Origin: Candidatus Hydrothermarchaeota archaeon
GTDB taxonomy: Archaea; CAYFZR01
Direction: 5' to 3'
NCBI GenBank assembly: GCA_046760505.1
Contig: JBHIEG010000011.1
Location: forward strand, 1 to 64,000
Length of the DNA: 64,000 bases
Shown here piece by piece: positions 1 through 64,000 of the stretch. How positions within the stretch are numbered: position 1 is the first letter of the stretch; the number at the start of each line of letters is the position of its first letter. The position numbers were made by a program, and so were the translations under genes. The notes below the pieces were generated by a model. That model had not been told where the DNA came from and made no database searches. It saw only the letters and a program-made list of their open reading frames with translations.

Positions 1-749
1 CTGCATGCTCTGTATGCCATTACGTCCTTTTTTCTCCTTTCTCTTATCCATTTCCACGCTGATACCGCGTTATGAATACCATTACCGGTCGGCAAGCCAA
101 ACCTTGATTTTGATACGAGAACGCATCTCATGGCATGGCTTGCTCCTTCTCCAAAAGGAGTAACTGCTGTATCAATTAATATTTTCGAGAAACATTCTCT
201 TCCTACATTTAAGAGTCCTTCTTTTAAGATGCCCGCGCCATTTTCTAGCAGGTTTATTTTTCCTCTAACGGAAGAATCCATTGGATTAAAGGCGAGTAGA
301 ATGGAGGATTCTATATCTGATTCTTTAAGTGTATTAATCTCTTCTTCGTTCATGCTTACCGAGAGGGAATTGTATATAACCTTATCCACGAGACCAATCT
401 CCTCCGAGTATTTTATACCGTGCAATCTTACCTTATATTCTGTTGAATCAACCAAAATAGGTCTATCAAATCTTGAAACAAAATCAAGATATCTTTCAAT
501 TGCAGAATTACTTAATGCAAATACCTGGATCATGCATGGATTTCCAGTGATATCGGATAGTCCCAACATCTCATTGATCAATTCATCTGCTTTATTTTCA
601 TCGAATATTCCTTTTTCTTGGTTTTCTACAATTTTATGCCCTTCATAAAATATAGTTCCAACTAGCACAGTTGGATTCTCTCCAATCTGACCTCCTATCT
701 TTGTGTCTCCGATATTTATTACTTCTTGTTCTCTATCAATCTTAAACAA
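1..749 (-). CDS. mtrH: Tetrahydromethanopterin S-methyltransferase subunit H (partial, runs off the window edge)
   Basis: Not in the ORF track; translated by hand from TTG at 749 (RBS AGGTG upstream): MFKIDREQEVINIGDTKIGGQIGENPTVLVGTIFYEGHKIV...VIYNSL...LIDTAVTPFGEG...FGLPTGNGIHNAVSAWKW, which are hallmark MtrH motifs. Confidence 0.95.
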   Translation of the reverse strand, partial: MFKIDREQEVINIGDTKIGGQIGENPTVLVGTIFYEGHKIVENQEKGIFDENKADELINEMLGLSDITGNPCMIQVFALSNSAIERYLDFVSRFDRPILVDSTEYKVRLHGIKYSEEIGLVDKVIYNSLSVSMNEEEINTLKESDIESSILLAFNPMDSSVRGKINLLENGAGILKEGLLNVGRECFSKILIDTAVTPFGEGASHAMRCVLVSKSRFGLPTGNGIHNAVSAWKWIRERRKKDVMAYRAC

Positions 750-750
750 T

Positions 751-888
751 TTAAGCACCTTTTATAATGAGTAGCAGAAAAAATAAAAGAGTTCCAGCGA
801 TGATTCCGGTGATGAATCCATGCCTTCTTCCTCTCATCATGAGATAAACCTCAATTCTATCAATAAGATATGCCTCTGGATTCTTCAT
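751..888 (-). CDS. mtrG: MtrG-like single-TM small protein (45 aa)
   Basis: Hand translation MKNPEAYLIDRIEVYLMMRGRRHGFITGIIAGTLLFFLLLIIKGA; GRRHGFITGIIAG resembles MtrG GRDIGILYGIVIG; AGGAG RBS, ATGA overlap with the upstream gene, canonical position before mtrH. Confidence 0.7.
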   Translation of the reverse strand: MKNPEAYLIDRIEVYLMMRGRRHGFITGIIAGTLLFFLLLIIKGA

Positions 889-992
889 ATTATTACTCCT
901 GATATTATTCCTAAAACAAGTCCTAAGAAAAAGAACCTCCAGTCTATCTCTTTTTTTCTGCTTATTTTTAACCAGTAGTTTATTTCTTTCAT
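885..992 (-). CDS. mtrF: MtrF-like single-TM small protein (35 aa)
   Basis: Hand translation MKEINYWLKISRKKEIDWRFFFLGLVLGIISGVII; ATGA overlaps at both ends; canonical mtrF position between mtrA and mtrG; sequence similarity is weak. Confidence 0.6.
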   Translation of the reverse strand: MKEINYWLKISRKKEIDWRFFFLGLVLGIISGVII

Positions 993-1648
993 AAAAACCA
1001 CCCGTAGAGGGCTGAAAGTAAGATCAAAGACAAAACCATACCTTGTACAAAGCCTTTAAACCATTCGTGTTCATAGTTCTTTAGAAATGCATAGAGCATG
1101 GCCCTCTCATGGACTCTTTCAACAGGTAATTCTTCTTCGTCTTTTTTTGAAATTCTTTTCTCAACCTTAATAATTTCCTTCTTTTCCTCGATTATATAAG
1201 GAGGTTCATCAAAAGGGCCTGGATTTCTCTCTAAACATTTCTTTATGACTTCATATATCTTTTTTCTATCAGTTATCCCCACCATATCCAAGAATTCTAC
1301 TTGCCTGCGGAATCTTTCTATCGCTTCTCTTGGTATGTTCTCTATGTATGGTATCGCGCCTTCTGCATTGATTATCTTTCCCCTTTCATCGATGCCGTTT
1401 TCGTACAAAGCCTTGAAGGTGATCCCCGGCTTATGGCCCTGAACTTCTTCTCCACATACAATTAAGAACCTGATGTTTGGATTTGAAATCACGTTTGCTA
1501 TTACCTTCTCTATGCCTATATTCTCGGTTTTCAAGGGTCCTATTATTGCAACATCATCAAAATCAAAATCAGATGAGAGAGTTACGACTGCTATGGGATC
1601 TCTAGAATCCTTCACCTTATAGTCCCCAGAAACGACCGGCCAATCCAT
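989..1648 (-). CDS. mtrA: Tetrahydromethanopterin S-methyltransferase subunit A (corrinoid protein) with C-terminal membrane anchor
   Basis: WPVVSGDY, KTENIGIEKVIANVISNPNIRFLIVCGEEVQGH (cobamide-ligand His), GAIPYIEN; C-terminal TM FKGFVQGMVLSLILL. Confidence 0.95.
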   Translation of the reverse strand: MDWPVVSGDYKVKDSRDPIAVVTLSSDFDFDDVAIIGPLKTENIGIEKVIANVISNPNIRFLIVCGEEVQGHKPGITFKALYENGIDERGKIINAEGAIPYIENIPREAIERFRRQVEFLDMVGITDRKKIYEVIKKCLERNPGPFDEPPYIIEEKKEIIKVEKRISKKDEEELPVERVHERAMLYAFLKNYEHEWFKGFVQGMVLSLILLSALYGWFL

Positions 1649-1652
1649 CTTT

Positions 1653-1874
1653 TCACCTCAAGAATCTAACCATCAAAAAACCTAGTATGAAGCCTGTAAC
1701 TATCGCTTTCTTGCCCCAGAACCAGTCTTCAGAGTTGATCAAAAAAAGGTCTATGATTGAGAATTCATCCTTTATATCGAATTCGATTTCGGCTTTTCTC
1801 TCCTCTAAGGTTGTTATCAAGCCATCCTCAGTTATAATCAACCCGTATTCAGGGGATAGATGAATAGCACGCAT
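1653..1874 (-). CDS. mtrB: MtrB-like subunit, shortened (73 aa)
   Basis: IHLSPEYGLII..DGLI, DLFLINS and GKKAIVTGFILG match MtrB-type motifs; lies directly upstream of mtrA. Confidence 0.8.
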   Translation of the reverse strand: MRAIHLSPEYGLIITEDGLITTLEERKAEIEFDIKDEFSIIDLFLINSEDWFWGKKAIVTGFILGFLMVRFLR

Positions 1875-2061
1875 ATTAACCTCTCAGGTCATAAAACTAT
1901 TTAAGTTTAAGTCTAATATGAATAACTGCCAAACTTTACGTTTCAATCCCTAAAATCATAGATTTAAATTGTTAAGTATTTATTTTCAAATTACTAATAT
2001 TTTTGAGAATCTGTTGGCTGGAGAAAAATTATTTGTAGTGTAATGGGATATAACTTCAATT

Positions 2062-2478
2062 ATGTGGTCCAGTATAAAAAAGACAATAGAATGGATCTTT
2101 ATCCTACTGATTCTTTTTACGCTCATCTTTGATATCCTTGTATTCACCCACACCGAAGTAGTAGATGTACAACCACCCAACCTTCTCAATGTAAAGGCCA
2201 GATCCACATTCATAGACCAAGAAATACTGATTCAAAATCCAAAGGATTATCCAATAAGCGCAGTGGTAAGCGTTGAGGCACCTAAGTACTGGATCTTGAT
2301 CGGTTTGGTATCTTGGGAACCCAAGACTCTTTCTGGTGTATTAGAGATACCTTACTTCGAAATTATACCTTCAGGAAGATATTACATAATTAACATTTAT
2401 CTACAAGGAAACAACGCGATAAAACCCGGAGAAACGAAGAGGTTTACAGTCCAGTACGGTATAGGTCGGGAAATTTAA
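2062..2478 (+). CDS. Hypothetical membrane-anchored protein
   Basis: 138 aa, N-terminal hydrophobic helix followed by a beta-rich domain. Confidence 0.6.
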   Translation: MWSSIKKTIEWIFILLILFTLIFDILVFTHTEVVDVQPPNLLNVKARSTFIDQEILIQNPKDYPISAVVSVEAPKYWILIGLVSWEPKTLSGVLEIPYFEIIPSGRYYIINIYLQGNNAIKPGETKRFTVQYGIGREI

Positions 2479-2506
2479 CATTAAAGTAAAATTATCAATT
2501 ATGAAA

Positions 2507-2902
2507 CTAAGCTTCCCTCGTTACGCTCACATCCACACAACTCAGCAAGGATTGAACGCGTTCAAAACTCCTGTTCAATAACTCTCTAACAAGTTCTGGT
2601 TGCAATCTTTTGTTTAAGTTGTAAAAGGTCTTTACAGAATCTAAAACTTCTTTATCTCCTGTAGAAACGGTGGCAATACCATTGAGCTTTGCTTTGAAGA
2701 AATATTCGGTCTCTTCTTTGTCCAATGCCTCAGGAGGGTGGGCGTATTCTAGCACGAAGAAAAATTTTAATTCGTTATCTTCTTCCTCATAGCCCTCAAA
2801 TTTTAGTCTTGTTCCTCCTTTACCCTTTGTCTCTTTGTAGTCCCATTCTCTCTTAACATAAGCTTCGGTAAAGAATACACCAAACGTAATTGGTTTCTCC
2901 AT
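2507..2902 (-). CDS. Hypothetical protein (possible SecB-like fold)
   Basis: 131 aa ORF abutting the beta-CASP gene; apparent pattern of four strands then two helices. Confidence 0.5.
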   Translation of the reverse strand: MEKPITFGVFFTEAYVKREWDYKETKGKGGTRLKFEGYEEEDNELKFFFVLEYAHPPEALDKEETEYFFKAKLNGIATVSTGDKEVLDSVKTFYNLNKRLQPELVRELLNRSFERVQSLLSCVDVSVTREA

Positions 2903-4150
2903 TTATCTCACCTCGAAAAAATCTCCAAGTTCTGGTGCAGTAGCAGGAATACCTGTCTCGCTGTATATTTCCTCAGCAAATTTCAATGTAACGTCTCTTT
3001 CTCCATGAACAACAAATATCCTTTCCAAATCTTTTTGTTTTTTAATTATATCTATCAGTTCTCTCTTACCCACGTGGGCAGAAAAGTCTAGATAATGAAC
3101 ATTGCAGTTAACCTTCACCTCGATTCCATTTAGGTTAGCTATCCCCTCATCCAAGATTCTTCTTCCCGGAGTTCCTTCTATTTGGTATCCTGTAAATATC
3201 AGGGAACTCTTACTGTCTTTGTATATGTTCTTTAGGTAAAAGACTGCTGGTCCGCCTTGAAGCATCCCAGCGGTAGATAGAATTGCACAAGGCTCTTCAA
3301 TAATATTTTTCCTTCCCCTTCTATTTAGTACCCAAGCGACGTGTCTCATAGCTTTTTTTAAGTGCTTTGGACTTTTTATATACCTTAGATGATTGTTTAA
3401 AATCTTTGTTACCTCTTGGGCCATTCCATCTAGATATGCGGGAAATATGCCATATCTTTCCAAAACTTGCATTATTTCCTGAGACCTTCCTATTGCAAAT
3501 GCTGGGATGAGTGCTATTCCGCTTCTGCTTAATGTTTCCTCTACTATATCAACAAATGTCCTCTCTACTTCTTCCCTTGGAGGATGATCTATGTTTGCAT
3601 ACGTACTTTCAATGATTAAGATGTTGGCATCTCTTGGAATTTCGGCTCCACGCTGAAGTCTGGTCTCTATAGTGTTGATGTCCCCGGTATAGACTATCTT
3701 CTTACCATCGTAATTCAAGGATATCATGGAACTCCCAGGGATGTGGCCAGCATCGCTGTACTCTACTTCAAACTCTTGGACGAAAAAGGTTTTTCCATAC
3801 TCAACTTCTTTAACGAGGGGCATACATCCCATGACGTCTTCTCTTCCAAAGAAATGATATTTTTTGATCTTCAACGAATCTGAATAAAGCAGATCAATGA
3901 GTTCTTTTGTTGGAGGAGTCATGTATACATTTTTCCTGTAACCATATTTGTAAAGAATAGGTATGGATCCCGAATGGTCAAGATGAGCATGGGATAGGAG
4001 TACTGCATTCGCATCATTTTCCCTTATCGGAAGTTGAGGAGGATTAAACATTAAACCATAATCTAGGAGTATGCTGGTTTTTTCTCCCTCTATTTTTATT
4101 GCAGACCTTCCAACTTCTCTTGTACCGCCGAGAAATCTAATTTTTAACAT
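2903..4150 (-). CDS. MBL-fold beta-CASP ribonuclease (aCPSF2-like)
   Basis: Start reassigned to MLKIRFLGGTREVGRS; SHAHLDHSG, AGHIPGS, YTGD, IESTY, FSAH and VVHGE motifs. Confidence 0.9.
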   Translation of the reverse strand: MLKIRFLGGTREVGRSAIKIEGEKTSILLDYGLMFNPPQLPIRENDANAVLLSHAHLDHSGSIPILYKYGYRKNVYMTPPTKELIDLLYSDSLKIKKYHFFGREDVMGCMPLVKEVEYGKTFFVQEFEVEYSDAGHIPGSSMISLNYDGKKIVYTGDINTIETRLQRGAEIPRDANILIIESTYANIDHPPREEVERTFVDIVEETLSRSGIALIPAFAIGRSQEIMQVLERYGIFPAYLDGMAQEVTKILNNHLRYIKSPKHLKKAMRHVAWVLNRRGRKNIIEEPCAILSTAGMLQGGPAVFYLKNIYKDSKSSLIFTGYQIEGTPGRRILDEGIANLNGIEVKVNCNVHYLDFSAHVGKRELIDIIKKQKDLERIFVVHGERDVTLKFAEEIYSETGIPATAPELGDFFEVR

Positions 4151-4169
4151 TTGGGGAAAGTTTCTATCA

Positions 4170-4790
4170 CTACGATTTAAGTTTTTTGGTCTCCTTATCA
4201 TACTTGCTCCTCCAATAAAAAAGCCTGAGCAGGAGCAGAGAGAGAAAAACCGTGAAAAATAAACTCTGGACCAGCAAATAGTTGATATGGGCATTTGACG
4301 GTAGGTAGGGCAAAGTTCCAAATGCATAATCAGATGTATCATTGATCAGAAACCATGAAAATACCAGGGCGATAGTTTTCTTAGAGGGATTTAATATTGG
4401 ATACAAAACCAAAGATTCCAGAGCCATGCCTATGTGAGCAAAAAACAAAATTGAATATAAACTAAAATTCTGAGACAAAAAATAGTCAGAATACAATGCT
4501 ATTGCTGAAACAGTCCATGATCCATATTTTATAAGACCGACGAAGGTTAAAATATTCAAAAATTCAAACAATCTATTCTTAACCAAGAATATAATCAGAA
4601 TAATTGAAAAAAGAAGGGTGTAAAGTGGACAATCGGGTATAAAAATCCAAGAATAGACGGGGCTCGTTCTAAACTGATATTCGTAATAATAAAAACCGAA
4701 GGCTGTACCTAAGAGGTTCAAAACCAATACTATAACCAACAAAAGCTTTCTATCAAAAACTGCTTTTGACAAACGATCAATGGAGTTCAT
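4170..4790 (-). CDS. DUF1405-like membrane protein
   Basis: NLLGTAFGFYYY, FIPDCP, KYGSWT, WFLINDTSDY; multiple TM helices. Confidence 0.75.
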   Translation of the reverse strand: MNSIDRLSKAVFDRKLLLVIVLVLNLLGTAFGFYYYEYQFRTSPVYSWIFIPDCPLYTLLFSIILIIFLVKNRLFEFLNILTFVGLIKYGSWTVSAIALYSDYFLSQNFSLYSILFFAHIGMALESLVLYPILNPSKKTIALVFSWFLINDTSDYAFGTLPYLPSNAHINYLLVQSLFFTVFLSLLLLRLFYWRSKYDKETKKLKS

Positions 4791-4848
4791 TTTAATTTTA
4801 CTAACCTTGTTTTTATATTTTCTGCTTATCCTCTCTATTTTTTCTATT

Positions 4849-5346
4849 TTATCGTCCTTGTCTCATCGTCTTATATATAGGCTTTACAGGAATGCCTCCG
4901 ACAAATGAATCCTTTTGTACATTTTTATTTACCAATGAAAAAGCAGATACGGTTGCATTATCTCCAACTTCCACCCCTGGCAGTATTAAACAGTTTGCGC
5001 CAATCATAACTGACTTCCCTATCTTCACAGGACCCTTTCTCCATTCGTTAATCAGAAATTCGTGAGTTAATATAGTTGTATTGTAACCAATTAAGGAGTT
5101 ATCCCCTATTTCTATAAGTTCTGGGAAGAATATGTCAAATATTACGCCTAATCCAACTGAAACATTCCTTCCTAACTTTATTCCAATTGCCCTGTATAGA
5201 AAATTTTTAACCCTCAGCGAAGGAAGGTATCTACAAGTGTATATGATCAAAAAGTTTAATATCACGCGAAATGGATTTTTTATCCTGTACCATTGACATA
5301 AAGAATTTCCAACGCCTTTATATTCGTTTACGATAAGTTTTCTCAT
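4849..5346 (-). CDS. Hexapeptide-repeat acyltransferase
   Basis: Left-handed beta-helix repeats IGDNSLIGYNTTILTHE, VKIGKSVMIGANCLILPGVEVGDNATV. Confidence 0.85.
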   Translation of the reverse strand: MRKLIVNEYKGVGNSLCQWYRIKNPFRVILNFLIIYTCRYLPSLRVKNFLYRAIGIKLGRNVSVGLGVIFDIFFPELIEIGDNSLIGYNTTILTHEFLINEWRKGPVKIGKSVMIGANCLILPGVEVGDNATVSAFSLVNKNVQKDSFVGGIPVKPIYKTMRQGR

Positions 5347-5462
5347 TTCTTATAACTTATGGCAATTATCTAAAAAAATATTTTGGTGGTTAGATCTTCG
5401 AATTGTCGTGTTCATAGGTTTAATGGAAAGTATCATAAAGAATCGAGTAAAACAATAAAAAC

Positions 5463-8400
5463 ATGGATATTAATGAGTACTTTGACTCACTGAACAAAGA
5501 AGTAAGCTTTCTTTACGATATCGCAAAATTAGCAAGATCAAGAGGAGTAGATCCAGAAACAGAGCCTGAGATACATCTTGCTGGAGATCTTGCAGCAAGA
5601 GTTGAAGGTTTAACAAAAATACCAGTTTCAAAAAGACTCCGAGAATTGAAGGAAAAGGTGGAGAACAGAGAAGAACTAGCCTTTATCTTAGCGAAAGAAA
5701 TGGTGGAAAATAAGATAGTCAATTATTCAAGCATAGAAGAAGCCTGCGAAAACGCCCTGAGAGTTTCCCTAGCCATATTAACTGAAGGAGTCGTGGCTGC
5801 TCCCCTGGAAGGCATCGCAAAGGTAAAGGTAAAGGATAATCCAGATGGAACAAAATACCTAGCAATTTATTTTGCAGGACCGATAAGATCCGCTGGAGGT
5901 ACCGCTCAAGCATTAGCGGTTCTGATAGCCGATTACATAAGAAGAGTAGTTGGATTGGATAGATACAAACCATCTGAACAGGAAATCGAGAGATTTGTGG
6001 AAGAAATCGAGCTGTATCAAAGCGAAGTAACAAATCTGCAGTATTCTCCCAGTCAAGAAGAGGTCCGCTTTTCCCTGAGCAACATACCTGTGGAAATAAC
6101 AGGGGATCCTACTGACAGATACGAAGTATCTGGATACAGAAACCTGAAAAGAATAGAAACAAACCAGATTAGGGGTGGAGCAATACTGGCTCTGACCGAA
6201 GGTGTCTTACAAAAGGCGAACAAGCTTCGAATGTATGTTGAAAGATTAAATCTAGACGGATGGGACTGGATAGAAAAAATAAAGAAAGAATCAGACGAAA
6301 AAGAGGATAAAAATAAAAAACTGGTCTACATGGATGATATAATCGGTGGTAGACCTGTTATCGCGCATCCTTCCGCAAAAGGAGGATTCAGACTCAGATA
6401 CGGAAGATCAAGAAACAGTGGTCTAGCCGCAGTTGGAATACATCCTGCATGCATGGTATTGCTGGACAATTTCATAGTCACAGGAACTCAGATCAAGATT
6501 GAAAGGCCAGGAAAGGCAGGTTCAGTTGTGCCTTGCTCTTCTATTGAAGGCCCCCTGGTGAGACTAAAGAACGGAAGCGTAATCAAGGTAAACGATGTTG
6601 AACTTGCTGAAAAAATAAAGGAAGATTTAGACGCTATCTTAGACCTTGGAGAAATACTTATAGCCTTCGGAGAGTTTCTGAGGAACAATCACAGATTGTT
6701 ACCGGGAGCTTACTGTCATGAATGGTGGGTAAAAGAAGTAGAAAAGGTTTTGGGTCCAAATTTTAAATACGAAGAACTGAGCGAGAGAGAACTAGTGGAA
6801 CTCTCTGAAAAATACGGAATACCTCTACATCCTAAGTATACATACTTCTGGCACGAAATTAAGGAATCTGATTACATCTTTCTTTCTGAATATGTACATT
6901 CAAATGGATTATTTAGGGATGGTGAACTAATTCTAGCAATGAATAGCCTTGTTAAAAAAATATTAGAAGATTTGGGAGTAGAACATTATGTGGAAAAAGA
7001 TATAATAGTTAAAGAAGGTTCATATGCTTTATTGAAGTCTTTAGGTCTTTACTTTGATAGAGAAATAAGAAAAAAATACGATAAAATTAGTCCACTGGGG
7101 AAGCCAGACTCACTGGAGTTGGCAGTAAAAATTTCGGGTCTTTTAATAAGAAAAAAGGCTCCTACAAGGATTGGATGTAGAATGGGAAGGCCAGAAAAGG
7201 CCGATGTTCGAAAAATGCGCCCCGCTCCCCACGTTTTATTTCCTGTTGGCCAAGCAGGAGGCAGAATAAGATCTCTAAACAACGCAATGAAAGAAGAAAA
7301 AATAGAGGTAGAAATCGTAAATAGGATATGCGAGAACTGTAACAGGGTAACTTTCTTAAATAAGTGTGTGTGCGGAGGAAGGACCCAAATAAGTTTTGCA
7401 TGTCCTAAATGCGGTAGAAAGAATTCCAATTACTGTGGATCCTGCAATATCTCAGTAAAAGGATTTGGCAAACAAAAGATTCCAATAAGGGAATTGTTAG
7501 AAGGGGCATCTAAAAACATCTCAATCAAGTTACCAGAAACAATTAAGGGAGTTATAGGACTTACATCTAAAAATAAGGTTCCTGAGCCTCTGGAAAAAGG
7601 TATAATTCGTGCATTCTATGATTTACCAGTTTTTAAGGACGGAACCATAAGAGTGGACATGACAGACTTACCTTTAACCCATTTTAAACCATCAGAAATA
7701 GGTACTTCCATAGAAACGCTTAAAAAACTTGGCTACACGGAAGATTATCAGGGAAATCCTCTGGAAAACGAAGAACAGATAATTGAACTGAAGATTCAGG
7801 ATCTCGTATTATCAAAGAGTTGTGCAGACTATTTGGTTAGGACCGCTAAATACATCGACACCCTTCTAGAGAAATTCTACAAGATAGATCCATATTACAG
7901 GGTAGAGGATCCATCTGATTTGATAGGACATCTGGTAGTTGGTATAGCCCCCCATACATCGTGCGGAGTTGTAGGAAGAGTTATCGGATACACAGACGCT
8001 AGCGCATGTCTCGCGCATCCATATTTCCATGCCGCAAAAAGAAGGAACTGTGATGGAGATGAGGATGCTGTAATTTTATTGTTAGATGCTCTGATAAACT
8101 TTTCCTGCAGTTATCTCCCAGAGAAAAGAGGGGGAAAAATGGATGCGCCTCTGGTTCTCACTACCCACATAGATCCACGAGAAATAGACGATGAGGTTCA
8201 TAACTTAGACTGCATGATTTCATATCCAATTGAAATGTATGAATCCTCTCTCAAAAATGAGCACCCCTCTAAAGTGGATCCTCTCATAGATAATGTGAAA
8301 AAAAGGATAAACAATGAAAAAGAATATGAAGGCATTGGTTTTACCCATAATACAGATATAAACCTAGGTCCAAAGAAGAGCGCGTATAAAACTCTTGCAA

Positions 8401-8798
8401 CAATGCTTGAGAAGGTTGATGCACAGTTATCCATAGCAAATAAAGTAAAGGCGGTAGATGCAAGAGACGTTGCAGAAAGAGTTGTAAATACCCACTTCCT
8501 ACCAGATCTTTATGGAAATCTTCGTGCATTTTCGAGACAAAAGTTCAGATGCGTCAGTTGTAATACAAAGCATAGAAGAGTTCCTTTATCTGGTAAATGT
8601 TCCAAATGTAATGGGAAACTTGTTCTCACAGTATCTCATGGCTCAGTAGAGAAATATCTTGAGATAACTAGAAAGTTGATAAGGAACTATGAACTTGGAA
8701 GTTATTTAAATCAGAGGTTAAGTCTACTGGAAGATACAATGAACTCTTTGTTCGTGAATGAAAAGGCGATGCAATCTAGCCTCATAGACTTTGTCTAG
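5463..8798 (+). CDS. polC: DNA polymerase D large subunit DP2 (no intein)
   Basis: AGPIRSAGGTAQA, GFRLRYGRSRNSG, HAAKRRNCDGDED catalytic motif, C-terminal zinc finger. Confidence 0.98.
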   Translation: MDINEYFDSLNKEVSFLYDIAKLARSRGVDPETEPEIHLAGDLAARVEGLTKIPVSKRLRELKEKVENREELAFILAKEMVENKIVNYSSIEEACENALRVSLAILTEGVVAAPLEGIAKVKVKDNPDGTKYLAIYFAGPIRSAGGTAQALAVLIADYIRRVVGLDRYKPSEQEIERFVEEIELYQSEVTNLQYSPSQEEVRFSLSNIPVEITGDPTDRYEVSGYRNLKRIETNQIRGGAILALTEGVLQKANKLRMYVERLNLDGWDWIEKIKKESDEKEDKNKKLVYMDDIIGGRPVIAHPSAKGGFRLRYGRSRNSGLAAVGIHPACMVLLDNFIVTGTQIKIERPGKAGSVVPCSSIEGPLVRLKNGSVIKVNDVELAEKIKEDLDAILDLGEILIAFGEFLRNNHRLLPGAYCHEWWVKEVEKVLGPNFKYEELSERELVELSEKYGIPLHPKYTYFWHEIKESDYIFLSEYVHSNGLFRDGELILAMNSLVKKILEDLGVEHYVEKDIIVKEGSYALLKSLGLYFDREIRKKYDKISPLGKPDSLELAVKISGLLIRKKAPTRIGCRMGRPEKADVRKMRPAPHVLFPVGQAGGRIRSLNNAMKEEKIEVEIVNRICENCNRVTFLNKCVCGGRTQISFACPKCGRKNSNYCGSCNISVKGFGKQKIPIRELLEGASKNISIKLPETIKGVIGLTSKNKVPEPLEKGIIRAFYDLPVFKDGTIRVDMTDLPLTHFKPSEIGTSIETLKKLGYTEDYQGNPLENEEQIIELKIQDLVLSKSCADYLVRTAKYIDTLLEKFYKIDPYYRVEDPSDLIGHLVVGIAPHTSCGVVGRVIGYTDASACLAHPYFHAAKRRNCDGDEDAVILLLDALINFSCSYLPEKRGGKMDAPLVLTTHIDPREIDDEVHNLDCMISYPIEMYESSLKNEHPSKVDPLIDNVKKRINNEKEYEGIGFTHNTDINLGPKKSAYKTLATMLEKVDAQLSIANKVKAVDARDVAERVVNTHFLPDLYGNLRAFSRQKFRCVSCNTKHRRVPLSGKCSKCNGKLVLTVSHGSVEKYLEITRKLIRNYELGSYLNQRLSLLEDTMNSLFVNEKAMQSSLIDFV

Positions 8799-8980
8799 TG
8801 CGTGAGTTGAAGGATAAAGAGAAATATAACAAAGAAGAGAAAGGTCCATAGGATGATTGAAATCACCCTGTTTCTCCTTCTATGTTTCTCGTATATATCC
8901 TTACACTGAGGGGAGCAAAAAGTTTCTTCCAGAGGTATGGGCTTTGCGCATACATAGCAGTGTTTGTGCATCCTTTCCAT
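8795..8980 (-). CDS. DUF2116-like Zn-ribbon membrane protein
   Basis: HKHCYVCAKPIP..E.FCSPQC plus a C-terminal TM. Confidence 0.8.
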   Translation of the reverse strand: MERMHKHCYVCAKPIPLEETFCSPQCKDIYEKHRRRNRVISIILWTFLFFVIFLFILQLTH

Positions 8981-8982
8981 TT

Positions 8983-9669
8983 TTAATCTTCCTTATCTGG
9001 TATGATGATCGTGCCCCTGAATTTCTTTTTTGTTAGACATTTAAAAAGGTTATCTATATCGCTTCCGTCTAATATCACTGTCTTTATATTGGATCTTTCT
9101 ATGATCTTTGCAGCAAGGGGATCGACAACACCTATGTAGCCGGCTCTCATATCAGAGTTCATTGAAATTCCAACTAAATCAGAAGCCTTTAAAGTTTCAT
9201 ATCTCTCCGCATCTGGATATTTTTTTGGATCTTTTGAGTATACCCCATCTACAGAAGTAGCAATCACGATAAGATCAGCCTTTATGTAGTCTCCAAGCAT
9301 GGCGGCTACCGCGTCTGTTGTATGACCAGGATGCGTTCCGCCCATGACTACTATATTTTTTTCAACGGAATAAAGATATGCCTCTTTAAAGTTTAAAGCA
9401 GGCTCTGGGTGTGTGAGATCCCCGAGTGAAGATATCAAGAGCCTTGCATTGACCCTAGAGATATCTATCCCTATCTCATCACAATATGTATCTGGGGCAT
9501 TGAGTTGACGAGCAGCATTTATATAATCTCTTGCTACCTTTCCCCCACCCACCACAATCCAAAATCGGTGGTCTAGCTTAATGATCATATCGCATAAATT
9601 CCTGATTAACTCCAAGTTAGGCTTATCAGGTACCAGAACAGATCCACCATATGAAATTACCACCTTCAT
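8983..9669 (-). CDS. pyrH: Uridylate kinase
   Basis: YGGSVL, VVGGGKVARDYI, MGGTHPGHTTDAVAA, VDGVYSKDPK. Confidence 0.96.
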   Translation of the reverse strand: MKVVISYGGSVLVPDKPNLELIRNLCDMIIKLDHRFWIVVGGGKVARDYINAARQLNAPDTYCDEIGIDISRVNARLLISSLGDLTHPEPALNFKEAYLYSVEKNIVVMGGTHPGHTTDAVAAMLGDYIKADLIVIATSVDGVYSKDPKKYPDAERYETLKASDLVGISMNSDMRAGYIGVVDPLAAKIIERSNIKTVILDGSDIDNLFKCLTKKKFRGTIIIPDKED

Positions 9670-9690
9670 ATGCTCACCGAGAGGATGTTT

Positions 9691-10266
9691 ATGATAGACG
9701 TGATCAAAGAGGGGATACTGATAAGGGATTCTGCAGGTAGCATACTTGAGGCAAGGTCTACGATTACTTTAATTAGAGATGATGTACTTGTAGATTGTGG
9801 TTTCTATGGAGACGATGAATTACTCCTTAAAGGACTCAAAAAAAGAGGAATCCTCCCAAAAGACATTGAAACCGTGATATTTACCCATCTCCATGACGAT
9901 CATACTGCCAATTGTTTTTTGTTTAAGGAATCGAAATTCATCGCCCATAGGTATGAGGAGATCATCCCAGAAGTCATGGATATAGACTTTATATGGTTGG
10001 AAAAGGATCAAAGTATCGATGAAGAAATAAGAGTGATACATACACCCGGACATACGAGAGGCAGCATTTCAATAATAGTCGATAAAACAGCCATAGTGGG
10101 AGATGCGATTCCAACGGAGAACAATTATATTAAATGGGTCCCACCAGGAGTTAACTACAATCATGAAGTCGCTTTATCAAGCATGGAGAAAATAATAAGG
10201 GAAGCAGAATTTATCGTTCCGGGTCATGACAAACCTTTTAGGGTAAGGAAAAAAAATGGATTCTAA
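9691..10266 (+). CDS. MBL-fold metallo-hydrolase
   Basis: THLHDDH, HTPGHT, GDA and PGH motifs; start moved to the ATG at 9691 after a GAGGA RBS. Confidence 0.85.
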   Translation: MIDVIKEGILIRDSAGSILEARSTITLIRDDVLVDCGFYGDDELLLKGLKKRGILPKDIETVIFTHLHDDHTANCFLFKESKFIAHRYEEIIPEVMDIDFIWLEKDQSIDEEIRVIHTPGHTRGSISIIVDKTAIVGDAIPTENNYIKWVPPGVNYNHEVALSSMEKIIREAEFIVPGHDKPFRVRKKNGF

Positions 10267-11464
10267 AGAAAAATATGCATTTAAAAGGAAAATAGAAGAA
10301 TTAGAGAAGAAAAGCGGTAAAGGTACCGAACTAATAAGCCTTTACATACCTCCTGGCAGGGCTATAAGCGATGTGACCACTCAACTCAAGCAAGAACATT
10401 CTCAGGCTGCAAACATAAAGTCAAAAAGAACAAGAAAAAACGTTCAAAGCGCATTAGAAACAATATCCCAGAGGTTGAAGATGTTGGATAAAATACCAGA
10501 GAACGGTCTGGTTATATTTTGCGGTACCGTGACCAAGGGAATATCAGAAGACATGGAAATACACTTGATAGTTCCTATAGAGCCATTGCAGATACAGACG
10601 TATAGATGCGATTCAAAGTTTTTCCTAGATCCTCTTAAAGATATGATTGAAGAAAAAGATACATACGGGCTAATCGTATTGGATAGGAGGGAGGCGACCA
10701 TAGGAATTTTAAAGGGAAAAAGGATAGAGATAATGAGCAAACAGACGTCCGGCGTTCCGGGAAAATTTAGGGCAGGCGGACAATCTGCTCCTAGATTCGA
10801 GAGGCTTAGGGAATGGGCTGCCCACGAATTCTTTGTAAGGATTGGTGAGAGGGCTAGCGAAATACTATTGCAGATACCGGACTTAAAAGGAGTTTTGATT
10901 GGAGGACCCGGGCCAACAAAAGAAGAATTCTTTAAGGGAGACTATCTGCACTACGAAATAAAGCAAAAGGTAATAGATATTTTAGACGTAGGATATACAG
11001 GGGAATACGGAATACACGAACTTGTGGATAAAGCGGAAGAAATTTTCTCGGATTTGGAGATTGTGAGAGAAAAAAAACTTGTTCAAAGATTTTTTAGAGA
11101 GTTGGTGAAAGAAGAGGGGCTTGCCGTTTATGGACTAGAAGATGTAAAAAAATATCTGGAAATGGGTGCTGTGGATACCCTCATTTTATCTGAAGGCTTG
11201 CGAATGAAAAAGGTTCTGTATGAGTGTCCATCCTGCGGGGGAAGGCTAGAGAAGATAATATCAAATACAAAAGAGGAATTGAAATGTGAATGTAACTCGA
11301 TACCTGAAATAAAAGATGAAATAGATGTTGTTGAAGAATTAACCAGAATATCTGAGGAAGTAGGGACAAAGGTATATTTTGTATCCACCGACACTGAAGA
11401 AGGCTCTCAGATAGCCAATGCCTTCAAGGGAATTGCTGCAATCCTTAGATACAAACCAACTTAG
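10256..11464 (+). CDS. prf1: Peptide chain release factor aRF1
   Basis: NIKS, YRCD and GGQS motifs. Confidence 0.97.
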   Translation: MDSKEKYAFKRKIEELEKKSGKGTELISLYIPPGRAISDVTTQLKQEHSQAANIKSKRTRKNVQSALETISQRLKMLDKIPENGLVIFCGTVTKGISEDMEIHLIVPIEPLQIQTYRCDSKFFLDPLKDMIEEKDTYGLIVLDRREATIGILKGKRIEIMSKQTSGVPGKFRAGGQSAPRFERLREWAAHEFFVRIGERASEILLQIPDLKGVLIGGPGPTKEEFFKGDYLHYEIKQKVIDILDVGYTGEYGIHELVDKAEEIFSDLEIVREKKLVQRFFRELVKEEGLAVYGLEDVKKYLEMGAVDTLILSEGLRMKKVLYECPSCGGRLEKIISNTKEELKCECNSIPEIKDEIDVVEELTRISEEVGTKVYFVSTDTEEGSQIANAFKGIAAILRYKPT

Positions 11465-11477
11465 AAAGGTGAATATA

Positions 11478-13169
11478 TTGGATCCCCTAAAACCCTTTTT
11501 CAAAGAAGCAAAAGAAATGTTCAGTAAATACGACTCTGAAATTTCTTTTTCCGAACCTCCAGACAAAAAATTAGGAGATATATCAACTACTCTCTGTTTT
11601 GAACTTGCAAAAAGGTATAGAAAATCCCCTGATGAACTTGCAGAAGAAATCGTAGATTCTATAGATCTCGAATCTTTTGATTATATATCTGAGGTAAGAG
11701 CGGTGAATGGGTACATTAATCTTTTTTTCGATTCTAGGTCTCTAATGGAACTTACCATGAGAACCGTTTATGAGTATGGAGATAGATACGGAAAAACGAA
11801 GGAGAGATCTGGATACGTTATACTGGAACATACCAGCGCCAATCCAAATGGGCCGCTTCACCTAGGACATGCCAGGAATACCATTATAGGTGATACTTTG
11901 GCAAGACTTCTTTCCTCAGTTGGATATAAACTGGAGAGACAGTTCTACGTGAACGACATGGGGAGACAAATAGCTGTTTTAGTTTGGTACTGCCTGAAAG
12001 AAGGCATTCCTGAAACAGATGAAAAGTTTGACCATGTGATAGCAAGCTTGTATGTAAAGGCTAACGAGGAATTAGAAAAGAATCCCGATCGAGAGAAAGA
12101 AATAATTAATATCATGAGAAAATATGAAAAAAAAGATCCAGAGATAGACGCAATTTTCAAAAAAATTGTTGACTCATGCTTAAAATCTCAAAAAGAGACT
12201 CTTGAGAAAATTAAAGTATTCCATGATAACTTTGTCTGGGAGAGTAAATTCGTGTGGAACAGTGACGTGAAAAAAATACTCGAAAGACTTAAAGAAAGCC
12301 GTTATGCTAAGTTCGATCGCTCTTTCTCGTTGGATCTTCATGAATTTGGAATAGAAAAAGATTTAATCCTCCTGAGAGAAGATGGCACAACCTTGTATCC
12401 ATTGAGGGATATAGCCTATCATCTCTGGAAGTTGGAGAAATCCGATTTAGCAATCGATATACTTGGCTCTGATCATAAACTTCCTTTTAAACAGTTGATT
12501 CAGGCAATAAAAATTTTAGGATTTGAGAAAACCCCGGAAGCAGTCTTTTATGAGTTCATTTCTTTACCTGAAGGATCCATGTCCACCAGGAGGGGCATTT
12601 ACATATCCTTAGACGATTTGATAGATGAGACAATTAAAAGGGCATATGCAGAGGTTAAAAAGAGAAGACCAGACTTAAGTGAAGAGGAAATGAAAAAGAT
12701 ATCTGAAATTGTTGGTATCGGCGCGATTAGGTATAACATAATAAGAATTGCCCCAGAAAAACCTATCACCTTTAAGTGGGAAGAGGCCTTAGATTTTGAG
12801 AGGCAAGGATCGCCATTCATCCAGTACGCTCATGCAAGGGCATGCAAAATACTCGAAAAAGACTTCATACCCGACCTAGAAGAGGTAGACGTTTCTCTAT
12901 TGAAAGATGACCATGAAATCCACCTAATAAAACAAATATCGAAATTTCCACGCATTGTCTTGGAAAGTGCGCTTGAATTCAAGCCTCATTTACTTGCTAA
13001 CTACGCACAGGAACTTGCAACGTTATTTAACAGATTTTACAAGTATTTACCAGTTTTGAAAGCAGAAACAGACCTTAAGAAAGCGAGATTAGCTCTGGTA
13101 TATTGCTCTAAGGTAACCTTAAAAAATTCATTGAATATTTTGGGAATCGAATCACCAAGATCTATGTAG
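11478..13169 (+). CDS. argS: Arginine--tRNA ligase
   Basis: EHTSANPNGPLHLGHARN (HIGH motif), MSTRRG, IQYAHAR; probable TTG start at 11478 after a GGTGA RBS. Confidence 0.96.
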   Translation: MDPLKPFFKEAKEMFSKYDSEISFSEPPDKKLGDISTTLCFELAKRYRKSPDELAEEIVDSIDLESFDYISEVRAVNGYINLFFDSRSLMELTMRTVYEYGDRYGKTKERSGYVILEHTSANPNGPLHLGHARNTIIGDTLARLLSSVGYKLERQFYVNDMGRQIAVLVWYCLKEGIPETDEKFDHVIASLYVKANEELEKNPDREKEIINIMRKYEKKDPEIDAIFKKIVDSCLKSQKETLEKIKVFHDNFVWESKFVWNSDVKKILERLKESRYAKFDRSFSLDLHEFGIEKDLILLREDGTTLYPLRDIAYHLWKLEKSDLAIDILGSDHKLPFKQLIQAIKILGFEKTPEAVFYEFISLPEGSMSTRRGIYISLDDLIDETIKRAYAEVKKRRPDLSEEEMKKISEIVGIGAIRYNIIRIAPEKPITFKWEEALDFERQGSPFIQYAHARACKILEKDFIPDLEEVDVSLLKDDHEIHLIKQISKFPRIVLESALEFKPHLLANYAQELATLFNRFYKYLPVLKAETDLKKARLALVYCSKVTLKNSLNILGIESPRSM

Positions 13170-13644
13170 TTGCCTCTTCCTGAACGTCTTGGATAACGTG
13201 GTCCGCGGCATTTTTTAGAGCAGTACTAAATCCTGGTTCCGCTCCGTAAACCACCGTTTCCATTCCATTTTCCTTTGCTTTCATCAGCAAAGGAAGGAAA
13301 TCTGCGTCCCTAGTTATTAAGGCCAGCATGTCTACATGAGGATTGTATACTATTTCCATCGCCTCCACTGTTAGGTAAACGTCGACGTCTCCCGTGGTTA
13401 CCACAGGCATGAAGCCTTGGTTCATTATGGCTTCGACCAATTTTTCGGATGCATATTGGTTTAAAAACACTTTTGCAATCTTTATATCACCGTATTGCTC
13501 TATGATCTTTTTTACTTTCTCTAGATTAATGTTGAACTCCTTCCTGAGCATGTTCGGACCATCAACTAATATGGCTATACGTTTCCCACCCATCCTTCTA
13601 CCAATGATATCCTTAACTCTACTTATTCTTTCTAACGCCATCAT
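13162..13644 (-). CDS. NYN-domain protein (TIGR00288-like)
   Basis: LVDGPNMLRKEF, GDVDVYL, TRDADFLP, GFSTALKNAAD. Confidence 0.9.
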   Translation of the reverse strand: MMALERISRVKDIIGRRMGGKRIAILVDGPNMLRKEFNINLEKVKKIIEQYGDIKIAKVFLNQYASEKLVEAIMNQGFMPVVTTGDVDVYLTVEAMEIVYNPHVDMLALITRDADFLPLLMKAKENGMETVVYGAEPGFSTALKNAADHVIQDVQEEATT

Positions 13645-13676
13645 TACAACTCCAAAGTTAAGGTACACTAACGCCT

Positions 13677-14513
13677 TCATAAACCCTTTGTATAAACAAT
13701 GTTGTATGCCTGTATAGTGTTCTCTTCGGTTATTTCAGAAATTTTTTCAAAGGGTATTTCAAGCAATTCTGCCACCTTTTTAACTGCTTCTTTTAAAAAT
13801 ACGGGTTCATTTCTCCTTATATTTCTAAAAGGAGACAAACAAGGACTATCTGTTTCTAAAATAAGATTTTCAAGAGGAATGTTTTTTACCAAGTCCTGAT
13901 AGTGTCTAACGTAGCAAACCAGAGTTGGTATGGATAAAAAAAATCCTGATTCCGAGATTTCTCTTGCTGTTTTTTCATCTCCACTAAAGCAATGGAATAT
14001 AACATTGACATTGGAGTTTTTTACAACATTTAATGCCTCCCTCTCAGATTCTCTTGCATGCACTACCAATGGGAGGTTCAATTCTTCAGCAAGATTGAGA
14101 AAGTCTGCCAGAACCTTCAACTGCTTTCCTCTACCCTTCTCATCCCTTATCCTATGAAAGTCTGGTCCGATTTCTCCTATCGCTACTATTTCTTTCTTTA
14201 ACTCAATTATATGGTTGATATGTTCTTCTAATTCTCTCTCGCCAATATTGGCGGTATGAGCAGGATATATTCCAGCAGTTACGTGGATAAAATCCGGATA
14301 ATCTTTTCTTAATTCTAAAGATTTTAATAACCCTTCAATGGATACTGCTGAAGTTACTATACCATTTATCTCTTTTTTAGCCCTCTTGATAACTTCAGTT
14401 ATGTCTTTGCTGAATTTTGGAGAGTTCAAATGACAGTGAGCGTCCATCATAATATCACGCAGGACATTAAGATTTCCAGTTTCAACCTTTATTACTTTTA
14501 TTAGTATAACCAC
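13677..14513 (-). CDS. TatD-family hydrolase
   Basis: DAHCHL, IGEIGPD, VHARE, FHCFSG, LETDSP; true start may be the ATG at 14450. Confidence 0.92.
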   Translation of the reverse strand: MVILIKVIKVETGNLNVLRDIMMDAHCHLNSPKFSKDITEVIKRAKKEINGIVTSAVSIEGLLKSLELRKDYPDFIHVTAGIYPAHTANIGERELEEHINHIIELKKEIVAIGEIGPDFHRIRDEKGRGKQLKVLADFLNLAEELNLPLVVHARESEREALNVVKNSNVNVIFHCFSGDEKTAREISESGFFLSIPTLVCYVRHYQDLVKNIPLENLILETDSPCLSPFRNIRRNEPVFLKEAVKKVAELLEIPFEKISEITEENTIQAYNIVYTKGL

Positions 14514-14516
14514 GGA

Positions 14517-15428
14517 TCAACTCATAAATAATATCGAGAAAAACATACCTAGAATAGCAGAAATCCCCGGAGTTAGGGCCCACCAGCCGAAAACTCGATA
14601 TGTTGTTTGAAGATTTATTGTTCCTATGCCTTTTAGAAGCCCAATTCCAAGTACGCTCCCTACAACTGCTTGAGTGAGAGATATCGGAATTCCTACCTGC
14701 GTGAATACGTGTACAATGAATGCTGAAGAAAACTGTACGACAACAGCCGTAAATGGATCTAAATTAACTATATCCCCTCCAACAGTCTTTAAGACTCCAA
14801 AACTGAAAAACAATGCCCCTATACCTGTTGATGTGCCTGCAAGAACGTTTGATAAATTTCCTGAACTTGTGCTTATCTCCCCCAAAAGTCCAACCGTGTT
14901 TGCTCCTAGACTATAGCCCAGATAAGCACCACTTAAAACAAGTAACCATCTAAATATATGGTCCCATTCAACGAACGTAAGTTTAATTATGATTCTATTT
15001 AGAAAATAACAGAGTAAATATGAAAAAACTGCCGTTACAAGAGGAGTTATAAACCACGTAGCTATTATAATCGAAAGAAATCCCCATTTGATCGCAGTGC
15101 CTAAGACGAATGAAGAACCAACCAAGCCACCCATGATGGTTTGGGATGTGGATATTGGATATCTTTTTAATGTGGCTAATGAGGCGGGAATCAGTGCAGA
15201 AAACAAAGCCAAAAAAACTACAAGGGGATTTATTGCCTCTACGATTTTTAAGGCGCTAGACATTTTGCTTCCTTCTAGAAAAGCCCCTAAAACTATAAAA
15301 AAAGCCACCAGAACTGTACCATACCTTAGGGAAATTGTTCTAGATTCTACTGCTGGAGCTATGCAGTTCGCTGTATCATTTGCTCCTATGATTAAACCCA
15401 GGAAAATTAGGAAAAAAAGATCAATCAA
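14517..15428 (-). CDS. Inorganic phosphate transporter, PiT family
   Basis: GAND and GANT repeats, PISTSQ and PISLTQ; probable TTG start overlapping the upstream stop. Confidence 0.9.
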   Translation of the reverse strand: MIDLFFLIFLGLIIGANDTANCIAPAVESRTISLRYGTVLVAFFIVLGAFLEGSKMSSALKIVEAINPLVVFLALFSALIPASLATLKRYPISTSQTIMGGLVGSSFVLGTAIKWGFLSIIIATWFITPLVTAVFSYLLCYFLNRIIIKLTFVEWDHIFRWLLVLSGAYLGYSLGANTVGLLGEISTSSGNLSNVLAGTSTGIGALFFSFGVLKTVGGDIVNLDPFTAVVVQFSSAFIVHVFTQVGIPISLTQAVVGSVLGIGLLKGIGTINLQTTYRVFGWWALTPGISAILGMFFSILFMS

Positions 15429-16135
15429 GCCCCATGCCTCACTGCTATCATGCAAATTATGTCTGAAGCGTCTTCGGCTCTATCTGCCACATCACCTATT
15501 AAAGATATGATCTCTCGGAGCTGTATTATAGAAAGAACATCCAATTCTCCCTCTGCATGGAACAAATACTTTAACGTTTGATGTTCGATTTCATCAGATT
15601 CTTCCTCTCTCTGATCGACTTCTCTTGCTTTAATCGCGGCCTTTTTCATATCGGAGTTCAAAAGATGTATACTTTCTTTCAAGGTATCTACTGTTTTAAC
15701 CACAGACCCTGTCAACACCAACAGTTTATCCTTTAGTTCTTGAGATATTTCTACACATTTTTCAGAGAACACAAGACACATAGAATGAAAACTCTTCTCT
15801 CTTAACTGAAACATCTTTACCGCTGCTTCGGCCGCATCTGCTATTTCATCCACCCTCTCAACCAATCTATGAAGGTTTTCCCTGCTTACAGGTAAGAAAG
15901 CTCCTTCGTGGAGTCTCGATTCAATTTCTCTCCTCAAATCATCGGCTATTTTTTCCTTATTGGATACTTCTTCAATCAATTCATTCATTCTATCAAAATC
16001 TTCCTCGCAAAAAGCATTAACAACCTTCTTCAATCCATCAACAGTTTCAACGATTAGATCGATGTGTTTTTCCAGATTTTCAACAACTTCTTTTTCTTCC
16101 TTCCTCCCAAAAAATGGCAACATTCTCCAAGCCAT
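15425..16135 (-). CDS. Phosphate transport regulator (DUF47/TIGR00153-like)
   Basis: EKIADDLRREI..GAFLPVSRE, EEESDEIE, DVADRAED; adjacent to PiT. Confidence 0.88.
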   Translation of the reverse strand: MAWRMLPFFGRKEEKEVVENLEKHIDLIVETVDGLKKVVNAFCEEDFDRMNELIEEVSNKEKIADDLRREIESRLHEGAFLPVSRENLHRLVERVDEIADAAEAAVKMFQLREKSFHSMCLVFSEKCVEISQELKDKLLVLTGSVVKTVDTLKESIHLLNSDMKKAAIKAREVDQREEESDEIEHQTLKYLFHAEGELDVLSIIQLREIISLIGDVADRAEDASDIICMIAVRHGA

Positions 16136-16244
16136 AGAAATCCCAATAATATCTCCTAAATCTCCTTATATATAATTATGATGAAAAAACGAGGTAATCG
16201 TTTAAATCATAGTTTCCTACATTTTTCTTGGATAGCTTTTTCTA

Positions 16245-16512
16245 TGAGGGAAAATAACCTTTCAATGGAAGAAATTCCTCCAAAAATAGCGAAGAAATTA
16301 TGTATGCTGAACAAATTTTTAAAGATCTCACACGATTACCCTTTAAACTTAACACCCCTGAGGATTGGAAACAATGGCTCGAAAAGGCAGGTTTAATAGA
16401 TGTTCAAATATATGAAAATAAAGGACACACAAGGGTAAAGGGAATAATTAGAGCATATGATGGTTTTGGAAAAATCTTTAAATTGATCAAAGAATTTCAA
16501 TTCGATCATTAG
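16245..16512 (+). pseudogene. Probable remnant of the C-terminus of a class I SAM methyltransferase
   Basis: LNTPEDWKQWLEKAGLIDVQI resembles methyltransferase C-termini; no N-terminal SAM motif; two overlapping frames; ends at the repeat mosaic; 5' limit approximate. Confidence 0.4.
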
Positions 16513-16849
16513 GTAGCATCCACCTTTTATAAAGGTGGATCAAAGGCACCTCCACCACCTTTAATAAAGGTGGGCCAAAGGCACTACCTCCTTCGGAGAT
16601 AGAACATCTCCCATACATTTTGCTTTGCTTTTTTCGAGGTAGATCATTATGCTTTGGTTTTAATATCTTTGTTTTTCCTAATGAGATGTTGAATTCGCGT
16701 TAGCGAATTCGACCTAATGATCCCCCTCGACCTTCAAAAAGTCGATCATTTGGTAGCACTTCACAGTGCAACATCTCAAATAGAAAATGGCCCCCAGCAC
16801 CTTTCATAAAGGTGGGACAAAAGTACCTCCTCAACCTTTCAGAAGGTCG
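16502..16849. repeat. Mosaic of short palindromic (REP-like) repeats
   Basis: CACCTTT-NAT-AAAGGTG at 16521, 16556 and 16798, each with a similar GRNCAAARG..ACCTCC tail; TCGATCATTWGGTAGCA at 16502 and 16742; further hairpins at 16691-16710, 16727-16745 and 16831-16849. Confidence 0.85.
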
Positions 16850-17174
16850 TGGTGGGTAGGCTATAGTCCATCTTCTGTAATTTCGGTGGCATTCGGCTAA
16901 GCGGACTACCTTCGCCTCAGACCAACAACTCATCGGCGACATTTGTCCTTGCACCCTACGGGGGGCTCGTCTCACCGGTCCCATTGATGTCGTCACCAAG
17001 TTAACTCGGAGACGATTGCTCGTCTCCTTCGTTGGATCATACCCATGAATCAATGGACGTGTCGTTTCTGCACCCTAACCCAGCCTTTCGACTACCTCTT
17101 CATAGAGGCGTAGTGTTGGTCAGGTGGATGGAACTTCCTCCGGAGTACCCGGGGAGCCACCAGCCTACCCACCA
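16850..17174 (-). ncRNA. rnpB: Archaeal RNase P RNA (type A)
   Basis: P1 GGTGGGTAGGCT/AGCCTACCCACC; conserved regions GAGGAAGTTCCATCCACC, TGCAGAAAC, GTGAGACG, GGTGCAAG, TCCGCTTAGCCGAATGCC, ACAGAAGATGGACTATAG; P6 GACCAACA/TGTTGGTC. Confidence 0.97.
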
Positions 17175-17194
17175 TCTTTTACTATAGAGTTATT

Positions 17195-17210
17195 GATATA
17201 AGAACTTTAA
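17195..17210 (-). promoter_or_regulatory. Putative BRE/TATA promoter of rnpB
   Basis: Minus-strand TTAAAGTTCTTATATC; TTATAT lies about 22-27 nt upstream of the P1 5' end. Confidence 0.5.
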
Positions 17211-17213
17211 AGT

Positions 17214-18215
17214 TTAAGTGACTATGTTTAACTCTCTTCCACAAAACTTACAATTCTTATCTTCTATGTTTTCTTTTCCTATGCTAAATCCATGCCTTTC
17301 AATCAAAAGATTTTTGCAGTTGGGACAGTATGTATTCTCTCCGGGATGCCCTGGAACATTTCCCAAATAAACATATGAGAGACCCATCTCAATAGCCTTT
17401 TCTCTGAGAGTTTCTAAGGTTTTCACTGGAGTGGGTGGTATTCTATTCATTTTGTAGTGGGGATGAAATCTCGTCACGTGCAAAGGAACTTCTTCACTCA
17501 ATTCTTTCAGGATCCATTCGATTAACTGTTTAAAATCCTCTATAGAATCGTTATATCCTGGAATAACGAGATTGGTTATTTCTACATGTATATTATTCTC
17601 AAACATAAATTTTGTAGCATTTAATACTTCTTCCCACCTTGGTATACCTGCTACCGTTTTATAAAATTTATCAGAAAATCCTTTTATGTCTACGTTGGCA
17701 GCATCTAACACCGGAGCAATCTTTTCTAGAGGATCTAAACAAATATATCCGTTTGTGACGTATACTGTATAGAAATCTTCTTTTTTTGCTATTTTTGCTG
17801 TTTCATAGGTATACTCAAACCATATAGTGGGTTCATTGTACGTCCATGCAATTCCTTGGCATCCATATGCTGGAATCATTTCAACTGCTTTCTCAGGACT
17901 TATTTCGTGTAAGCGGATATCTTCAAATTTACACTGACTTATTGTCCAGTTCTGGCAATGCTTACACCTGAAATTACATCCTACGGTTCCAAAGGATAAA
18001 ACATATGATTTCGGATAAAAATGGAACAATGGCTTCTTTTCTATAGGGTCAGGATGTACGGAAGATACTTTTCCGTATATTAGGCTGTTGAGGACTCCAT
18101 CATTGTTTTCTCTAACTCCACAGAAACCTCTTTTTCCCGATGCTATCTTGCATCTCCAAGGGCAGAGAAAGCATCTTACCTTAGAGTTTTCTGTTAAATA
18201 GAACATTGCCTCCAT
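17214..18215 (-). CDS. amrS: AmmeMemoRadiSam system radical SAM enzyme
   Basis: CFLCPWRC..GFCGVREN, DPIEKKPLFHFYP, GCNFRCKHCQNW, TYNEP, C-terminal CPNC..CKFC. Confidence 0.92.
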   Translation of the reverse strand: MEAMFYLTENSKVRCFLCPWRCKIASGKRGFCGVRENNDGVLNSLIYGKVSSVHPDPIEKKPLFHFYPKSYVLSFGTVGCNFRCKHCQNWTISQCKFEDIRLHEISPEKAVEMIPAYGCQGIAWTYNEPTIWFEYTYETAKIAKKEDFYTVYVTNGYICLDPLEKIAPVLDAANVDIKGFSDKFYKTVAGIPRWEEVLNATKFMFENNIHVEITNLVIPGYNDSIEDFKQLIEWILKELSEEVPLHVTRFHPHYKMNRIPPTPVKTLETLREKAIEMGLSYVYLGNVPGHPGENTYCPNCKNLLIERHGFSIGKENIEDKNCKFCGRELNIVT

Positions 18216-18251
18216 GAAATTTCATTGAGGTTATAGGTATAAAAATATGTC

Positions 18252-19214
18252 TTATTTATCAAAAAAATGCTCAAAACCTCTTGGAACTATTTCTTTGCCA
18301 TCTAACAGTATTTTTTCATCTGCTACTGCTTTACCGATAACAGTTGCATTACAGGAAGATGATATCAGTTCCAAAACCTTTTCAGTGTTCTCCTCGGGTA
18401 CAGTAAATAATAATTCAAAATCCCCTCCTGTATTCACTACCAGATCTCTCCAATCGATATTGATTTCCTCCGAAATAACCTTAACATCCTTTGTTACAGG
18501 TAATTTATCGGAGTAGATCTCAAATCCGCATCTGTTTATGTCCATCATTTCTTTAAGCGCAAAACTCAAGCTATCGCTCAAATCTATACATCCGCGGGCA
18601 AGTTTTGACTTTGCTATCCTTATCCCTTCCTCTATCCTAGGTGTGGGTTCTAAAAGCCTCTTGATGAGGTGATCGTATCCTGATATTCCTCTTAAAAGAA
18701 TCTCCAATCCTGCTCCAGCTCCTCCTATCTCTCCTGTAACTATGAGATTATCACCAGGAATGGCTTTTCTTAAAAGAATCTCTTCTTTGGTTGTAACCCC
18801 TATCGCAGTACCGGTCAAGGTTAGTTCATCAGACTCAGAGATATCTCCTCCCAGCACCGGGGCACTAAACTTTTTACAAGCATGCTCTATCCCGGTACAA
18901 ATTTTTTGAATGTACTCCAACTCGGTTTCTTTAGGAATTCCCATTGCAATGAGAATTCCTCTTGGAACAGCTCCCATAGCAGCAATATCGCTTAAAGTGA
19001 TGGCGACTAAGCTCAATCCTATTTGAAAGGGGGTCATTTCTCTAGGAATATCGGTTTTTTTAGTTATAAGATCGGTAGTTATAACCAATAACTCTTCTCC
19101 TATCTTTATAGCTGAAGAATCATCCCCTATGCCCACTTCTACCCATTCTGCCTTAGAAAATTGGCTTGATATTATTTCTATTAGTCTTTTCTCACCGATC
19201 TCAGAGACACGCAT
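18252..19214 (-). CDS. thiL: Thiamine-monophosphate kinase
   Basis: GIGDD, LSDIAAMGAVP, GGD, IDLSDSL, GGDFELLFT, GFEHF. Confidence 0.94.
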   Translation of the reverse strand: MRVSEIGEKRLIEIISSQFSKAEWVEVGIGDDSSAIKIGEELLVITTDLITKKTDIPREMTPFQIGLSLVAITLSDIAAMGAVPRGILIAMGIPKETELEYIQKICTGIEHACKKFSAPVLGGDISESDELTLTGTAIGVTTKEEILLRKAIPGDNLIVTGEIGGAGAGLEILLRGISGYDHLIKRLLEPTPRIEEGIRIAKSKLARGCIDLSDSLSFALKEMMDINRCGFEIYSDKLPVTKDVKVISEEINIDWRDLVVNTGGDFELLFTVPEENTEKVLELISSSCNATVIGKAVADEKILLDGKEIVPRGFEHFFDK

Positions 19215-19296
19215 AAACTAAAATTCAGTCCTTCATATAAAAAATAATATCATGAGAAAAAGAGTTAAGATAAATAAGAATTTGGACTGATCCGAG

Positions 19297-19761
19297 ATGA
19301 GGGTTTACTTCAAAAAAATACCATTGTCAGAATCGAGGGAATTAGTAGATATGGGCATAACTCTAATAGATGCAAACACAGTTCTAGATCCCCTACAGGT
19401 AGAATTTGCTATAGAGCACGCAAAGAGAGCATTCGATGAAAAAAGGAATATTTCCAGATCTCTTTCTTTGGAAATACTAATTAGATTTTCAGGAACAAGA
19501 CAGATAGAGAAGGCGATCCAGAACTTTGGAGTAAAAGACGAAGAAGTCTGTATAATATCAGATAATGAGGATAACGAGAAACTGATAGAAAAATATCCAG
19601 ATTTTGATTTAAAAATAACAGAGGAAAAACTGATTAAAATTCTAAAATTGTATGAAATACCATTAAAAGAAGTATTAATGCTAGGAAAAAACTTTGAATC
19701 AAGAAAAAAAGTAGCATTAAAGCTCATATTAGAAAAGATTTCTTTACTTACGTTTGAATAG
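19297..19761 (+). CDS. cgi121: KEOPS complex subunit Cgi121
   Basis: HAKRAF..RNISRSLSLEILIRFSGTRQIEKAIQNFGV. Confidence 0.88.
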   Translation: MRVYFKKIPLSESRELVDMGITLIDANTVLDPLQVEFAIEHAKRAFDEKRNISRSLSLEILIRFSGTRQIEKAIQNFGVKDEEVCIISDNEDNEKLIEKYPDFDLKITEEKLIKILKLYEIPLKEVLMLGKNFESRKKVALKLILEKISLLTFE

Positions 19762-19832
19762 AGTATAAACCCTCCTCAAGATAATTTTTTACTCCAAATC
19801 CTTTATATAACAAAAAGTTTGAACTCCAATTT

Positions 19833-20654
19833 ATGCGTTTAAAAAACCTTAGGTTTTTCTCGCAGTTTGTATTTTTCATATTATCTCACCTAGGTTATTT
19901 TTTTGGGATGACGATCATAATCTATCCGTACCTTAATTGTTACGCAAGTGAATTGCTCTGGGGAGCAGACGCGATATGTCCTATCGGTATATTTCAAAAC
20001 TCGGTTATAAACAATCTAATTCCATTTTATTTAATTGGTTTCACGATAGTTGTTGGAGTATTTTTCGGAAGAACATTCTGCGGTTGGGCATGCCCGATTG
20101 GATTTGTTCAAGATATTATCACAAAAATTAAGGAAAAAGGTCTTTCAAATGTAAATCCCGGAAAAAAAATTTCCATGCGAGAAGAATTACACAGAAAAAT
20201 GATTCATGTTAAATTTTTACTACTGTTTTTAACGATTATTGTTGCCTACATATTCAGGGATACCATATTCTGTAAAATCTGTCCTGCTGCAACTTTTGAG
20301 GCTGCAATACCTCACAAAATAACATACGGAACCGAATGGACGATGATAATAGTTACAAGAACGGTTGTTCTGATTTCATTGATTGGAGCGGTAATATTGA
20401 TATCTAGATTTTGGTGCAGGTATCTCTGCCCATTCGGAGCAATGATAGCCCCGTTCAATAGGCTAGCTTATCTGCAAATCTATTTTGATTCCGAGAAATG
20501 CAATGAATGCGGGGTATGTCTCGAGGATTGTCCAATGAACATAAAGTTTCTTGAAGACAAACCAAAATATTTATATGACTTTGAGTGCATCAGATGCGGC
20601 ATCTGTGTGGATGCCTGTAGGAAAGGAGCAATTAAGTTTGTCACCAAGACATAA
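19833..20654 (+). CDS. Membrane 4Fe-4S binding protein (NapH/MauN-like)
   Basis: GRTFCGWACPIG, FCKICPAA, RFWCRYLCPFG; two C-terminal CxxCxxCxxxC motifs. Confidence 0.9.
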   Translation: MRLKNLRFFSQFVFFILSHLGYFFGMTIIIYPYLNCYASELLWGADAICPIGIFQNSVINNLIPFYLIGFTIVVGVFFGRTFCGWACPIGFVQDIITKIKEKGLSNVNPGKKISMREELHRKMIHVKFLLLFLTIIVAYIFRDTIFCKICPAATFEAAIPHKITYGTEWTMIIVTRTVVLISLIGAVILISRFWCRYLCPFGAMIAPFNRLAYLQIYFDSEKCNECGVCLEDCPMNIKFLEDKPKYLYDFECIRCGICVDACRKGAIKFVTKT

Positions 20655-20727
20655 TTATACCAGAAATAAACATTTTTGTATACGGAAATCTTAATAAGTC
20701 GAGAGTGGTTCATTAATCTGGGGATAT

Positions 20728-21513
20728 ATGATGACTGCGATGGAAGAAGAAATAATGATGAACCTCCCAAAAGGAATTCCATATAAAGTGGATCTGAGTA
20801 CAAAGGATCAGAGGTTGACTGAGATTTTCGGGGAACTTAGCAGGTTAAAGCACAACGGCTGCATGAGAATATACGCTGATAAGGAAAAAAAGTCATTGTT
20901 AAGCGAATTATTATTTGAAGACGGTAATATAGTGGCTGCAGTATTGAAAAAGCCGAAAAGCGAGACATATATTACAAGAGACCAAGCATTGGAGTTACTG
21001 GAGGAGATCTATCCTGATATTGACGGTGTAATGGATATATATTTACTTAGGTCCTCTCAAGTAAAAGAAGGTCTCAGGCTAAACGCGAAGTACGCTGTGA
21101 TAGAGTATGCACCGGAGATCCCTAAGGTGGAGCCTGTAGCGATAGAAGAAAAATATCTCCCCCTGCGAAAGATCATTAAGTTTTTCACGTACTTCTTTAC
21201 AACCTTGGGTATAGTCATGCTAATATTCTCAACATTTGGTTTCCCCACGGTGGACATAGGAATAACGCTTATCATAACGGGATTTCTGTATACCTTAGCA
21301 TTGGGCTGGATAAAGGAACTGGTCCTTGTAGATAAGTTCATAAGCTTTATTGTCATACTGCTAGCTTTTTTAGGTGCCTTCTACGTGATGACTCCGTTGC
21401 TCGCATTCTTAAACGTTACAGTAAAATATGGTTTCCAAAATGGAGTCATATTCCTGAGTTGTTCTTTCCTGTTTATGGTCTCATATAAAGTTTTAGAAAG
21501 GGCAAAGACATGA
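20728..21513 (+). CDS. DUF2226-like domain fused to four TM helices
   Basis: LPKGIPY..NGCMRI..LLFEDGNIVAA..MDIYLL followed by a hydrophobic C-terminus. Confidence 0.6.
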   Translation: MMTAMEEEIMMNLPKGIPYKVDLSTKDQRLTEIFGELSRLKHNGCMRIYADKEKKSLLSELLFEDGNIVAAVLKKPKSETYITRDQALELLEEIYPDIDGVMDIYLLRSSQVKEGLRLNAKYAVIEYAPEIPKVEPVAIEEKYLPLRKIIKFFTYFFTTLGIVMLIFSTFGFPTVDIGITLIITGFLYTLALGWIKELVLVDKFISFIVILLAFLGAFYVMTPLLAFLNVTVKYGFQNGVIFLSCSFLFMVSYKVLERAKT

Positions 21514-22781
21514 AACTATCAAGCATTTACGACGAAATAGTTGAAAATTCTAAAGAAGGTATCCCGGTAGAAGGGGAACTTATTCAACCCCACGAAATAA
21601 CCGATTTAATAAAAAAAACAGGTCTCGATTGTGTCTTGACTATTAAATCAGAGAAGAGTTTTGGCCTTATCTTTTTCAAAAACGGTACACCACAATTTTC
21701 TGTTTATGAGGAAAAGGAAAACATAGTGATAAGTTCGGACGCAATATACAACATCTTTGAAGAAATAAAAAAGAGTGATATAGAGAAAAAAATCTGGATA
21801 GTAGAGAATTTCCACACTCTAGAACCTTATATCAGCAGGATAAAATCCCTTAAACTAGAGGGGATCCTACATATACCTGCTGGGAGGCCCTATCAGGTCG
21901 GACTGAAACTACCAGAAACGAAGATTACGGAGATACTCGATACCCTCTGGCACTGGAGTTTTACAGGTTACATCCAGATATCTTCCAAGACCCATTACGG
22001 CACTGAGGTAGGGAAGATCATCCTCCATAAGGGAGACATCGCACTTGCTTCTTTTGAGTCACCTGTTCTATTCACACCACTGAAAGGAGAATACGCATTA
22101 CCCCTAATATTTTCAAGAGCGGAGGAAAAAAAAGGTATAATGGATATTTTTTCCCTATCACCAACCCAAGTAAGAGATCTGTTAATAAAAAATAAGGATT
22201 TCATGATAGAAGTCGTAGAATGGAAGCCAGAAGAAGAGATACCAATTAATTTAGATGAGGAATTCGATGTTTCTGATGAATTTTTAGAGGACATGAAGGC
22301 ATGGAGAGAGAAAATGTTTGAAAGGGGTTATCTTATTCCAAAAGACATTGAAAAAGCAATGCAAGAATTGAAGGCTCATCTCCACTCGGTAGGGTATGCG
22401 TACAATGGATCTGGAGAAGAGGCCATAGATAGATTGATAAAAAGCGATATCCTCCCTCAAATCAGAAAGGAAGAAATGGATAAGATAATGAAAAATGTTG
22501 GATTTGATACCATAAAGATAAGCAGCGACTGGCTCTCCAGCCTGTCTCATTTCATTGTGAAAAAAGAGAAAGATCGCAACATATTCTTTGCAGTGATAGA
22601 TAAATTGATTGGAACCGATACTTCAGTTGTTGCTCCGATTGAATCAAGAACAGGCGAGGAAATCAATACCTTTGAGAGAATAGGCTACCTCAAAAAGTTA
22701 ATTGAAGGCGACTTGTCTGTTTATGAGTTAACAAGAAGCGGAAAAAATGCACTACGAAAGGTATCCTCTTTACCCAAATGA
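21510..22781 (+). CDS. Protein with two DUF2226-like domains and a possible C-terminal winged helix
   Basis: IPAGRPY..FTGYIQI..IILHKGDIALA..MDIFSL; C-terminus GYLKK..VYELTRSGK. Confidence 0.55.
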   Translation: MKLSSIYDEIVENSKEGIPVEGELIQPHEITDLIKKTGLDCVLTIKSEKSFGLIFFKNGTPQFSVYEEKENIVISSDAIYNIFEEIKKSDIEKKIWIVENFHTLEPYISRIKSLKLEGILHIPAGRPYQVGLKLPETKITEILDTLWHWSFTGYIQISSKTHYGTEVGKIILHKGDIALASFESPVLFTPLKGEYALPLIFSRAEEKKGIMDIFSLSPTQVRDLLIKNKDFMIEVVEWKPEEEIPINLDEEFDVSDEFLEDMKAWREKMFERGYLIPKDIEKAMQELKAHLHSVGYAYNGSGEEAIDRLIKSDILPQIRKEEMDKIMKNVGFDTIKISSDWLSSLSHFIVKKEKDRNIFFAVIDKLIGTDTSVVAPIESRTGEEINTFERIGYLKKLIEGDLSVYELTRSGKNALRKVSSLPK

Positions 22782-22853
22782 TCAAAAATGAACATGAGTA
22801 GTGAAAAAATTTATTTACCTTTATGATTTTTTAGTGTAAGCGTTGGGTTTCGT

Positions 22854-24266
22854 ATGAAATATGCAGTATTGGGATGCGGGACGGTAGGCTATATAGTGGC
22901 GAGTTCGCTTCAGGAGAGAGGTGGAGAGGTTTTCGTTATAGATCACGACGAAACAAGGGTAGAGGCTCTGAAGGAGAGAGGCCTTAATGTCTATCACTGC
23001 GATATGTGCGATCCAGAGTTGTTAAAGAGGGAAGAAATACAGAACGCAGAGGTAATACTGATACTCACTGGGGATGAAAACTTAAACCATAAGGTCTTAA
23101 AGGCCATTAGAAAGAAAAACCCTGAAGCTTATACGATTGTTAGAGCTACAGAAGTTGCATCAAGGGAAGAATTCCTTAAAAGTGGCGCAGATACCGTAAT
23201 ATATCCAAAAGACGTGATTGCCCAGGCAATAATCGATAAATTGAAGGAGGCAGGTTTAGGTAGGAAGTTAAAAAAATTAGGAAAAATAATCTCGGGTGCC
23301 AATGAAAAGGGCGTGCTAATTGTTCTGCAAGACAATCCTGATCCAGATGGAATATCAAGCGCATATGGACTTAGAAGAATCGTTGAGTACTACGATAAGA
23401 GGGCTGATATTGCCTACGGAGGGGAAATTGGACACCAAGAGAATAAAGCCCTAGTTAACCTGCTGGGCGTAGACATGATACATATGCCAGAGATAGATTT
23501 GAAGGAATACCAAGTTATTGCAATGGTTGATTGTTCGATACCTGGATCCAACAATTCTCTCCCAAAGAAAACAAAGGTGGACATAGTGATAGATCATCAT
23601 CCGGTGGAACCGAGCAATGTAGAGGCCAGTTACATAGACCTCAGACCTTCAATTGGGGCTACTGCAAGTATAATCACTGAATACTTACGTTACAAGAAGA
23701 TTTCTATAGATTCTGAGCTTGCGACAGCACTGTTACATGGAATAAAGACGGATACACAAGGATTCAAAAGAGGTACCGACCCCCTTGACTTGGAGGCATT
23801 CATGTTTCTCTATCCTCTAGCCGATCAAGAGCAACTTAGAAGAATAGAGACGCCAGATTTGTCTGGTGAGACTCTAGAAGTACTTGGAGAAGCAATAAAG
23901 AATAAAAAAGTTAAGGGAAGCATCCTGATATCTAATGTGGGGATCATAAGAAACAGAGATGCTCTACCTCAGGCAGCGGATTTCTTGCTCAACCTAGAGG
24001 GAATATCTACCGTTCTCGTATTTGGAATCGTTGAGGGAGAAGCCCACATATCTGGGAGGAGCAGGGATGTTAGAGTGCATATGGGCCAGACACTCAACGC
24101 TGCATTTGGAAGCAGCGGATCAGCTGGGGGACATGCCACTGCAGGGGCAGCAAAAATACCGCTGGGTTTGTTTGGCAACGTCAAGGACAAGACAACCCTG
24201 TTAAAACTTGTGGATGAGGCCATTACGAAAAGATTCTACGAGGTTGTGGGGGTAAAGGAGGAGTAA
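22854..24266 (+). CDS. TrkA-N/DHH-family phosphoesterase
   Basis: GCGTVG Rossmann motif; NPDPDG, IDHH, GIKTDT, SAGGH. Confidence 0.92.
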   Translation: MKYAVLGCGTVGYIVASSLQERGGEVFVIDHDETRVEALKERGLNVYHCDMCDPELLKREEIQNAEVILILTGDENLNHKVLKAIRKKNPEAYTIVRATEVASREEFLKSGADTVIYPKDVIAQAIIDKLKEAGLGRKLKKLGKIISGANEKGVLIVLQDNPDPDGISSAYGLRRIVEYYDKRADIAYGGEIGHQENKALVNLLGVDMIHMPEIDLKEYQVIAMVDCSIPGSNNSLPKKTKVDIVIDHHPVEPSNVEASYIDLRPSIGATASIITEYLRYKKISIDSELATALLHGIKTDTQGFKRGTDPLDLEAFMFLYPLADQEQLRRIETPDLSGETLEVLGEAIKNKKVKGSILISNVGIIRNRDALPQAADFLLNLEGISTVLVFGIVEGEAHISGRSRDVRVHMGQTLNAAFGSSGSAGGHATAGAAKIPLGLFGNVKDKTTLLKLVDEAITKRFYEVVGVKEE

Positions 24267-24268
24267 TT

Positions 24269-24376
24269 TTATTCTTCTTCATCTATATTTTCCTTCAATG
24301 CCTTCTTAGTGAGGGTTAGTTCCCATTTCTCTGATTTTTCTGCCCCTTTTCTCTCTTTTTTTCTCTTTTCATACAC
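24269..24376 (-). CDS. Possible 35-aa charged small protein
   Basis: GTG overlaps the PRC gene stop (TAGTG), with a purine-rich RBS; (M)YEKRKKERKGAEKSEKWELTLTKKALKENIDEEE. Confidence 0.3.
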   Translation of the reverse strand: MYEKRKKERKGAEKSEKWELTLTKKALKENIDEEE

Positions 24377-24639
24377 TAAAATTCCCCTCTCTCCGAAGAG
24401 ATTCTCTCCAGTCGGGGGTGTCTTTTTACTATAACGATATCCCCTACAGCAAGAACTACATCGTAGGGTATTTTAACACCTTTCTCTTCTTCCTCGGTCA
24501 AAACTTGAACGGCAAGGCTATGTACTTTGCCTTTTTTTTCTCCCTCAACAATAACTTCTACTTCCTTTACCTTGCCTATGTACACGGCGGAATCAGTAAA
24601 TACATCAAGTCCATACAGCATTGAGACCCTAAAATCCAT
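24376..24639 (-). CDS. PRC-barrel domain protein
   Basis: SMLYGLDVFTDSAVYIGKVKEV...IPYDVVLAVGDIVIV; start reassigned to the ATG at 24639. Confidence 0.88.
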   Translation of the reverse strand: MDFRVSMLYGLDVFTDSAVYIGKVKEVEVIVEGEKKGKVHSLAVQVLTEEEEKGVKIPYDVVLAVGDIVIVKRHPRLERISSERGEF

Positions 24640-24738
24640 TTTTATCCCTGACAGATTCCTTCTACCTCCTATGCTTAAATACATTTCGATAGAACATATA
24701 TTTATTAAAGATAAGATACTCCAAGCCGAGGTCAGTTC

Positions 24739-25380
24739 ATGAAACCATACGTTCATCTTAACGCAGCAATGAGCATCAATGGAAAGATTGCGCTAACAGA
24801 TAAAAGTATTGAAATATCACAAAAGGAAGATAAAATAAGAGTGCATGAGTTAAGAGCAAAGTATGATTCGATAATGGTTGGAATAAATACTATCCTAAAG
24901 GATAATCCTCACCTAACGGTCAAATACGCAAAAGGTAAGAATCCAATCAGAATCGTAATAGATAGCAGAGGAAGAACGCCTCTTAATGCTAGAGTTTTGA
25001 ATAATCAGGCGAAGACTATAATAGTTGTGGGAAATAGAGCTCCAAAAGAAAGAATTGATTTACTGAAAAAACATGCTGAAATCATCTTTTGTGGGGAAAA
25101 CGAAGTAGATCTGCATGAATTAATGAAAATACTCTGGAATAGAGGCATAAAAAGTATTCTCCTAGAGGGTGGAGGTACATTAAACTGGAGTATGTTAAAA
25201 GGAAGATTGGTAGACTACATCTCCGTTTACATAGGTAGCACAGTATTTGGTGGTAAAAATGCCCCCACCCTCGTAAATGGAGAAGGATTTAAGGACATTC
25301 AGGAGTGCATTAAACTAAGATTGGTGAAGAATTATTTTTTAAACAATGGAATTGTACTGGAATACGAAGTAATAAAATAG
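24739..25380 (+). CDS. 2,5-diamino-6-ribosylamino-4(3H)-pyrimidinone 5'-phosphate reductase (Rib7/RibD-C)
   Basis: AAMSINGKIA, VHELRA..IMVGINTILKDNPHLTV, LLEGGGTLNWS. Confidence 0.92.
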   Translation: MKPYVHLNAAMSINGKIALTDKSIEISQKEDKIRVHELRAKYDSIMVGINTILKDNPHLTVKYAKGKNPIRIVIDSRGRTPLNARVLNNQAKTIIVVGNRAPKERIDLLKKHAEIIFCGENEVDLHELMKILWNRGIKSILLEGGGTLNWSMLKGRLVDYISVYIGSTVFGGKNAPTLVNGEGFKDIQECIKLRLVKNYFLNNGIVLEYEVIK

Positions 25381-25435
25381 AAACAGAAATATAACAATAT
25401 AGGTAAATTAAAGATCATTTGTTAAGTGGATTAAA

Positions 25436-26560
25436 ATGATAGAGTTTGTAGGCACAGCTCATGTTTCAGGGAAGAGTGTTAGGGAAGTTAGGGAAAAAAT
25501 ATTAACTCTAAAACCTGAAATAATCGCTGTAGAGTTATGTCTGAATAGATACAACGCTCTGGTTCATAAAAAAAGAGCAATAGAAATTAGAAACCTCTTG
25601 AAGGGGGAGAACCTCTATCTTTTCTTAACGAATCTTTTCTTGGCCCTTATTCAAAAGAAAATAGGGAAGGAAGTAGGGATAGAACCCGGAAAAGATATGA
25701 TTTCAGCCATAGAAACAGCCAAAGAAGTAAATGCAGAGGTAATCCTTATTGATAGGGATATTAGAATCACATTAAGAAGATTATTGAGCAAGCTATCATT
25801 TTTCGAGAAAATTAAGATTCTTAAAGAACTGCTGTTCGGATACTGTATAAGCCTGAGTGAGGAAGAAATAGACAACATGTTAAATGAAGATGTTGTAGCG
25901 ATGATCCTTGAGGAACTCAAGGAAATATCTCCAACCGCGCACGAAGTCCTTGTGGATGAAAGAGATGCATACATGGCACTTCAACTCAAGAAATTTGGAG
26001 AAAAAAAAGTTCTCGCCGTAGTTGGAGCAGGACACATTCCCGGCATAAAACATTACCTGGAAAATCCCCCAGCATTAAGGGTTGAAGATCTCGAATTCAT
26101 ACCTAAGAAAAGATTCTCAGCAAAAAAATTCCTTGCAATTCTTGTTCCCGGTGTATTCATTTTTTTGTTTGGATACTCCTTATACAAAGGGATAAACATA
26201 ATACCAGAAGTTAACAAATGGATATTCATACACATGATACTGGCTTCACTAGGCGTTGTAGTTGCAAGAGGTTCAATTTTATCAGCAGTTGTAGCGGGTC
26301 TGGCGTCTCCATTCACTTCATTAAACCCAATGCTAGCAGCAGGATGGTTTGCTGGAATAACAGAGGCATGGATAAGGAAAATAAGTCTTAATGACTTCGA
26401 AAATATGGTTAAAAGTGAAAGTCTCAGTGACCTACTCGAAAACGACTTCTTTAGGGTTTTATTGGTGGCTGCACTAGCTAATCTAGGGAGTCTAGCCGGA
26501 ACAGTTATATCATTCCCAGTGGTACTGAAACCATTAATAGAAAAATTGGTTACCACGTAA
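25436..26560 (+). CDS. TraB/GumN family membrane protein
   Basis: VGTAHVS, AVELC..R, DRDIRITL, DERDAYMA, AVVGAGH; C-terminal TMs. Confidence 0.9.
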   Translation: MIEFVGTAHVSGKSVREVREKILTLKPEIIAVELCLNRYNALVHKKRAIEIRNLLKGENLYLFLTNLFLALIQKKIGKEVGIEPGKDMISAIETAKEVNAEVILIDRDIRITLRRLLSKLSFFEKIKILKELLFGYCISLSEEEIDNMLNEDVVAMILEELKEISPTAHEVLVDERDAYMALQLKKFGEKKVLAVVGAGHIPGIKHYLENPPALRVEDLEFIPKKRFSAKKFLAILVPGVFIFLFGYSLYKGINIIPEVNKWIFIHMILASLGVVVARGSILSAVVAGLASPFTSLNPMLAAGWFAGITEAWIRKISLNDFENMVKSESLSDLLENDFFRVLLVAALANLGSLAGTVISFPVVLKPLIEKLVTT

Positions 26561-26599
26561 TAACATAGGGGATAACATAAAAGGGGATAACATAAAAGG
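26560..26599. repeat. Short tandem repeat (15 bp x ~2.5)
   Basis: ATAACATA-GGGGATAACATAAAA-GGGGATAACATAAAA-GG. Confidence 0.85.
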
Positions 26600-26606
26600 T
26601 GTCAGA

Positions 26607-27209
26607 ATGCGATCTTCGTGGACAGAAATCAAACACATAACTATATCCATAGTGGTTTTGGCATTTGCATTTACACTTATATTCGTTCAAAGATGGTCGA
26701 TCAGCAATATAATTCAGAAGTTCCCTTTAATGCTATTCTTGGTAGTTCTTTCTTTTTTATTCCACGAATTGGCGCATAAATTTACTGCTCAAAGATTTGG
26801 TTGTTGGGCTGAGTTCAGGAAATGGGATCTGGGTTTGTTGCTTGCTTTAGTGCTCGTCATAGTTACTGGAGGCAATTTACTTTTCGCGGCTCCGGGGGCG
26901 GTCGTCATATATAGCGAATGGCTCTCCATTAGAGAAAACGGGTTGATATCACTCTCAGGACCACTGACAAACATAATTCTCATGGTATTATTCATCATTG
27001 TTGGACTTGCCTTTCCCATTCTAAAGTACACGCACGGAGAGCTCATTTTTTATGGAGCCTACATCAATGGAATCTTGGCGTGGTTTAACCTGTTTCCGGT
27101 ATGGCAATTGGATGGTACAGATATTTTTTACTGGAACAAAATGATTTGGATATTCCTGTTTGGATTTTCTTTCCTATTCGTTTTTATTTTTATTCCTCTT
27201 CTTTTTTAA
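26607..27209 (+). CDS. Site-2 protease (peptidase M50 family)
   Basis: HELAH, SGPLTN, NLFPVWQLDG. Confidence 0.9.
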   Translation: MRSSWTEIKHITISIVVLAFAFTLIFVQRWSISNIIQKFPLMLFLVVLSFLFHELAHKFTAQRFGCWAEFRKWDLGLLLALVLVIVTGGNLLFAAPGAVVIYSEWLSIRENGLISLSGPLTNIILMVLFIIVGLAFPILKYTHGELIFYGAYINGILAWFNLFPVWQLDGTDIFYWNKMIWIFLFGFSFLFVFIFIPLLF

Positions 27210-27229
27210 TATTAAAATCATACAAAAAA

Positions 27230-28012
27230 TTATGCTAAATCTATCCTTTCTATATTATCTAGGTTTGCTGTGCCTAGTCCTCTCTGATCTGCTGTTTTCA
27301 GATATTTTATACTTAAAGGATCCTTCCCAAGGATATCTGCTCCTATTGCGTCGGCGGCTACCGGATCTTTAGAAAAAATCATCAAGCCAAATTTTTTTAC
27401 TCTTCCTCCCAGTTCACCATCTATATTTCCCATTCTTCCATCTACTATCGCTAGATTGGGGAGTTTGTATGTGTTTATATCAACTATACTCTCATTTATT
27501 CCAAATCTATGGAATCTGCCTTTATCAGATCCTATACTTGCGCCTAACATGTTTTTCATCGACAAAGTAACCCCGGTAAAAGAATGAATTTTTAAAACTG
27601 CAGCTGAAATAAGATAAGATCCTTCTAGTGTCAAAGGGAATTCGAATTTCTTTAAAACAATTGCATTGGGATTTTTCTTGACTAAAAATTCGTCTCTGTT
27701 AAGGTCTACTAGTTTTAAATCATATTTTTCCCTCAGGGTGAGATATCCCAGACCTTCGTATGCTCTAAAGGTATTACACCACCCTGATCCTTCAGCAATA
27801 ATTATTTCCTTTCCAAATTTTTTGAAGTACTTTACAATGGCTTCAACAGTTTCTGCTGAAGTTGTGACTGGATAGGGTCTGTTATCTATTAAATTAGGCT
27901 TTATAACGATTTTATCCTCATCTGGTTCTACTTCCAGATAATCTAAGCCTCTTTTAACCATTTTTTCAGGGTCTTCTCCCCTAACAACCACGACTTTAGA
28001 CATTTTATCCAT
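27230..28012 (-). CDS. DUF362 domain protein
   Basis: IVIKPNL, AEGSG, LKIH..VTLSMKN, DPVAAD. Confidence 0.88.
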   Translation of the reverse strand: MDKMSKVVVVRGEDPEKMVKRGLDYLEVEPDEDKIVIKPNLIDNRPYPVTTSAETVEAIVKYFKKFGKEIIIAEGSGWCNTFRAYEGLGYLTLREKYDLKLVDLNRDEFLVKKNPNAIVLKKFEFPLTLEGSYLISAAVLKIHSFTGVTLSMKNMLGASIGSDKGRFHRFGINESIVDINTYKLPNLAIVDGRMGNIDGELGGRVKKFGLMIFSKDPVAADAIGADILGKDPLSIKYLKTADQRGLGTANLDNIERIDLA

Positions 28013-28126
28013 TATTTTTTAACCTTTAACGAGTTTAATTTAAACTCAATGCTACTGAAACTTTTCCGGTAAGAGGGGAAGAAAGAATTTTTAAGCAAAA
28101 TTAGTTTTTTCTTGCTGTCCTCTGAA

Positions 28127-29071
28127 TTAATCTCTATTCTTGGTAACTTCCACAAAAACATCTTCAAGGCCAGGTTTGTTTATCCAAATATCAAGTATTC
28201 TGCATGAATTTCTATTTATCAATGAGGTCAAATCCGTGAGATAGGATTCGTCTCTAATGGAGAGATGTAATATACCATCATTTATGCTCAAAGAACTGGC
28301 ATATCCAGATTCTCTAATTTCTTTCAAGAGATTATCTGGATATCGATCGAGTTTTAATCCTAAATCCACTTTAATCTTTATTTTTTCTATCAGTTTATTT
28401 GGTGATCCCACTGCTACCAGCTTTCCATTGTTGAATATTCCTATGCGATCGCATAATTTCTCTGCCTCGTCCATGTAATGAGTGCAGAGAATTATTGTTT
28501 TACCTCTCTCCTTTTGCTTTTTTATCAGTTCTCTAATAGATATTGCGCTGGCAGGATCCAAACCCGTTGTTGGCTCATCGAGAATCAATATTGGGGGGTC
28601 ATGTACCATTGCCCTTGCTATTGAGAGTCTTTGCTTCATCCCCTTAGAAAGATCGCCTATTTTATCGTTCCTTCTGTCATAAAGTTCCATTATACTCAAG
28701 ATTTCTTTTATTCTAATGTCCAAATCCTCTTTTTTAACTCCGTATAGTTCTCCAAAGTACTTAAGAATCTGGTATGGAGTCAGTTTTTCGTAAAGACTTG
28801 GATTCTCTGGTAAATAGCCTATCACCTGCCTTACCTCGTTTGGTTGTTTTTCTATATCATAACCCATGACGCTTGCTGTACCTTTACTAGGTTTGAGGAT
28901 GCAACAAAGCATTCTTATCATCGTGGTTTTTCCTGCACCATTTGGACCTATGAAACCAAATATTTCATTCTCAGCGATTTTCACTGATGCGTTATCAACA
29001 GCAACGATGTTCCCAAATTTTTTTGTTAGCCCAAAAGTCTCTATCATGCTGGTATTTTTGTATTGCCACAT
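28127..29071 (-). CDS. ABC transporter ATP-binding protein (DrrA-like exporter type)
   Basis: GPNGAGKT, LSKGMKQR, LILDEPT, THYMDEAE. Confidence 0.93.
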   Translation of the reverse strand: MWQYKNTSMIETFGLTKKFGNIVAVDNASVKIAENEIFGFIGPNGAGKTTMIRMLCCILKPSKGTASVMGYDIEKQPNEVRQVIGYLPENPSLYEKLTPYQILKYFGELYGVKKEDLDIRIKEILSIMELYDRRNDKIGDLSKGMKQRLSIARAMVHDPPILILDEPTTGLDPASAISIRELIKKQKERGKTIILCTHYMDEAEKLCDRIGIFNNGKLVAVGSPNKLIEKIKIKVDLGLKLDRYPDNLLKEIRESGYASSLSINDGILHLSIRDESYLTDLTSLINRNSCRILDIWINKPGLEDVFVEVTKNRD

Positions 29072-29164
29072 AAATAAAATTTGTTAAAATTCAATTATAT
29101 CCTTTTCCAGTATTGAAGCCAAGCCTAAGAGTTATATTATAGAGTATATCCCAATGAATCTTGG

Positions 29165-30133
29165 GTGAAATTCATGGATAAATGTATGCTTGATGTACAG
29201 GGCACAAGGCCTCCAGTAGCAATCCATCTATCAAGGGTTGGGGTTACAAACGTGAAAAAACTCGTGGAGGTAAACAGAGGTGAGAAAAGACCAATTATAC
29301 TCATAGCAGAGTTTGATGCATACGTTGACCTCCCATACGACCAGAAAGGCGTCCACATGTCTAGGAATCCTGAGGTAATCAACGAAGTTTTGGAAGAAGC
29401 CACAAAAGATCAGATTTATGAAGTGGAATCCCTATGTGCAGAAATGGCCAAAAGACTGCTTGAAAGGCATTTATACGCAAACAAGGCGGAAATTAGAATG
29501 AACAGCGAATTAATGATTAGGAGGAAACCTCCAATAAGTAAATCGAGTACGCAGGAAATCGTAAAATTGCTTGCCCAAGCAGTTGCGTGCAGGGAAGGGA
29601 AAGATATTACCATAAGGAAAATGGTTGGAGCAGAAGTTACTGGAATGACTGCATGTCCTTGCGCTCAGGAAATAATAAGGGAAAATATTAAAGAGAGGCT
29701 TGTAAAAATTGGTTTGAAAAAAAATGAAATAGATAGCGTCCTTGAATCCATACCAATGCCAACCCACAACCAAAGGGGGGTCGGCACCATAATGATCGAG
29801 GTGCCTGAAGGATACGACATCAGAGTGGAGACCCTATTCGAAATCATTGAAAAATCCATGAGCTCCTCGGTTTATGAACTGCTCAAAAGAGAGGACGAGG
29901 CAAAGGTAGTTGAGATAGCCCATATGAATCCCATGTTTGTAGAAGACTGTGTGAGGATGATGATAGAGAGGATAGTTAATCGCTTCACTGACCTGCCAGA
30001 TGATACGCAGGTAACCGTAAGGCAAATTAACGAAGAAAGTATCCACAGGCACAACGCCTTGGCAGAAAGAATTGCATCTCTGGGAGAATTGAGAAACGAA
30101 ATAAACGACCAAAAGGCATTTAAAACTGATTGA
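29165..30133 (+). CDS. mptA: GTP cyclohydrolase MptA (FolE2 family)
   Basis: LSRVGV, KGVHMSR, GMTACPCAQ, THNQRG, LLKREDE, NPMFVED, NEESIHRHNA. Confidence 0.93.
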   Translation: MKFMDKCMLDVQGTRPPVAIHLSRVGVTNVKKLVEVNRGEKRPIILIAEFDAYVDLPYDQKGVHMSRNPEVINEVLEEATKDQIYEVESLCAEMAKRLLERHLYANKAEIRMNSELMIRRKPPISKSSTQEIVKLLAQAVACREGKDITIRKMVGAEVTGMTACPCAQEIIRENIKERLVKIGLKKNEIDSVLESIPMPTHNQRGVGTIMIEVPEGYDIRVETLFEIIEKSMSSSVYELLKREDEAKVVEIAHMNPMFVEDCVRMMIERIVNRFTDLPDDTQVTVRQINEESIHRHNALAERIASLGELRNEINDQKAFKTD

Positions 30134-30146
30134 TCAATAAACTTTT

Positions 30147-31154
30147 ATGCAAAAAAAGGACGAATTTACAATATCCCACATCTTGGAGGACAAATTCAGG
30201 CGTGAGGCAAGAGAAAGACTCCGTGCGATAAAAAAGGCGTCCGTGGATGCATCAAACTACACCATAAAACTAAAAGAGATCCTAGACGAGGTAAATTTTG
30301 AGATTAATGATTTCTTGAAGGGTATCGAAAGGATTAGATTGGAAAAAAGAAAAGAATACCTTCGCCTCCTTTTTGATAAACTCATCGACATTCTTCCATG
30401 GGAAGATGTCGATATTCAGCTTGTAAATTCTGAGATAGAAAAAAAGAAGATGATGGCAGAGAAATTTTGTGATGATGAGTTGGTGTGTGAAGAACATGCT
30501 CTAGCATCAGTTGTCGCCGAATTGTATGTAGATTGTGCAAGGGAAGTTGTACAAAACGTTGAATCTCTTGAAAACAGACTATACGAACTCACACAAAATA
30601 TTGTTTCTTTTGAAGACGCAAACCCCTTACTCACTGATAGTATAAAACTGATAAACCTCTCTATTTATAAAAAGGTACTTTTAGAAACGTTCACCGATGA
30701 AGAAATTAAAGAGATATATGCTTCTATAATTGGTGTCCATTATCTCGATTCTATCTCAGAAGACTTCATTCCCCATGCCTACGATCGCATATCTAATATT
30801 ATTCTAGAGGAAGCATACATTTACATTGAAAGAGGCAAAGATCTATATGATTATACGGTTATGGATCTATTATCCTCTGCTATAATGAGAAACCACCTAG
30901 AAAAAATTGCAAGTGAGCACCTTAAACGAAGCACCATAAGACCAGCAAAAGACGTGGTAGATGAACTAATCCAGACCTACATAGATAAAATGATGCAGAT
31001 GAAGAAAGATTCCTCTATAATCCAAAAAATCTTTGTCAGAAAGCAATCAGACATCCTAAAAAGAGCCGAAAAAAGCTTTTTAAAGGAGTTAGATAACGAA
31101 ACAAAAGAACAGAGAAAAAGGTTCAAAAGATTAGAAAAAAAGAGGAAACCATAA
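30147..31154 (+). CDS. Hypothetical helical protein
   Basis: 335 aa ORF co-oriented with mptA; no motif recognised. Confidence 0.6.
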   Translation: MQKKDEFTISHILEDKFRREARERLRAIKKASVDASNYTIKLKEILDEVNFEINDFLKGIERIRLEKRKEYLRLLFDKLIDILPWEDVDIQLVNSEIEKKKMMAEKFCDDELVCEEHALASVVAELYVDCAREVVQNVESLENRLYELTQNIVSFEDANPLLTDSIKLINLSIYKKVLLETFTDEEIKEIYASIIGVHYLDSISEDFIPHAYDRISNIILEEAYIYIERGKDLYDYTVMDLLSSAIMRNHLEKIASEHLKRSTIRPAKDVVDELIQTYIDKMMQMKKDSSIIQKIFVRKQSDILKRAEKSFLKELDNETKEQRKRFKRLEKKRKP

Positions 31155-31181
31155 CATTTAAAATTACCTCAACACAAATGA

Positions 31182-31940
31182 GTGGTTTGGATGGTAAAGG
31201 TGGAGTTGAGCAAAGTTGACCAAGAGTTGGTAGAAGAATTCGCAAATTGTAATGATGTAATCAACAACATGCCTCAGTTTCTTTACGCCAGATATGAACT
31301 AGGAGATCTGAAAGAAGTTACAAAACAACTAGAAAAGGATCTCAAGCACCATCTCTCCAAGAATAGAAAATTAGAGGAAATAGATCAGATAATATCGGAT
31401 ACGGTTAAAGAAATCAAAAAAAGAAGAGAAGATTTTGGTAGATATGAAGTTGTTCCTTATTTCAGGAGAAAAGAAATAAATTTTCTCATGAAACTTCACA
31501 AACAAACTCTAGATGTGGCAATACTAACCGTATTGTGTAGAGAAGGCGTAATAAATATTCCAAAAGAAAAAGAAGAGGAAATTAAAAATAGAATATGGCT
31601 TGGTTTAGAGTTAAGGATGTATGCAATGCTTGGAGGCATTCAGATACCGGAAGAATCTACTTTTTCGGATGAGCTCATCGAAAAAATATCCAAAGAATGT
31701 GTAGAAATTTTGTACTCGAAGATCAAAGAAGAGAGAGAAAAATACCTGAGGCACATATTAAGCGTTCTTGATTTTAAACATAAGGTTTCATTGTACAATT
31801 TAGATTCAGATTTGTGGCGTTTCTTCACCGTTATAGAGGCAGTTAGATTACTTAATGTTAGCGGAGAATTTGTACACGATCTAATAGAGCTGTCTGAATT
31901 ACTTAAGAAGATGGAGGAGGTTGAGAGGGAAATCAAATAA
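31182..31940 (+). CDS. Hypothetical helical protein
   Basis: 252 aa ORF; no motif recognised. Confidence 0.6.
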   Translation: MVWMVKVELSKVDQELVEEFANCNDVINNMPQFLYARYELGDLKEVTKQLEKDLKHHLSKNRKLEEIDQIISDTVKEIKKRREDFGRYEVVPYFRRKEINFLMKLHKQTLDVAILTVLCREGVINIPKEKEEEIKNRIWLGLELRMYAMLGGIQIPEESTFSDELIEKISKECVEILYSKIKEEREKYLRHILSVLDFKHKVSLYNLDSDLWRFFTVIEAVRLLNVSGEFVHDLIELSELLKKMEEVEREIK

Positions 31941-31953
31941 ATCGGTGATCCTT

Positions 31954-33219
31954 ATGAGATCATATGAGGAAGTTCCAAAGATAAAGTTGCCGAGCGGTGT
32001 AGAACCAAAGATCAGTGATAGCACGATAAGAGATGGCTCCCAGATGCCTGGCTTGATAATGTCAAAGAAGCAAAAACTCACTATATTTGAATACCTCCAC
32101 AAGATAGGGATAGAAAAACTCGAATGTTTCCTCTACAATGAAAGAGATAGGGATGTAGCCAGAGAAATGTTGGACAGGGGTTACGAATGCCCAGAGGTAA
32201 CGGGTTGGTCTAGAGCTTCTCCTCAAGATATAGATTTAATTCTATCCATGGATGGAATCGAAGAGACCGGAATCCTGATGTCTGTATCTGATGTTCACAT
32301 ATTCGACAAGATTGGTTTCAAAAGCAAGGAGGAGGCGAGAGAAAAATATCTTAATGCATTACAGTATGCGGTGGACCACGGACTGAGAACAAGATGCCAT
32401 TTGGAGGACAACACCAGAGCGGACATAAAGAATTTTGTACTTCCTCTGGTAAAGGATATCCTAGAAATAGACAAAAACACCATCATCAGGGTATGCGACA
32501 CGGTGGGGATGGGAATACCTTTTCCAGAGTCTGATCTACCCTTTAGCATACCCAAAATCATTAAAGAATTGAAAAATATAGGCGTAAAGGAGATCGAGAC
32601 CCATATACATGACGATTTTGGACTTGGAACTCCAAATTCTCTCGCAGGTTATTGGTACGGAGCAAATTGGTCTAGTCTAACTTTTTTAGGGATAGGTGAA
32701 AGAGCAGGAAATACTGAACTTGAAAAGGTACTAATTTTCCTAGCCTTACGTGTAGAAGGTTTCGAAAAGTATGATCTATCTTCAATAACGGAATTCGCGA
32801 ATTTCATGGAGGAAGAACTCCACCTCCATGTACCAAGGAACAAAGCGGTAGTTGGAAAGAACATATTTACTCATGAAAGCGGAATTCATACGGCAGGAAT
32901 ATTGAAGAATCCATTTACCTATGAACCATTTCCACCAGAAGTTGTAGGCGGTACAAGACAATTGTTGATAGGAGACACATCCGGTACGGATGTAATCAGA
33001 CACAAGGTTGAGGAGTTATTAGGGGAAATGATGCATATAGAGGTAAAAATTGATAAGAAAGATCACAGAATCAAAGCAATCCACAGGGAGATCAATAAAC
33101 TCTACGACGAAGAGGGTAGACGCTCTTGCATCTCAGACGACGAGATGAAAGAATACATAAGAAAGTACTTCGGTGTGAGTGAAAAAATAGAGGGACCAGA
33201 GGAAAAAAATTACACCTAA
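31954..33219 (+). CDS. DRE-TIM metallolyase (homocitrate/isopropylmalate/Re-citrate synthase family)
   Basis: ISDSTIRDGSQ, CDTVG, HIHDDFG, GIGERAGN, HESGIH; start reassigned to the ATG at 31954 after a GGTGA RBS. Confidence 0.88.
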   Translation: MRSYEEVPKIKLPSGVEPKISDSTIRDGSQMPGLIMSKKQKLTIFEYLHKIGIEKLECFLYNERDRDVAREMLDRGYECPEVTGWSRASPQDIDLILSMDGIEETGILMSVSDVHIFDKIGFKSKEEAREKYLNALQYAVDHGLRTRCHLEDNTRADIKNFVLPLVKDILEIDKNTIIRVCDTVGMGIPFPESDLPFSIPKIIKELKNIGVKEIETHIHDDFGLGTPNSLAGYWYGANWSSLTFLGIGERAGNTELEKVLIFLALRVEGFEKYDLSSITEFANFMEEELHLHVPRNKAVVGKNIFTHESGIHTAGILKNPFTYEPFPPEVVGGTRQLLIGDTSGTDVIRHKVEELLGEMMHIEVKIDKKDHRIKAIHREINKLYDEEGRRSCISDDEMKEYIRKYFGVSEKIEGPEEKNYT

Positions 33220-33337
33220 ACTGTAACAAAAGACTCTTTTGAATTTATTTCTGTCAGACAACAGAATTATCCAAAAATATTTTAGTATTAGTAATCAATT
33301 AGTTTACTGTACTCTATAGTAACTTGTAGGAGATCAC

Positions 33338-35005
33338 ATGAGGATTATAACGTTTCTCTCGGGGAAAGGAGGCGTGGGCAAAACAACGGTAGCATGCAAT
33401 CTAGCTATTTCACTGGCTAAACTCAAGAAAAAGGTCATTATAATAGATGCAGACTGGGCAATGGCGAACCTAGATATATTATTTGGGCTGAAAAATACCC
33501 CATATACCCTCTTAGATGTTATAGATGGGAAAGATCTTGATTTAGCAATCTACGATGCTCCTTTTGGTGTCAAGGTAATTCCTGCAGGCTTTACACTGGA
33601 CTGGGAACGTCCATTAGGGGATGAAATAATAGATGTGATAGAAAAATTATCTGAGAGATTTGATTATATTCTAATTGATGCTCCACCTGGAAAAGATGCT
33701 TCATCAATATTCTTTAAGGGATTTGAGTTCGTCGTGGTTACAATTCCAGAAACCTCTGCCATATCTGATGCTCTAAAGACTAAGGCAGTTGCAGAAAGAT
33801 ACGGCATGCATTTTTTAGGAGTCATAGTTAATCGAGCAACAGGATCTCTTGAAGAAATATCCAAGCGAGAAATAGAATCTGCTTTTGAATCCGAGATTTT
33901 AGGCTGGATACCAGAAGAAATTCTGATGAAAAAAGCAGTTGCATTGGAAAAACCAATTACTTCTTTATTTTTGGACAGTGAAGTTAACAAAATATTTGAA
34001 AACATAGCAAAGAGGATAAACGATCAATCTCCATCCAAGATTGGAGTAATGATCGAAGAACTGAAAAAAGCAAAAGAAAAGGGTAAAAAATCCATTGAGA
34101 ATTTATATTTTAAAATAGAAGAAGGGTCTCCTAGAGATGTAAAGGAGAAAAATTTCATAGAAGATATTTCATTTAATACATTTTCATTCAATATACTAGA
34201 ACCCGAGGAAAAAACTGTTTATTATTCCATATTCGATGTAGAAAAAGAATTTTCAAGAGATATTTCTTTTAAAATTGAAGAGAAAAAAGATAAAAAACTG
34301 ATCCAATCCGTCTTTGAAGTTGAGGAATTAGAGCAAGAACCAAATCTAAAGATTATTGAAAAAGAAGACAAACATGAGATAAAAGAATTCACTCCAAAAG
34401 TTGAGGGACTGGAATTTTTGGATGAAGTTAGAAAAATAAATAGAAGAGTAGACCATCTATTCGTTAGAGAAGTTGCCATAGATCTAAAAAATCTGGTAGA
34501 ATTAATAGACAAATATAGAAAGGTGATCGGTAAGGATCGCAAAATGAGTGAGGAATACGAAGATCTACTAAAGGAGAGAGAAAAGAAACTCAAACCATAC
34601 CTGCCATTTAAAGAATTTGATTTCTATACATTTCAGAAATGGCAATCAGAAATTGAAAAAATTGAAAAAATGTCATTAAAAGATTATAGGTGGTATATGG
34701 TTTTAGGAATATTTGCATCTCTGCTCGTTGCTTTAATAGTCTTCTCAATGGATCCCTATCTTTCAGCATTGCTTTTCTTGATTTCAGCTGCTTCTCTGGG
34801 ATCCTTTCTATATTTAGATTTAAGCCGGAGCATCTCTAATAGATATAAAAGATTGAATCAAGAAATACTAGATTATCTAATAAACATAGTAAAAGAGGCG
34901 AACATAAACCCAAGTGAATTCATATTGAACCTTTCACACAAAGATTACAGAGGAGTGAAGTATGAGAAATTAAATAAAGGGTACAAAGCCACCTTGATCT
35001 TGTAG
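33338..35005 (+). CDS. MinD/ParA-family ATPase with a long C-terminal extension and two TM helices
   Basis: SGKGGVGKTT, DADWAMANLD, DAPPG, GVIVNR; TM pair WYMVLGIFASLLVALIVF / YLSALLFLISAASLGSFLYL. Confidence 0.85.
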   Translation: MRIITFLSGKGGVGKTTVACNLAISLAKLKKKVIIIDADWAMANLDILFGLKNTPYTLLDVIDGKDLDLAIYDAPFGVKVIPAGFTLDWERPLGDEIIDVIEKLSERFDYILIDAPPGKDASSIFFKGFEFVVVTIPETSAISDALKTKAVAERYGMHFLGVIVNRATGSLEEISKREIESAFESEILGWIPEEILMKKAVALEKPITSLFLDSEVNKIFENIAKRINDQSPSKIGVMIEELKKAKEKGKKSIENLYFKIEEGSPRDVKEKNFIEDISFNTFSFNILEPEEKTVYYSIFDVEKEFSRDISFKIEEKKDKKLIQSVFEVEELEQEPNLKIIEKEDKHEIKEFTPKVEGLEFLDEVRKINRRVDHLFVREVAIDLKNLVELIDKYRKVIGKDRKMSEEYEDLLKEREKKLKPYLPFKEFDFYTFQKWQSEIEKIEKMSLKDYRWYMVLGIFASLLVALIVFSMDPYLSALLFLISAASLGSFLYLDLSRSISNRYKRLNQEILDYLINIVKEANINPSEFILNLSHKDYRGVKYEKLNKGYKATLIL

Positions 35006-35058
35006 CCCTCAACTAGAATTCATACCTTTTGATTTTTAGGCTCAGACAAAGAATTCCA

Positions 35059-35436
35059 TCAATACTTAAAAATGATCCATATAAGAGGAAGTATAACTAT
35101 CATGCTCAAGAATATGTAGGCAGGATGATGAATTAATCTCTTTTCAAAGAGATTCATTTTTTCCAGCCTTTTTTCAGATTCTAATATCATTTCAGGATCT
35201 GCGTCAATCCCTTTTTTCTTCAAGTACTCCGCGCATTTCTCAGGTGTGAATTCATGTGGGTAAAGATAGATGTAATGGTATACCTCCAAATCTAATGGGG
35301 ATAGGTTTTTTGGATTGTACTCTTCAACTGTCCAGTACTCATAAAACGAGAAACCCTTTAGATACCAATCATAGATCGGATAAAAAAATAAAAAAAGAAC
35401 AATTATGATTATCGTTAATTTAAGCCTGTTTCTCAA
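35059..35436 (-). CDS. Hypothetical membrane protein
   Basis: N- and C-terminal hydrophobic helices. Confidence 0.6.
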   Translation of the reverse strand: MRNRLKLTIIIIVLFLFFYPIYDWYLKGFSFYEYWTVEEYNPKNLSPLDLEVYHYIYLYPHEFTPEKCAEYLKKKGIDADPEMILESEKRLEKMNLFEKRLIHHPAYIFLSMIVILPLIWIIFKY

Positions 35437-35445
35437 ATCCAGACC

Positions 35446-35976
35446 TCATATTTTGTATTTTTTTCTGGAAACCAGCTCTAGTTTCTTACCTTGGTTCCTT
35501 ACCTCATATATCTCTATTGTCTTTTCAGTAGTTGTATCCTCTTTTTTTAACCGATCATTTTGAAGTATGGACCAAATGAACATTTTTTTGTAATTATCCT
35601 TATTCTCTACTTTAGGTCCGTGAAGCAACTCAAGATTGGAAAATCTCACTATCGGCAGGGCTTGAACGCCGCCGTACTCAGATAGCACACCGAGAGCACT
35701 GAGATAAGAATTCACGTCTTCTACATTATCGACAGAATAGGTCATTATATTGACATAAATTCCGAGAGATTCTGCCTCTTCTTTAACCTCGGCCATCGCG
35801 GCTTTAGCAGGTTTACAAGGTTCGCAAAACTTGCTCGTAACAAATATGACATCGACGGTCTTAAGATTTAATCTCTTTAAATCTGATATCTCCACTGTTT
35901 GCCAGTCTTTTTTTTCTTCACCGGAGATACATCCAATGAAGGCCAATAGCACAATTAAAGTTAGCAATCTTCTCAA
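35446..35976 (-). CDS. Thioredoxin-fold lipoprotein
   Basis: Lipobox-like AFIGC; SKFCEPCK CxxC motif; cis-Pro-like VQALP. Confidence 0.75.
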   Translation of the reverse strand: MRRLLTLIVLLAFIGCISGEEKKDWQTVEISDLKRLNLKTVDVIFVTSKFCEPCKPAKAAMAEVKEEAESLGIYVNIMTYSVDNVEDVNSYLSALGVLSEYGGVQALPIVRFSNLELLHGPKVENKDNYKKMFIWSILQNDRLKKEDTTTEKTIEIYEVRNQGKKLELVSRKKYKI

Positions 35977-35985
35977 TAAATCACC

Positions 35986-36123
35986 TCATGCTATACCCAG
36001 ACATGATAGACAGGGTAGGCTTGCAATCGTCCTTGACCAGTAGTGCTGCTTATATATAATTCCCGCTATCATCAGGGAAACACCTATAAGCAATATAAGT
36101 AATATAATCCACCTATTTTCCAT
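35986..36123 (-). CDS. Small membrane protein with C-terminal CxxC (CD1871A-family-like)
   Basis: MENRWIILLILLIGVSLMIAGIIYKQHYWSRTIASLPCLSCLGIA; start reassigned to the ATG at 36123. Confidence 0.7.
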   Translation of the reverse strand: MENRWIILLILLIGVSLMIAGIIYKQHYWSRTIASLPCLSCLGIA

Positions 36124-36168
36124 GAAGATCCATAGATCAGAAACGATAAAAAAGTTTCCGGTGGTAAG

Positions 36169-36441
36169 ATGCTGCCAGCGATAATGATTATGCTTATATT
36201 CTCTCATTCGTCACTTGCAGATATTCAACAAGAATACTTTGATCTCGTAAAAAAGATTGATAGTGAAACAACAGAGTTAAATAATCTTGATTCAGCTGTT
36301 AAAACCACACAGGAAATAATTGAAAGCTACGAAGCTCTTAACAATTCATTAAAAACCAGAATAATTTTGTTTTCCATGTTAGACATTGGCTTAGTTGCAT
36401 CATCCATCATTTTATGGAGGAGATTCATATCTGGCTCCTAG
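36169..36441 (+). CDS. Hypothetical exported coiled-coil protein with C-terminal TM
   Basis: Signal-like N-terminus, heptad region, TM followed by RR. Confidence 0.55.
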   Translation: MLPAIMIMLIFSHSSLADIQQEYFDLVKKIDSETTELNNLDSAVKTTQEIIESYEALNNSLKTRIILFSMLDIGLVASSIILWRRFISGS

Positions 36442-36965
36442 CAATTTTGCTGATAAACGTATCCTTCTCAAATTCAGTTAATGTTACTTTGTACAATCCT
36501 AATTCCACAGTAATATACAATCCAACCGTTGAATGCGACGGTAAGAGATACTTTTTACCAAATTTAGAAGAAGGAGAGTCTTATTCTGTTTATCTTTTGC
36601 CTGAGAAGAGTTTTACCCTTAAGGTTGTTTACGAGTGGATTGAATGTAATGAGACTTATTGTCCAGTCTTGCCGAATAGAATTTCCACCTGGAAGAAACA
36701 TTATACATGGAGTGGAATTGGGTACATAGATGTTGAGAGACTTAAGAATAGAAATATCAAAAAGAAAGCTGAGTTAATTGAACTAGAAGGAAAGAAAGAA
36801 ATATTGAAAACTGAGTTAAAGACGTTAAACGAATATAAAAGAAATTTAAAAAAATACTATGAAAAACTCGCTTACTTGGAAAGGATGATTAGATATGCAT
36901 CTATTGGATTGGCAGGGGTTTTCGTATGCCTAATTTTATATACAGCAACAAGGTTCATCTTTTAA
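36414..36965 (+). CDS. Hypothetical exported protein with C-terminal TM
   Basis: Signal peptide, Cys-containing beta domain, coiled coil, TM. Confidence 0.6.
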   Translation: MEEIHIWLLAILLINVSFSNSVNVTLYNPNSTVIYNPTVECDGKRYFLPNLEEGESYSVYLLPEKSFTLKVVYEWIECNETYCPVLPNRISTWKKHYTWSGIGYIDVERLKNRNIKKKAELIELEGKKEILKTELKTLNEYKRNLKKYYEKLAYLERMIRYASIGLAGVFVCLILYTATRFIF

Positions 36966-37687
36966 TTCTTTTTTCTTTAATTTTTTGTTCAATAATACCT
37001 GTTTCTTCTTTTGAGGTTGAAATTTATACAGATAAAAAAAGTTATGAGCCAAATGAGGTTATAACAGTGTTTATAACAACAAAGGATAATGGCATGCCAT
37101 TTGATGTGTCTTTTGTAAATGTAACCGTAGAATCTCCATACGGAGTTATTGAGGTCAAACATCGAAGCACGAGATACGTTGGATGTATTGTAAGAACCTT
37201 TCGCCCATCGAAAAAAGGACTTTACACCATAAATGCGGAATTCAAAGAACTATCTGTATCCAGAAACATAGTCGTATCCAGTAGAGATACCTTCTTTGAT
37301 GATCTAAAAAAATTAAAAAAGCCGGTTGAAATCATCATTTTTTCCAGAGAAAAATGTGCTGAGTGTCCTCTGGCAAATAAGATTGTTGAAAATGCCAAAA
37401 TAATCAACTCTGAAAAAATAAATGTACGCGGTCTTGACATAGATATGTCAAAAGAAGCAGTTGAACTCGGAATATCTACTTCGCCCACTGTTCTCATAAA
37501 CAGAGAAAAGAAGATCGTCGGATGGCATGGTTACAAGGAATTCAGGGAAGAATTAAGGCAAAAGATCTTGGAGGAGGGAGGAATAGAAAAGGGAAAGAAA
37601 CCTGTTTTTTTATTGATGATACCTGTTTTTCTAGCCGGATTTGTTATTCTCTTGCTTTTCCTTGCATCTTTATTAAAGAAAGGATGA
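36926..37687 (+). CDS. Exported Ig-like plus thioredoxin domain protein with C-terminal TM
   Basis: IYTDKKSYEPNE..VTVESPYG (MG2/Ig-like); EKCAECP and ISTSPTVLIN (thioredoxin); C-terminal TM. Confidence 0.75.
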   Translation: MPNFIYSNKVHLLILFSLIFCSIIPVSSFEVEIYTDKKSYEPNEVITVFITTKDNGMPFDVSFVNVTVESPYGVIEVKHRSTRYVGCIVRTFRPSKKGLYTINAEFKELSVSRNIVVSSRDTFFDDLKKLKKPVEIIIFSREKCAECPLANKIVENAKIINSEKINVRGLDIDMSKEAVELGISTSPTVLINREKKIVGWHGYKEFREELRQKILEEGGIEKGKKPVFLLMIPVFLAGFVILLLFLASLLKKG

Positions 37688-37695
37688 ACTAAAAA

Positions 37696-39228
37696 TTAAC
37701 TTATTAACTCCCCCGCTTCTTCAAATTTTATCTCTTCCTTCAAAAGGTTTCTCAAAATATCTTTCAACTCATTTGCCTTCACTCTAATTTGTTTCATTGT
37801 ATCTCTATCTCTTATGGTCACTGTATCATCTCTCAAGGTTTGATAATCAACTGTTACGCAGAAAGGACAGCCTATTTCGTCTGCTCTTGCATATCTCCTT
37901 CCAATCGATCCTCTATCATCATACAATACATCAAACCCACTAATTTTCAGTTCCTTGTATATTTCCCATGCACGCGTATCTAATCCATTTCTTTTCATGA
38001 GAGGATATACCTCTACCTCTATTGGTGCTATTATTCTAGGAAATTGGAACCAGCTCCAGTCCCTGTCGTAGCCCTTGTCCCTGAAGCAATGTTCAAGCAC
38101 ACAGTATATACTCCTCTCCACGCCAAAAGAGGGTTCCACAACGTGGGCTATTAGTTTTTTACCGTTGTCCTCAATGCTGAGGTCTACGCCGCTATGCTTT
38201 CCGTGATTGCCTAAATCGTAGTCTCTCCGGTAGGCGTTGCCCACTATCTCTATAACCCCTCCTTCCAACTCCACTTCAAGATCCCAGTTTCCTCCACTGT
38301 AATGAGGAGTTTCTTCGGGTAGCATATGCCTGAATCTAAATTTTTCCCATGGTATACCAATTTTTGTGTAGAATATTGTCTCTAGTGCGAGATAATAAGC
38401 CATGAATTTGTTCGGCAATATTCTTTTTTCAAATGCTTCCTTTGCGGTTATCTCCAATATTTTCGGGTCATCTTTCTTCTGCTCTTCTCTTGTCAAAAGT
38501 CTTAATTTTACATTTTCTTTATCCTTAAAGCCTGGATGCTCATTAATCTTATCTGGGTTTACGAACATCTCTATTTCCATCTGTGCAAACTCTCTCAGTC
38601 TAATAAGACCTTTTCTTGGGGAGACTTCGTTTCTCATGGATTTTCCTACCTGCGCTATACCAAATGGAAGTTTTTGACGCATGGAAGTAGCAGTTCTCTT
38701 GAAGTCTAGGAACATTATCTGGGCTGTTTCAGGTCTCATGTATGCTACGCTTCCCTTGCTGCCTACCTTCGTCCCCAGCATTAAATTAAAGACCTTTACA
38801 TCTCCCAATTCTCCACCGCAACTTGGACAGTTTATGGAGTTATCCCTAATTATCTGTGTTAACTCTTCTTCACTTAATCCCTCCACAAATTGCCCAGTTT
38901 CCTCTTCTATAAGGTGGTCCGCTCTGACTTCTTCCTTACATTCCTTACACTCGACTACAGGATCTACGAAATGATCTACATGCCCAGACGCCTTTAAAAC
39001 TGGAAATGGCAGTACTATTGCTCCATCTACCATGAATACCGGAGGCTCAATTTCGCTTTTTACGAACATATCTGTCCATAGTTTGACGATTTTATCTTTG
39101 AGGAGAGAACCTATGGGTCCAAAGTCATATACACCAGCGAATCCACCGTATATTTCAGCCGTAGGAAAGACAAAACCCCTTCTGATTGAAACTTCCATAA
39201 CCTTATCCAGTTTTGTTCTTTTAGCCAT
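37696..39228 (-). CDS. glyS: Glycine--tRNA ligase (alpha2 type)
   Basis: RRGF..EIYGG..YDFGP, MRPETAQ, GKSMRNEVSPRKGLIRLREF, VEPSFGVER, SIGRRYARADEIG. Confidence 0.96.
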   Translation of the reverse strand: MAKRTKLDKVMEVSIRRGFVFPTAEIYGGFAGVYDFGPIGSLLKDKIVKLWTDMFVKSEIEPPVFMVDGAIVLPFPVLKASGHVDHFVDPVVECKECKEEVRADHLIEEETGQFVEGLSEEELTQIIRDNSINCPSCGGELGDVKVFNLMLGTKVGSKGSVAYMRPETAQIMFLDFKRTATSMRQKLPFGIAQVGKSMRNEVSPRKGLIRLREFAQMEIEMFVNPDKINEHPGFKDKENVKLRLLTREEQKKDDPKILEITAKEAFEKRILPNKFMAYYLALETIFYTKIGIPWEKFRFRHMLPEETPHYSGGNWDLEVELEGGVIEIVGNAYRRDYDLGNHGKHSGVDLSIEDNGKKLIAHVVEPSFGVERSIYCVLEHCFRDKGYDRDWSWFQFPRIIAPIEVEVYPLMKRNGLDTRAWEIYKELKISGFDVLYDDRGSIGRRYARADEIGCPFCVTVDYQTLRDDTVTIRDRDTMKQIRVKANELKDILRNLLKEEIKFEEAGELIS

Positions 39229-39233
39229 TTAAA

Positions 39234-40088
39234 TCACTCCGAATAATCTAAAAATATTCTTACCAAGTCTGTATCTTTAACTACTCCCTCTATTCTTCCT
39301 TCAGCATCTATTACCGGTAGGATATCGATTTTTGACTTTTTCATTCTCCTAGCGCACTCCTGAATCGGAGTCTTCTTTGTTACCTTCAAAACTTCTTTGT
39401 TGGTTATGTTTTCAACAACCAAATCAGGCATCTTGAATTTTTCTTTTACCACGTAGTGTTTGTCTTTACTGTCAATCCTCTCCCAGGTCCATATATCGCC
39501 ATCAGATATGGTAGATAAATTCACAATGGTGTCCTCAGATTCTTCCTCTAAAACAGATACGAAATCTTTTTCTGAGACAACTCCCATGTATCTTCCATCG
39601 TTTTCGACGGCGACAAGGCTTCTCTCGCCTGAGAGCCTTAAAATCTCTAATGCAACAGAAAGAGGAGTTTTGGACCATACGAGGGTGCATTTTCTTGTCA
39701 TGATGTTCTCTGCCGTCTTTTTTATTCCTGTTTTTGGAATTACCTTGGTAACAATATCGTGGACCGATACCAGTCCGACTAAACTTTCACCATCTACAAC
39801 AGGGAGTCTCCTGAATCCTCTTTCCACCATGATTTTCGCTGCTTCTTTAATATCATCATGTGGAGATACGGTTACCGGATCTCTCACCATTACTAAAGCT
39901 AGTTGTTCTTCCTCTGGATTTCTGGCGAGGTCAGACCTTGTAACTATTCCCACAAGCCTATCCGTACCCTCTTTTACAACTGGAAGAGAAGATAAATTGT
40001 GTTTTTTCATTATCTCAATGGCTTCTATTGTGTTACTCGGTACCTTGACGGTTGTGGGGTTGGTAATCATTATCTCCTTTACAAGCAT
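39234..40088 (-). CDS. Four-CBS-domain protein
   Basis: Repeated LPVV..LVGIVT CBS motifs. Confidence 0.9.
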   Translation of the reverse strand: MLVKEIMITNPTTVKVPSNTIEAIEIMKKHNLSSLPVVKEGTDRLVGIVTRSDLARNPEEEQLALVMVRDPVTVSPHDDIKEAAKIMVERGFRRLPVVDGESLVGLVSVHDIVTKVIPKTGIKKTAENIMTRKCTLVWSKTPLSVALEILRLSGERSLVAVENDGRYMGVVSEKDFVSVLEEESEDTIVNLSTISDGDIWTWERIDSKDKHYVVKEKFKMPDLVVENITNKEVLKVTKKTPIQECARRMKKSKIDILPVIDAEGRIEGVVKDTDLVRIFLDYSE

Positions 40089-40206
40089 CCGGAGTCACCA
40101 ACTTCGTGCCTCATTTTTAATTTTCGTCATCATATATAAACTATGCTTGGTATATGGTTGGTACAATAGCATACGAGGTGTCATGCCGTTTTTTTACCGT
40201 GAAGAA

Positions 40207-41280
40207 TCACTTCCATATTAAAATTTTACCGTCTTTTACCACCTGATGAACGTGCTCACTCCTTCCTCTGGAAACAAAGGCCAACAATGGGTCTTTCGCC
40301 CATTTAAGTTCTTTTTCTGGGTTTATTATCACCAAATTTGCCCTTTTGCCCTCTTCAATAATGCCAAAGTCCAACTTTAATACTTCAGATGGATTTACAG
40401 TTATAGCCTTGAGAAAGATCTTTGGATCTATTGTATCCCTTGATATATTACTGTAAAGACGAAATGAAAACCGCATTTCTTCCAGTATGTCTGGTGTGTT
40501 AGCCATGGCATTGTCTGTTCCAAGGCAGATGTATTTTGAATTCAATATACTCGCAGAGGGTATTCCCAGTCGAAAGTATAGATTACTCCTCGGGCAAATT
40601 ACGATTGGTACTTCTTTCTTTATTGCATAATCAACCTCATACTCACTTGCTTTTGTTAGGTGGACCAGAAAATCAGGTTCATATTTCATGCATTCCAACA
40701 ATTCATCTGAGTATATCTCACATGCATGGATTCCCAGCAACTTTTTTCCTCTTCTATTGCTCATTTCTTCTAGTTCTCTTTCGTTGTAATCCCTTACGGA
40801 ACTAATTCCCCAGCCATCTGCGTATTCAATGGCATCGTAGTCTCCATTTGGTCTTCCGAGGATTATTCCCTTGATGGGATAATGCTTCAGCGCTTCTTTC
40901 AATAGAATTATGCCATTTTTCCCGCCTTCTCTGAAATCACAGAATGCTAGAGTTCCACAGGCGAGCATAATATCTAAAGAGCTTTTGATGCCATTTATTA
41001 TATCCTCATTGCTTTTTTTCCCGAGTAATTTATGTTTGAGCCCTTTTGGTCCGACACAATCCTCTAAACTCAAACTGTAACATTGTTCAACCAGACAAGA
41101 ATCTCCCAAATGGGTATGGGTGTTAATGAAAGATGGAAGCATCCATCTTCCTTTCATGTCTATTCCATAAAAATTGTACCCTTCACCTATTTCTGTTATT
41201 TCATCACCTTTTATTTTTAAATAACCAGAAATTGGAATTAAATCCTCGGAATAAAATATTAAAAGGTTTTTCAGTATCAT
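40207..41280 (-). CDS. Amidohydrolase/deaminase family protein
   Basis: NTHTHLGD, IHACE, VHLT, CPRSN, LGTDN. Confidence 0.88.
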   Translation of the reverse strand: MILKNLLIFYSEDLIPISGYLKIKGDEITEIGEGYNFYGIDMKGRWMLPSFINTHTHLGDSCLVEQCYSLSLEDCVGPKGLKHKLLGKKSNEDIINGIKSSLDIMLACGTLAFCDFREGGKNGIILLKEALKHYPIKGIILGRPNGDYDAIEYADGWGISSVRDYNERELEEMSNRRGKKLLGIHACEIYSDELLECMKYEPDFLVHLTKASEYEVDYAIKKEVPIVICPRSNLYFRLGIPSASILNSKYICLGTDNAMANTPDILEEMRFSFRLYSNISRDTIDPKIFLKAITVNPSEVLKLDFGIIEEGKRANLVIINPEKELKWAKDPLLAFVSRGRSEHVHQVVKDGKILIWK

Positions 41281-41396
41281 CTTCAGCCCTTCAAATTTTT
41301 ATTTCTTAAATTCAAATCGTTCAGATTTCCAATGCATATTAAGGACAAGAGTTTTTATAGAATGAAGTCTTTTATAGATATTGCGATGGTGATCTT

Positions 41397-41570
41397 ATGG
41401 TGAGAGCAAGAGGCAAAAGAGAAAGAACCCAACTACCATCCTCGGCTGCTGGATTGGTCAGATACATGGACGTAGAAGAATCTAAAATTCACATAAGTCC
41501 AGAAGCGGTAATTGGACTCACCCTTGTCCTCGTAGGGGCTGAGATTGCCATCCACCTATTCGGCATCTAG
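41397..41570 (+). CDS. secG: Preprotein translocase subunit Sec61beta
   Basis: Not in the ORF track; MVRARGKRERTQLPSSAAGLVRYMDVEESKIHISPEAVIGLTLVLVGAEIAIHLFGI; GGTGA RBS. Confidence 0.93.
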   Translation: MVRARGKRERTQLPSSAAGLVRYMDVEESKIHISPEAVIGLTLVLVGAEIAIHLFGI

Positions 41571-41602
41571 GCATATTTTCAAACCGAATAAAAGGAATTA
41601 CA

Positions 41603-42181
41603 ATGCAGGTTATTTTTGTTGGGAGATCAAACGTAGGGAAATCAAGCGTTCTAAGAATGATTACTGGAAAAAAAATTCCAGTGGGCAAAAAACCGGGAGT
41701 TACAAGGAGAATTAACAAGTATTTCCTAAATGATTTAGTTTTTGTGGACTTCCCTGGTTTCGGTTTTATGTACGGAGTTCCCGGGCGTGTTCAAGAAAGG
41801 GTTAAAAGAGACCTGATCAGATATATCGAGGAGAACAGGGAAGAAATTCTCTTCGGAGTTCAGATAATTGACGGTAAAAGTTTTATGGAGATAGTTGAAA
41901 GATGGGAAAGGAGGGGGCAGATACCAATAGATATAGAATTTTTTGAATTGCTAGAGGAATTAGATCTCAATCCCCTCTTGGTAGTGAATAAAATCGATAA
42001 AATAAGGAAAGAAAAGTTAGACGAAGTTTTAAATCAAATATGCGAAAAATTAGGACTCTTACCGCCTTGGAGACAGTGGCTGGATCGATTTATCCCTGTC
42101 TCTGCGAAAACTGGGGAAAACATTTTATTGTTGAAGAAGGTAATAAGGAGGAGAATAGGTGAGGTGGGCAAGGGTGTATAA
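41603..42181 (+). CDS. engB: GTP-binding protein EngB
   Basis: GRSNVGKSS, KPGVT, DFPG, NKID, SAK. Confidence 0.93.
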   Translation: MQVIFVGRSNVGKSSVLRMITGKKIPVGKKPGVTRRINKYFLNDLVFVDFPGFGFMYGVPGRVQERVKRDLIRYIEENREEILFGVQIIDGKSFMEIVERWERRGQIPIDIEFFELLEELDLNPLLVVNKIDKIRKEKLDEVLNQICEKLGLLPPWRQWLDRFIPVSAKTGENILLLKKVIRRRIGEVGKGV

Positions 42182-42287
42182 GAACATTCACTTTCACTTT
42201 TTGTATTCTTCCCAAAGGCTAGAAATTGACAGACATGATCTCACCTTTTATATCCTTCATGGGAAAGAGTTAGGTTAAGGTGTTAAC

Positions 42288-43637
42288 ATGGACAAAAAAC
42301 TAGATGAAATCGTAGAAGAAATCTCGAAAAGAACCAAAAAAGATAAAAATACAATTATAGAGTTGGTTCAAAAGAAACAACAGGAATTTGGAGGGTTAAT
42401 AACACCAGAAGGGGCTGCCCACGTCGTAGCAAAGGAAATGGGTATAAATTTGTTGGAACTGCCTGAAACTAAACCAATCAAAATCAACGAAATTAAGGCA
42501 AACATGAACAACCTCACATTGATCGGAAGAATTTCTCAGGTCTCAAAACCTAGAGAATTTGAAAGACAAGATGGCTCAAAAGGTAAGGTAGCAAACATAG
42601 AAATTTTAGACGAAACATCTAGCATTAGAGTGGTTTTGTGGGGAAAAGACGTAGATTATGTAAGGAAATTAAAAGAGGGTGACATAGTAAAGATAAAGGG
42701 TGCCTACTCAAAGGAAGGTTTAACCGGAGTAGAATGTCACTTGGGAAGATTTGGGTCGATAGAAGTGGATCCAGATATAGAGAAAGAACCGCCCCAAGTA
42801 GAAATTCCAAAAACTATTCCCATATCTGATGTCGAGGTTGGCATGGACAGTGTAAACATACAGGGAAAAGTAATCTGGACATCAGAAATAAGGGAATTCG
42901 AAAGAGAAGGCAGAACTGGAAGGGCTGTAACCCTGATAGTTGGAGATGAAACCGGTACCATTCCCATTACCCTATGGGACTCCGATGTCAAGTTGGTGGA
43001 AGACGGATACATCGACGAAGGAAGTGTGATAAAGGTATTCGACGCATACTCAAGGGAAGGTCTAAGGGGTCCTGAACTCCACTTAGGCTGGCGGGGAAGG
43101 ATTTTTGTCGAGGAAGAGAAAGATTTGGAAGAGGTAGAAATAGTTGAGAGAGAAATCCAAAGAGTTTCCATAAATGACATTACCCAAGAAGGATTCTATG
43201 AGATCAGAGGTATGTTGATTCATCTGTACGATAGAAAACCTTTATACCATGCTTGTCCTATATGCAAGAGAGGGGCTCGTCAAGAAGATGGAGAGTTTGT
43301 ATGTGAAAACTGCGGCAAAATAGAGCCAGAGCCAAGATTGGTTATAAGTGGCATGATTGATGATGGAACCGCCAACATTAAGGTTGTTTTCTTTGGGAAA
43401 GTCGCTGAGGACTTGTTGAAAATAAAAGCAGAAGAACTTGAAGACTCCATTAAAAAAGATTCTGAAATTTTCGAGATTAAAAAAGAAGAAATACTAGGAA
43501 AGGAATATATACTATCTGGGAAAACAAATATTGATGATTTTACAGGGCAGTTGGAATTTAGAGTTGGAAAAATAAGTGACGTAAATCCCTTAGAAGAGGC
43601 AAAGGTATTGGTAGAGGAGTTAGATTTGGATGGTTAA
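42288..43637 (+). CDS. rpa: Replication protein A (OB folds plus Zn finger)
   Basis: Repeated OB folds ([37 protein letters not shown]); CPIC..CENC; upstream of radA. Confidence 0.92.
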
Positions 43638-44583
43638 AGAGGCAGAAAGAATTAAGAGTTTAGAGGAGCTCCCAGGAGTTGGTCCTGCAATTGCAGAGAA
43701 GTTAAAAGAGGCTGGTTATCTTTCCCTAGAATCAATCGCAGTTGCGACCGCCCTAGAGCTAAAGGAAGTAGCAGATATAGGTGAGAGCACTGCGATAAAA
43801 ATTATAAATTCAGCCAGAAACGCCTGTGACATGGGATTTTTTAGAGGAGACGAAATTCTCGAGAAAAGGAAGCAAATAGGAAGAATTACTACTAACAGCA
43901 AGAATTTCGATCACCTTCTCGGAGGAGGAATAGAAACTCAAGCAATAACAGAACTTTTCGGAGAATTTGGATCAGGTAAAACCCAAGTAGCTCACCAAGT
44001 CGCAGTAACCGTTCAGTTGCCCAAGGAGCAAGGTGGATTAGAAAGAGGAGCAATATATGTGGATACTGAAAATACCTTCCGTCCCGAAAGAATTCAGCAA
44101 ATGTCGGAAGCATTAGGTTTGGATCCTGCAGAAACCCTGAAAAACATTCATGTTGCTAGGGCATATAATAGTGATCATCAAATGCTCCTCGTTGAAAAGG
44201 CAGAAGACATAACTAAAGAAGAAGACGTTGGTGTTATAATAGTAGACTCTTTGACAAGCCATTTTAGAGCAGAATACGTTGGAAGAGGTACGTTGGCTCC
44301 GAGACAGCAAAAGTTAAACAGGCACCTACACACCCTTCAAAAACTCGCTGATCTCTACAATCTCTCTGTTTTGGTCACCAACCAAGTAATGGCAAGACCA
44401 GACATGTTCTTCGGTGACCCAACCCAGGCGGTGGGGGGTCATGTTGTAGGTCATCAGGCTACATTCAGACTGTACCTCAGGAAGAGCAAAGGTGGAAAGA
44501 GGATAGCAAGATTGGTAGATTCACCAAACATGCCAGAAGGAGAATGTGTATTCAGAATAGTTGAAGCAGGAGTAAGGGATTAA
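43630..44583 (+). CDS. radA: DNA repair and recombination protein RadA (no intein)
   Basis: LPGVGP Hh[32 protein letters not shown]. Confidence 0.98.
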
Positions 44584-44601
44584 CCCTTAACATTCTCCCT
44601 A

Positions 44602-45078
44602 CTATTTCGTACTTCCCCTATTCTGTAAGACCGTCCCAAAATCTAAAATCCGATTGTCTTTTATTCTGAGTCCCTCAAACTCTAAAAGTCTTTTCTTTTT
44701 TTCTATTCCCTCATGATAGCCTCCGATACTACCATTAGACATGACAACTCTGTGACAGGGTATTCTTACGGGAAAAGGATTTTTTCCCAAAATTCTCCCA
44801 ACTTCCCTTGGATTCATTTCGCATCTATCTGCTAACTTTTTATACGTGGTCAATCTTCCTTTTGGAACTTTCAACAGTTCTCTGTAAACAGTCTCTTGTT
44901 TCTCTGAGAAATCCCTCCAATTTATGCTTGCATTGTTCAATAGTTCGAGAAACAGTTTACTCCCGATTCTTTTTCCTGATTGAGCGAACCTTACTTCTCT
45001 CAGTAGGCCTCCTTCAATTTTACATGAGATGAAAAGTCCATTGATCGATGTCCATACAATCATAGTCTCAGCAAACAA
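44602..45078 (-). CDS. ogt: Methylated-DNA--protein-cysteine methyltransferase
   Basis: VPKGRLTTY, NPFPVRIPCHRVV, GGY..G..KK..LLEFEG. Confidence 0.92.
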   Translation of the reverse strand: MFAETMIVWTSINGLFISCKIEGGLLREVRFAQSGKRIGSKLFLELLNNASINWRDFSEKQETVYRELLKVPKGRLTTYKKLADRCEMNPREVGRILGKNPFPVRIPCHRVVMSNGSIGGYHEGIEKKKRLLEFEGLRIKDNRILDFGTVLQNRGSTK

Positions 45079-45112
45079 ACACTTTTTCTACTTTAATTAA
45101 TTTTCTACTCAT

Positions 45113-46981
45113 ATGCTCGATGTCAAATTTTTCCCTTATGAACCATGGGAGAATCAGGTTGAAACCATAGAATTCATCCAGAAAAGTCTCAGAAATAAAG
45201 ATGTTTGTTTAAATGCCATTACAGGATTCGGAAAAACCCCTGTAATTCTTGCAGCACTATTGCCTTTAGCCTTAAAGCAGGAAAAACATATAATCTGGGC
45301 TGTTCGAACCGGCAATGAAACTGACAGACCTATAGAAGAATTGAAAATCATAAATTCTTTTCTTGGGGAAGATATACTTGGCATATCCTATCGCGGGAAG
45401 AAGGATATGTGTTTGCTGCTTCATGAGCTCAAGATGGATAAACAGGTAGATTGGCAGGATGTCTCTCTTTTTTGTAAAACCAAGCAAAAAGACTGCAAAT
45501 ACAAAAAGAACTATGATTCATCTGATTTAATCGAAAAAATCAGTGAACCCATGCTTTACTCGGAGATAATTGATTTCTGCTCTTATGAAGAGATATGTCC
45601 GTACAAAGCGCAATCAGATTTGCTTCCGTACTCAACGGTTATAGGTCTCAACTATAATTACATCATAGATGAAAAAATAAGCTGGGGAATTAGATCAAAG
45701 ATCAGCTTTAAGAACTCTTTTTTAGTTGTAGATGAAGCCCATAATTTACAGAATGCTTTTTCAAACTTAAATTCTCATAAGATTACATTAGGCTCAATAT
45801 GGAATGCTATGAAAGAACTAAAACAATATGAGGAATGGAAAGGATTTGAAGAAGTAAAGGAAAATCTTGAAATAATGGCAAAAGGTCTAAGAGAATTAAA
45901 TATTGAAGAAGAAACCGAATTCGATGCTAAATGTTTTCTAAAATTATTTGACCAAGATTTTGAAGAATCTCTCAAGAATATGCAAAGATTCGGAAATCAT
46001 ACGAGAAAGAAGAAGTTAAGGGAAGGAAAAAGACCAAGATCAAGCCTCTATCATCTAGGCACTTTTTGGAGATTTTTGATAGAAGCCATTGATATTGATG
46101 GAATCGCATTTATTGCGAAGAAAGAGAGAAGAAATGTAAGCATTGAAATATGGGATATGCGCGCCAAAGAGATCCTAAAGGACAGGTGGAAAATCTTTAG
46201 TAGATGTATATTTTGCTCTGGAACCTTGAATCCAATAAATGCCTTTGCTGAGACCATTGGATTAGATAACTATGCTGGCAACTCTGTTCCCGCTTCTTAT
46301 AACCAGAAGAATGTAAAATCGCTGGTTATTAAAGGTGTCTCAACAAAAGGTGAAGAATTGAGCGATGAAATGAAAAGAAAATATGTTGAGTGTATATCAG
46401 ATTTCCTGGAACTGAATGCCAACTTAGCCATATTCTCCGCCAGCTACAGGATTCAAGAGGATTTGATTGATGCTGGCCTAAAAGATGTAATATCTAGCCA
46501 TGGAAGAAGATTGTTTATGGAAAGACAGGGTATGAGCGGAAAAGAGAGCAGAAAAACGTTGGATGACTTTAAAAAATGTGCCAACAAAAATGTTAAGGGG
46601 GTGCTCTGTGCTACCCAAACAGGGAGATTTGCAGAAGGGGCTGATTTCCCAGGAAAGGAGTTGGAAGGAATTTTCCTTGTAGGCATTCCTTTCGAGAAGA
46701 TGACGGTGAAAACCAGACTGTATCTTGATTACTATAACAGGCTATACGGAAAAGAAAAAGGAACTTACTACGCTTACATCGTCCCTGCTTTAAGAAGAGC
46801 CTCCCAATCATTGGGTAGAGCCTTAAGATCAGAGTACGATAGAGCAGTATTCATTTTGGGAGATGAAAGATACAAAGAAGAAAGGTTCTTTAGACTATTG
46901 CCAGATTTCGTTCAAAATTTTGAACTGATAGGTGAAAAAGAAATCAAACAGCACATAGGTCATTTCTTTGAGCAAAGCTAA
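45113..46981 (+). CDS. XPD/Rad3-family Fe-S helicase
   Basis: TGFGKT, Cys ligands (DMC, FC, DC, ICPY), DEAH, SGTL, EGADFPG, QSLGRALR. Confidence 0.92.
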   Translation: MLDVKFFPYEPWENQVETIEFIQKSLRNKDVCLNAITGFGKTPVILAALLPLALKQEKHIIWAVRTGNETDRPIEELKIINSFLGEDILGISYRGKKDMCLLLHELKMDKQVDWQDVSLFCKTKQKDCKYKKNYDSSDLIEKISEPMLYSEIIDFCSYEEICPYKAQSDLLPYSTVIGLNYNYIIDEKISWGIRSKISFKNSFLVVDEAHNLQNAFSNLNSHKITLGSIWNAMKELKQYEEWKGFEEVKENLEIMAKGLRELNIEEETEFDAKCFLKLFDQDFEESLKNMQRFGNHTRKKKLREGKRPRSSLYHLGTFWRFLIEAIDIDGIAFIAKKERRNVSIEIWDMRAKEILKDRWKIFSRCIFCSGTLNPINAFAETIGLDNYAGNSVPASYNQKNVKSLVIKGVSTKGEELSDEMKRKYVECISDFLELNANLAIFSASYRIQEDLIDAGLKDVISSHGRRLFMERQGMSGKESRKTLDDFKKCANKNVKGVLCATQTGRFAEGADFPGKELEGIFLVGIPFEKMTVKTRLYLDYYNRLYGKEKGTYYAYIVPALRRASQSLGRALRSEYDRAVFILGDERYKEERFFRLLPDFVQNFELIGEKEIKQHIGHFFEQS

Positions 46982-47604
46982 ATTAAATTCTTCAACTCAC
47001 TTAAATCGGTGATCACATCGTCGCCAGATTTTCTACTACTCCTGTCTAGGTAATAAGCATTGATGCCAAGTTCTTTTGGAACCAGATAGTCATATTCCCA
47101 CTGATCTCCAACATGAACCATCTCTGAAGGTTCAATTTTTAAAATCTGACATATTTTGGAATAAAAATTAGCAGACTTCCTGACCTGATTGAAATCAGAG
47201 ATAGAAGAGAAAATTTTGGAAAAATAATCTTTAAGTCCTTCTAACTCGACATCTAGGAATTCCTTGGTTGCGTTGGATGAAATCACAAGAACGTATTTCT
47301 TGTATAGATAGTTCAGCACATCAGTAACTTCAGGGTATACCCTTATTTTATCCCTGAAATTTCTCAGAACTTCATCATAATCTCTATTTAGACCAAAATG
47401 TCGCAGCCAGTAATCCAAATCATACCACTCTATTTTGTCCTTCCCAATTTTCGCATATTCCTTCAGTACATATTTCTTTGCTTGATCAAAGTCGATTCCT
47501 TCTTTTTCCGCATACAGTTCAGGTATCCCCTGATTCCAAACTAAATCAGCGAATACAGGATCTATAAGCGTGCCATCAACATCGAATGATACTACCCGAA
47601 TCAC
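46978..47604 (-). CDS. HAD-family hydrolase
   Basis: FDVDGTL, SSNA, HVGDQWEYD. Confidence 0.92.
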   Translation of the reverse strand: MIRVVSFDVDGTLIDPVFADLVWNQGIPELYAEKEGIDFDQAKKYVLKEYAKIGKDKIEWYDLDYWLRHFGLNRDYDEVLRNFRDKIRVYPEVTDVLNYLYKKYVLVISSNATKEFLDVELEGLKDYFSKIFSSISDFNQVRKSANFYSKICQILKIEPSEMVHVGDQWEYDYLVPKELGINAYYLDRSSRKSGDDVITDLSELKNLI

Positions 47605-47687
47605 AGAAATCTTGGGTTAAACTTCATTTATCAATGTTTTTATAGGAAGTACAACAACGATTTAAACCTTTAGTAAAGGTGGTTCTG

Positions 47688-48713
47688 ATGAAATTATCCC
47701 GCCGCAAATTTATCGCAACTGCTTTAGGAGGCTTAAGCGCTCTGTTAGGTAGTTATTTTCTTGCTATGAGTGGAAGGAGGATGGAACCAATAGAAACTCC
47801 AAGCAAGAGTGCAGATGTTTTTTTGATTAAGACCTCAGACAGGAATTTTGGCGTGAGAAGTTTACTGAGGAGATTCAACCTCAGCGAGTACACGGGAAAA
47901 AGAGTTGCAATAAAGGCTAATTTTAACAGCGCAGATCCATTCCCCGCTACAACGCACATAAATACCCTTGAGAACATTGTGAAGGAATTAAAGAAAGCTG
48001 GAGCAAGTGATATTACGCTGGCAGAAAGAAGTGGAATGGGTAACACCCGAAAAGTTCTTGAAAAAATGGGCGTTTATTCGCTATCAAAAGATTTGGACTT
48101 CAATGTAATTGTACTAGACGAAGAAAGCAAAGATGGCTGGAAAAAAATCGAACCAGACGGAACCCACTGGCTAAATGGCTTTTATATCTCAAAGGTCTTC
48201 CTGAATGCTGACAAAGTGGTACAAACCTGTTGCCTTAAAACTCATAGATTTGGCGGGCACTTCACCATGTCCCTTAAGAATTCAATAGGCTTGGTAGCGA
48301 AAAAAATTCCCGGAGAGTTCTACGATTATATGCTAGAACTGCATGCGTCACCCTATCAAAGGCTCATGATAGCAGAGGTCAACCGATTCTATACCAATGA
48401 TCTAGTATTGATGGATGCCATAAAGGCTTTTGTGAATGAAGGTCCTGAAAGAGGCAAATTGGTAAAGCCCGATCTGATGCTCGCCAGTAAAGATAGAGTC
48501 GCTATAGATGCGGTCGGAGTTGCAATTCTCAGGCGATACGGGTCTACTAAGGAGGTAATGAATGGAAGAATCTTCGAACTTGATCAAATAAAGAGAGCAT
48601 CTGAAATAGGTATAGGTGTGAGATCAGCATCGGATATAAGGCTGATTCCCTTAAACGATGAAAGTATTGAGGATGCAGAGGAGATAGATAACATACTGAA
48701 AACCCAAGGATAA
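47688..48713 (+). CDS. DUF362 domain protein with twin-arginine (Tat) signal
   Basis: MKLSRRKFIATALGG; IKANFNSAD, AERSG, LKTHRFGGHFTMSLKN, DRVAID. Confidence 0.85.
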   Translation: MKLSRRKFIATALGGLSALLGSYFLAMSGRRMEPIETPSKSADVFLIKTSDRNFGVRSLLRRFNLSEYTGKRVAIKANFNSADPFPATTHINTLENIVKELKKAGASDITLAERSGMGNTRKVLEKMGVYSLSKDLDFNVIVLDEESKDGWKKIEPDGTHWLNGFYISKVFLNADKVVQTCCLKTHRFGGHFTMSLKNSIGLVAKKIPGEFYDYMLELHASPYQRLMIAEVNRFYTNDLVLMDAIKAFVNEGPERGKLVKPDLMLASKDRVAIDAVGVAILRRYGSTKEVMNGRIFELDQIKRASEIGIGVRSASDIRLIPLNDESIEDAEEIDNILKTQG

Positions 48714-48723
48714 AAATTCAAAT

Positions 48724-50454
48724 TCAGTTGAATGATAGCCTACTTTTGACAAAATTACTCATGGTTTCAAAGGCCCTTTCATCCGCATCAATAGGCTCAG
48801 AACAGAATTCGTTTGCACAAACATACAACTTTGGCTCCTCATGAACTGGATAATTTAGTTTTGATATCCTTTTTTCATGCTTCTCGGGATTTAAAATCTC
48901 AATTATTTTGTTTGGTTCAAAAAATCTTAGAACTTCTTTGTGAAGATTAATTGTGCCCTCGTCACGCTCTGGGCCTACTATAACCAAATTTACAGGATAC
49001 AGGTACATATCTACCGCGTCTGCATACGCACATGCAAATATTCCGTATCTTTGATAGAGTTCAGAGAAGGCTAAGAGGGTTTTTTCAGCTATCTCTATAT
49101 AATCTTTCTTGCTTAAAAGATAATGAAGTTTAATAAAAACTTGCGCTGCTATAACATTCTCTTGAATTCCCTTATTTCTCATCTTTAAATTCCCTATAGC
49201 CCCTTTATCTTCCATGATATCAAAAAATCCCCCTGAGTTATCATAAAAATTTTTTAGGATAAAATCTGCTATATCTTTTGAGTATTCGATGAAATTTCTT
49301 TTTCCTGTGGATTCATAAGCATCAATAAGTGCCTTTGAAAAATATATCTGATCTGATAAAATTTTGAGTTCGTTTGAGTAGTGATAGACTCCTTCTCCCT
49401 CTTCATAACTGTTTTTCAATAGGAATTCAATGGATTTTAAAGCATATTTTAAATATTTCTTTTCATCCAGAATGTTAAAAGCATGGAGATATGATGATAT
49501 GGCGATTGAATTCCAGTTCGTGAATTTTGTTTTATCTACTGGTGGTTCTTTCATAAATGCCCTTTCTTTCTCATCCAATCTATAAAATTCTTCATCCGCG
49601 GATTGACTTCCATAGAATCCTCCATTCTCTTTATCAAAAAGTCTAGAATCAATGTAATTCAATATTTTTATTGCTGTTTCCTTATATTTTAAATCAGAAG
49701 TTATTGCGTATGCATTCAAGTAAGTTTTCAGGAGATTTGCATTGTCCTCAAGCATCTTTTCAAAATGAGGAATGCTCCAGTCTCTAGTTGTTGAGTATCT
49801 GAAGAATCCTCCATAAACATGATCAAATATTACCCCAGAACTCATTTTATCAAGGGTTTTAAGGACTATATTTAGGTAATATTCATCTCCAGTTCTGTTA
49901 TACCATTTAAGAGATAGATTTAGGGCATCTGAGTGATGAAACTTTGGAGCGTTTCCAAATCCGCCAAAATCTGGGTCAAATGAATCCACTATATATCCAA
50001 TTACATCATGAATGATTTTTTGATTCAGTTTTCCTTCTCGTAGTTTTATCTCTTCTTCGATCAAATGTTCTGATTCTGATATCTTTGCATAAATCTCATC
50101 TCTGTGTTCTCTGTAGTAATTGCTGACACGTTCCAAAAGGAGTTTCAGCTTTTGAGGAGGAAAGTAAGTGCCTCCTGTCAAGATTTCACCTGTTGGGGTA
50201 AGGAAGACAGTTGTTGGCCAGCCACCCATGTTGTACCTTTGATTAATATCCGGCCTCCTATCGTTGTCGACGCTAATCGCTATAAAATGACTGTTCACGA
50301 GGTTTACTACGTCTTCGTCTCTGTAGGTTGTATCTTCCATTACATGGCACCAATGGCACCATTTCGCTCCAATTTTCAATAATATTGGTCTATCTAAATC
50401 TTTTGCAAGTTTAAAGGCTTTTTCTCCCCATTCATGCCATTTTATTTCTTTTAT
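48724..50454 (-). CDS. YyaL/DUF255 thioredoxin-domain protein
   Basis: WCHWCHVME, RPDI..GGWPTTVFL, GGFFRYST..W..PHFEKML; the conserved N-terminus IKWHEWGEKAF..AK..RPILL extends upstream of the track's TTG to an ATA at 50454. Confidence 0.88.
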   Translation of the reverse strand: MKEIKWHEWGEKAFKLAKDLDRPILLKIGAKWCHWCHVMEDTTYRDEDVVNLVNSHFIAISVDNDRRPDINQRYNMGGWPTTVFLTPTGEILTGGTYFPPQKLKLLLERVSNYYREHRDEIYAKISESEHLIEEEIKLREGKLNQKIIHDVIGYIVDSFDPDFGGFGNAPKFHHSDALNLSLKWYNRTGDEYYLNIVLKTLDKMSSGVIFDHVYGGFFRYSTTRDWSIPHFEKMLEDNANLLKTYLNAYAITSDLKYKETAIKILNYIDSRLFDKENGGFYGSQSADEEFYRLDEKERAFMKEPPVDKTKFTNWNSIAISSYLHAFNILDEKKYLKYALKSIEFLLKNSYEEGEGVYHYSNELKILSDQIYFSKALIDAYESTGKRNFIEYSKDIADFILKNFYDNSGGFFDIMEDKGAIGNLKMRNKGIQENVIAAQVFIKLHYLLSKKDYIEIAEKTLLAFSELYQRYGIFACAYADAVDMYLYPVNLVIVGPERDEGTINLHKEVLRFFEPNKIIEILNPEKHEKRISKLNYPVHEEPKLYVCANEFCSEPIDADERAFETMSNFVKSRLSFN

Positions 50455-50595
50455 TAGAATTCCTCCCGGATTTAAATTAAATGAGCAAAACTAATTTAAA
50501 GATTTCGGAAATGCCTAATGAGAACATAATTCAAAAAACTTAACACCGAGATATGCTGGAAAATGCCTTAAAGCTCTCTCGAGAATTTCTTTCTC

Positions 50596-51381
50596 TTATT
50601 TTAATTCAAATTCAGCGACCACTATTGTATGGTCAGACGGTCTTTCTTCGAGCCTCGGTTGTATATCTATGTAACAGTTTATAGATTTTTCAGCAAGAGG
50701 TGGAGAAGCAAGTATTAAATCAACTCTCCATCCGATTTTTCTCTCTACTGCATTTTTTACCCTGTAATCGAAAAAAGTGTACTGGTTAGCCTGAATATTA
50801 TGTTTTCTGAAGATATCAACAAACCCCATTGATCTTACCATTTCAAAAGCATATCTTGCCTTTTCGTGAAAACAAACATGATTCCTTAAATCTTTTGGAT
50901 TGTGAACATCGATTTCTTCAGGCGCTACATTCATGTCTCCGCACCAGATTACATATTCTTTCATATTCATGTTTCTTTCAAAGAATTTCCTCAATCTATT
51001 AAACCATTCCAGTTTGTATTCATATCTCGGGCTTTCTACCTTAAAACCTTGGGGCACGTATGTGTTTACAACTGTAAGATCTTGGAATTTTGCCTTAATC
51101 AGTCTATCTTTATCCTTTGGTTCTGCATCGAAACCAAATTTCACATCCCTTGGTTCTTCAAGAGATGCTATTGCAACGCCATTTCTCCCTTTAGATCCAC
51201 TGAAAGCGACATGATAGCCGATTCTTCGAAATTGGTTCACTGGAAACTTTCTGTCTTCCACCTTAGTTTCCTGCATGCAGAAAATATCTGGTCTATTTCT
51301 TTCAAGCCATGGTATTACGATGTGAAGGCGGGATCTTATGGAATTAACATTATAGGTAGCTATTTTAATGTTTTTTGCCAT
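50596..51381 (-). CDS. xth: Exodeoxyribonuclease III
   Basis: TYNVNSIR, QETK, GDMNVAP, GWRVD, PSDH. Confidence 0.95.
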   Translation of the reverse strand: MAKNIKIATYNVNSIRSRLHIVIPWLERNRPDIFCMQETKVEDRKFPVNQFRRIGYHVAFSGSKGRNGVAIASLEEPRDVKFGFDAEPKDKDRLIKAKFQDLTVVNTYVPQGFKVESPRYEYKLEWFNRLRKFFERNMNMKEYVIWCGDMNVAPEEIDVHNPKDLRNHVCFHEKARYAFEMVRSMGFVDIFRKHNIQANQYTFFDYRVKNAVERKIGWRVDLILASPPLAEKSINCYIDIQPRLEERPSDHTIVVAEFELK

Positions 51382-51384
51382 CTT

Positions 51385-52095
51385 CTAGCTCTCCGGGGCT
51401 TTTTTACGCACGATAACAACGTACCTAGATGTAAAAAAATTTAATGGAAACATCTTTCTCAAATACCTATGAATCTTTACCCACATACCAAACATATGCT
51501 TAGAAAGTCTCTGAGGAAAGTATTCGTGCCCAAGTCTTTTAATTTCATATTCAAATCCGAGTTCATTGAATATCTCTCTTATTTCTTTCTCAGAATACCA
51601 GAAATCGAATAAAGAACTGTTTTTCCCGAAAAAATTGAAAATTTTAAACAAATAGCCGTTAAAAGATTCTATTTTTGGAAAAGATATGATTACTAGATTA
51701 TTAGAGGCTCTTATCATCTCTCTTATCATCTTTGTCGATTTAAATACAGCGGTTAATCCTGCTGAGTTAACTACATCAAAACTATTATCTTTAAAGGGTA
51801 AGTATTCTGCATCTCCTCTAACGAGAAAGCATGAGGAGTTTACTTTGTTTAACATTTCCGCTGAAAAATCTAATCCACAAACAAAGTCTGATATTTTGGA
51901 TAATTCTCTTAGAAATCTTCCTGTTCCGCATCCAACATCTAATATGCGGTCCTTTTTAGAGACATTCATGATTTTTAAATGCTCATATAGACCCTCCTTT
52001 CTCACCTCCCCTAAAATAGATGGAGCATCGAGATCATGATATCTATTTGCTCTAAAATCATAGTACCGGAGGATCTTCTCCTTCAAGGAGGACAC
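51385..52095 (-). CDS. Class I SAM-dependent methyltransferase
   Basis: ILDVGCGTG, GLDFSAEML, GDAEYLPFKDNSFD. Confidence 0.9.
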   Translation of the reverse strand: MSSLKEKILRYYDFRANRYHDLDAPSILGEVRKEGLYEHLKIMNVSKKDRILDVGCGTGRFLRELSKISDFVCGLDFSAEMLNKVNSSCFLVRGDAEYLPFKDNSFDVVNSAGLTAVFKSTKMIREMIRASNNLVIISFPKIESFNGYLFKIFNFFGKNSSLFDFWYSEKEIREIFNELGFEYEIKRLGHEYFPQRLSKHMFGMWVKIHRYLRKMFPLNFFTSRYVVIVRKKAPES

Positions 52096-52354
52096 TCTTA
52101 ACCCCCCTGTAAAACTCAGGTCTTATCCTCACATAAGTCGTCTTCATTTCCCCTGATTTATATTCAAAGTCTTCAATGAGTTCCTCTAACTTTTCTGTCC
52201 TCTCTGCATTAAACTTATCCTTTAATAATTTGATTTCTCCTGCTGATCCGCCTCTATACCCGAAAAAGCATAGGATCAACAGGTAATTTTTTTCTTTCTG
52301 TTCTAGTTCAGAGATTTTTTTCCTTACATAAACTTCAATATCTTTGAGGACCAT
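52058..52354 (-). CDS. Hypothetical protein
   Basis: 98 aa with GGTGG RBS; overlaps the methyltransferase start. Confidence 0.55.
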   Translation of the reverse strand: MVLKDIEVYVRKKISELEQKEKNYLLILCFFGYRGGSAGEIKLLKDKFNAERTEKLEELIEDFEYKSGEMKTTYVRIRPEFYRGVKSVLLEGEDPPVL

Positions 52355-52371
52355 ATTACCACCGGGATAAT

Positions 52372-52968
52372 ATGAATTTCAAGGACTTTCACGGGCACAT
52401 CTGTCCAATGTCCATACTTGGTATCAAGATGTCTAACTATGCTCTAAAACTTTTGGATATCAACTCAAAAAAAGAGGGGATCATAGCGATTCCCGAAATA
52501 AGAAACTGCATGGTGGATGGAATACAGTGGACTATTGGCGCCACTTTCGGAAAGACAAATCTTATTTTTAGAGATATCGGGAAATATGCGTGTGTATTCA
52601 GCAGGGAGAAGGACGGAAGGTCTCTCAGGATAAAAATAAAAGATGATATAGTTGAAAAAAGTCTTGAATACGGAAAAGAAGCCCAAATGGTCCGTAAAAG
52701 ACTTTCTAAAATGGATGAAGAAGAAAAAAGATGGGAATTGGAACTGCTGTTCAGAAAGGGAAGGAACATAGTTGACTACATAGAAAAAAAGGACTATGAA
52801 GATCTCTTCGAGGTGAATGATGTAGAGCTGAATCTTAAGATAGAGGAAGATTCCCTTGATGTAAAAAGGTGTGATAAATGCGGAGAAATCACTTTGAAAG
52901 AAAAATTGACGGACAATTTATGCAAAGATTGCCTGGATCCTTTCTATTCTATAAAAACTATTCCATAA
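52372..52968 (+). CDS. FmdE-family protein with C-terminal Zn finger
   Basis: FHGHICPMSILG, NCMVDGIQ, GATFGK, CDKCGE..CKDC. Confidence 0.88.
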   Translation: MNFKDFHGHICPMSILGIKMSNYALKLLDINSKKEGIIAIPEIRNCMVDGIQWTIGATFGKTNLIFRDIGKYACVFSREKDGRSLRIKIKDDIVEKSLEYGKEAQMVRKRLSKMDEEEKRWELELLFRKGRNIVDYIEKKDYEDLFEVNDVELNLKIEEDSLDVKRCDKCGEITLKEKLTDNLCKDCLDPFYSIKTIP

Positions 52969-52988
52969 AGGATTATTAATCATCTATA

Positions 52989-53885
52989 TCAGAAGAAATA
53001 CTTGTGCATGCAATCATTTCTAAGTATCTCTTCGTACTTCTTTTTTATATTTTGAGTCATCCAGGGCTTTATTTCATGTACTGCGTCCAAGAAATCTTTC
53101 ATAGATATTTCATCAAATGAATCTCCTCTCTCCTTAATTGCATTTAAGGCTGCTCTCCTACATAATGCTTCAAGATCCCATCCAACAAAGTTTTCTGTTT
53201 TTCTGGCTATTTCCTCAAGATTAACATCTCTTGCAAGAGGATAATTCTTTGTATACATTTTTAGGATCTTCAATCTATCTTCTTGACTGGGAGGAGGAAC
53301 ATAGATCTTTTTCTCAAGTCTACCTCTCCTAAAAATCGCCATATCAACTACATCAAGTCTGTATCCCGATCCTACCACTAAAATATAGGAATCTTCTTTT
53401 AATGAATCTATGCCTTTGAATACTATCTCAGAGACTTCTTTGGATGCTATCTTATCTGGTTTTCCCCTCTCATCTCGATTTCCCCAATCGTAGGAACAAT
53501 TTCTTCTTGGAACAATCCAGTCCAGATCGCTGATATGCATAATGCATGGTTTATTTTCTCTGGCAAGCTTAAAAGCCTTAGAAACAGCCTCTGGAAGATC
53601 TGTTACCTCTCTTCCTCTGAGATAAACGTAGTTAACTCCGGCTTCACTTGCAGAGGCTTCTGCTAGAATAGCCTTTCCTGACCCAAGCGGACCCCATAAA
53701 AAAACACCAGTTGGAACCTTAAGATTTAATTTATTGAATGTTTTCATATGTTTTAAGGGAATGCAAATCATTTCCCTGATTTTTTCCTTTACCTCTTCGA
53801 GTCCAGCGATATCATCGAACGTTACCCTTGGCTTCCTCACATCGAGATAGGCGTTGTGATAGTGCATGGTCACACCAAAAGGCAT
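52989..53885 (-). CDS. Single-domain CDC48-like AAA+ protein with degenerate Walker motifs
   Basis: VTFDDIAGLEEVK, GPLGSGKA, HISDLD, RRGRLE, FVGWDLEALCRRAA. Confidence 0.85.
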   Translation of the reverse strand: MPFGVTMHYHNAYLDVRKPRVTFDDIAGLEEVKEKIREMICIPLKHMKTFNKLNLKVPTGVFLWGPLGSGKAILAEASASEAGVNYVYLRGREVTDLPEAVSKAFKLARENKPCIMHISDLDWIVPRRNCSYDWGNRDERGKPDKIASKEVSEIVFKGIDSLKEDSYILVVGSGYRLDVVDMAIFRRGRLEKKIYVPPPSQEDRLKILKMYTKNYPLARDVNLEEIARKTENFVGWDLEALCRRAALNAIKERGDSFDEISMKDFLDAVHEIKPWMTQNIKKKYEEILRNDCMHKYFF

Positions 53886-53958
53886 CTTAATCTATTCTTA
53901 ATTTATACTGTTTCTATCCTCCATAACCTGTCTTCATTATTCTCCATTAACTACTTCC

Positions 53959-55059
53959 TTACCCTATGCTGTTCAATATATCCAGCAGTTTAGAAATGTC
54001 TTCCTCGCTGTTGTATATGTGGGGTGAAAACCTTATGTATTCTCGAAAAGATGCTATAACACCTTTATTTAAGAGATATTTTTCATTCAAATTATTTTTA
54101 ATTGAAATAATCCCTGATCTATTTTTTCTTTCAAAAGAACTCAATAATTCGAATTTTTCTAGTCCTTCTAAGAGCGATGTAGCCAGATCAAGTACTCTTT
54201 TTTGAATTTTCTTTAATCCTATTGAAAATATAAGTTCGAGAGCGGATTTCATCCCGATGATAGCCGAGATATCCATATTTCCTATCTCAAATCTGGATGC
54301 TGAATCTTTTAACTCATATCTGTAAATATTCATGGCTTTGTAATCTTTGACGGATAACCAGCCTAGAATAGGCGGATCGTCTATTAATTCTTCCTTTATA
54401 TAGAAAATTCCAGATCCTAACGGAGAAAGAAGCCATTTGTATCCGCCTGCTGATAAAAAATCAATATTGTAGCTCTTTACATCCATTTCAAAGACTCCAA
54501 GTGATTGGGTAGCATCCACGTGGAGTAAAACACCCTTTTCAACGCAGATCTTTCCTATCTCATTTAAATCTACTCTGAAGCCATTGCCGTACATCACTGA
54601 GCTTATTGAAACCAACTTTGTGTTATCATCGATTTCTCTCTCCAATTCTTCTGGCAGTAGTTTTCCACCTACGTTCCTCACGTACTTTATCTCTACCCCT
54701 TTTCTCCTAAGATTTAGGAAAGGATATATGTTTGCTGGAAAATCTAGGTCGCTTACGATCACGTTATCTCCCTTTTCCCAGTCTATTATTAAAGCCACAA
54801 GATTTACGCCCTCAGATGTATTCTTTACGAAGGCTATCTCAGATTCTTTAGCCCTGCAGATCTTTGCTGCCAGTTTCCTGCAATCTTCTACTTCCTGAGA
54901 CCACTTATCGAAGCATAAAGATCCATAAATTGCTCTCTCAAGTTCAAATTTTCTCATAGAATCGATGACCGGATAGCAGTAAGGAGAAAGAGATGCCGCA
55001 TTAAAGTAGAGGAACTTATTTACGATTGGAAAAAGATTTCTTAAAGATTCGAATTTCAT
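53959..55059 (-). CDS. Aminotransferase class V PLP enzyme (cysteine desulfurase/selenocysteine lyase-like fold)
   Basis: YFNAASLSP, NTSEG, VDATQSLG, GGYKWLLSPLGSG, RFSPHIYN; no obvious NifS/SufS catalytic Cys loop. Confidence 0.88.
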   Translation of the reverse strand: MKFESLRNLFPIVNKFLYFNAASLSPYCYPVIDSMRKFELERAIYGSLCFDKWSQEVEDCRKLAAKICRAKESEIAFVKNTSEGVNLVALIIDWEKGDNVIVSDLDFPANIYPFLNLRRKGVEIKYVRNVGGKLLPEELEREIDDNTKLVSISSVMYGNGFRVDLNEIGKICVEKGVLLHVDATQSLGVFEMDVKSYNIDFLSAGGYKWLLSPLGSGIFYIKEELIDDPPILGWLSVKDYKAMNIYRYELKDSASRFEIGNMDISAIIGMKSALELIFSIGLKKIQKRVLDLATSLLEGLEKFELLSSFERKNRSGIISIKNNLNEKYLLNKGVIASFREYIRFSPHIYNSEEDISKLLDILNSIG

Positions 55060-55846
55060 CGGATCTTCCCTCTAAACATGTCTCTTTATCTCTAACCTCT
55101 TTCTTTAATAGATCCCAAATCTCCTGCCTTATTTCCGGAAACTTGGGATTTGTTTTTGCCTCATCTCTGGGTCTTGAGAGTTCTATATCTATTATTTCTT
55201 TTATCCTAGCAGGTCTTGAAGACATTACCGCTACTCTATCAGATAAATAAATGGCTTCGTCAATGTTGTGCGTCACGTAGATTATCGTTTTTTTCGTCCT
55301 ATTCCAAATTCTCAGCAACTCTCTCTGTAGATTCTCACTGGTCAGAGCGTCTACCGAAGCGAATGGCTCGTCCATCAAGAGCACGTCAGGATCTGTTGAA
55401 AGTGCCCTTGCAAGAGCGGCTCTCTGCATCATTCCTCCAGAAAGATCCCTTGGATAAACATCTTCGAAGCCCTTTAGCCCAACCAGTTCTATGTAATATT
55501 TTGCGATTCTCTCCCTTTCCCTCTTCTTTATTCTTCTTATCTCTAGTCCCAACTCAACATTTTTCATCACGGTTCTCCAGGGTAATAAGGCATAGCCCTG
55601 AAAAAGCATGCCTCTATCAAGTCCGGGTCCTTTAATCTCCTTACCGTTGATTTTTACGATTCCATGCGTGGGTTCTTCTAATCCTGCTATTATATTCAGT
55701 AGAGTTGTTTTTCCGCACCCGCTTGGTCCAACAATACCTAAAAACTCGCCATCTCTTACATCTAAGGACAAATCTTTTAAAACTACCAAATCAGAGTTAT
55801 CTAAGCGAAATACCTTTGTTAAGTTTTCTATACTTATCTTTGCCAT
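55016..55846 (-). CDS. SsuB/TauB/NrtD-type ABC importer ATP-binding subunit
   Basis: GPSGCGKTT, FQGYALLPWRTV, LSGGMMQR, LMDEPFASVDALT, RPARIKE..LSRPR. Confidence 0.93.
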   Translation of the reverse strand: MAKISIENLTKVFRLDNSDLVVLKDLSLDVRDGEFLGIVGPSGCGKTTLLNIIAGLEEPTHGIVKINGKEIKGPGLDRGMLFQGYALLPWRTVMKNVELGLEIRRIKKRERERIAKYYIELVGLKGFEDVYPRDLSGGMMQRAALARALSTDPDVLLMDEPFASVDALTSENLQRELLRIWNRTKKTIIYVTHNIDEAIYLSDRVAVMSSRPARIKEIIDIELSRPRDEAKTNPKFPEIRQEIWDLLKKEVRDKETCLEGRSDEIRIFKKSFSNRK

Positions 55847-55963
55847 ATTTGATCTCCACGATAAAGTGTCTGGAATGCCATAAGAACCACTGTAATCTCT
55901 TATATTTTTACTCTTTCATTTGAGATAACATTTAAGAAATAAGATTTAGACTCATTAGAAATA

Positions 55964-57031
55964 ATGAATGTTGCGAGAAAAAAGATATTACTGCAGTCAA
56001 AAGGAGTCAGAATAGATTTTGATCTGGAAAATAAGTTGAAAAAAAGATTTTCTGGCGTAACTCAGGACTTCATGTCATTTTTCATGGATGAAATTCCTGT
56101 TGGAATACTCAATGGATATTTTACTGAAGAATCTCCCTTTGAAATAAGGCAAATTGGAAATGAGCAATTTGTATTCAAGAGCGATGAGTTATTCGCTAAG
56201 ATAAGATTCTTACCTCGGCCCGATTTCTTGAACAAAAGGACTTCTGAGGGAATAAAAATGGAAGACCTTTGTAACTATGTCGCACCTGGTTTTCTTATCA
56301 TATATCTGAGTCAGAGATGTGTCTACTGGAGAGTAAAAAAACAGTGTAAATTCTGCGTTACAGAATATGAGGATAAACTGGCTGAGAAAAATAAAGAACA
56401 GATTGTGGAGTTGGTAGAACAGGCATTAAAAGAGGGGTCAATAAAGACTCATGTAAATCTTACTACCGGAACTCTAAAAGGACCTGATAGGGGGATTAAG
56501 CCTTTAGCTGAGGTAACGAATGCGATAAAAGAGAGATTCGACGTTAAGGTAAGTGTAAATGGAGAACCGCCTAGAGATCTTAAATATTTGGATTTACTGG
56601 AAAACGCGGATTCTTTGTACATAAACATCGAGATTTTTGATGAGAAATACAGAAAAGAATTGATGCCTGGAAAAGGAATGATACCCATAGAACACTATGT
56701 TGAGGTATTTAAAAAGTCTTTAGAGATATTTGACGAAAATCAGGTGTGCTCAACCCTTCTAGCTGGTCTACAGAGGGATGAGAAACTGTTAGAGGGAGCA
56801 GAGTTCCTAGCTCAGTTAGGGGTGTTACCGGTCGTACTGCCCTTTTATCCTAGACCATTCACACCATTAGAAAATTTAAAGCCTCCAGATGCTGAGAGAA
56901 TGGAAAAGATCTATGCAGAGACATCAGAGATAATAAAAGACTATGGATTAGATCCATTTAAGACAAAAGCAGGGTTCATGAGGGGAGGCGCTATCTTTGC
57001 ACTGAAAGAGGTTTATGAATCTTTATGTTAA
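55964..57031 (+). CDS. Radical SAM protein (MSMEG_0568-like)
   Basis: LLQSKGVR, CVYWRVKKQCKFC (Cx8Cx2C), LTTGT, GVLPVVLPFYP..FTPL...PP. Confidence 0.75.
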   Translation: MNVARKKILLQSKGVRIDFDLENKLKKRFSGVTQDFMSFFMDEIPVGILNGYFTEESPFEIRQIGNEQFVFKSDELFAKIRFLPRPDFLNKRTSEGIKMEDLCNYVAPGFLIIYLSQRCVYWRVKKQCKFCVTEYEDKLAEKNKEQIVELVEQALKEGSIKTHVNLTTGTLKGPDRGIKPLAEVTNAIKERFDVKVSVNGEPPRDLKYLDLLENADSLYINIEIFDEKYRKELMPGKGMIPIEHYVEVFKKSLEIFDENQVCSTLLAGLQRDEKLLEGAEFLAQLGVLPVVLPFYPRPFTPLENLKPPDAERMEKIYAETSEIIKDYGLDPFKTKAGFMRGGAIFALKEVYESLC

Positions 57032-57098
57032 TTAATCCAAAGGTTGCATTAAAATATCGGAAACTTTTAAATATCCTCAACTTCTTTAACTTGCAAAT

Positions 57099-58064
57099 AT
57101 GTATATTACTAGGTTAACACTAATCATGATTATTGTAATGCTACTTTTGAGCGGTTGCATTTCAAGAGTTCCTGAAAGAGAACTCCCAATGAGGATAGGA
57201 CAACTCAGCGGCGTTGCCAACGAGGAATACTTCGCGATATATAACAATTACTTCGAAAAGGAAGGATTGAACATCACATGGGTTCCTTTCAGGGGAGGAT
57301 CCGGTGTAGTTCAAGCGGCAATTGCAAACCAGATAGATGGCGGCGTGATGGGATCTGTACCTGCGGTTATAAAAGCTGTTTCCAGAGGAGTACCATTGAA
57401 AATTGTTGCAGTGGGAGCATTAGAAACTAAGGAACATTCTGGAGACAGGCTAGTTGTTTTAAAAAAATCAGGAATAAAGGATATCAAGGATCTAAAGGGC
57501 AAAAAGATTGCAGTGCATAGATTCGGAACAACGCTGGACTTTATAGTCAGAAGAGTATTAAAAGAGAACGGCATAGATCCGGTTAAGGATGTCACACTGG
57601 TTCAAGTGCCAGTGCCTCAAATGGTCCCGGTGCTTCAGAGAGGAGAGGTAGATGCTGCTTTCATCTTCCCCTATTTCTATCCTTATGTAAAAGACAACGT
57701 GACAATTTTAATCACTCCAGGAGACGTGTATCCAGAGGGATTTCCAATTAGTGTGGTTTTTTTCAGGGAAGAATTTATACAAGAGCACCCAGAAAAAGTT
57801 GAAAAATTCGTTAGGGCTTATCTAAAGGGTATTGAATGGGGAGAAAACAACCCCGACAAGTTACCGGATCTCGTTGTAAAATACACAGATATACCAAGAG
57901 AAATAGCCACAGAAATCCCATGGCCTGCAAATAATCCCTCAGGCAGGGTAGATTCGAAAACATTCGATAAAATAATAAGTGATATAAAAGATTACGATCC
58001 TACGCTTTTAGAAAAGAATGTTACAGGGGAAGATTTATTAGATTATAGATTCTTGCCTACTTGA
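57099..58064 (+). CDS. SsuA/THI5-type ABC substrate-binding lipoprotein
   Basis: Lipobox LLSGC; YFEKEGLNI, FRGGSG, IKDLKGKKIAV, GEVDAA. Confidence 0.9.
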   Translation: MYITRLTLIMIIVMLLLSGCISRVPERELPMRIGQLSGVANEEYFAIYNNYFEKEGLNITWVPFRGGSGVVQAAIANQIDGGVMGSVPAVIKAVSRGVPLKIVAVGALETKEHSGDRLVVLKKSGIKDIKDLKGKKIAVHRFGTTLDFIVRRVLKENGIDPVKDVTLVQVPVPQMVPVLQRGEVDAAFIFPYFYPYVKDNVTILITPGDVYPEGFPISVVFFREEFIQEHPEKVEKFVRAYLKGIEWGENNPDKLPDLVVKYTDIPREIATEIPWPANNPSGRVDSKTFDKIISDIKDYDPTLLEKNVTGEDLLDYRFLPT

Positions 58065-58737
58065 TTTCCTTATAAATTCCCTCTCCTGCGCAGGGGCGAC
58101 AGTATCTCTTTCCATCTTTTTCTACTGTTTTTCTCTCTTCCACCAGATCATTGCATCGAGCGCATTTTATCGCATTCGTTATGTATTGAGTGTCCAGAGG
58201 ATACATCATGTCCTCTGGATTCACTTTGACCTCTGAAACTATGAACAGTTCATCATCTCCCATTTTGTTCCATTTCTCTAACAATCCGTCTTCAATATCA
58301 AATAATTCCTTTCTCCATTTCTCTGCTTCTTCATCAGAGAGATTATCTACCTTTTCGTAAAATTTTGCCAACTCAGATCCATACCTTATGTGCTCTTCAT
58401 CAACATCTTCTCTGCACCTTATTCTAATGGTCTTGCCAGTTCTTCGATCGCAAAATATGGCTGCGAACTTTCCATAATCCTTGAAGGTTAATCTGCCGCT
58501 TCCAAAAGAGCAATTCGTTGCGCTGGCTATTCCATCTGCTGCACAGGTTAGAACCTCCACTGTAGCGCATAAATCTCTTTTCCTTTTAATATCAAGTTTT
58601 TTTAGAGCTAACATACCCATTCTGGCCCCTAAATAAGAGGCCGTACAGACATGACCATGTACTCTTCTCACGGTTTCTAGTATCTCATCGAGAGTCATTT
58701 CCTTCAGTTCTTTTAGACTCTTATCTCTCTTCTCCAT
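58057..58737 (-). CDS. FmdE-family protein with C-terminal Zn finger
   Basis: VHGHVCTASYLG, TCAADGI, CSFGSG, DYGKFAAIF, CARCND..CRPC. Confidence 0.88.
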   Translation of the reverse strand: MEKRDKSLKELKEMTLDEILETVRRVHGHVCTASYLGARMGMLALKKLDIKRKRDLCATVEVLTCAADGIASATNCSFGSGRLTFKDYGKFAAIFCDRRTGKTIRIRCREDVDEEHIRYGSELAKFYEKVDNLSDEEAEKWRKELFDIEDGLLEKWNKMGDDELFIVSEVKVNPEDMMYPLDTQYITNAIKCARCNDLVEERKTVEKDGKRYCRPCAGEGIYKEIK

Positions 58738-59477
58738 CTGGTCGTCCTCCTCTCTATTGCGAGCATAATTTCATTGAATATGAATCCTATCATGCCTATG
58801 GTAAATATTCCGGCGAACATCTTTTCGGTTTGAAATGCATATTCCGCATCCAATATCAAGAATCCCAAGCCTGCTCTAGCCCCAATCATTTCAGTTACAA
58901 TGAGCAGTATCAAAGAGACAGCAAGGGATAATCTTAGACCCGTGATTATAAATGGGGTCGCGCTAGGTAAGATTATCTTCGTAACTATTTGAAGGCGAGA
59001 AGCCTCGAACAATTTTGCCACGTTTACAAGGTTTAAATCCACGTGTCTCACTCCTGATATCGTGTTTAGAAGTATTGGAAAATAGCAGGCAAAAGCAATT
59101 ATCAGGATTTTTGAGGCATTTTCAATGCCCAACCATAAGATTGCGACAGGAATTAAAGCAGCAGCAGGTATAGGTCTAAACAACTCTACGATAGGATTAG
59201 AAATATCTTCAACAGTCCTAGACAAGGCTATCAGGATTCCATGGGGTATAGCGATAATCGCTGCTATGAAAAAACCGGAGAGCGCTCGATAGAGACTTAC
59301 CTTTACATGTGTAATCAATTCTCCGTTCATTATAAGCGTGATGAAGGTTAGAAGAACCTTAGAAGGTGCTGGAAGGAAAAGAGAACTCACTAAACCTAGA
59401 TCACAGAAAACTTCCCATAAAAAGAAAAATATCAAGAGAGAGCCAATTCTTAGAAGGTATCTCCGATTCAATTTCAT
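58713..59477 (-). CDS. SsuC/TauC-type ABC permease
   Basis: LPAPSKV, SLYRALSGF, RPIPAAALIP, PILLNTISGV, LPSATPFIITGLR, EMIGARAGLG. Confidence 0.93.
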   Translation of the reverse strand: MKLNRRYLLRIGSLLIFFFLWEVFCDLGLVSSLFLPAPSKVLLTFITLIMNGELITHVKVSLYRALSGFFIAAIIAIPHGILIALSRTVEDISNPIVELFRPIPAAALIPVAILWLGIENASKILIIAFACYFPILLNTISGVRHVDLNLVNVAKLFEASRLQIVTKIILPSATPFIITGLRLSLAVSLILLIVTEMIGARAGLGFLILDAEYAFQTEKMFAGIFTIGMIGFIFNEIMLAIERRTTRWRREIRV

Positions 59478-60503
59478 TTAAAACACCAGTGGTATTTCAT
59501 TTCCGCATTTACATTTTTTTTCCATTAATTTCCAATCAGTAATGTCGTATCCTTCCCTTTTTATAATTAGATTCTTGCATTTGGGACAGTATGTGTTTTT
59601 CCCAGGATGGGAATAAATGTTCTCCAAGTAAACGTATTCCAATCCGCTTTCATAAGCGAGATTTAACGCTGATTCCATCACATCTAAGGGAGTAGAACTT
59701 ATATTGTCCATCCTGTAACTCGGTATATATCGAAGAAAAATTAGCGGAGAGTTCAAAAGCCCCGCAAAATTAATTACTTCTCCCAAATTTTTTTGATAAT
59801 TAGGTATTAAGACATAAACGATTTCTAAATGAATTTTTTCCTCTTTTATAAATAAAGCAAGGTCTCTTATTTCATTCAAGACTTTTTTTCTTGAACTCCC
59901 ACAAACGTTTCTGTAGAATGAATCATCTCCTTTTAGAGAGATGATAACTGCATCCGTGTAATTAGATATGTGCTTAAAGGCATCTTTTGAAATTAATCCG
60001 TTTGTAGCAAATACATTTAATAATTTTTTTTCATCAGCGTCTTTCATTATTTCTGAATAGTACTCTAAGTTGAGAGTTGGTTCAGAATGAGTGTATACGA
60101 TGCCCTTACAATCGAGTTCTAAAGCTGCCCTAACAAGTTTCTTAGGCATCAAGAAGACGGTACTTATTTCTTCAAGCGGAACCTGAGTAATGTTCCAAGT
60201 TAAGCAAAATTCGCACCTGAGGTTGCATCCAGCACTTCCTATCATCAAAAAACGATTGTTTGGGTAGAAATGAAAGCATGGTGTTTTTTCTATAGGATCT
60301 ACGCTAAAACTGGTAAGTTTCCCGTAAATAAGATTGTATAATTTTCCTTTTCGGTTTTCTCTTACCCCGCAAAATCCTCTTCTTCCCTCTTCAATCGTGC
60401 ATTGAAAAATACAAAGCTTGCACCTTATCTTACCGTTATTTTTAGAGTAGAACATCGCCTCCTTCATCAAAGAGCCTTTGGACAAGATGATATAAAAATT
60501 CAT
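59478..60503 (-). CDS. Second, divergent AmmeMemoRadiSam-like radical SAM protein
   Basis: CKLCIFQC..GFCGVREN, DPIEKTPCFHFYP, GCNLRCEFC, C-terminal CPKC..CKC; start may be 60467. Confidence 0.85.
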   Translation of the reverse strand: MNFYIILSKGSLMKEAMFYSKNNGKIRCKLCIFQCTIEEGRRGFCGVRENRKGKLYNLIYGKLTSFSVDPIEKTPCFHFYPNNRFLMIGSAGCNLRCEFCLTWNITQVPLEEISTVFLMPKKLVRAALELDCKGIVYTHSEPTLNLEYYSEIMKDADEKKLLNVFATNGLISKDAFKHISNYTDAVIISLKGDDSFYRNVCGSSRKKVLNEIRDLALFIKEEKIHLEIVYVLIPNYQKNLGEVINFAGLLNSPLIFLRYIPSYRMDNISSTPLDVMESALNLAYESGLEYVYLENIYSHPGKNTYCPKCKNLIIKREGYDITDWKLMEKKCKCGNEIPLVF

Positions 60504-61033
60504 TCTTGAGATTCTTTGAATAACACCTCATCAAAGAAATCAGCCAAGAATCCAGATAATAAAGCACTAAGAAAAGTTGCAAAGGAGATTAAACAAACAA
60601 GTAATAATCCAAAGACAGGGTCATTTGGTTTAACAAAAGCAAAAAATGCATATGCCTGGGGGAAACTTAAAACAATTGATCTTGAAGCGGTAAGGGCGGT
60701 TACAGATCCTAACGTAGCGCCTTGTTTGAGGAGAGTCGATAGCAGGGGCAACCTAAACAGACCTTTAGGAGGAGTTATGGTACCGAGTAGCACACCATAT
60801 AGAAGTCCTTTCTTTCCTGCTTTCTTACCCAAGAGTTTAGAAACGATATTTTCAGGCATGAAGTTTTGAGTTAAGCCTGCTAACAACATTGCCACTATCA
60901 CAAGAGGTAGCACTTCGAAAAAAAGGTCTACCGTAAATGAAAGAGCCTCCTTAAATCTAGAGCTGTCCAGTGTAAAGAGGGCAAAATAAAAGGCGAGTAC
61001 TATATATAAGATCCATTGCTCACTTTTTCTCAC
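60500..61033 (-). CDS. DUF318/ArsP-like permease half
   Basis: Start reassigned to the GTG at 61033 (GTGA overlap); MPENIVSKLLG..G..GLLYGVLLGTITP..LPLLSTLLKQGATLG. Confidence 0.75.
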   Translation of the reverse strand: MRKSEQWILYIVLAFYFALFTLDSSRFKEALSFTVDLFFEVLPLVIVAMLLAGLTQNFMPENIVSKLLGKKAGKKGLLYGVLLGTITPPKGLFRLPLLSTLLKQGATLGSVTALTASRSIVLSFPQAYAFFAFVKPNDPVFGLLLVCLISFATFLSALLSGFLADFFDEVLFKESQE

Positions 61034-61512
61034 AGAAAACCACCCATAAAACTCGCTATGATTCCAGCGAAAAATGCTCCGGTGATTATTGCAAGCGCCT
61101 GGATCTTCATTATGCGTGTATCCAGAAATGCATATGCTTGAGGCAGGTACAAGAGGGAAAAACTTGCAAGGAGTGCTGTAACAGCGCCAATTCCCGCTCC
61201 AAGTTGTAGTAAGGTCACAACAACTGGCAATCGAATGTAGGGTCCTCCTGGAAGTATACAACCTAGGGCAACGCCGAATAATATACTTCTATATCCATGC
61301 GAACCTCCCAAAAAAGTTATAACAAGATTTTCTGGCAGTACGGAATGAACTATACCTGCTAAGGCTATACCAGCGAGCAATAGGTAAAAGGTATTCAGAA
61401 AGGTATCGTATGAGTATCTCAGGCTCTTCCTAGTTTTTTCTTCATCTCTGTAGTAACAGAAAAGATACATCAAAATACAAAGCAAAATGAAGGTTACCTC
61501 TATGATTTCCAT
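61030..61512 (-). CDS. DUF318/ArsP-like permease half
   Basis: LPENLVITFLGGSHGYRSILFGVALGCILPGGPYIRLPVVVTLLQLGAGIG. Confidence 0.78.
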   Translation of the reverse strand: MEIIEVTFILLCILMYLFCYYRDEEKTRKSLRYSYDTFLNTFYLLLAGIALAGIVHSVLPENLVITFLGGSHGYRSILFGVALGCILPGGPYIRLPVVVTLLQLGAGIGAVTALLASFSLLYLPQAYAFLDTRIMKIQALAIITGAFFAGIIASFMGGFL

Positions 61513-61574
61513 GATATGTTAAAATCCAAGGGAATATTAAAATTCTTTCGTAACAGAAGATTATAGGTGGAAGA

Positions 61575-62246
61575 ATGTACGACAAAGGCATTGTAATCTT
61601 TATATCATCAACTTTCATATTATTGCCCATAGTAAATCTTTTAGAAAATCCATTTGAAGTCCAGAGAGATCAAAATTTAGAGAATTTCTTAGCTTTAAAG
61701 CCCCTTTTTTATTTTGAAGGAAATTCCAGTTTAATAAGGGAGGCGACTAAATATGAGATCGAAAAGATAAAACTATTCTCGAATTTCGTTTCAATGAATC
61801 AATCTCAAAGAGAAACTTTGGATAAATTCCTCTCTGCCTACAATAAAACAATGGAAGACATTATACTGTGCTCGAATCTTGAGCATAAAATTAGAAGTGC
61901 ACCCTCTTATGAATTAGCATTAAGAATAGAGGAACAGTACAGAAAAATATTAAGGGATTATGAGTTAATGATTTCCTATTTGCTAGATCTAAGTGGTTTT
62001 ATGGAAGACTATCCAGACGATTTAGTCGTTAGAGAAAAATACGGCTACAAAATTACTGTTTATGATATTAAAAGAGAGGTAGAACTCTGTATGGAAAACA
62101 AAGATTCAATCGCAAAAGAAATAGAAAGAAGGAGTGAAATACTGCATAAAAATGATGTTGCGAAAAGGTTAATCTTAGAGCAATTTATTCTTCTATTGAT
62201 GGTGATTTCCGTGGTAATTTATGTATTCAGGAGGTATAGATCTTGA
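61575..62246 (+). CDS. Hypothetical exported helical protein with C-terminal TM
   Basis: Signal-like N-terminus, C-terminal TM plus RRYRS; paralogous to the middle of the 62704 ORF. Confidence 0.7.
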   Translation: MYDKGIVIFISSTFILLPIVNLLENPFEVQRDQNLENFLALKPLFYFEGNSSLIREATKYEIEKIKLFSNFVSMNQSQRETLDKFLSAYNKTMEDIILCSNLEHKIRSAPSYELALRIEEQYRKILRDYELMISYLLDLSGFMEDYPDDLVVREKYGYKITVYDIKREVELCMENKDSIAKEIERRSEILHKNDVAKRLILEQFILLLMVISVVIYVFRRYRS

Positions 62247-62707
62247 TTTTACTGTTGGTTTTATTCAACATATCCTCTATTTTATCCAGTTATCCTATTC
62301 CTTATGCAAACGAAAGTGCATTTATAGATGGTCCCTACCACGTTATGGACCATAAGTACTATGCGGTTACCTATAGCGATAAAGAAATTCAGGGGATATT
62401 CATTTTAAACTCTACCGGATACCTAGAACTGGACAAGTTAATATGGCAGGAGGTTCTCATGAAAAAATACAACCGTAGTCTTACCGCTTGGGACTACTAC
62501 ATAATAAGAAAGACAGAGAACAGAATTTTCAAGAGGATTCGTCTAGAAATAATGCTTGAATTAATAAAAAAGGGTATGAGACCTACAATGTTCTCATTGA
62601 TCCACGATCTTACGTCGGATATCATTCACGACAACCCGTTTTTATGGCGCATGAGAGTAAAAGAGCCTAAAACTTTCCTCAGATTACCAAGACGCTTGGA
62701 GGGATAA
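62243..62707 (+). CDS. Hypothetical exported protein
   Basis: TTGA overlap with the previous gene; IDGPY..YY domain shared with the 62704 ORF. Confidence 0.65.
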   Translation: MILLLVLFNISSILSSYPIPYANESAFIDGPYHVMDHKYYAVTYSDKEIQGIFILNSTGYLELDKLIWQEVLMKKYNRSLTAWDYYIIRKTENRIFKRIRLEIMLELIKKGMRPTMFSLIHDLTSDIIHDNPFLWRMRVKEPKTFLRLPRRLEG

Positions 62708-64000
62708 CGATCAGAAAAGAATTCAAAGTTGTTCCACCTTTTATTCTATTAATTCTTATTCTACCATTTCTATTATTCATGCCGGCTTTTTGTGTTAAGG
62801 AAGAGATAAGAGAGAAGGCAAAAGAACTTGCTACTCCTCAAGAAGTAGTCATGATAGAGGGGCCAATATACTACAGGAATGATCCTTTTTATCTGGTAGA
62901 TTTCGTATCAAAAGGAGAAGTAAAAAATTCACTTGTTTACGATGCCAATGCAAACTTGGTTGAGAATTCAACCATAGAAAAGAAGATACTTGCTACATAC
63001 TCTTTTTATGAAGTAACAAGAGAAGATCCATTGTTTTATTCATTGGGAGATCCTTCTTTCTTGCCCAAGGCATTTGATTATGATGTAGAAAACGTAAAAA
63101 ATTTCATGGAGTACTGTTCGATTTCAGATCAGGAAAAGAAAATCGTTTTAAAGAGTTTACAAGATTATAAGGTTTTGGGTAAAGACATTGAAGCATGCAG
63201 TAGCTTAACCAATAAAATTTTGAACTGGAAAAATCCTTCCCGAATAGAGATTGATTTTAAAGAAGATATCCCTAAGGCAAGAATAACTATAGTAAATAGA
63301 ACAGGCAAGCTTTCATACGAAGATTGTATCAAACTAACTGAATTGTACGACAGGATTTATTCTGATTACATGGTCTTTGTATCAGATTTGGAGGCTTTTT
63401 CTTCTCTAATAACTGTTTTTCCAGAAGAAAAGCGCAGGCAGAAGTACAATTTAACTGTTACAGATAAAGACATATTAGACGAAGTAACCGCTCTTAAAGA
63501 AAACGGTAATGCAATGAAACTTGAGATAGATTCGAGAAAGAAAATAATGGGCATACAGGAAGTGCTCAGGGAGCCTCGATCTCCTTCATACAAAAACTAC
63601 AAGTTATTAGCGTTTGTCCTTATAATTCTCTTAGTTACAATTCTACGCCTGCGTGGAAAATTATTTTTCATGACTCTTATTCTGCTTCTCACCCTTTCTC
63701 TTGCAATAGAAACGCCTGAAGAAATAATGGAAAAACAGGTCATGGATCCGAGTAAAATGGATCTGAAGATATACGCTAAAGGGATTTCCGATTCTGAAGT
63801 GAGAAAAGTTTTAGAAGGTTATCCTTTCATGCTTAAAGGTGAAAAGGTCATAGTAGATGGTCCCTACTACTACGAAAGCCGAGCCTACTACATATTTGAT
63901 TTTAAGAAAGAGGGAGAGCCTCCAGGAAGTGTTCTGATAGTCGATGCGATACACAAAAGAAAGCTTCCGGCTCGTAAGATAATTGTTCGATTGTATAGAA
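62704..64000 (+). CDS. Large hypothetical membrane protein (partial, runs off the window edge)
   Basis: Not in the ORF track; the frame is open from 62671 to 64000; signal-like FILLILILPFLLFMPAFC, an internal TM hairpin and repeated domains; start uncertain (first ATG at 62779). Confidence 0.8.
   Translation, partial: MTIRKEFKVVPPFILLILILPFLLFMPAFCVKEEIREKAKELATPQEVVMIEGPIYYRNDPFYLVDFVSKGEVKNSLVYDANANLVENSTIEKKILATYSFYEVTREDPLFYSLGDPSFLPKAFDYDVENVKNFMEYCSISDQEKKIVLKSLQDYKVLGKDIEACSSLTNKILNWKNPSRIEIDFKEDIPKARITIVNRTGKLSYEDCIKLTELYDRIYSDYMVFVSDLEAFSSLITVFPEEKRRQKYNLTVTDKDILDEVTALKENGNAMKLEIDSRKKIMGIQEVLREPRSPSYKNYKLLAFVLIILLVTILRLRGKLFFMTLILLLTLSLAIETPEEIMEKQVMDPSKMDLKIYAKGISDSEVRKVLEGYPFMLKGEKVIVDGPYYYESRAYYIFDFKKEGEPPGSVLIVDAIHKRKLPARKIIVRLYR

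Follow-up and report, generated by a model that had tools for sequence, protein, structure and literature searches.

Five packed genes at positions 1-1874 of the window, which is the whole 64,000-nucleotide stretch of DNA that was analysed, probably encode a membrane-anchored methyl-H4MPT:cobamide methyltransferase that would operate without Na+ pumping and without CoM. The cluster would represent an Mtr complex reduced to the methyl-H4MPT half-reaction. The cobamide bound through His72 of MtrA would carry the methyl group, and the protein's own C-terminal helix would keep MtrA in the membrane. Three tail-anchored small proteins probably surround MtrA and may thereby form an assembly comparable to the Mtr(ABFG)3 stalk. 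The enzyme would most likely connect other corrinoid methyltransferases with the pool of methyl-H4MPT; we infer both this partnership and the direction of transfer. The host is a non-methanogenic, deep-branching and uncultured archaeon whose phylum contained two species in the set searched.

Most methanogens share a single energy-conserving step, that of Mtr, and in the Mtr structure three MtrCDE pump globes are attached to a stalk. The system we take to be canonical has the operon mtrEDCBAFGH and the structures 8Q3V and 9QTP. The host locus resembles this system in the His ligand and C-terminal anchor helix of MtrA, in an MtrH that passes the equivalog model, and in three single-pass small proteins in the B, F and G positions. 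Unlike canonical Mtr, the host lacks MtrC/D/E, Mcr and recognisable CoM synthesis, its small subunits are about half as long and escape the family models, and its MtrA of 219 aa (canonical, about 238 aa) scored under the equivalog cut-off. The accessible text of PMC10998594 describes a central (ABFG)3 stalk and assigns the sites for CoM and Na+ to MtrCDE. Because MtrC/D/E with these sites, Mcr and CoM synthesis are all missing from the host, the enzyme would not methylate CoM or pump Na+ in any known way, and we infer that ion coupling is lacking.

Gene content and layout of the locus

The five ORFs are translationally coupled and all lie on the minus strand. In the 5' to 3' order of the cluster they are a 73-aa ORF in the MtrB position (1653-1874), mtrA (989-1648), a 35-aa ORF in the MtrF position (885-992), a 45-aa ORF in the MtrG position (751-888) and mtrH (3-749, or from 758). 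The four junctions are a 4-nt gap, an ATGA overlap, a second ATGA overlap and a 1-nt gap, respectively. The sequence-only reading had described a packed mtrB-A-F-G-H operon with an intact cobamide His motif in MtrA, preceded by a 187-bp intergenic region and a divergent gene. The packing, the motif and the upstream region were all borne out, and the identities of MtrA and MtrH are certain from their family matches; the names MtrB, MtrF and MtrG found no support in family models.

MtrA (219 aa) matched PF04208 of Pfam with an E-value of 3.7e-61, and H72 within GEEVQGH aligned with His84 of the 239-aa canonical MtrA. Among the NCBIfam models, TIGR01111 aligned residues 3-212 to profile positions 11-231 of 238 with 206 bits, which is under its equivalog cut-off of 249 bits, and the subfamily model NF002126 was passed. 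From its cobamide-binding domain, in which His72 is the ligand, a charged linker leads to the membrane helix at the C-terminus. The hydrophobic segment spans residues 196-214, the alignment to the full-length model TIGR01111 extends through this helix, and the helix carries a G-x-VQG motif common to canonical MtrA.

The window corresponds to positions 1-64000 of contig C11 of the host MAG (G000), and its base 1 is the contig end; mtrH is therefore truncated after 252 of roughly 311 aa, and whatever follows it downstream lies outside the window. This contig end inside mtrH had gone unmentioned in the sequence-only reading. The N-terminal 249-252 aa of MtrH that are present matched PF02007 with an E-value of 2.3e-92 over profile positions 1-239 of 299, and passed the NCBIfam equivalog TIGR01114 in spite of the truncation (313 bits, cut-off 271 bits). 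The MtgA model gave 171 bits, far under the MtgA cut-off. The start of mtrH is likely the TTG at 749, which would give (M)FKIDREQ as in the canonical MFxFxKEQ; the alternative start is a GTG at 758. This was the sole MtrH-family match in the host genome. In the sister species (G001) the full-length gene encodes 311 aa.

Upstream of the cluster, a divergent intergenic region of exactly 187 bp (1875-2061) separates the 73-aa ORF from a 138-aa ORF at 2062-2478, which runs in the opposite direction to the cluster. A 26-nt block within this region (1890-1915, TAGACTTAAACTTAAATAGTTTTATG, minus strand) is unchanged between the host and the sister species, and the remainder of the region has diverged. 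The block is a candidate archaeal promoter of the operon. A scan for bacterial promoters and terminators returned counts at the level of shuffled sequence; these bacterial models are not applicable here, since the host is an archaeon.

The three small membrane proteins

At its C-terminus the 73-aa protein carries a short hydrophobic segment, AIVTGFILGFLMV, which falls below the hydropathy threshold used, and at its N-terminus a LSPEYGLIITEDG arm. The 35-aa and 45-aa proteins are tail-anchored. The ATG of the 35-aa ORF overlaps the mtrA stop codon, with an alternative GTG start at 1001, and the 45-aa ORF overlaps the 35-aa ORF in the same way. Hydrophobic C-termini are found on the small ORFs, and the order small-A-small-small-H is the canonical B-A-F-G-H order. 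The proteins have 73, 35 and 45 aa, compared with about 100, 70 and 80 aa for canonical MtrB, MtrF and MtrG, respectively.

Between the host and the sister species, the 73-aa and 35-aa proteins share 88% and 89% identity, respectively. The dN/dS ratios of the 73-, 35- and 45-aa ORFs were 0.10, 0.07 and 0.06, respectively, with dS of 0.66-2.3, and MtrA and MtrH fell in the same range. Ratios this low mark all three small ORFs as genuine genes.

Family models did not recognise these proteins. No Pfam or NCBIfam model matched the 73-, 35- or 45-aa protein (for Pfam, also at E<=10), and six-frame Pfam searches of the host genome at E<=10 gave no MtrB, MtrF or MtrG match at the locus. Our own HMMs of canonical MtrB, MtrF and MtrG, built from 39, 36 and 41 sequences, respectively, mostly of Methanobacteriales, gave at most 11 bits against the small ORFs, with the membrane segment driving the score. 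In a full HMMER search, the 73-aa protein was an orphan among 1.84 billion representatives. Its only other HMMER match, an 844-aa surface protein with five look-alike motif repeats, was judged to be due to chance.

Further comparisons gave weak hints. The best match of the 73-aa protein in the whole PDB was MtrB (9qtp_E), residues 2-44 against 2-43 with an E-value of 1.3, and BLASTP against canonical MtrB gave an E-value of 1.4. With hhalign, the 45-aa protein aligned to the canonical MtrG alignment with a probability of 79% and an E-value of 1.6e-5 over residues 20-40. The 73-aa protein reached at most 10% against each of the three canonical alignments. The 35-aa protein reached at most 10% against MtrB or MtrF (10% for MtrF), and its best score was 47%, to MtrG. 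When only the non-membrane parts were compared, shuffled sequences scored as high in 119, 92 and 515 of 1000 cases for the 73-, 35- and 45-aa proteins, respectively. In the ESM Atlas, the nearest named cluster to the 45-aa protein was MtrF at 0.78, which is below a meaningful level and serves as a lead only; nothing usable was returned for the 73-aa protein. Position, topology and weak similarity suggest the labels MtrB, MtrF and MtrG, which family models did not confirm.

Pump subunits, related loci and alternative explanations

MtrE, MtrD and MtrC gave no matches in the host genome in six-frame Pfam searches (PF04206, PF04207 and PF04211; E<=1). Our own HMMs of MtrC/D/E, applied to 20,835 six-frame ORFs of the host, returned two off-frame low-complexity matches only, at 11-15 bits. 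Searches for MtrE and MtrD in the sister species and in G018, a genome of a second, unrelated small phylum, likewise found neither; the MtrC search covered the host. McrA (PF02249) had no matches in the host and was not found in the other two genomes, ComA had no matches in the host, and sulfopyruvate decarboxylase reached 18-22 bits in the host against a cut-off of 148 bits. The absence of mtrEDC, which had been claimed for the window, thus extends by two methods to the whole host genome, and the searches for Mcr and CoM synthesis that had been proposed alongside it agree.

The host MAG consists of 142 contigs with a marker completeness of 100% and a contamination of 5.67%, and marker completeness is also 100% in the sister species. 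Contigs from three of the four sequencing runs cover window positions 1-2500 in one piece, and the contig of run X4 extends 949 nt past base 1 of the window. Since these independent contigs bridge the upstream junction, the misjoin near 1900-2050 that had been raised as a possible objection is not present. The sister species carries the same complete cluster with the same gene order across this junction, and its operon terminates with mtrH, after which convergent genes come next; this answers the earlier question of synteny and, for the sister species, that of what lies downstream. The missing 3' end of the host mtrH (59 codons) was on no other contig of the MAG, and the start of contig C24, beside trkH, held nothing recognisable. 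A scan of the genome collection with the MtrA alignment kept 80 loci, mainly of Methanobrevibacter, which were used as the canonical reference set. In 39 of the 40 canonical loci with a recognisable MtrB, mtrC lies directly upstream, and in the remaining one a contig end interrupts the locus. In the host and the sister species, this place is taken by the promoter-like region and a divergent gene.

A similar cluster was found in G018, with a 72-aa ORF, an MtrA of 219 aa with a transmembrane helix, a 46-aa ORF, a 41-aa ORF and MtrH. The 41-aa protein matched MtrG with an hhalign probability of 78%, and none of 1000 shuffles scored as high. MtrA-MtrH loci without B/C/D/E matches numbered 16, and in 14 of them MtrA has no terminal hydrophobic helix; the 14 exclude the G018 locus (L027) and one locus cut at a contig end (L102). 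Small transmembrane ORFs were present in none of the 13 soluble-MtrA loci inspected for them, and the fourteenth (L042) was checked for the MtrA helix only. The anchored form thus stands as a class of its own.

The available parts of PMC9635834 and 10.1101/2020.03.09.984617 describe MtrA-MtrH pairs without the pump in organisms without Mcr, for which methyl transfer to or from the pterin pool was proposed. As far as these sources show, soluble pairs occur both in non-methanogens and in some methanogens: in Thorarchaeia, Thermoplasmata/SG8-5 and environmental Methanomassiliicoccales, with extra pairs in Methanosarcinales/ANME-2. The host resembles them in having MtrA and MtrH without pump subunits and without Mcr. 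However, MtrA of the soluble pairs in the loci examined has 187-258 aa and no terminal membrane helix, whereas the host MtrA is anchored. In the 13 inspected soluble pairs, A and H are adjacent or overlapping (in one, up to 85 nt apart), whereas two small membrane genes lie between them in the host. In Bathyarchaeia o__B25, a complete Mtr without Mcr is described as a remnant in the accessible part of PMC9635834. Like the host, these are non-methanogenic archaea with Mtr and a Wood-Ljungdahl pathway, but their complex is reported as complete, whereas in the host the three polytopic subunits are gone.

The locus might be an ordinary MtrA-MtrH pair in which MtrA has kept its helix and the small ORFs encode unrelated membrane proteins, with no stalk. 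The failure of the Pfam and NCBIfam models of MtrB, MtrF and MtrG, the lack of significance of the window proteins' non-membrane parts against shuffles and the orphan status of the 73-aa protein all fit this explanation. We nevertheless consider it unlikely: the number, order and tail-anchored topology of the small proteins are as in canonical B-A-F-G-H and recur in the unrelated G018, where the last small protein matches MtrG significantly; the 45-aa protein of the window aligns to MtrG as well; MtrB heads the PDB matches of the 73-aa protein, with the two N-termini in register; and the ORFs show translational coupling and strong purifying selection. It is extremely improbable that the operon is split or the genome incomplete, with mtrEDC and perhaps mcr in an unassembled part and Mtr being normal. 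The fragmentation of the MAG and the break in mtrH, with 59 codons found nowhere, mean that real sequence is absent from the assembly, but both species are complete by markers, MtrC/D/E were not found in the host by two methods nor MtrE and MtrD in the sister species, McrA and ComA were not found, the junction is bridged by independent contigs, and a conserved promoter-like region stands in both species where mtrC abuts mtrB in the canonical loci.

The stalk could also dock on a non-homologous membrane module encoded elsewhere, so that ion translocation or a membrane-bound acceptor would still be coupled. The purifying selection on the anchors equals that on the catalytic subunits, which suggests that membrane location matters, but no conserved polytopic membrane gene lies beside the cluster in the host, the sister species or G018, and the upstream genes differ, encoding a 138-aa and a 1357-aa protein; such docking is very unlikely. 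It is quite unlikely, too, that anchored MtrA-MtrH and three small partners form a functional stalk module older than the pump. Mtr would then have arisen by MtrCDE globes joining a membrane-bound corrinoid methyltransferase, and the host lineage and G018 would keep this earlier state and not a decayed Mtr. In the MtrA tree, the MtrAs of the host and G018 fall outside the canonical clade, with the base unresolved. In the MtrH tree, for which the sister-species MtrH was used because that of the window is truncated, this protein groups with the MtrA-MtrH pairs of Methanosarcinales/ANME-2 (support 93/91). The two trees do not separate ancestral from remnant status.

Host metabolism and implications

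The host encodes the H4MPT methyl branch (Ftr, Mch, Mtd and Mer) and acetyl-CoA synthase (CdhC); the methanopterin use that had been read from the window is thereby supported. Acetyl-CoA synthase can take methyl-H4MPT directly, so the pathway itself does not account for the presence of MtrA and MtrH. MtrH is the sole pterin methyltransferase of the genome. Genes for URO-D-like methyltransferases, a RACo activase and a soluble corrinoid protein are present as well, and contig C1 of the host holds a corrinoid methyltransferase cluster without an MtrH-type enzyme of its own. In corrinoid O-demethylase and methylotrophy systems (MtgA and Mto/Mtv type), a methyltransferase of the MtrH family transfers methyl groups between a corrinoid protein and the pterin. 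The host shares with these systems the URO-D-like methyltransferases, the corrinoid protein and the activase, but they are soluble, have B12-binding corrinoid proteins (PF02310) in place of MtrA, and lack membrane anchors.

No description of an MtrABFGH-, MtrBAFGH-, MtrABGH- or MtrABG-type enzyme was found in the literature. An anchored Mtr form without the pump seems to be undescribed, and the supplementary tables of PMC9635834 may already give partial Mtr sets. The anchored form is a variant of the known MtrAH remnants. Because its small subunits escape all family models, standard pipelines would call the locus MtrAH only, and anchored forms may thus hide among the many reported MtrAH remnants.

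If the preferred reading of a membrane-anchored, pump-less methyltransferase is true, the cluster would be a natural minimal system for what the stalk does alone and for whether it holds MtrH at the membrane. Such a trimmed enzyme could help to show whether a simpler methyltransferase gained the pump or resulted from its loss. For the host, the cluster suggests that methyl transfer is tied into the H4MPT Wood-Ljungdahl pathway.

Five coupled ORFs at the contig end

Five ORFs lie on the minus strand at the start of the window: a B-like small ORF (73 aa, 1874..1653), MtrA (219 aa, 1648..989, PF04208), an F-like small ORF (35 aa, 992..885), a G-like small ORF (45 aa, 888..751) and MtrH (249-252 aa, 758 or 749..3, PF02007). 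Neighbouring ORFs are 4 nt apart at the first junction and 1 nt apart at the last, and overlap as ATGA (stop/start) at the two between, the spacing expected of a single operon with translational coupling. MtrA and MtrH matched their Pfam models with E-values of 3.7e-61 and 2.3e-92, respectively. MtrH cleared the NCBIfam equivalog cut-off despite its missing C-terminal part. MtrA aligned to the equivalog model over residues 3-212, C-terminal helix included, and scored 206 bits, below the cut-off of 249; the NCBIfam subfamily model was cleared. H72 of MtrA (GEEVQGH) was invariant when aligned with MtrA sequences of canonical length, in which the position is His84, described as the cobalt ligand (PMC10998594), so the cobamide motif is intact, as the sequence-only reading had it. 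That reading had named the cluster mtrB-A-F-G-H, tightly packed: the five coupled ORFs, MtrA and MtrH hold, but the names MtrB, MtrF and MtrG found no match in any family model.

Window base 1 is the end of the contig (window = G000:C11:1-64000), so that 252 of some 311 codons of mtrH remain; the rest was on no other contig of this genome. In the sister species (G001), mtrH is complete (311 aa) and ends the operon, followed by two convergent genes for a 135-aa membrane protein and a SatD-like protein. Four public DNA runs from one study, labelled hydrothermal vent metagenome, were compared. Contigs of three runs span window 1-2500 unbroken and extend 73, 165 and 949 nt past window base 1; the fourth run was fragmented. 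With these contigs bridging the region and an identical gene order over the upstream junction in G001, a misjoin near the operon, which the first reading had named as its possible undoing, is ruled out. At window 84-111, beside the contig end, seven substitutions in 28 nt were seen against the contigs of the three runs, and this strain-variable patch within mtrH may have caused the assembly break. The 187-bp upstream intergenic region and the divergent 138-aa ORF were exactly as first described; a 26-nt block of the region is identical in both species, and the divergent gene beyond is conserved. The 138-aa protein (2062-2478, plus) has an N-terminal membrane helix, and a 131-aa protein (2507-2902, minus) follows; neither falls in a recognised family. 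Both ORFs occur in the same order in G001 and are not beside the corresponding cluster of G018, a genome from a second, unrelated small phylum.

The three small ORFs are real genes. All five recur in G001, where the proteins are 78-89% identical; dN/dS (at dS 0.66-2.3) was 0.10, 0.07 and 0.06 for the small ORFs and 0.09 for both MtrA and MtrH. All three small proteins have a hydrophobic C-terminal segment with positive charges ahead, that of the 73-aa protein being short and under the hydropathy threshold used. Here they are called positional and topological equivalents of MtrB, MtrF and MtrG.

At the sequence level, the case for MtrB, MtrF and MtrG identity is weak and mixed. Across the whole PDB, the 73-aa protein matched MtrB from the M. 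mazei complex best (9qtp_E), the alignment starting at residue 2 of both proteins, at E 1.3. The 45-aa protein aligned with canonical MtrG over the juxtamembrane and membrane part (hhalign 79%, E 1.6e-5), and a 41-aa protein of G018 aligned with MtrG over its full length (hhalign 78%), its soluble part outscoring 1000 of 1000 shuffles. MtrB, MtrF and MtrG models gave no match to the three proteins in Pfam or NCBIfam, nor at E<=10, and none at these ORFs in six-frame Pfam searches of the genome. The B-like protein reached hhalign <=10% against each of the three canonical alignments and BLASTP E 1.4 against a canonical MtrB; the F-like protein reached <=10% against MtrB or MtrF, its best match being MtrG (47%). 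The non-membrane parts were equalled or beaten by 119 (B-like), 92 (F-like) and 515 (G-like) of 1000 shuffles. Among 1.84 billion representatives, HMMER found for the B-like protein only itself and one chance repeat match. That match, P0242, an 844-aa surface-type protein, has five repeats with LEPEYRFFISQNGIITTLQEFS, like the N-terminal arm of the 73-aa protein; this was judged chance, since repeats inflate the resemblance. Descent of the small ORFs from MtrB, MtrF and MtrG is nevertheless quite probable, mainly because two unrelated lineages and the canonical operon share the small-A-small-small-H layout.

Pump subunits and host

No MtrE, MtrD or MtrC was found at E<=1 in six-frame Pfam searches of G000, the window's own genome; the same searches recovered all three in both methanogen control genomes. 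HMMs built from canonical sequences (MtrE n=33, MtrD n=36, MtrC n=40) gave no credible match in 20,835 six-frame ORFs, a set that recovered MtrA (E 6e-56) and MtrH (E 3e-71). The two best matches, of 11 and 15 bits, were off-frame low-complexity ORFs. The predicted absence of a pump thus held genome-wide in both searches. MtrE and MtrD were also absent from G001 (MtrC was searched in G000). G000 and G001 each reached 100% marker completeness; contamination was 5.67% and 4%, respectively. Among 40 loci with recognisable MtrB, drawn from 87 reference loci, mtrC lay immediately upstream of mtrB in 39, and the 40th was cut by a contig end.

Within the genome set searched, these two species alone represent their phylum. 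DNA polymerase D large subunit had one 85% relative, and the next named relatives (Archaeoglobales, Hydrothermarchaeota and Methanocellales) showed 51-55% identity. McrA was not found in G000, G001 or G018, ComA was not found, and no sulfopyruvate decarboxylase was above cut-off, in line with a host outside methanogenesis. Ftr, Mch, Mtd, Mer (531 bits against a 349-bit cut-off) and CdhC were found in both species, and an MptA/FolE2-type GTP cyclohydrolase (GCHY-1) is encoded at window 29165-30133 (plus), bearing out the proposed use of methanopterin. Since McrA and CoM synthesis were not found and Ftr to Mer and CdhC are present, the host is a non-methanogenic archaeon with an H4MPT Wood-Ljungdahl pathway. 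The window also holds two FmdE-domain genes (52372-52968, plus; 58057-58737, minus), one adjoining NMT1-type binding protein and ABC transporter genes.

Other reduced Mtr forms

MtrAH without other subunits is well known from organisms other than methanogens (PMC9635834; 10.1101/2020.03.09.984617), and Bathyarchaeia are reported with a complete Mtr but no Mcr (PMC9635834). We found no published naming of an A/B/F/G/H set without C/D/E; partial sets might be listed in supplementary tables. As no family model picks up the small subunits, a locus of this kind would normally be annotated as plain MtrAH.

Sixteen loci had MtrA and MtrH and no B/C/D/E matches: that of G018, L102 and 14 others. L102 was a canonical operon interrupted where its contig stops. 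The 14 others, from Thermoplasmata, Sifarchaeum, Methanosarcinales/ANME-2 and G016, are soluble pairs whose MtrA (187-258 aa), unlike that of the window, has no terminal helix; in the 13 inspected, MtrH adjoins or overlaps MtrA (<=85 nt in one) and small membrane ORFs are absent. The G018 cluster comprises a 72-aa ORF, MtrA (219 aa, TM), a 46-aa ORF, a 41-aa ORF and MtrH; this genome had no MtrE, MtrD or McrA, and among five genomes of its phylum G018 alone has the form. As the 14 soluble loci lack the MtrA helix and G018 shares the anchored layout, the form with an anchor and no pump makes up a third class, distinct from both the full complex and the soluble pairs.

In a quick MtrA tree of 99 sequences, the window's protein lay on an unresolved basal polytomy, outside both the canonical clade (support 99), which contains all 10 full-operon rows, and a large soluble clade (support 81); G018 and two short-contig relatives formed their own clade (support 99). 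In the MtrH tree (21 rows), the G001 protein grouped with soluble Methanosarcinales/ANME-2 pairs (93/91), beside the full-operon clade (87/89), with G018 separate. Both trees are unrooted and sparsely sampled, and so do not choose between a remnant and an ancestral form. Another, distant MtrA-like protein (277 aa; G000:C9, L020:9621-10454, minus) carries an MtrA domain and a C-terminal GYF_2 domain without a membrane helix, and forms a far outgroup in the MtrA tree with a G002 protein; its divergent neighbour (L020:8074-9615, plus) is a 513-aa protein that combines DUF6513, Pterin_bind and PterinBD-DUF4346. Reduced mtrA or mtrAH adjoins thymidylate-synthesis genes in three other lineages: a ThyA-like gene right after mtrH in G018 (L027:4008-4643), a ThyA-like gene after a lone mtrA in G006 (L028:7020-7841), and a dCMP deaminase ahead of mtrA-mtrH in G016 (L029:5407-5916). 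These neighbours hint that some MtrAH remnants have a biosynthetic role in C1 metabolism.

Proposed function and candidate partner

In the structural account of PMC10998594, MtrH binds methyl-H4MPT and transfers the methyl group to the cob(I)amide of MtrA, MtrCDE carry the CoM and Na+ sites, the (ABFG)3 stalk takes one helix each from MtrA, B, F and G, and in AlphaFold models the N-terminal arm of MtrB rests on MtrH. From these published roles and the gene content, the cluster would encode a membrane-anchored methyl-H4MPT:cobamide methyltransferase, with no CoM methylation or Na+ pumping in the known way.

G000 has seven URO-D-family matches, one being a true HemE beside ferrochelatase. Contig C19 (L114:4866-8309) carries consecutive genes for HemE (URO-D, 445 bits), ferrochelatase and a protoporphyrinogen-oxidase-like flavoprotein. 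This classical heme branch is unusual for an archaeon and could have come by gene transfer or belong to the 5.67% contamination. The single B12-binding corrinoid protein lies between two URO-D-like genes, with a RACo-type activase nearby, in a corrinoid methyltransferase cluster on contig C1 (L112:5435-12210). This cluster encodes a URO-D-like protein (342 aa), a SAM methyltransferase, an HGD-D-like protein, a RACo-type reductive activase (520 aa), the B12-binding corrinoid protein (204 aa) and a URO-D-like protein (405 aa), and has no pterin methyltransferase (MtrH family) of its own. It is a candidate partner system of MtrA/MtrH.

The window's MtrH is the sole MtrH-family gene in G000. Because the C1 cluster has no pterin methyltransferase and MtrH is unique in the genome, methyl flow from methylated substrates into H4MPT is slightly favoured. 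Methyl groups would then pass from methylated substrates through corrinoids and MtrH to H4MPT, and on to acetyl-CoA synthase or oxidation, the inward flow being the role proposed for MtrAH remnants generally (PMC9635834).

Follow-up and report, generated by a model that had tools for sequence, protein, structure and literature searches.

The 13 genes at positions 51385..61512 of the window, by which we mean the whole 64,000-nucleotide stretch of contig analyzed here, make up one half of some 20 archaeal genes that are inherited together. The core of the set is a corrinoid methyltransferase module that lies beyond this range, on other contigs of the same genome, and the system occurs in a lineage outside the Hydrothermarchaeota, which is new. 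We will argue, with somewhat less than even probability, that the window supplies the accessory and maturation functions of a corrinoid-dependent S-methyl-transfer system. An earlier note on this DNA took the genes for a candidate novel system, unlike any pathway it recognized as described, and a real, co-inherited set is borne out by linkage and presence pattern; the literature searched, with subscription journals mostly outside its coverage, contains no description of it. In the following, G000 denotes the genome of the window, G001 that of a sister species, and the other G numbers the genomes compared.

All 13 open reading frames of the earlier note were found where it placed them, and the families it named agree with Pfam and NCBIfam profile matches. 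At the left end are a class I SAM methyltransferase (51385..52095, minus strand), assigned by profile and orthologue alignment, a conserved protein of 98 amino acids (52058..52354, minus), and FmdE1 (52372..52968, plus; PF02663), the partner gene of the methyltransferase, with an HGHxC...CxxDG metal site and a treble-clef zinc finger. They are followed by AAA1 (52989..53885, minus), a single-domain CDC48-like ATPase by motifs and fold, a PLP enzyme of the class V aminotransferase family (53959..55059, minus), an SsuB/TauB-type ABC ATPase (55016..55846, minus; NCBIfam) and a variant radical SAM enzyme of a NitD/MSMEG_0568-like clade (55964..57031, plus; NF045502). The remainder consists of an SsuA/TauA-type lipoprotein binding protein (57099..58064, plus), assigned by profile and nearest solved structures, FmdE2 (58057..58737, minus; PF02663), an SsuC/TauC-type permease (58713..59477, minus; by profile), an AmrS-family radical SAM enzyme (59478..60503, minus; likely start at 60467) and two half permeases of the DUF318/ArsP family (PF03773), a (60500..61033, minus) and b (61030..61512, minus). 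The open reading frame of half a spans 60500-61261, and its start is most likely the GTG at 61033, overlapping the stop of the upstream gene. The 98-residue protein has no Pfam or NCBIfam match; fold comparison gives it a winged-helix-like predicted fold, with a TM-score of 0.70 (by query) to Cdc6-type models, and orthologues are present in the G041, G042, G044, G057, G068, G069 and G070 loci.

The gene set exceeds these coordinates, at 61575-64000+ and on contigs C1 and C23. Two plus-strand open reading frames at 61575..62707 resemble parts of a membrane protein of about 650 residues, with 25% and 40% identity to L042:4176-6143, which adjoins the long methyltransferase described below; this family flanks the system in other genomes. 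Next to them is the start of a 601-residue membrane protein (62779..64000, plus, reaching 64584 on the contig), 32% identical to a 650-residue open reading frame adjoining the G041 cluster and of a family that also adjoins the G045 cluster. Both are probable members of the set.

Since the strand changes at 4 of the 12 junctions between the 13 genes, which are spread over both strands, the locus is not one operon. An assembly artefact is not supported: a single 45-kb contig of run X4 covers 50500-62479, and no joint is listed in the region in any of four runs, all of which come from one study and may be the assembly's own source. Nothing stood out in the search for repeats, no tRNA is found within the window, and the promoter and terminator scan, whose model is bacterial, gave 30 sites against 31.5 expected. 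Six locus genes end in TGA; in five of them another stop follows at most 10 codons later, and the sixth, the binding protein gene, overlaps the convergent FmdE2 gene. Selenocysteine read-through was rejected on account of these close stops and because Sec machinery was not found.

We now consider how the genes are inherited. The system is present in 12 of 38 Hydrothermarchaeota genomes, in a nearly all-or-none manner. With the genomes split by presence of the HGD-D-fold protein, where the 12 carriers are kin and the 26 negatives come with no completeness given, the cluster FmdE is found in 12/12 system genomes versus 0/26 others, MlpA in 11/12 versus 0/26, the AAA ATPase in 10/12 versus 0/26, the PLP enzyme in 10/12 versus 2/26, the variant radical SAM enzyme in 9/12 versus 0/26, and the methyltransferase of the 51385..52095 type in 8/12 versus 0/26, adjoining FmdE1 in all eight. 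The partners in the Hydrothermarchaeota loci are a zinc-thiol (MtaA-like) methyltransferase/corrinoid module, two additional AAA ATPases and the HGD-D-fold protein. The whole set forms one cluster in G041 and G042; MlpA, AAA3 and AAA1 are adjacent in G041, G042, G043, G044, G045, G051, G057 and G069; the PLP gene comes immediately after the ABC ATPase gene in G001, G042, G059 and G069 as well; and elsewhere FmdE2 is the first gene of a run that continues with the long methyltransferase, HGD-D and AmrS2.

The earlier note had proposed to look for co-location in other genomes, and orthologues of all 13 genes do recur together in Hydrothermarchaeota. If unrelated genes had come together by chance through the shuffling of gene order, strand switches such as those seen here would be expected, and they are about as frequent in the rest of the genome (580 of 1880 junctions), but although the gene order varies among genomes, the same families regroup and share one presence pattern. 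We regard this explanation as exceedingly improbable overall; these findings refute it for all but the DUF318 pair, that is, for 11 genes, and it may hold for that pair.

Recent transfer into the G000 lineage from a member of the Hydrothermarchaeota is not favored either. The median identity to G041 is similar for 16 system genes (54%) and 16 other best matches (50%), and the two AAA paralogues of G000 both fall outside the Hydrothermarchaeota copies, branching before the duplication that gave three. The MlpA, HGD-D, PLP and variant radical SAM trees are mostly without resolution. To our knowledge, no host of the system has been cultured.

The other half of the set lies on two contigs of G000. 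C1:31434-37951 encodes MlpB, the long methyltransferase, the HGD-D-fold protein, a RACo activator, a corrinoid protein and MlpC, and C23:14272-17083 encodes MlpD, the second AAA ATPase and MlpA; in G001 the two blocks are joined on one contig. MtaA is the nearest solved relative of MlpA, and the residues H249, C251 and C329, invariant in 12/12 MlpA sequences, correspond in the alignment to the motifs HICG and CG of MtaA (4ay7). The His-x-Cys...Cys zinc site of UroD-fold S/Se-methyltransferases is thus present in MlpA (12/12), and also in MlpB (2/2), while MlpC lacks the third cysteine and MlpD is ambiguous. This His-Cys-Cys pattern is given as the S/Se-methyltransferase signature in the part of PMC10418091 available to us. 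None of the Mlp proteins reaches any NCBIfam cut-off; with the MtaA/CmuA models (TIGR01463, NF004889), 0/7 scanned Mlps pass, the best score being 204 against a cut-off of 235. The HGD-D proteins have C97 and C99 as their only invariant cysteines (10/10), and the G041 member scores 55 with the double-cubane cluster model NF040772 (cut-off 350). A predicted complex of MlpA with the second AAA ATPase from C23 scored 0.00 in two runs, in which the controls did not fold.

Among five host genomes, MtrH is found in four and CdhC in all five, whereas McrA and MtrE are found in none. As the best reading, at just under an even chance, we take it that these archaea, which lack Mcr, feed their Wood-Ljungdahl pathway by corrinoid-dependent S-(de)methylation. 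The substrate, the direction and every chemical step we infer from gene content, co-inheritance, motifs and host pathway genes, which are what is observed. Where present, the SsuABC-type importer would take up an anionic organosulfur compound, and the PLP enzyme, as a C-S lyase, would cleave a cysteine conjugate to release a thiol or persulfide. The MtaA-like His-Cys-Cys zinc enzymes would then shift a methyl group between thiol or thioether and the corrinoid protein, with RACo reactivating the latter. Because Mcr and MtrE were not found, the methyl group would pass to or from the Wood-Ljungdahl pathway via MtrH/MtrA or acetyl-CoA synthase. Preparation of the substrate or maturation of metal sites may fall to the HGD-D protein, both radical SAM enzymes, the two pairs of FmdE and methyltransferase, and the tailed AAA ATPases.

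Some observations count against this reading. Catabolic methyl transfer needs neither two radical SAM enzymes, nor two SAM methyltransferases, nor two or three AAA ATPases. The failure of the Mlps to reach the cut-offs, an importer that is missing from 7/12 system genomes by the one query used, a variant radical SAM enzyme that is absent from G001, and the presence of RACo in 23/38 genomes, which makes it not system-specific, also speak against it. So do the position of the variant enzyme gene in G043, G051 and G054 and the genes with no close counterpart in G000, both described below, as well as the kinship of the 12 system genomes.

It is instructive to compare the core with known systems. 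MtsAB and MtpAC of Methanosarcina combine a UroD-fold zinc methyltransferase with a corrinoid protein and act on methylated sulfur compounds. The present system shares this combination, but its hosts are without Mcr or MtrE, it has a large accessory gene set, and its Mlps fall under all MtaA/MtbA family cut-offs. As for the mlp gene clusters (MGCs) in the accessible text of Kountz and Balskus (PMC10418091), one of their defining features is seen in the C1 block of G000 and also in G045 (C32), while the co-directional core with genes at most 2 kb apart is not seen in G000: MlpB and MlpC are on the minus strand, RACo and the corrinoid protein on the plus strand, and MlpB is more than 2 kb from RACo. 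RACo is, moreover, usually unlinked in the present system, and the accessible text makes no mention of the tailed AAA ATPases, the FmdE-methyltransferase pairs, AmrS2 or the Cys-less variant radical SAM enzyme.

Returning to the importer, the earlier note had placed it and the permeases at the center, as an uptake-and-tailoring system. The genes are indeed there, and the sulfur, methyl or radical chemistry it suggested is plausible, but the emphasis was wrong: the corrinoid module is the core, and the importer (binding protein in 5/12 system genomes, by one query) and DUF318 (3/12) are accessory. TauA and SsuA are the nearest solved relatives of the binding protein, which scores 144 with the SsuA model TIGR01728, under its cut-off of 163.5. 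Since ssuABC is described as a coenzyme M transporter of methanogens (PMC10658910, as far as its accessible text goes), scavenging of coenzyme M or methyl-CoM from neighboring methanogens or methanotrophs, with use via the MtaA-like enzymes, was considered. The kinship of MlpA with MtaA agrees with this, as does ComD not passing its cut-off in the importer-bearing G000, G001 and G042. However, ComD and the importer occur side by side in the gene content of G041, searches for Mcr and MtrE came up empty, two additional SsuABC-like sets are present in G000, and the accessory enzymes are left unexplained. We regard this scenario as quite unlikely.

That the genes serve to import a metal or metalloid (Se, As, Hg, W/Mo/Ni), methylate it and export it again, in the manner of the SAO system, we judge to be very unlikely. 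The system shares with SAO, in the accessible part of its description (bioRxiv 10.1101/2022.07.06.499078), a nitrate/sulfonate/taurine-type ABC importer, an ArsP-family permease and a link to HGD-D/double-cubane family proteins, and the best NCBIfam matches of the ATPase and the permease are SaoA and SaoP. It differs in that all Sao models, these two included, stay under cut-off, and in having no Sec machinery and no CC/CU or CSC motifs. The available portions of two other papers, stating that FmdE genes mostly adjoin metal transporters (PMC2954224) and that His-Cys-Cys Mlps can use selenide (PMC10418091), point toward metals, as does DUF318, which is the ArsP family. Against this, SelD and SepSecS pass their cut-offs in 0/5 genomes, and the selenium chemistry of the earlier note is not supported. 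Its arsenic or metal chemistry is hardly borne out: the mature binding protein has no cysteine, the lipobox residue being its only one, both DUF318 halves are without a CSC motif, with half b homologues in just 3/38 genomes, all system-bearing (in G045 and G057 they show linkage to genes of the system or to paralogues of such genes), and the two SAM methyltransferases have no invariant cysteine in 6 and 7 orthologues. The arsenite methyltransferase ArsM has conserved As-binding cysteines, a feature that both lack. The PLP enzyme, of a class that according to the earlier note often mobilizes sulfur or selenium, lacks the catalytic Cys loop of SufS/IscS-type cysteine desulfurases and any conserved cysteine in the C-terminal domain of 9 orthologues. 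All NCBIfam models are under cut-off for it, and it is a candidate C-DES-like C-S lyase.

The variant radical SAM enzyme scores 189 bits with NF045502 (cut-off 125) and 193 with TIGR04043 (cut-off 304), that is, over the former and under the latter. It shares the variant CX7-9CX2C motif with NitD/MSMEG_0568 of Nit1C (TIGR04043), as CX8CX2C where most relatives have CX7, and is about 35% identical to Cys-bearing archaeal members. The C-terminal CxxCxxC of 14/14 outgroup matches is found in 0/37 members of its clade, which have F(M/L/I/V)(R/K)GG(A/T/S) in its place (37/37), and no nitrilase-cluster genes occur in the loci examined. From these sequences, a NitD-like clade without the C-terminal cysteine triad looks new. 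In G043, G051 and G054 the gene has no other window gene within 10 kb. The AmrS enzyme passes TIGR04337 (241, cut-off 220) and is a divergent paralogue of the canonical copy at 17214-18215; no AmmeMemo A/B partner genes are among the scanned neighbors.

Two to three radical SAM enzymes, along with a PLP lyase, an HGD-D-fold protein and a pair of SAM methyltransferases, could be explained by biosynthesis of a methylated, probably sulfur-containing cofactor or metabolite, with the corrinoid module as methylase or recycler and the AAA Cys-His tails as possible carrier or substrate. In line with this, a B12-rSAM and PqqD occur in the G041 and G045 loci and an ABC-2 exporter pair in those of G041, G043 and G057, the fold of the variant enzyme is nearest to RlmN, HydE, LipA and PylB (TM about 0.5), and the C-terminal tail, present in 82 of 86 AAA matches, is found in just 2 of 2184 G000 open reading frames. 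However, the variant enzyme has no cysteines for a sacrificial sulfur cluster and is dispensable in G001, whose genome is 100% complete, no precursor peptide was identified, and PqqD has no tblastn match in G000. We hold this alternative to be rather doubtful. The Zn-ribbon gene likewise has no tblastn match in G000, where those of Lrp and B12-rSAM are distant only, and the best score of the Zn-ribbon protein against the ESM Atlas is 0.84, which is a lead only.

The AAA ATPases themselves share the classic fold and lid with CDC48/p97 D2 and PAN (Foldseek E 3.5e-23 to the p97 D2 domain). They differ in that they lack an N-domain, carry about 12 inserted residues behind Walker B, have degenerate Walker motifs and end in a C-terminal CxHx(Y/S)x(F/Y). 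In AAA1 the Walker A is GSGKA, the Walker B HISDLD and the tail DCMHKYFF, and pore loop 1 is deleted relative to CDC48 and PAN of the same genome. The aromatic pore loop 1 that marks a substrate-threading AAA unfoldase is missing here, and its pattern occurs in 0/82 tailed matches as compared to 2/4 untailed ones. Judged by these motifs, AAA ATPases with a Cys-x-His-x-Tyr-x-aromatic end and no pore loop 1 look new. An unlikely but specific proposal is that, in archaea with the Wood-Ljungdahl pathway but no Mcr, the system produces a thiol methyl carrier different from coenzyme M and puts it to use. The C-terminal Cys-x-His tail of a repurposed AAA hetero-oligomer without the pore loop could be this carrier; the radical SAM, FmdE-methyltransferase and PLP enzymes would mature it, and the zinc/corrinoid module would add or remove its methyl group.

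The system has a narrow range, the HGD-D protein having 4 matches in 1.84 billion representatives at E<1e-30, and its proposed chemistry is read from the genes. Within it, FmdE, AmrS, the NitD-like radical SAM enzyme and the HGD-D-fold singletons, which have no defined function, share one tightly co-inherited setting. As the zinc/corrinoid methyltransferase core is assayable, their roles become testable, and the two-paralogue version of the G000 lineage is the simpler one and easier to reconstitute. The tailed AAA proteins look like ATPases that have been given a task other than unfolding, and the system would show in what way archaea of hydrothermal sites that have the Wood-Ljungdahl pathway but no Mcr consume or produce methylated compounds of sulfur.

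The 13 ORFs of named families that the earlier note had placed at 51385-61512 are all present, with the families as named, and we find them to belong to a set of about 20 genes, which joins them to a corrinoid/Mlp module (Mlp, MtaA-like protein) at C1:31434-37951 and C23:14272-17083 of the same genome (G000). In the sister genome G001, these two blocks are united on one contig (C49). The system is real, and it is undescribed within the searchable literature: our searches, whose coverage excludes most subscription journals, returned no paper describing the gene combination, and the accessible parts of PMC9635834 hold nothing on it.

The 13 ORFs are tightly spaced (gaps of −44 to 117 bp), and the GC content is the same as in the remainder of the window. 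Since the strand switches at 4 of the 12 junctions (580 of 1880 adjacent pairs across the genome), the region is not a single operon. No assembly joint was seen over it in any of the four sequencing runs checked, and one 45-kb contig of run X4 spans 50500-62479 with 35 substitutions. All four runs belong to a single study with the label hydrothermal vent metagenome, and the source of the assembly may be among them. In G001, order and strands are conserved, with nucleotide identities of 78-81%; the one exception is the variant radical SAM gene (rSAM; 55964-57031, NitD/MSMEG_0568-like clade, NF045502), which is absent from its place between the ABC ATPase and binding protein genes and was not found elsewhere in that genome (best match 31%). 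Synteny breaks at a DUF255 ORF (48724-50379, minus strand), which starts immediately before its WCHWC motif, has no profile match before position 42 and may be N-terminally shortened.

The gene-neighbourhood check suggested in the earlier note shows that the window families regroup elsewhere. An alignment of 37 sequences closely related to the variant rSAM led to 11 genome-contig and 10 metagenome-contig loci, and ten of the 13 genes form a single cluster in Ca. Hydrothermarchaeum profundi (G041, locus L028) and in G042 (L024). Both clusters add an HGD-D-fold protein, a long methyltransferase, Lrp, a Zn-ribbon protein, two more AAA proteins, two Mlps and a corrinoid protein, and that of G041 additionally has a B12-radical SAM and PqqD. 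The remaining three genes show linkage in further genomes. The ABC ATPase gene lies immediately upstream of the PLP gene in G042, G059 and G069, the latter gene and AmrS2 (the cluster AmrS paralogue, 59478-60503) face each other in G045, G059, G068, G069 and G070, and the DUF318 halves adjoin system genes in G045 and paralogous genes in G057. Counting against linkage, the variant rSAM has no other window gene within 10 kb in G043, G051 and G054, and the ABC ATPase of G041 is some 600 kb away from the cluster.

We searched all 38 genomes of the phylum of G041, 12 with an HGD-D orthologue and 26 without; these are kin with completeness values not given, so no test statistic is attached to the counts. 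Found in none of the 26 are cluster-type FmdE (12/12 HGD-D genomes; leaving out 13 genomes at ≤107 bits vs ≥220), MlpA (11/12; leaving out G049, G050 and G054 at 34-36% identity vs ≥59%), AAA (10/12, nine of these ten with three copies), the variant rSAM (9/12; leaving out G073 and G074 at ≤185 bits vs ≥490), the window-type methyltransferase (8/12), the binding protein (5/12) and DUF318 (3/12), all exclusions being made after the scores were known. The PLP enzyme occurs in 10 of the 12 and 2 of the 26, and the corrinoid activator RACo, in 23 of the 38, is general rather than system-specific. The range of the system is narrow, because AAA is found in 8 of 401 archaeal genomes (G000, G001 and six Hydrothermarchaeota of four families, 89-99% complete) and the HGD-D profile has 4 matches among 1.84 billion representatives at E<1e-30. 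Three further AAA matches in the archaeal survey, frames of 743-1297 aa, were read as CDC48.

The function best supported, at somewhat less than an even chance, is corrinoid-dependent S-(de)methylation with a link to the methyl branch of the Wood-Ljungdahl pathway; its chemistry we infer throughout. H249, C251 and C329 are invariant in 12 of 12 MlpA sequences and correspond to the HICG and CG motifs of MtaA 4ay7; in the accessible parts of PMC10418091, His-Cys-Cys serves to identify S- or Se-methyltransferases, and methyl-sulfur salvage is proposed for clusters whose hosts have no selenium traits. Neither SelD and SepSecS (over cut-off) nor McrA and MtrE (positive controls matched) were found in any of the five genomes tested. 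CdhC is encoded in G000, and at 24-734 and 989-1648 (minus strand) the window has MtrH, with PF02007 over the cut-off, paired with a gene that we read from its sequence as MtrA-like, a possible acceptor route for the methyl groups of the corrinoid protein. Use of methanethiol and other methyl compounds has been suggested from genomes as something a Hydrothermarchaeota clade might do, in a paper whose accessible parts do not describe the cluster (PMC6946796).

To such a system the window genes would supply transport, C−S cleavage and maturation. The main difficulty is the large accessory gene set, the size of which is better accommodated by biosynthesis, a reading that we consider unlikely. The PLP enzyme, with no Cys in its desulfurase loop, has C-DES among its solved relatives, with SufS proteins scoring higher, and is a candidate C−S lyase. 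The variant rSAM has a confidently predicted fold (pLDDT 92) with RlmN, HydE, LipA and PylB as structural neighbours (TM about 0.5). The C-terminal CxxCxxC is present in 0 of 37 members of its clade vs 14 of 14 more distant matches, and the enzyme is therefore probably unable to donate sulfur from a second cluster of its own.

The solved proteins closest to the binding protein are TauA and SsuA. Scavenging of CoM, for which the accessible part of PMC10658910 offers an ssuABC precedent, appears to us improbable. Two more SsuABC-type importers of G000 (C2:53919-56483 and C13:10104-13480) have no linkage to the system. FmdE1 adjoins the orthologue of the window methyltransferase in all eight genomes having the latter, and FmdE2 is upstream of the long methyltransferase in G041, G042, G059, G070 and L042; these arrangements suggest two FmdE-methyltransferase pairs. 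Fusions of FmdE to a tRNA methyltransferase domain are known, according to the available part of PMC11237513. Gene neighbourhoods of FmdE, as far as PMC2954224 was accessible, and an analogy with the SAO system (10.1101/2022.07.06.499078, accessible in part) speak for metal or metalloid handling, but this idea of the earlier note failed every motif test and is kept as a very improbable one. The 98-aa protein has a winged-helix-like look. A canonical AmrS-like copy (17214-18215, minus strand), about 42% identical to the cluster copy and with a YTYNEP-like vs YTHSEP motif, is a useful control for the paralogue.

In fold, the AAA proteins resemble p97 D2; set against CDC48 and PAN of G000, they are without pore loop 1 and have about 12 inserted residues. 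Their Walker motifs are degenerate in a pattern specific to each paralogue. A C-terminal CxHx(Y/S)xx is found in 82 of 86 matches, 75 of them with the Y form, which terminates 2 of 2184 G000 ORFs, both of them the AAA proteins. In the tree, the window copy of G000/G001 branches as sister of the whole Hydrothermarchaeota AAA1 group (100/100) and the second copy as sister of AAA2 + AAA3 (99/97 and 96/96 in two runs). Constraining the second copy with AAA3, with which it shares position and tail, is rejected at a p-AU of 0.025, in a test that carries the model's own biases and with a constraint group chosen after the first tree was seen. The simplest reading is that the G000/G001 lineage diverged before the AAA2/AAA3 duplication; gene trees of the other four proteins are mostly unresolved. 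Apart from one same-genus genome (G001), every genome returned as a relative of G000 was rated only "same domain", including six that identical match coordinates identified as Hydrothermarchaeota, and the host is therefore placed outside that phylum.

Related radical SAM genes occur at side loci. At L048:6272-8202 (G000 C4:50268-52201), a second NF045502-like protein (77 bits, under cut-off; weak LipS2 similarity) is flanked by methanogenesis marker 11 (TIGR03280 over cut-off) and by what we take to be homocitrate-pathway enzyme genes; it is a candidate for inserting sulfur into a chain of the coenzyme B or lipoate kind in an archaeon without Mcr. A NitD-like gene adjoins marker 11 also in G070 and G073. 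A recurring block (L025:4716-11065, L026:4620-11062, L027, L030, L033, L059) holds a radical SAM/SPASM with an N-terminal extension read as PqqD-like, a second radical SAM/SPASM, a Cys-bearing NitD-like rSAM, a methyltransferase, an AstE-type peptidase and a TPR protein. The Cys-less variant rSAM usually comes next, and the two NitD-like paralogues might act as partners. L058 (G057 C161) is a second, paralogous mini-cluster with a DUF318 pair, HGD-D (32%), an AmrS-like protein (42%), a 118-aa protein, a variant rSAM (45%), another NitD-like gene and a 403-aa protein, presumably U32-peptidase-like, of which a 38% relative lies near the G069 block. At L031:3867-11056 (G045), a B12-radical SAM, PqqD and a 4-HFC-P synthase-like gene precede the variant rSAM, in a stretch adjoining uroporphyrinogen decarboxylase, ferrochelatase and a flavin oxidase.

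The system resembles the mlp gene cluster in its working, although the G000 locus falls outside two of the four criteria published in the accessible parts of PMC10418091. It is a variation on the gene clusters of corrinoid methyltransferases, has an inferred chemistry and includes two or more protein subfamilies that are unusual. The G000 window shows this system in a second lineage and an AAA state with two paralogues, and it gives evidence for the importer and variant rSAM being dispensable.
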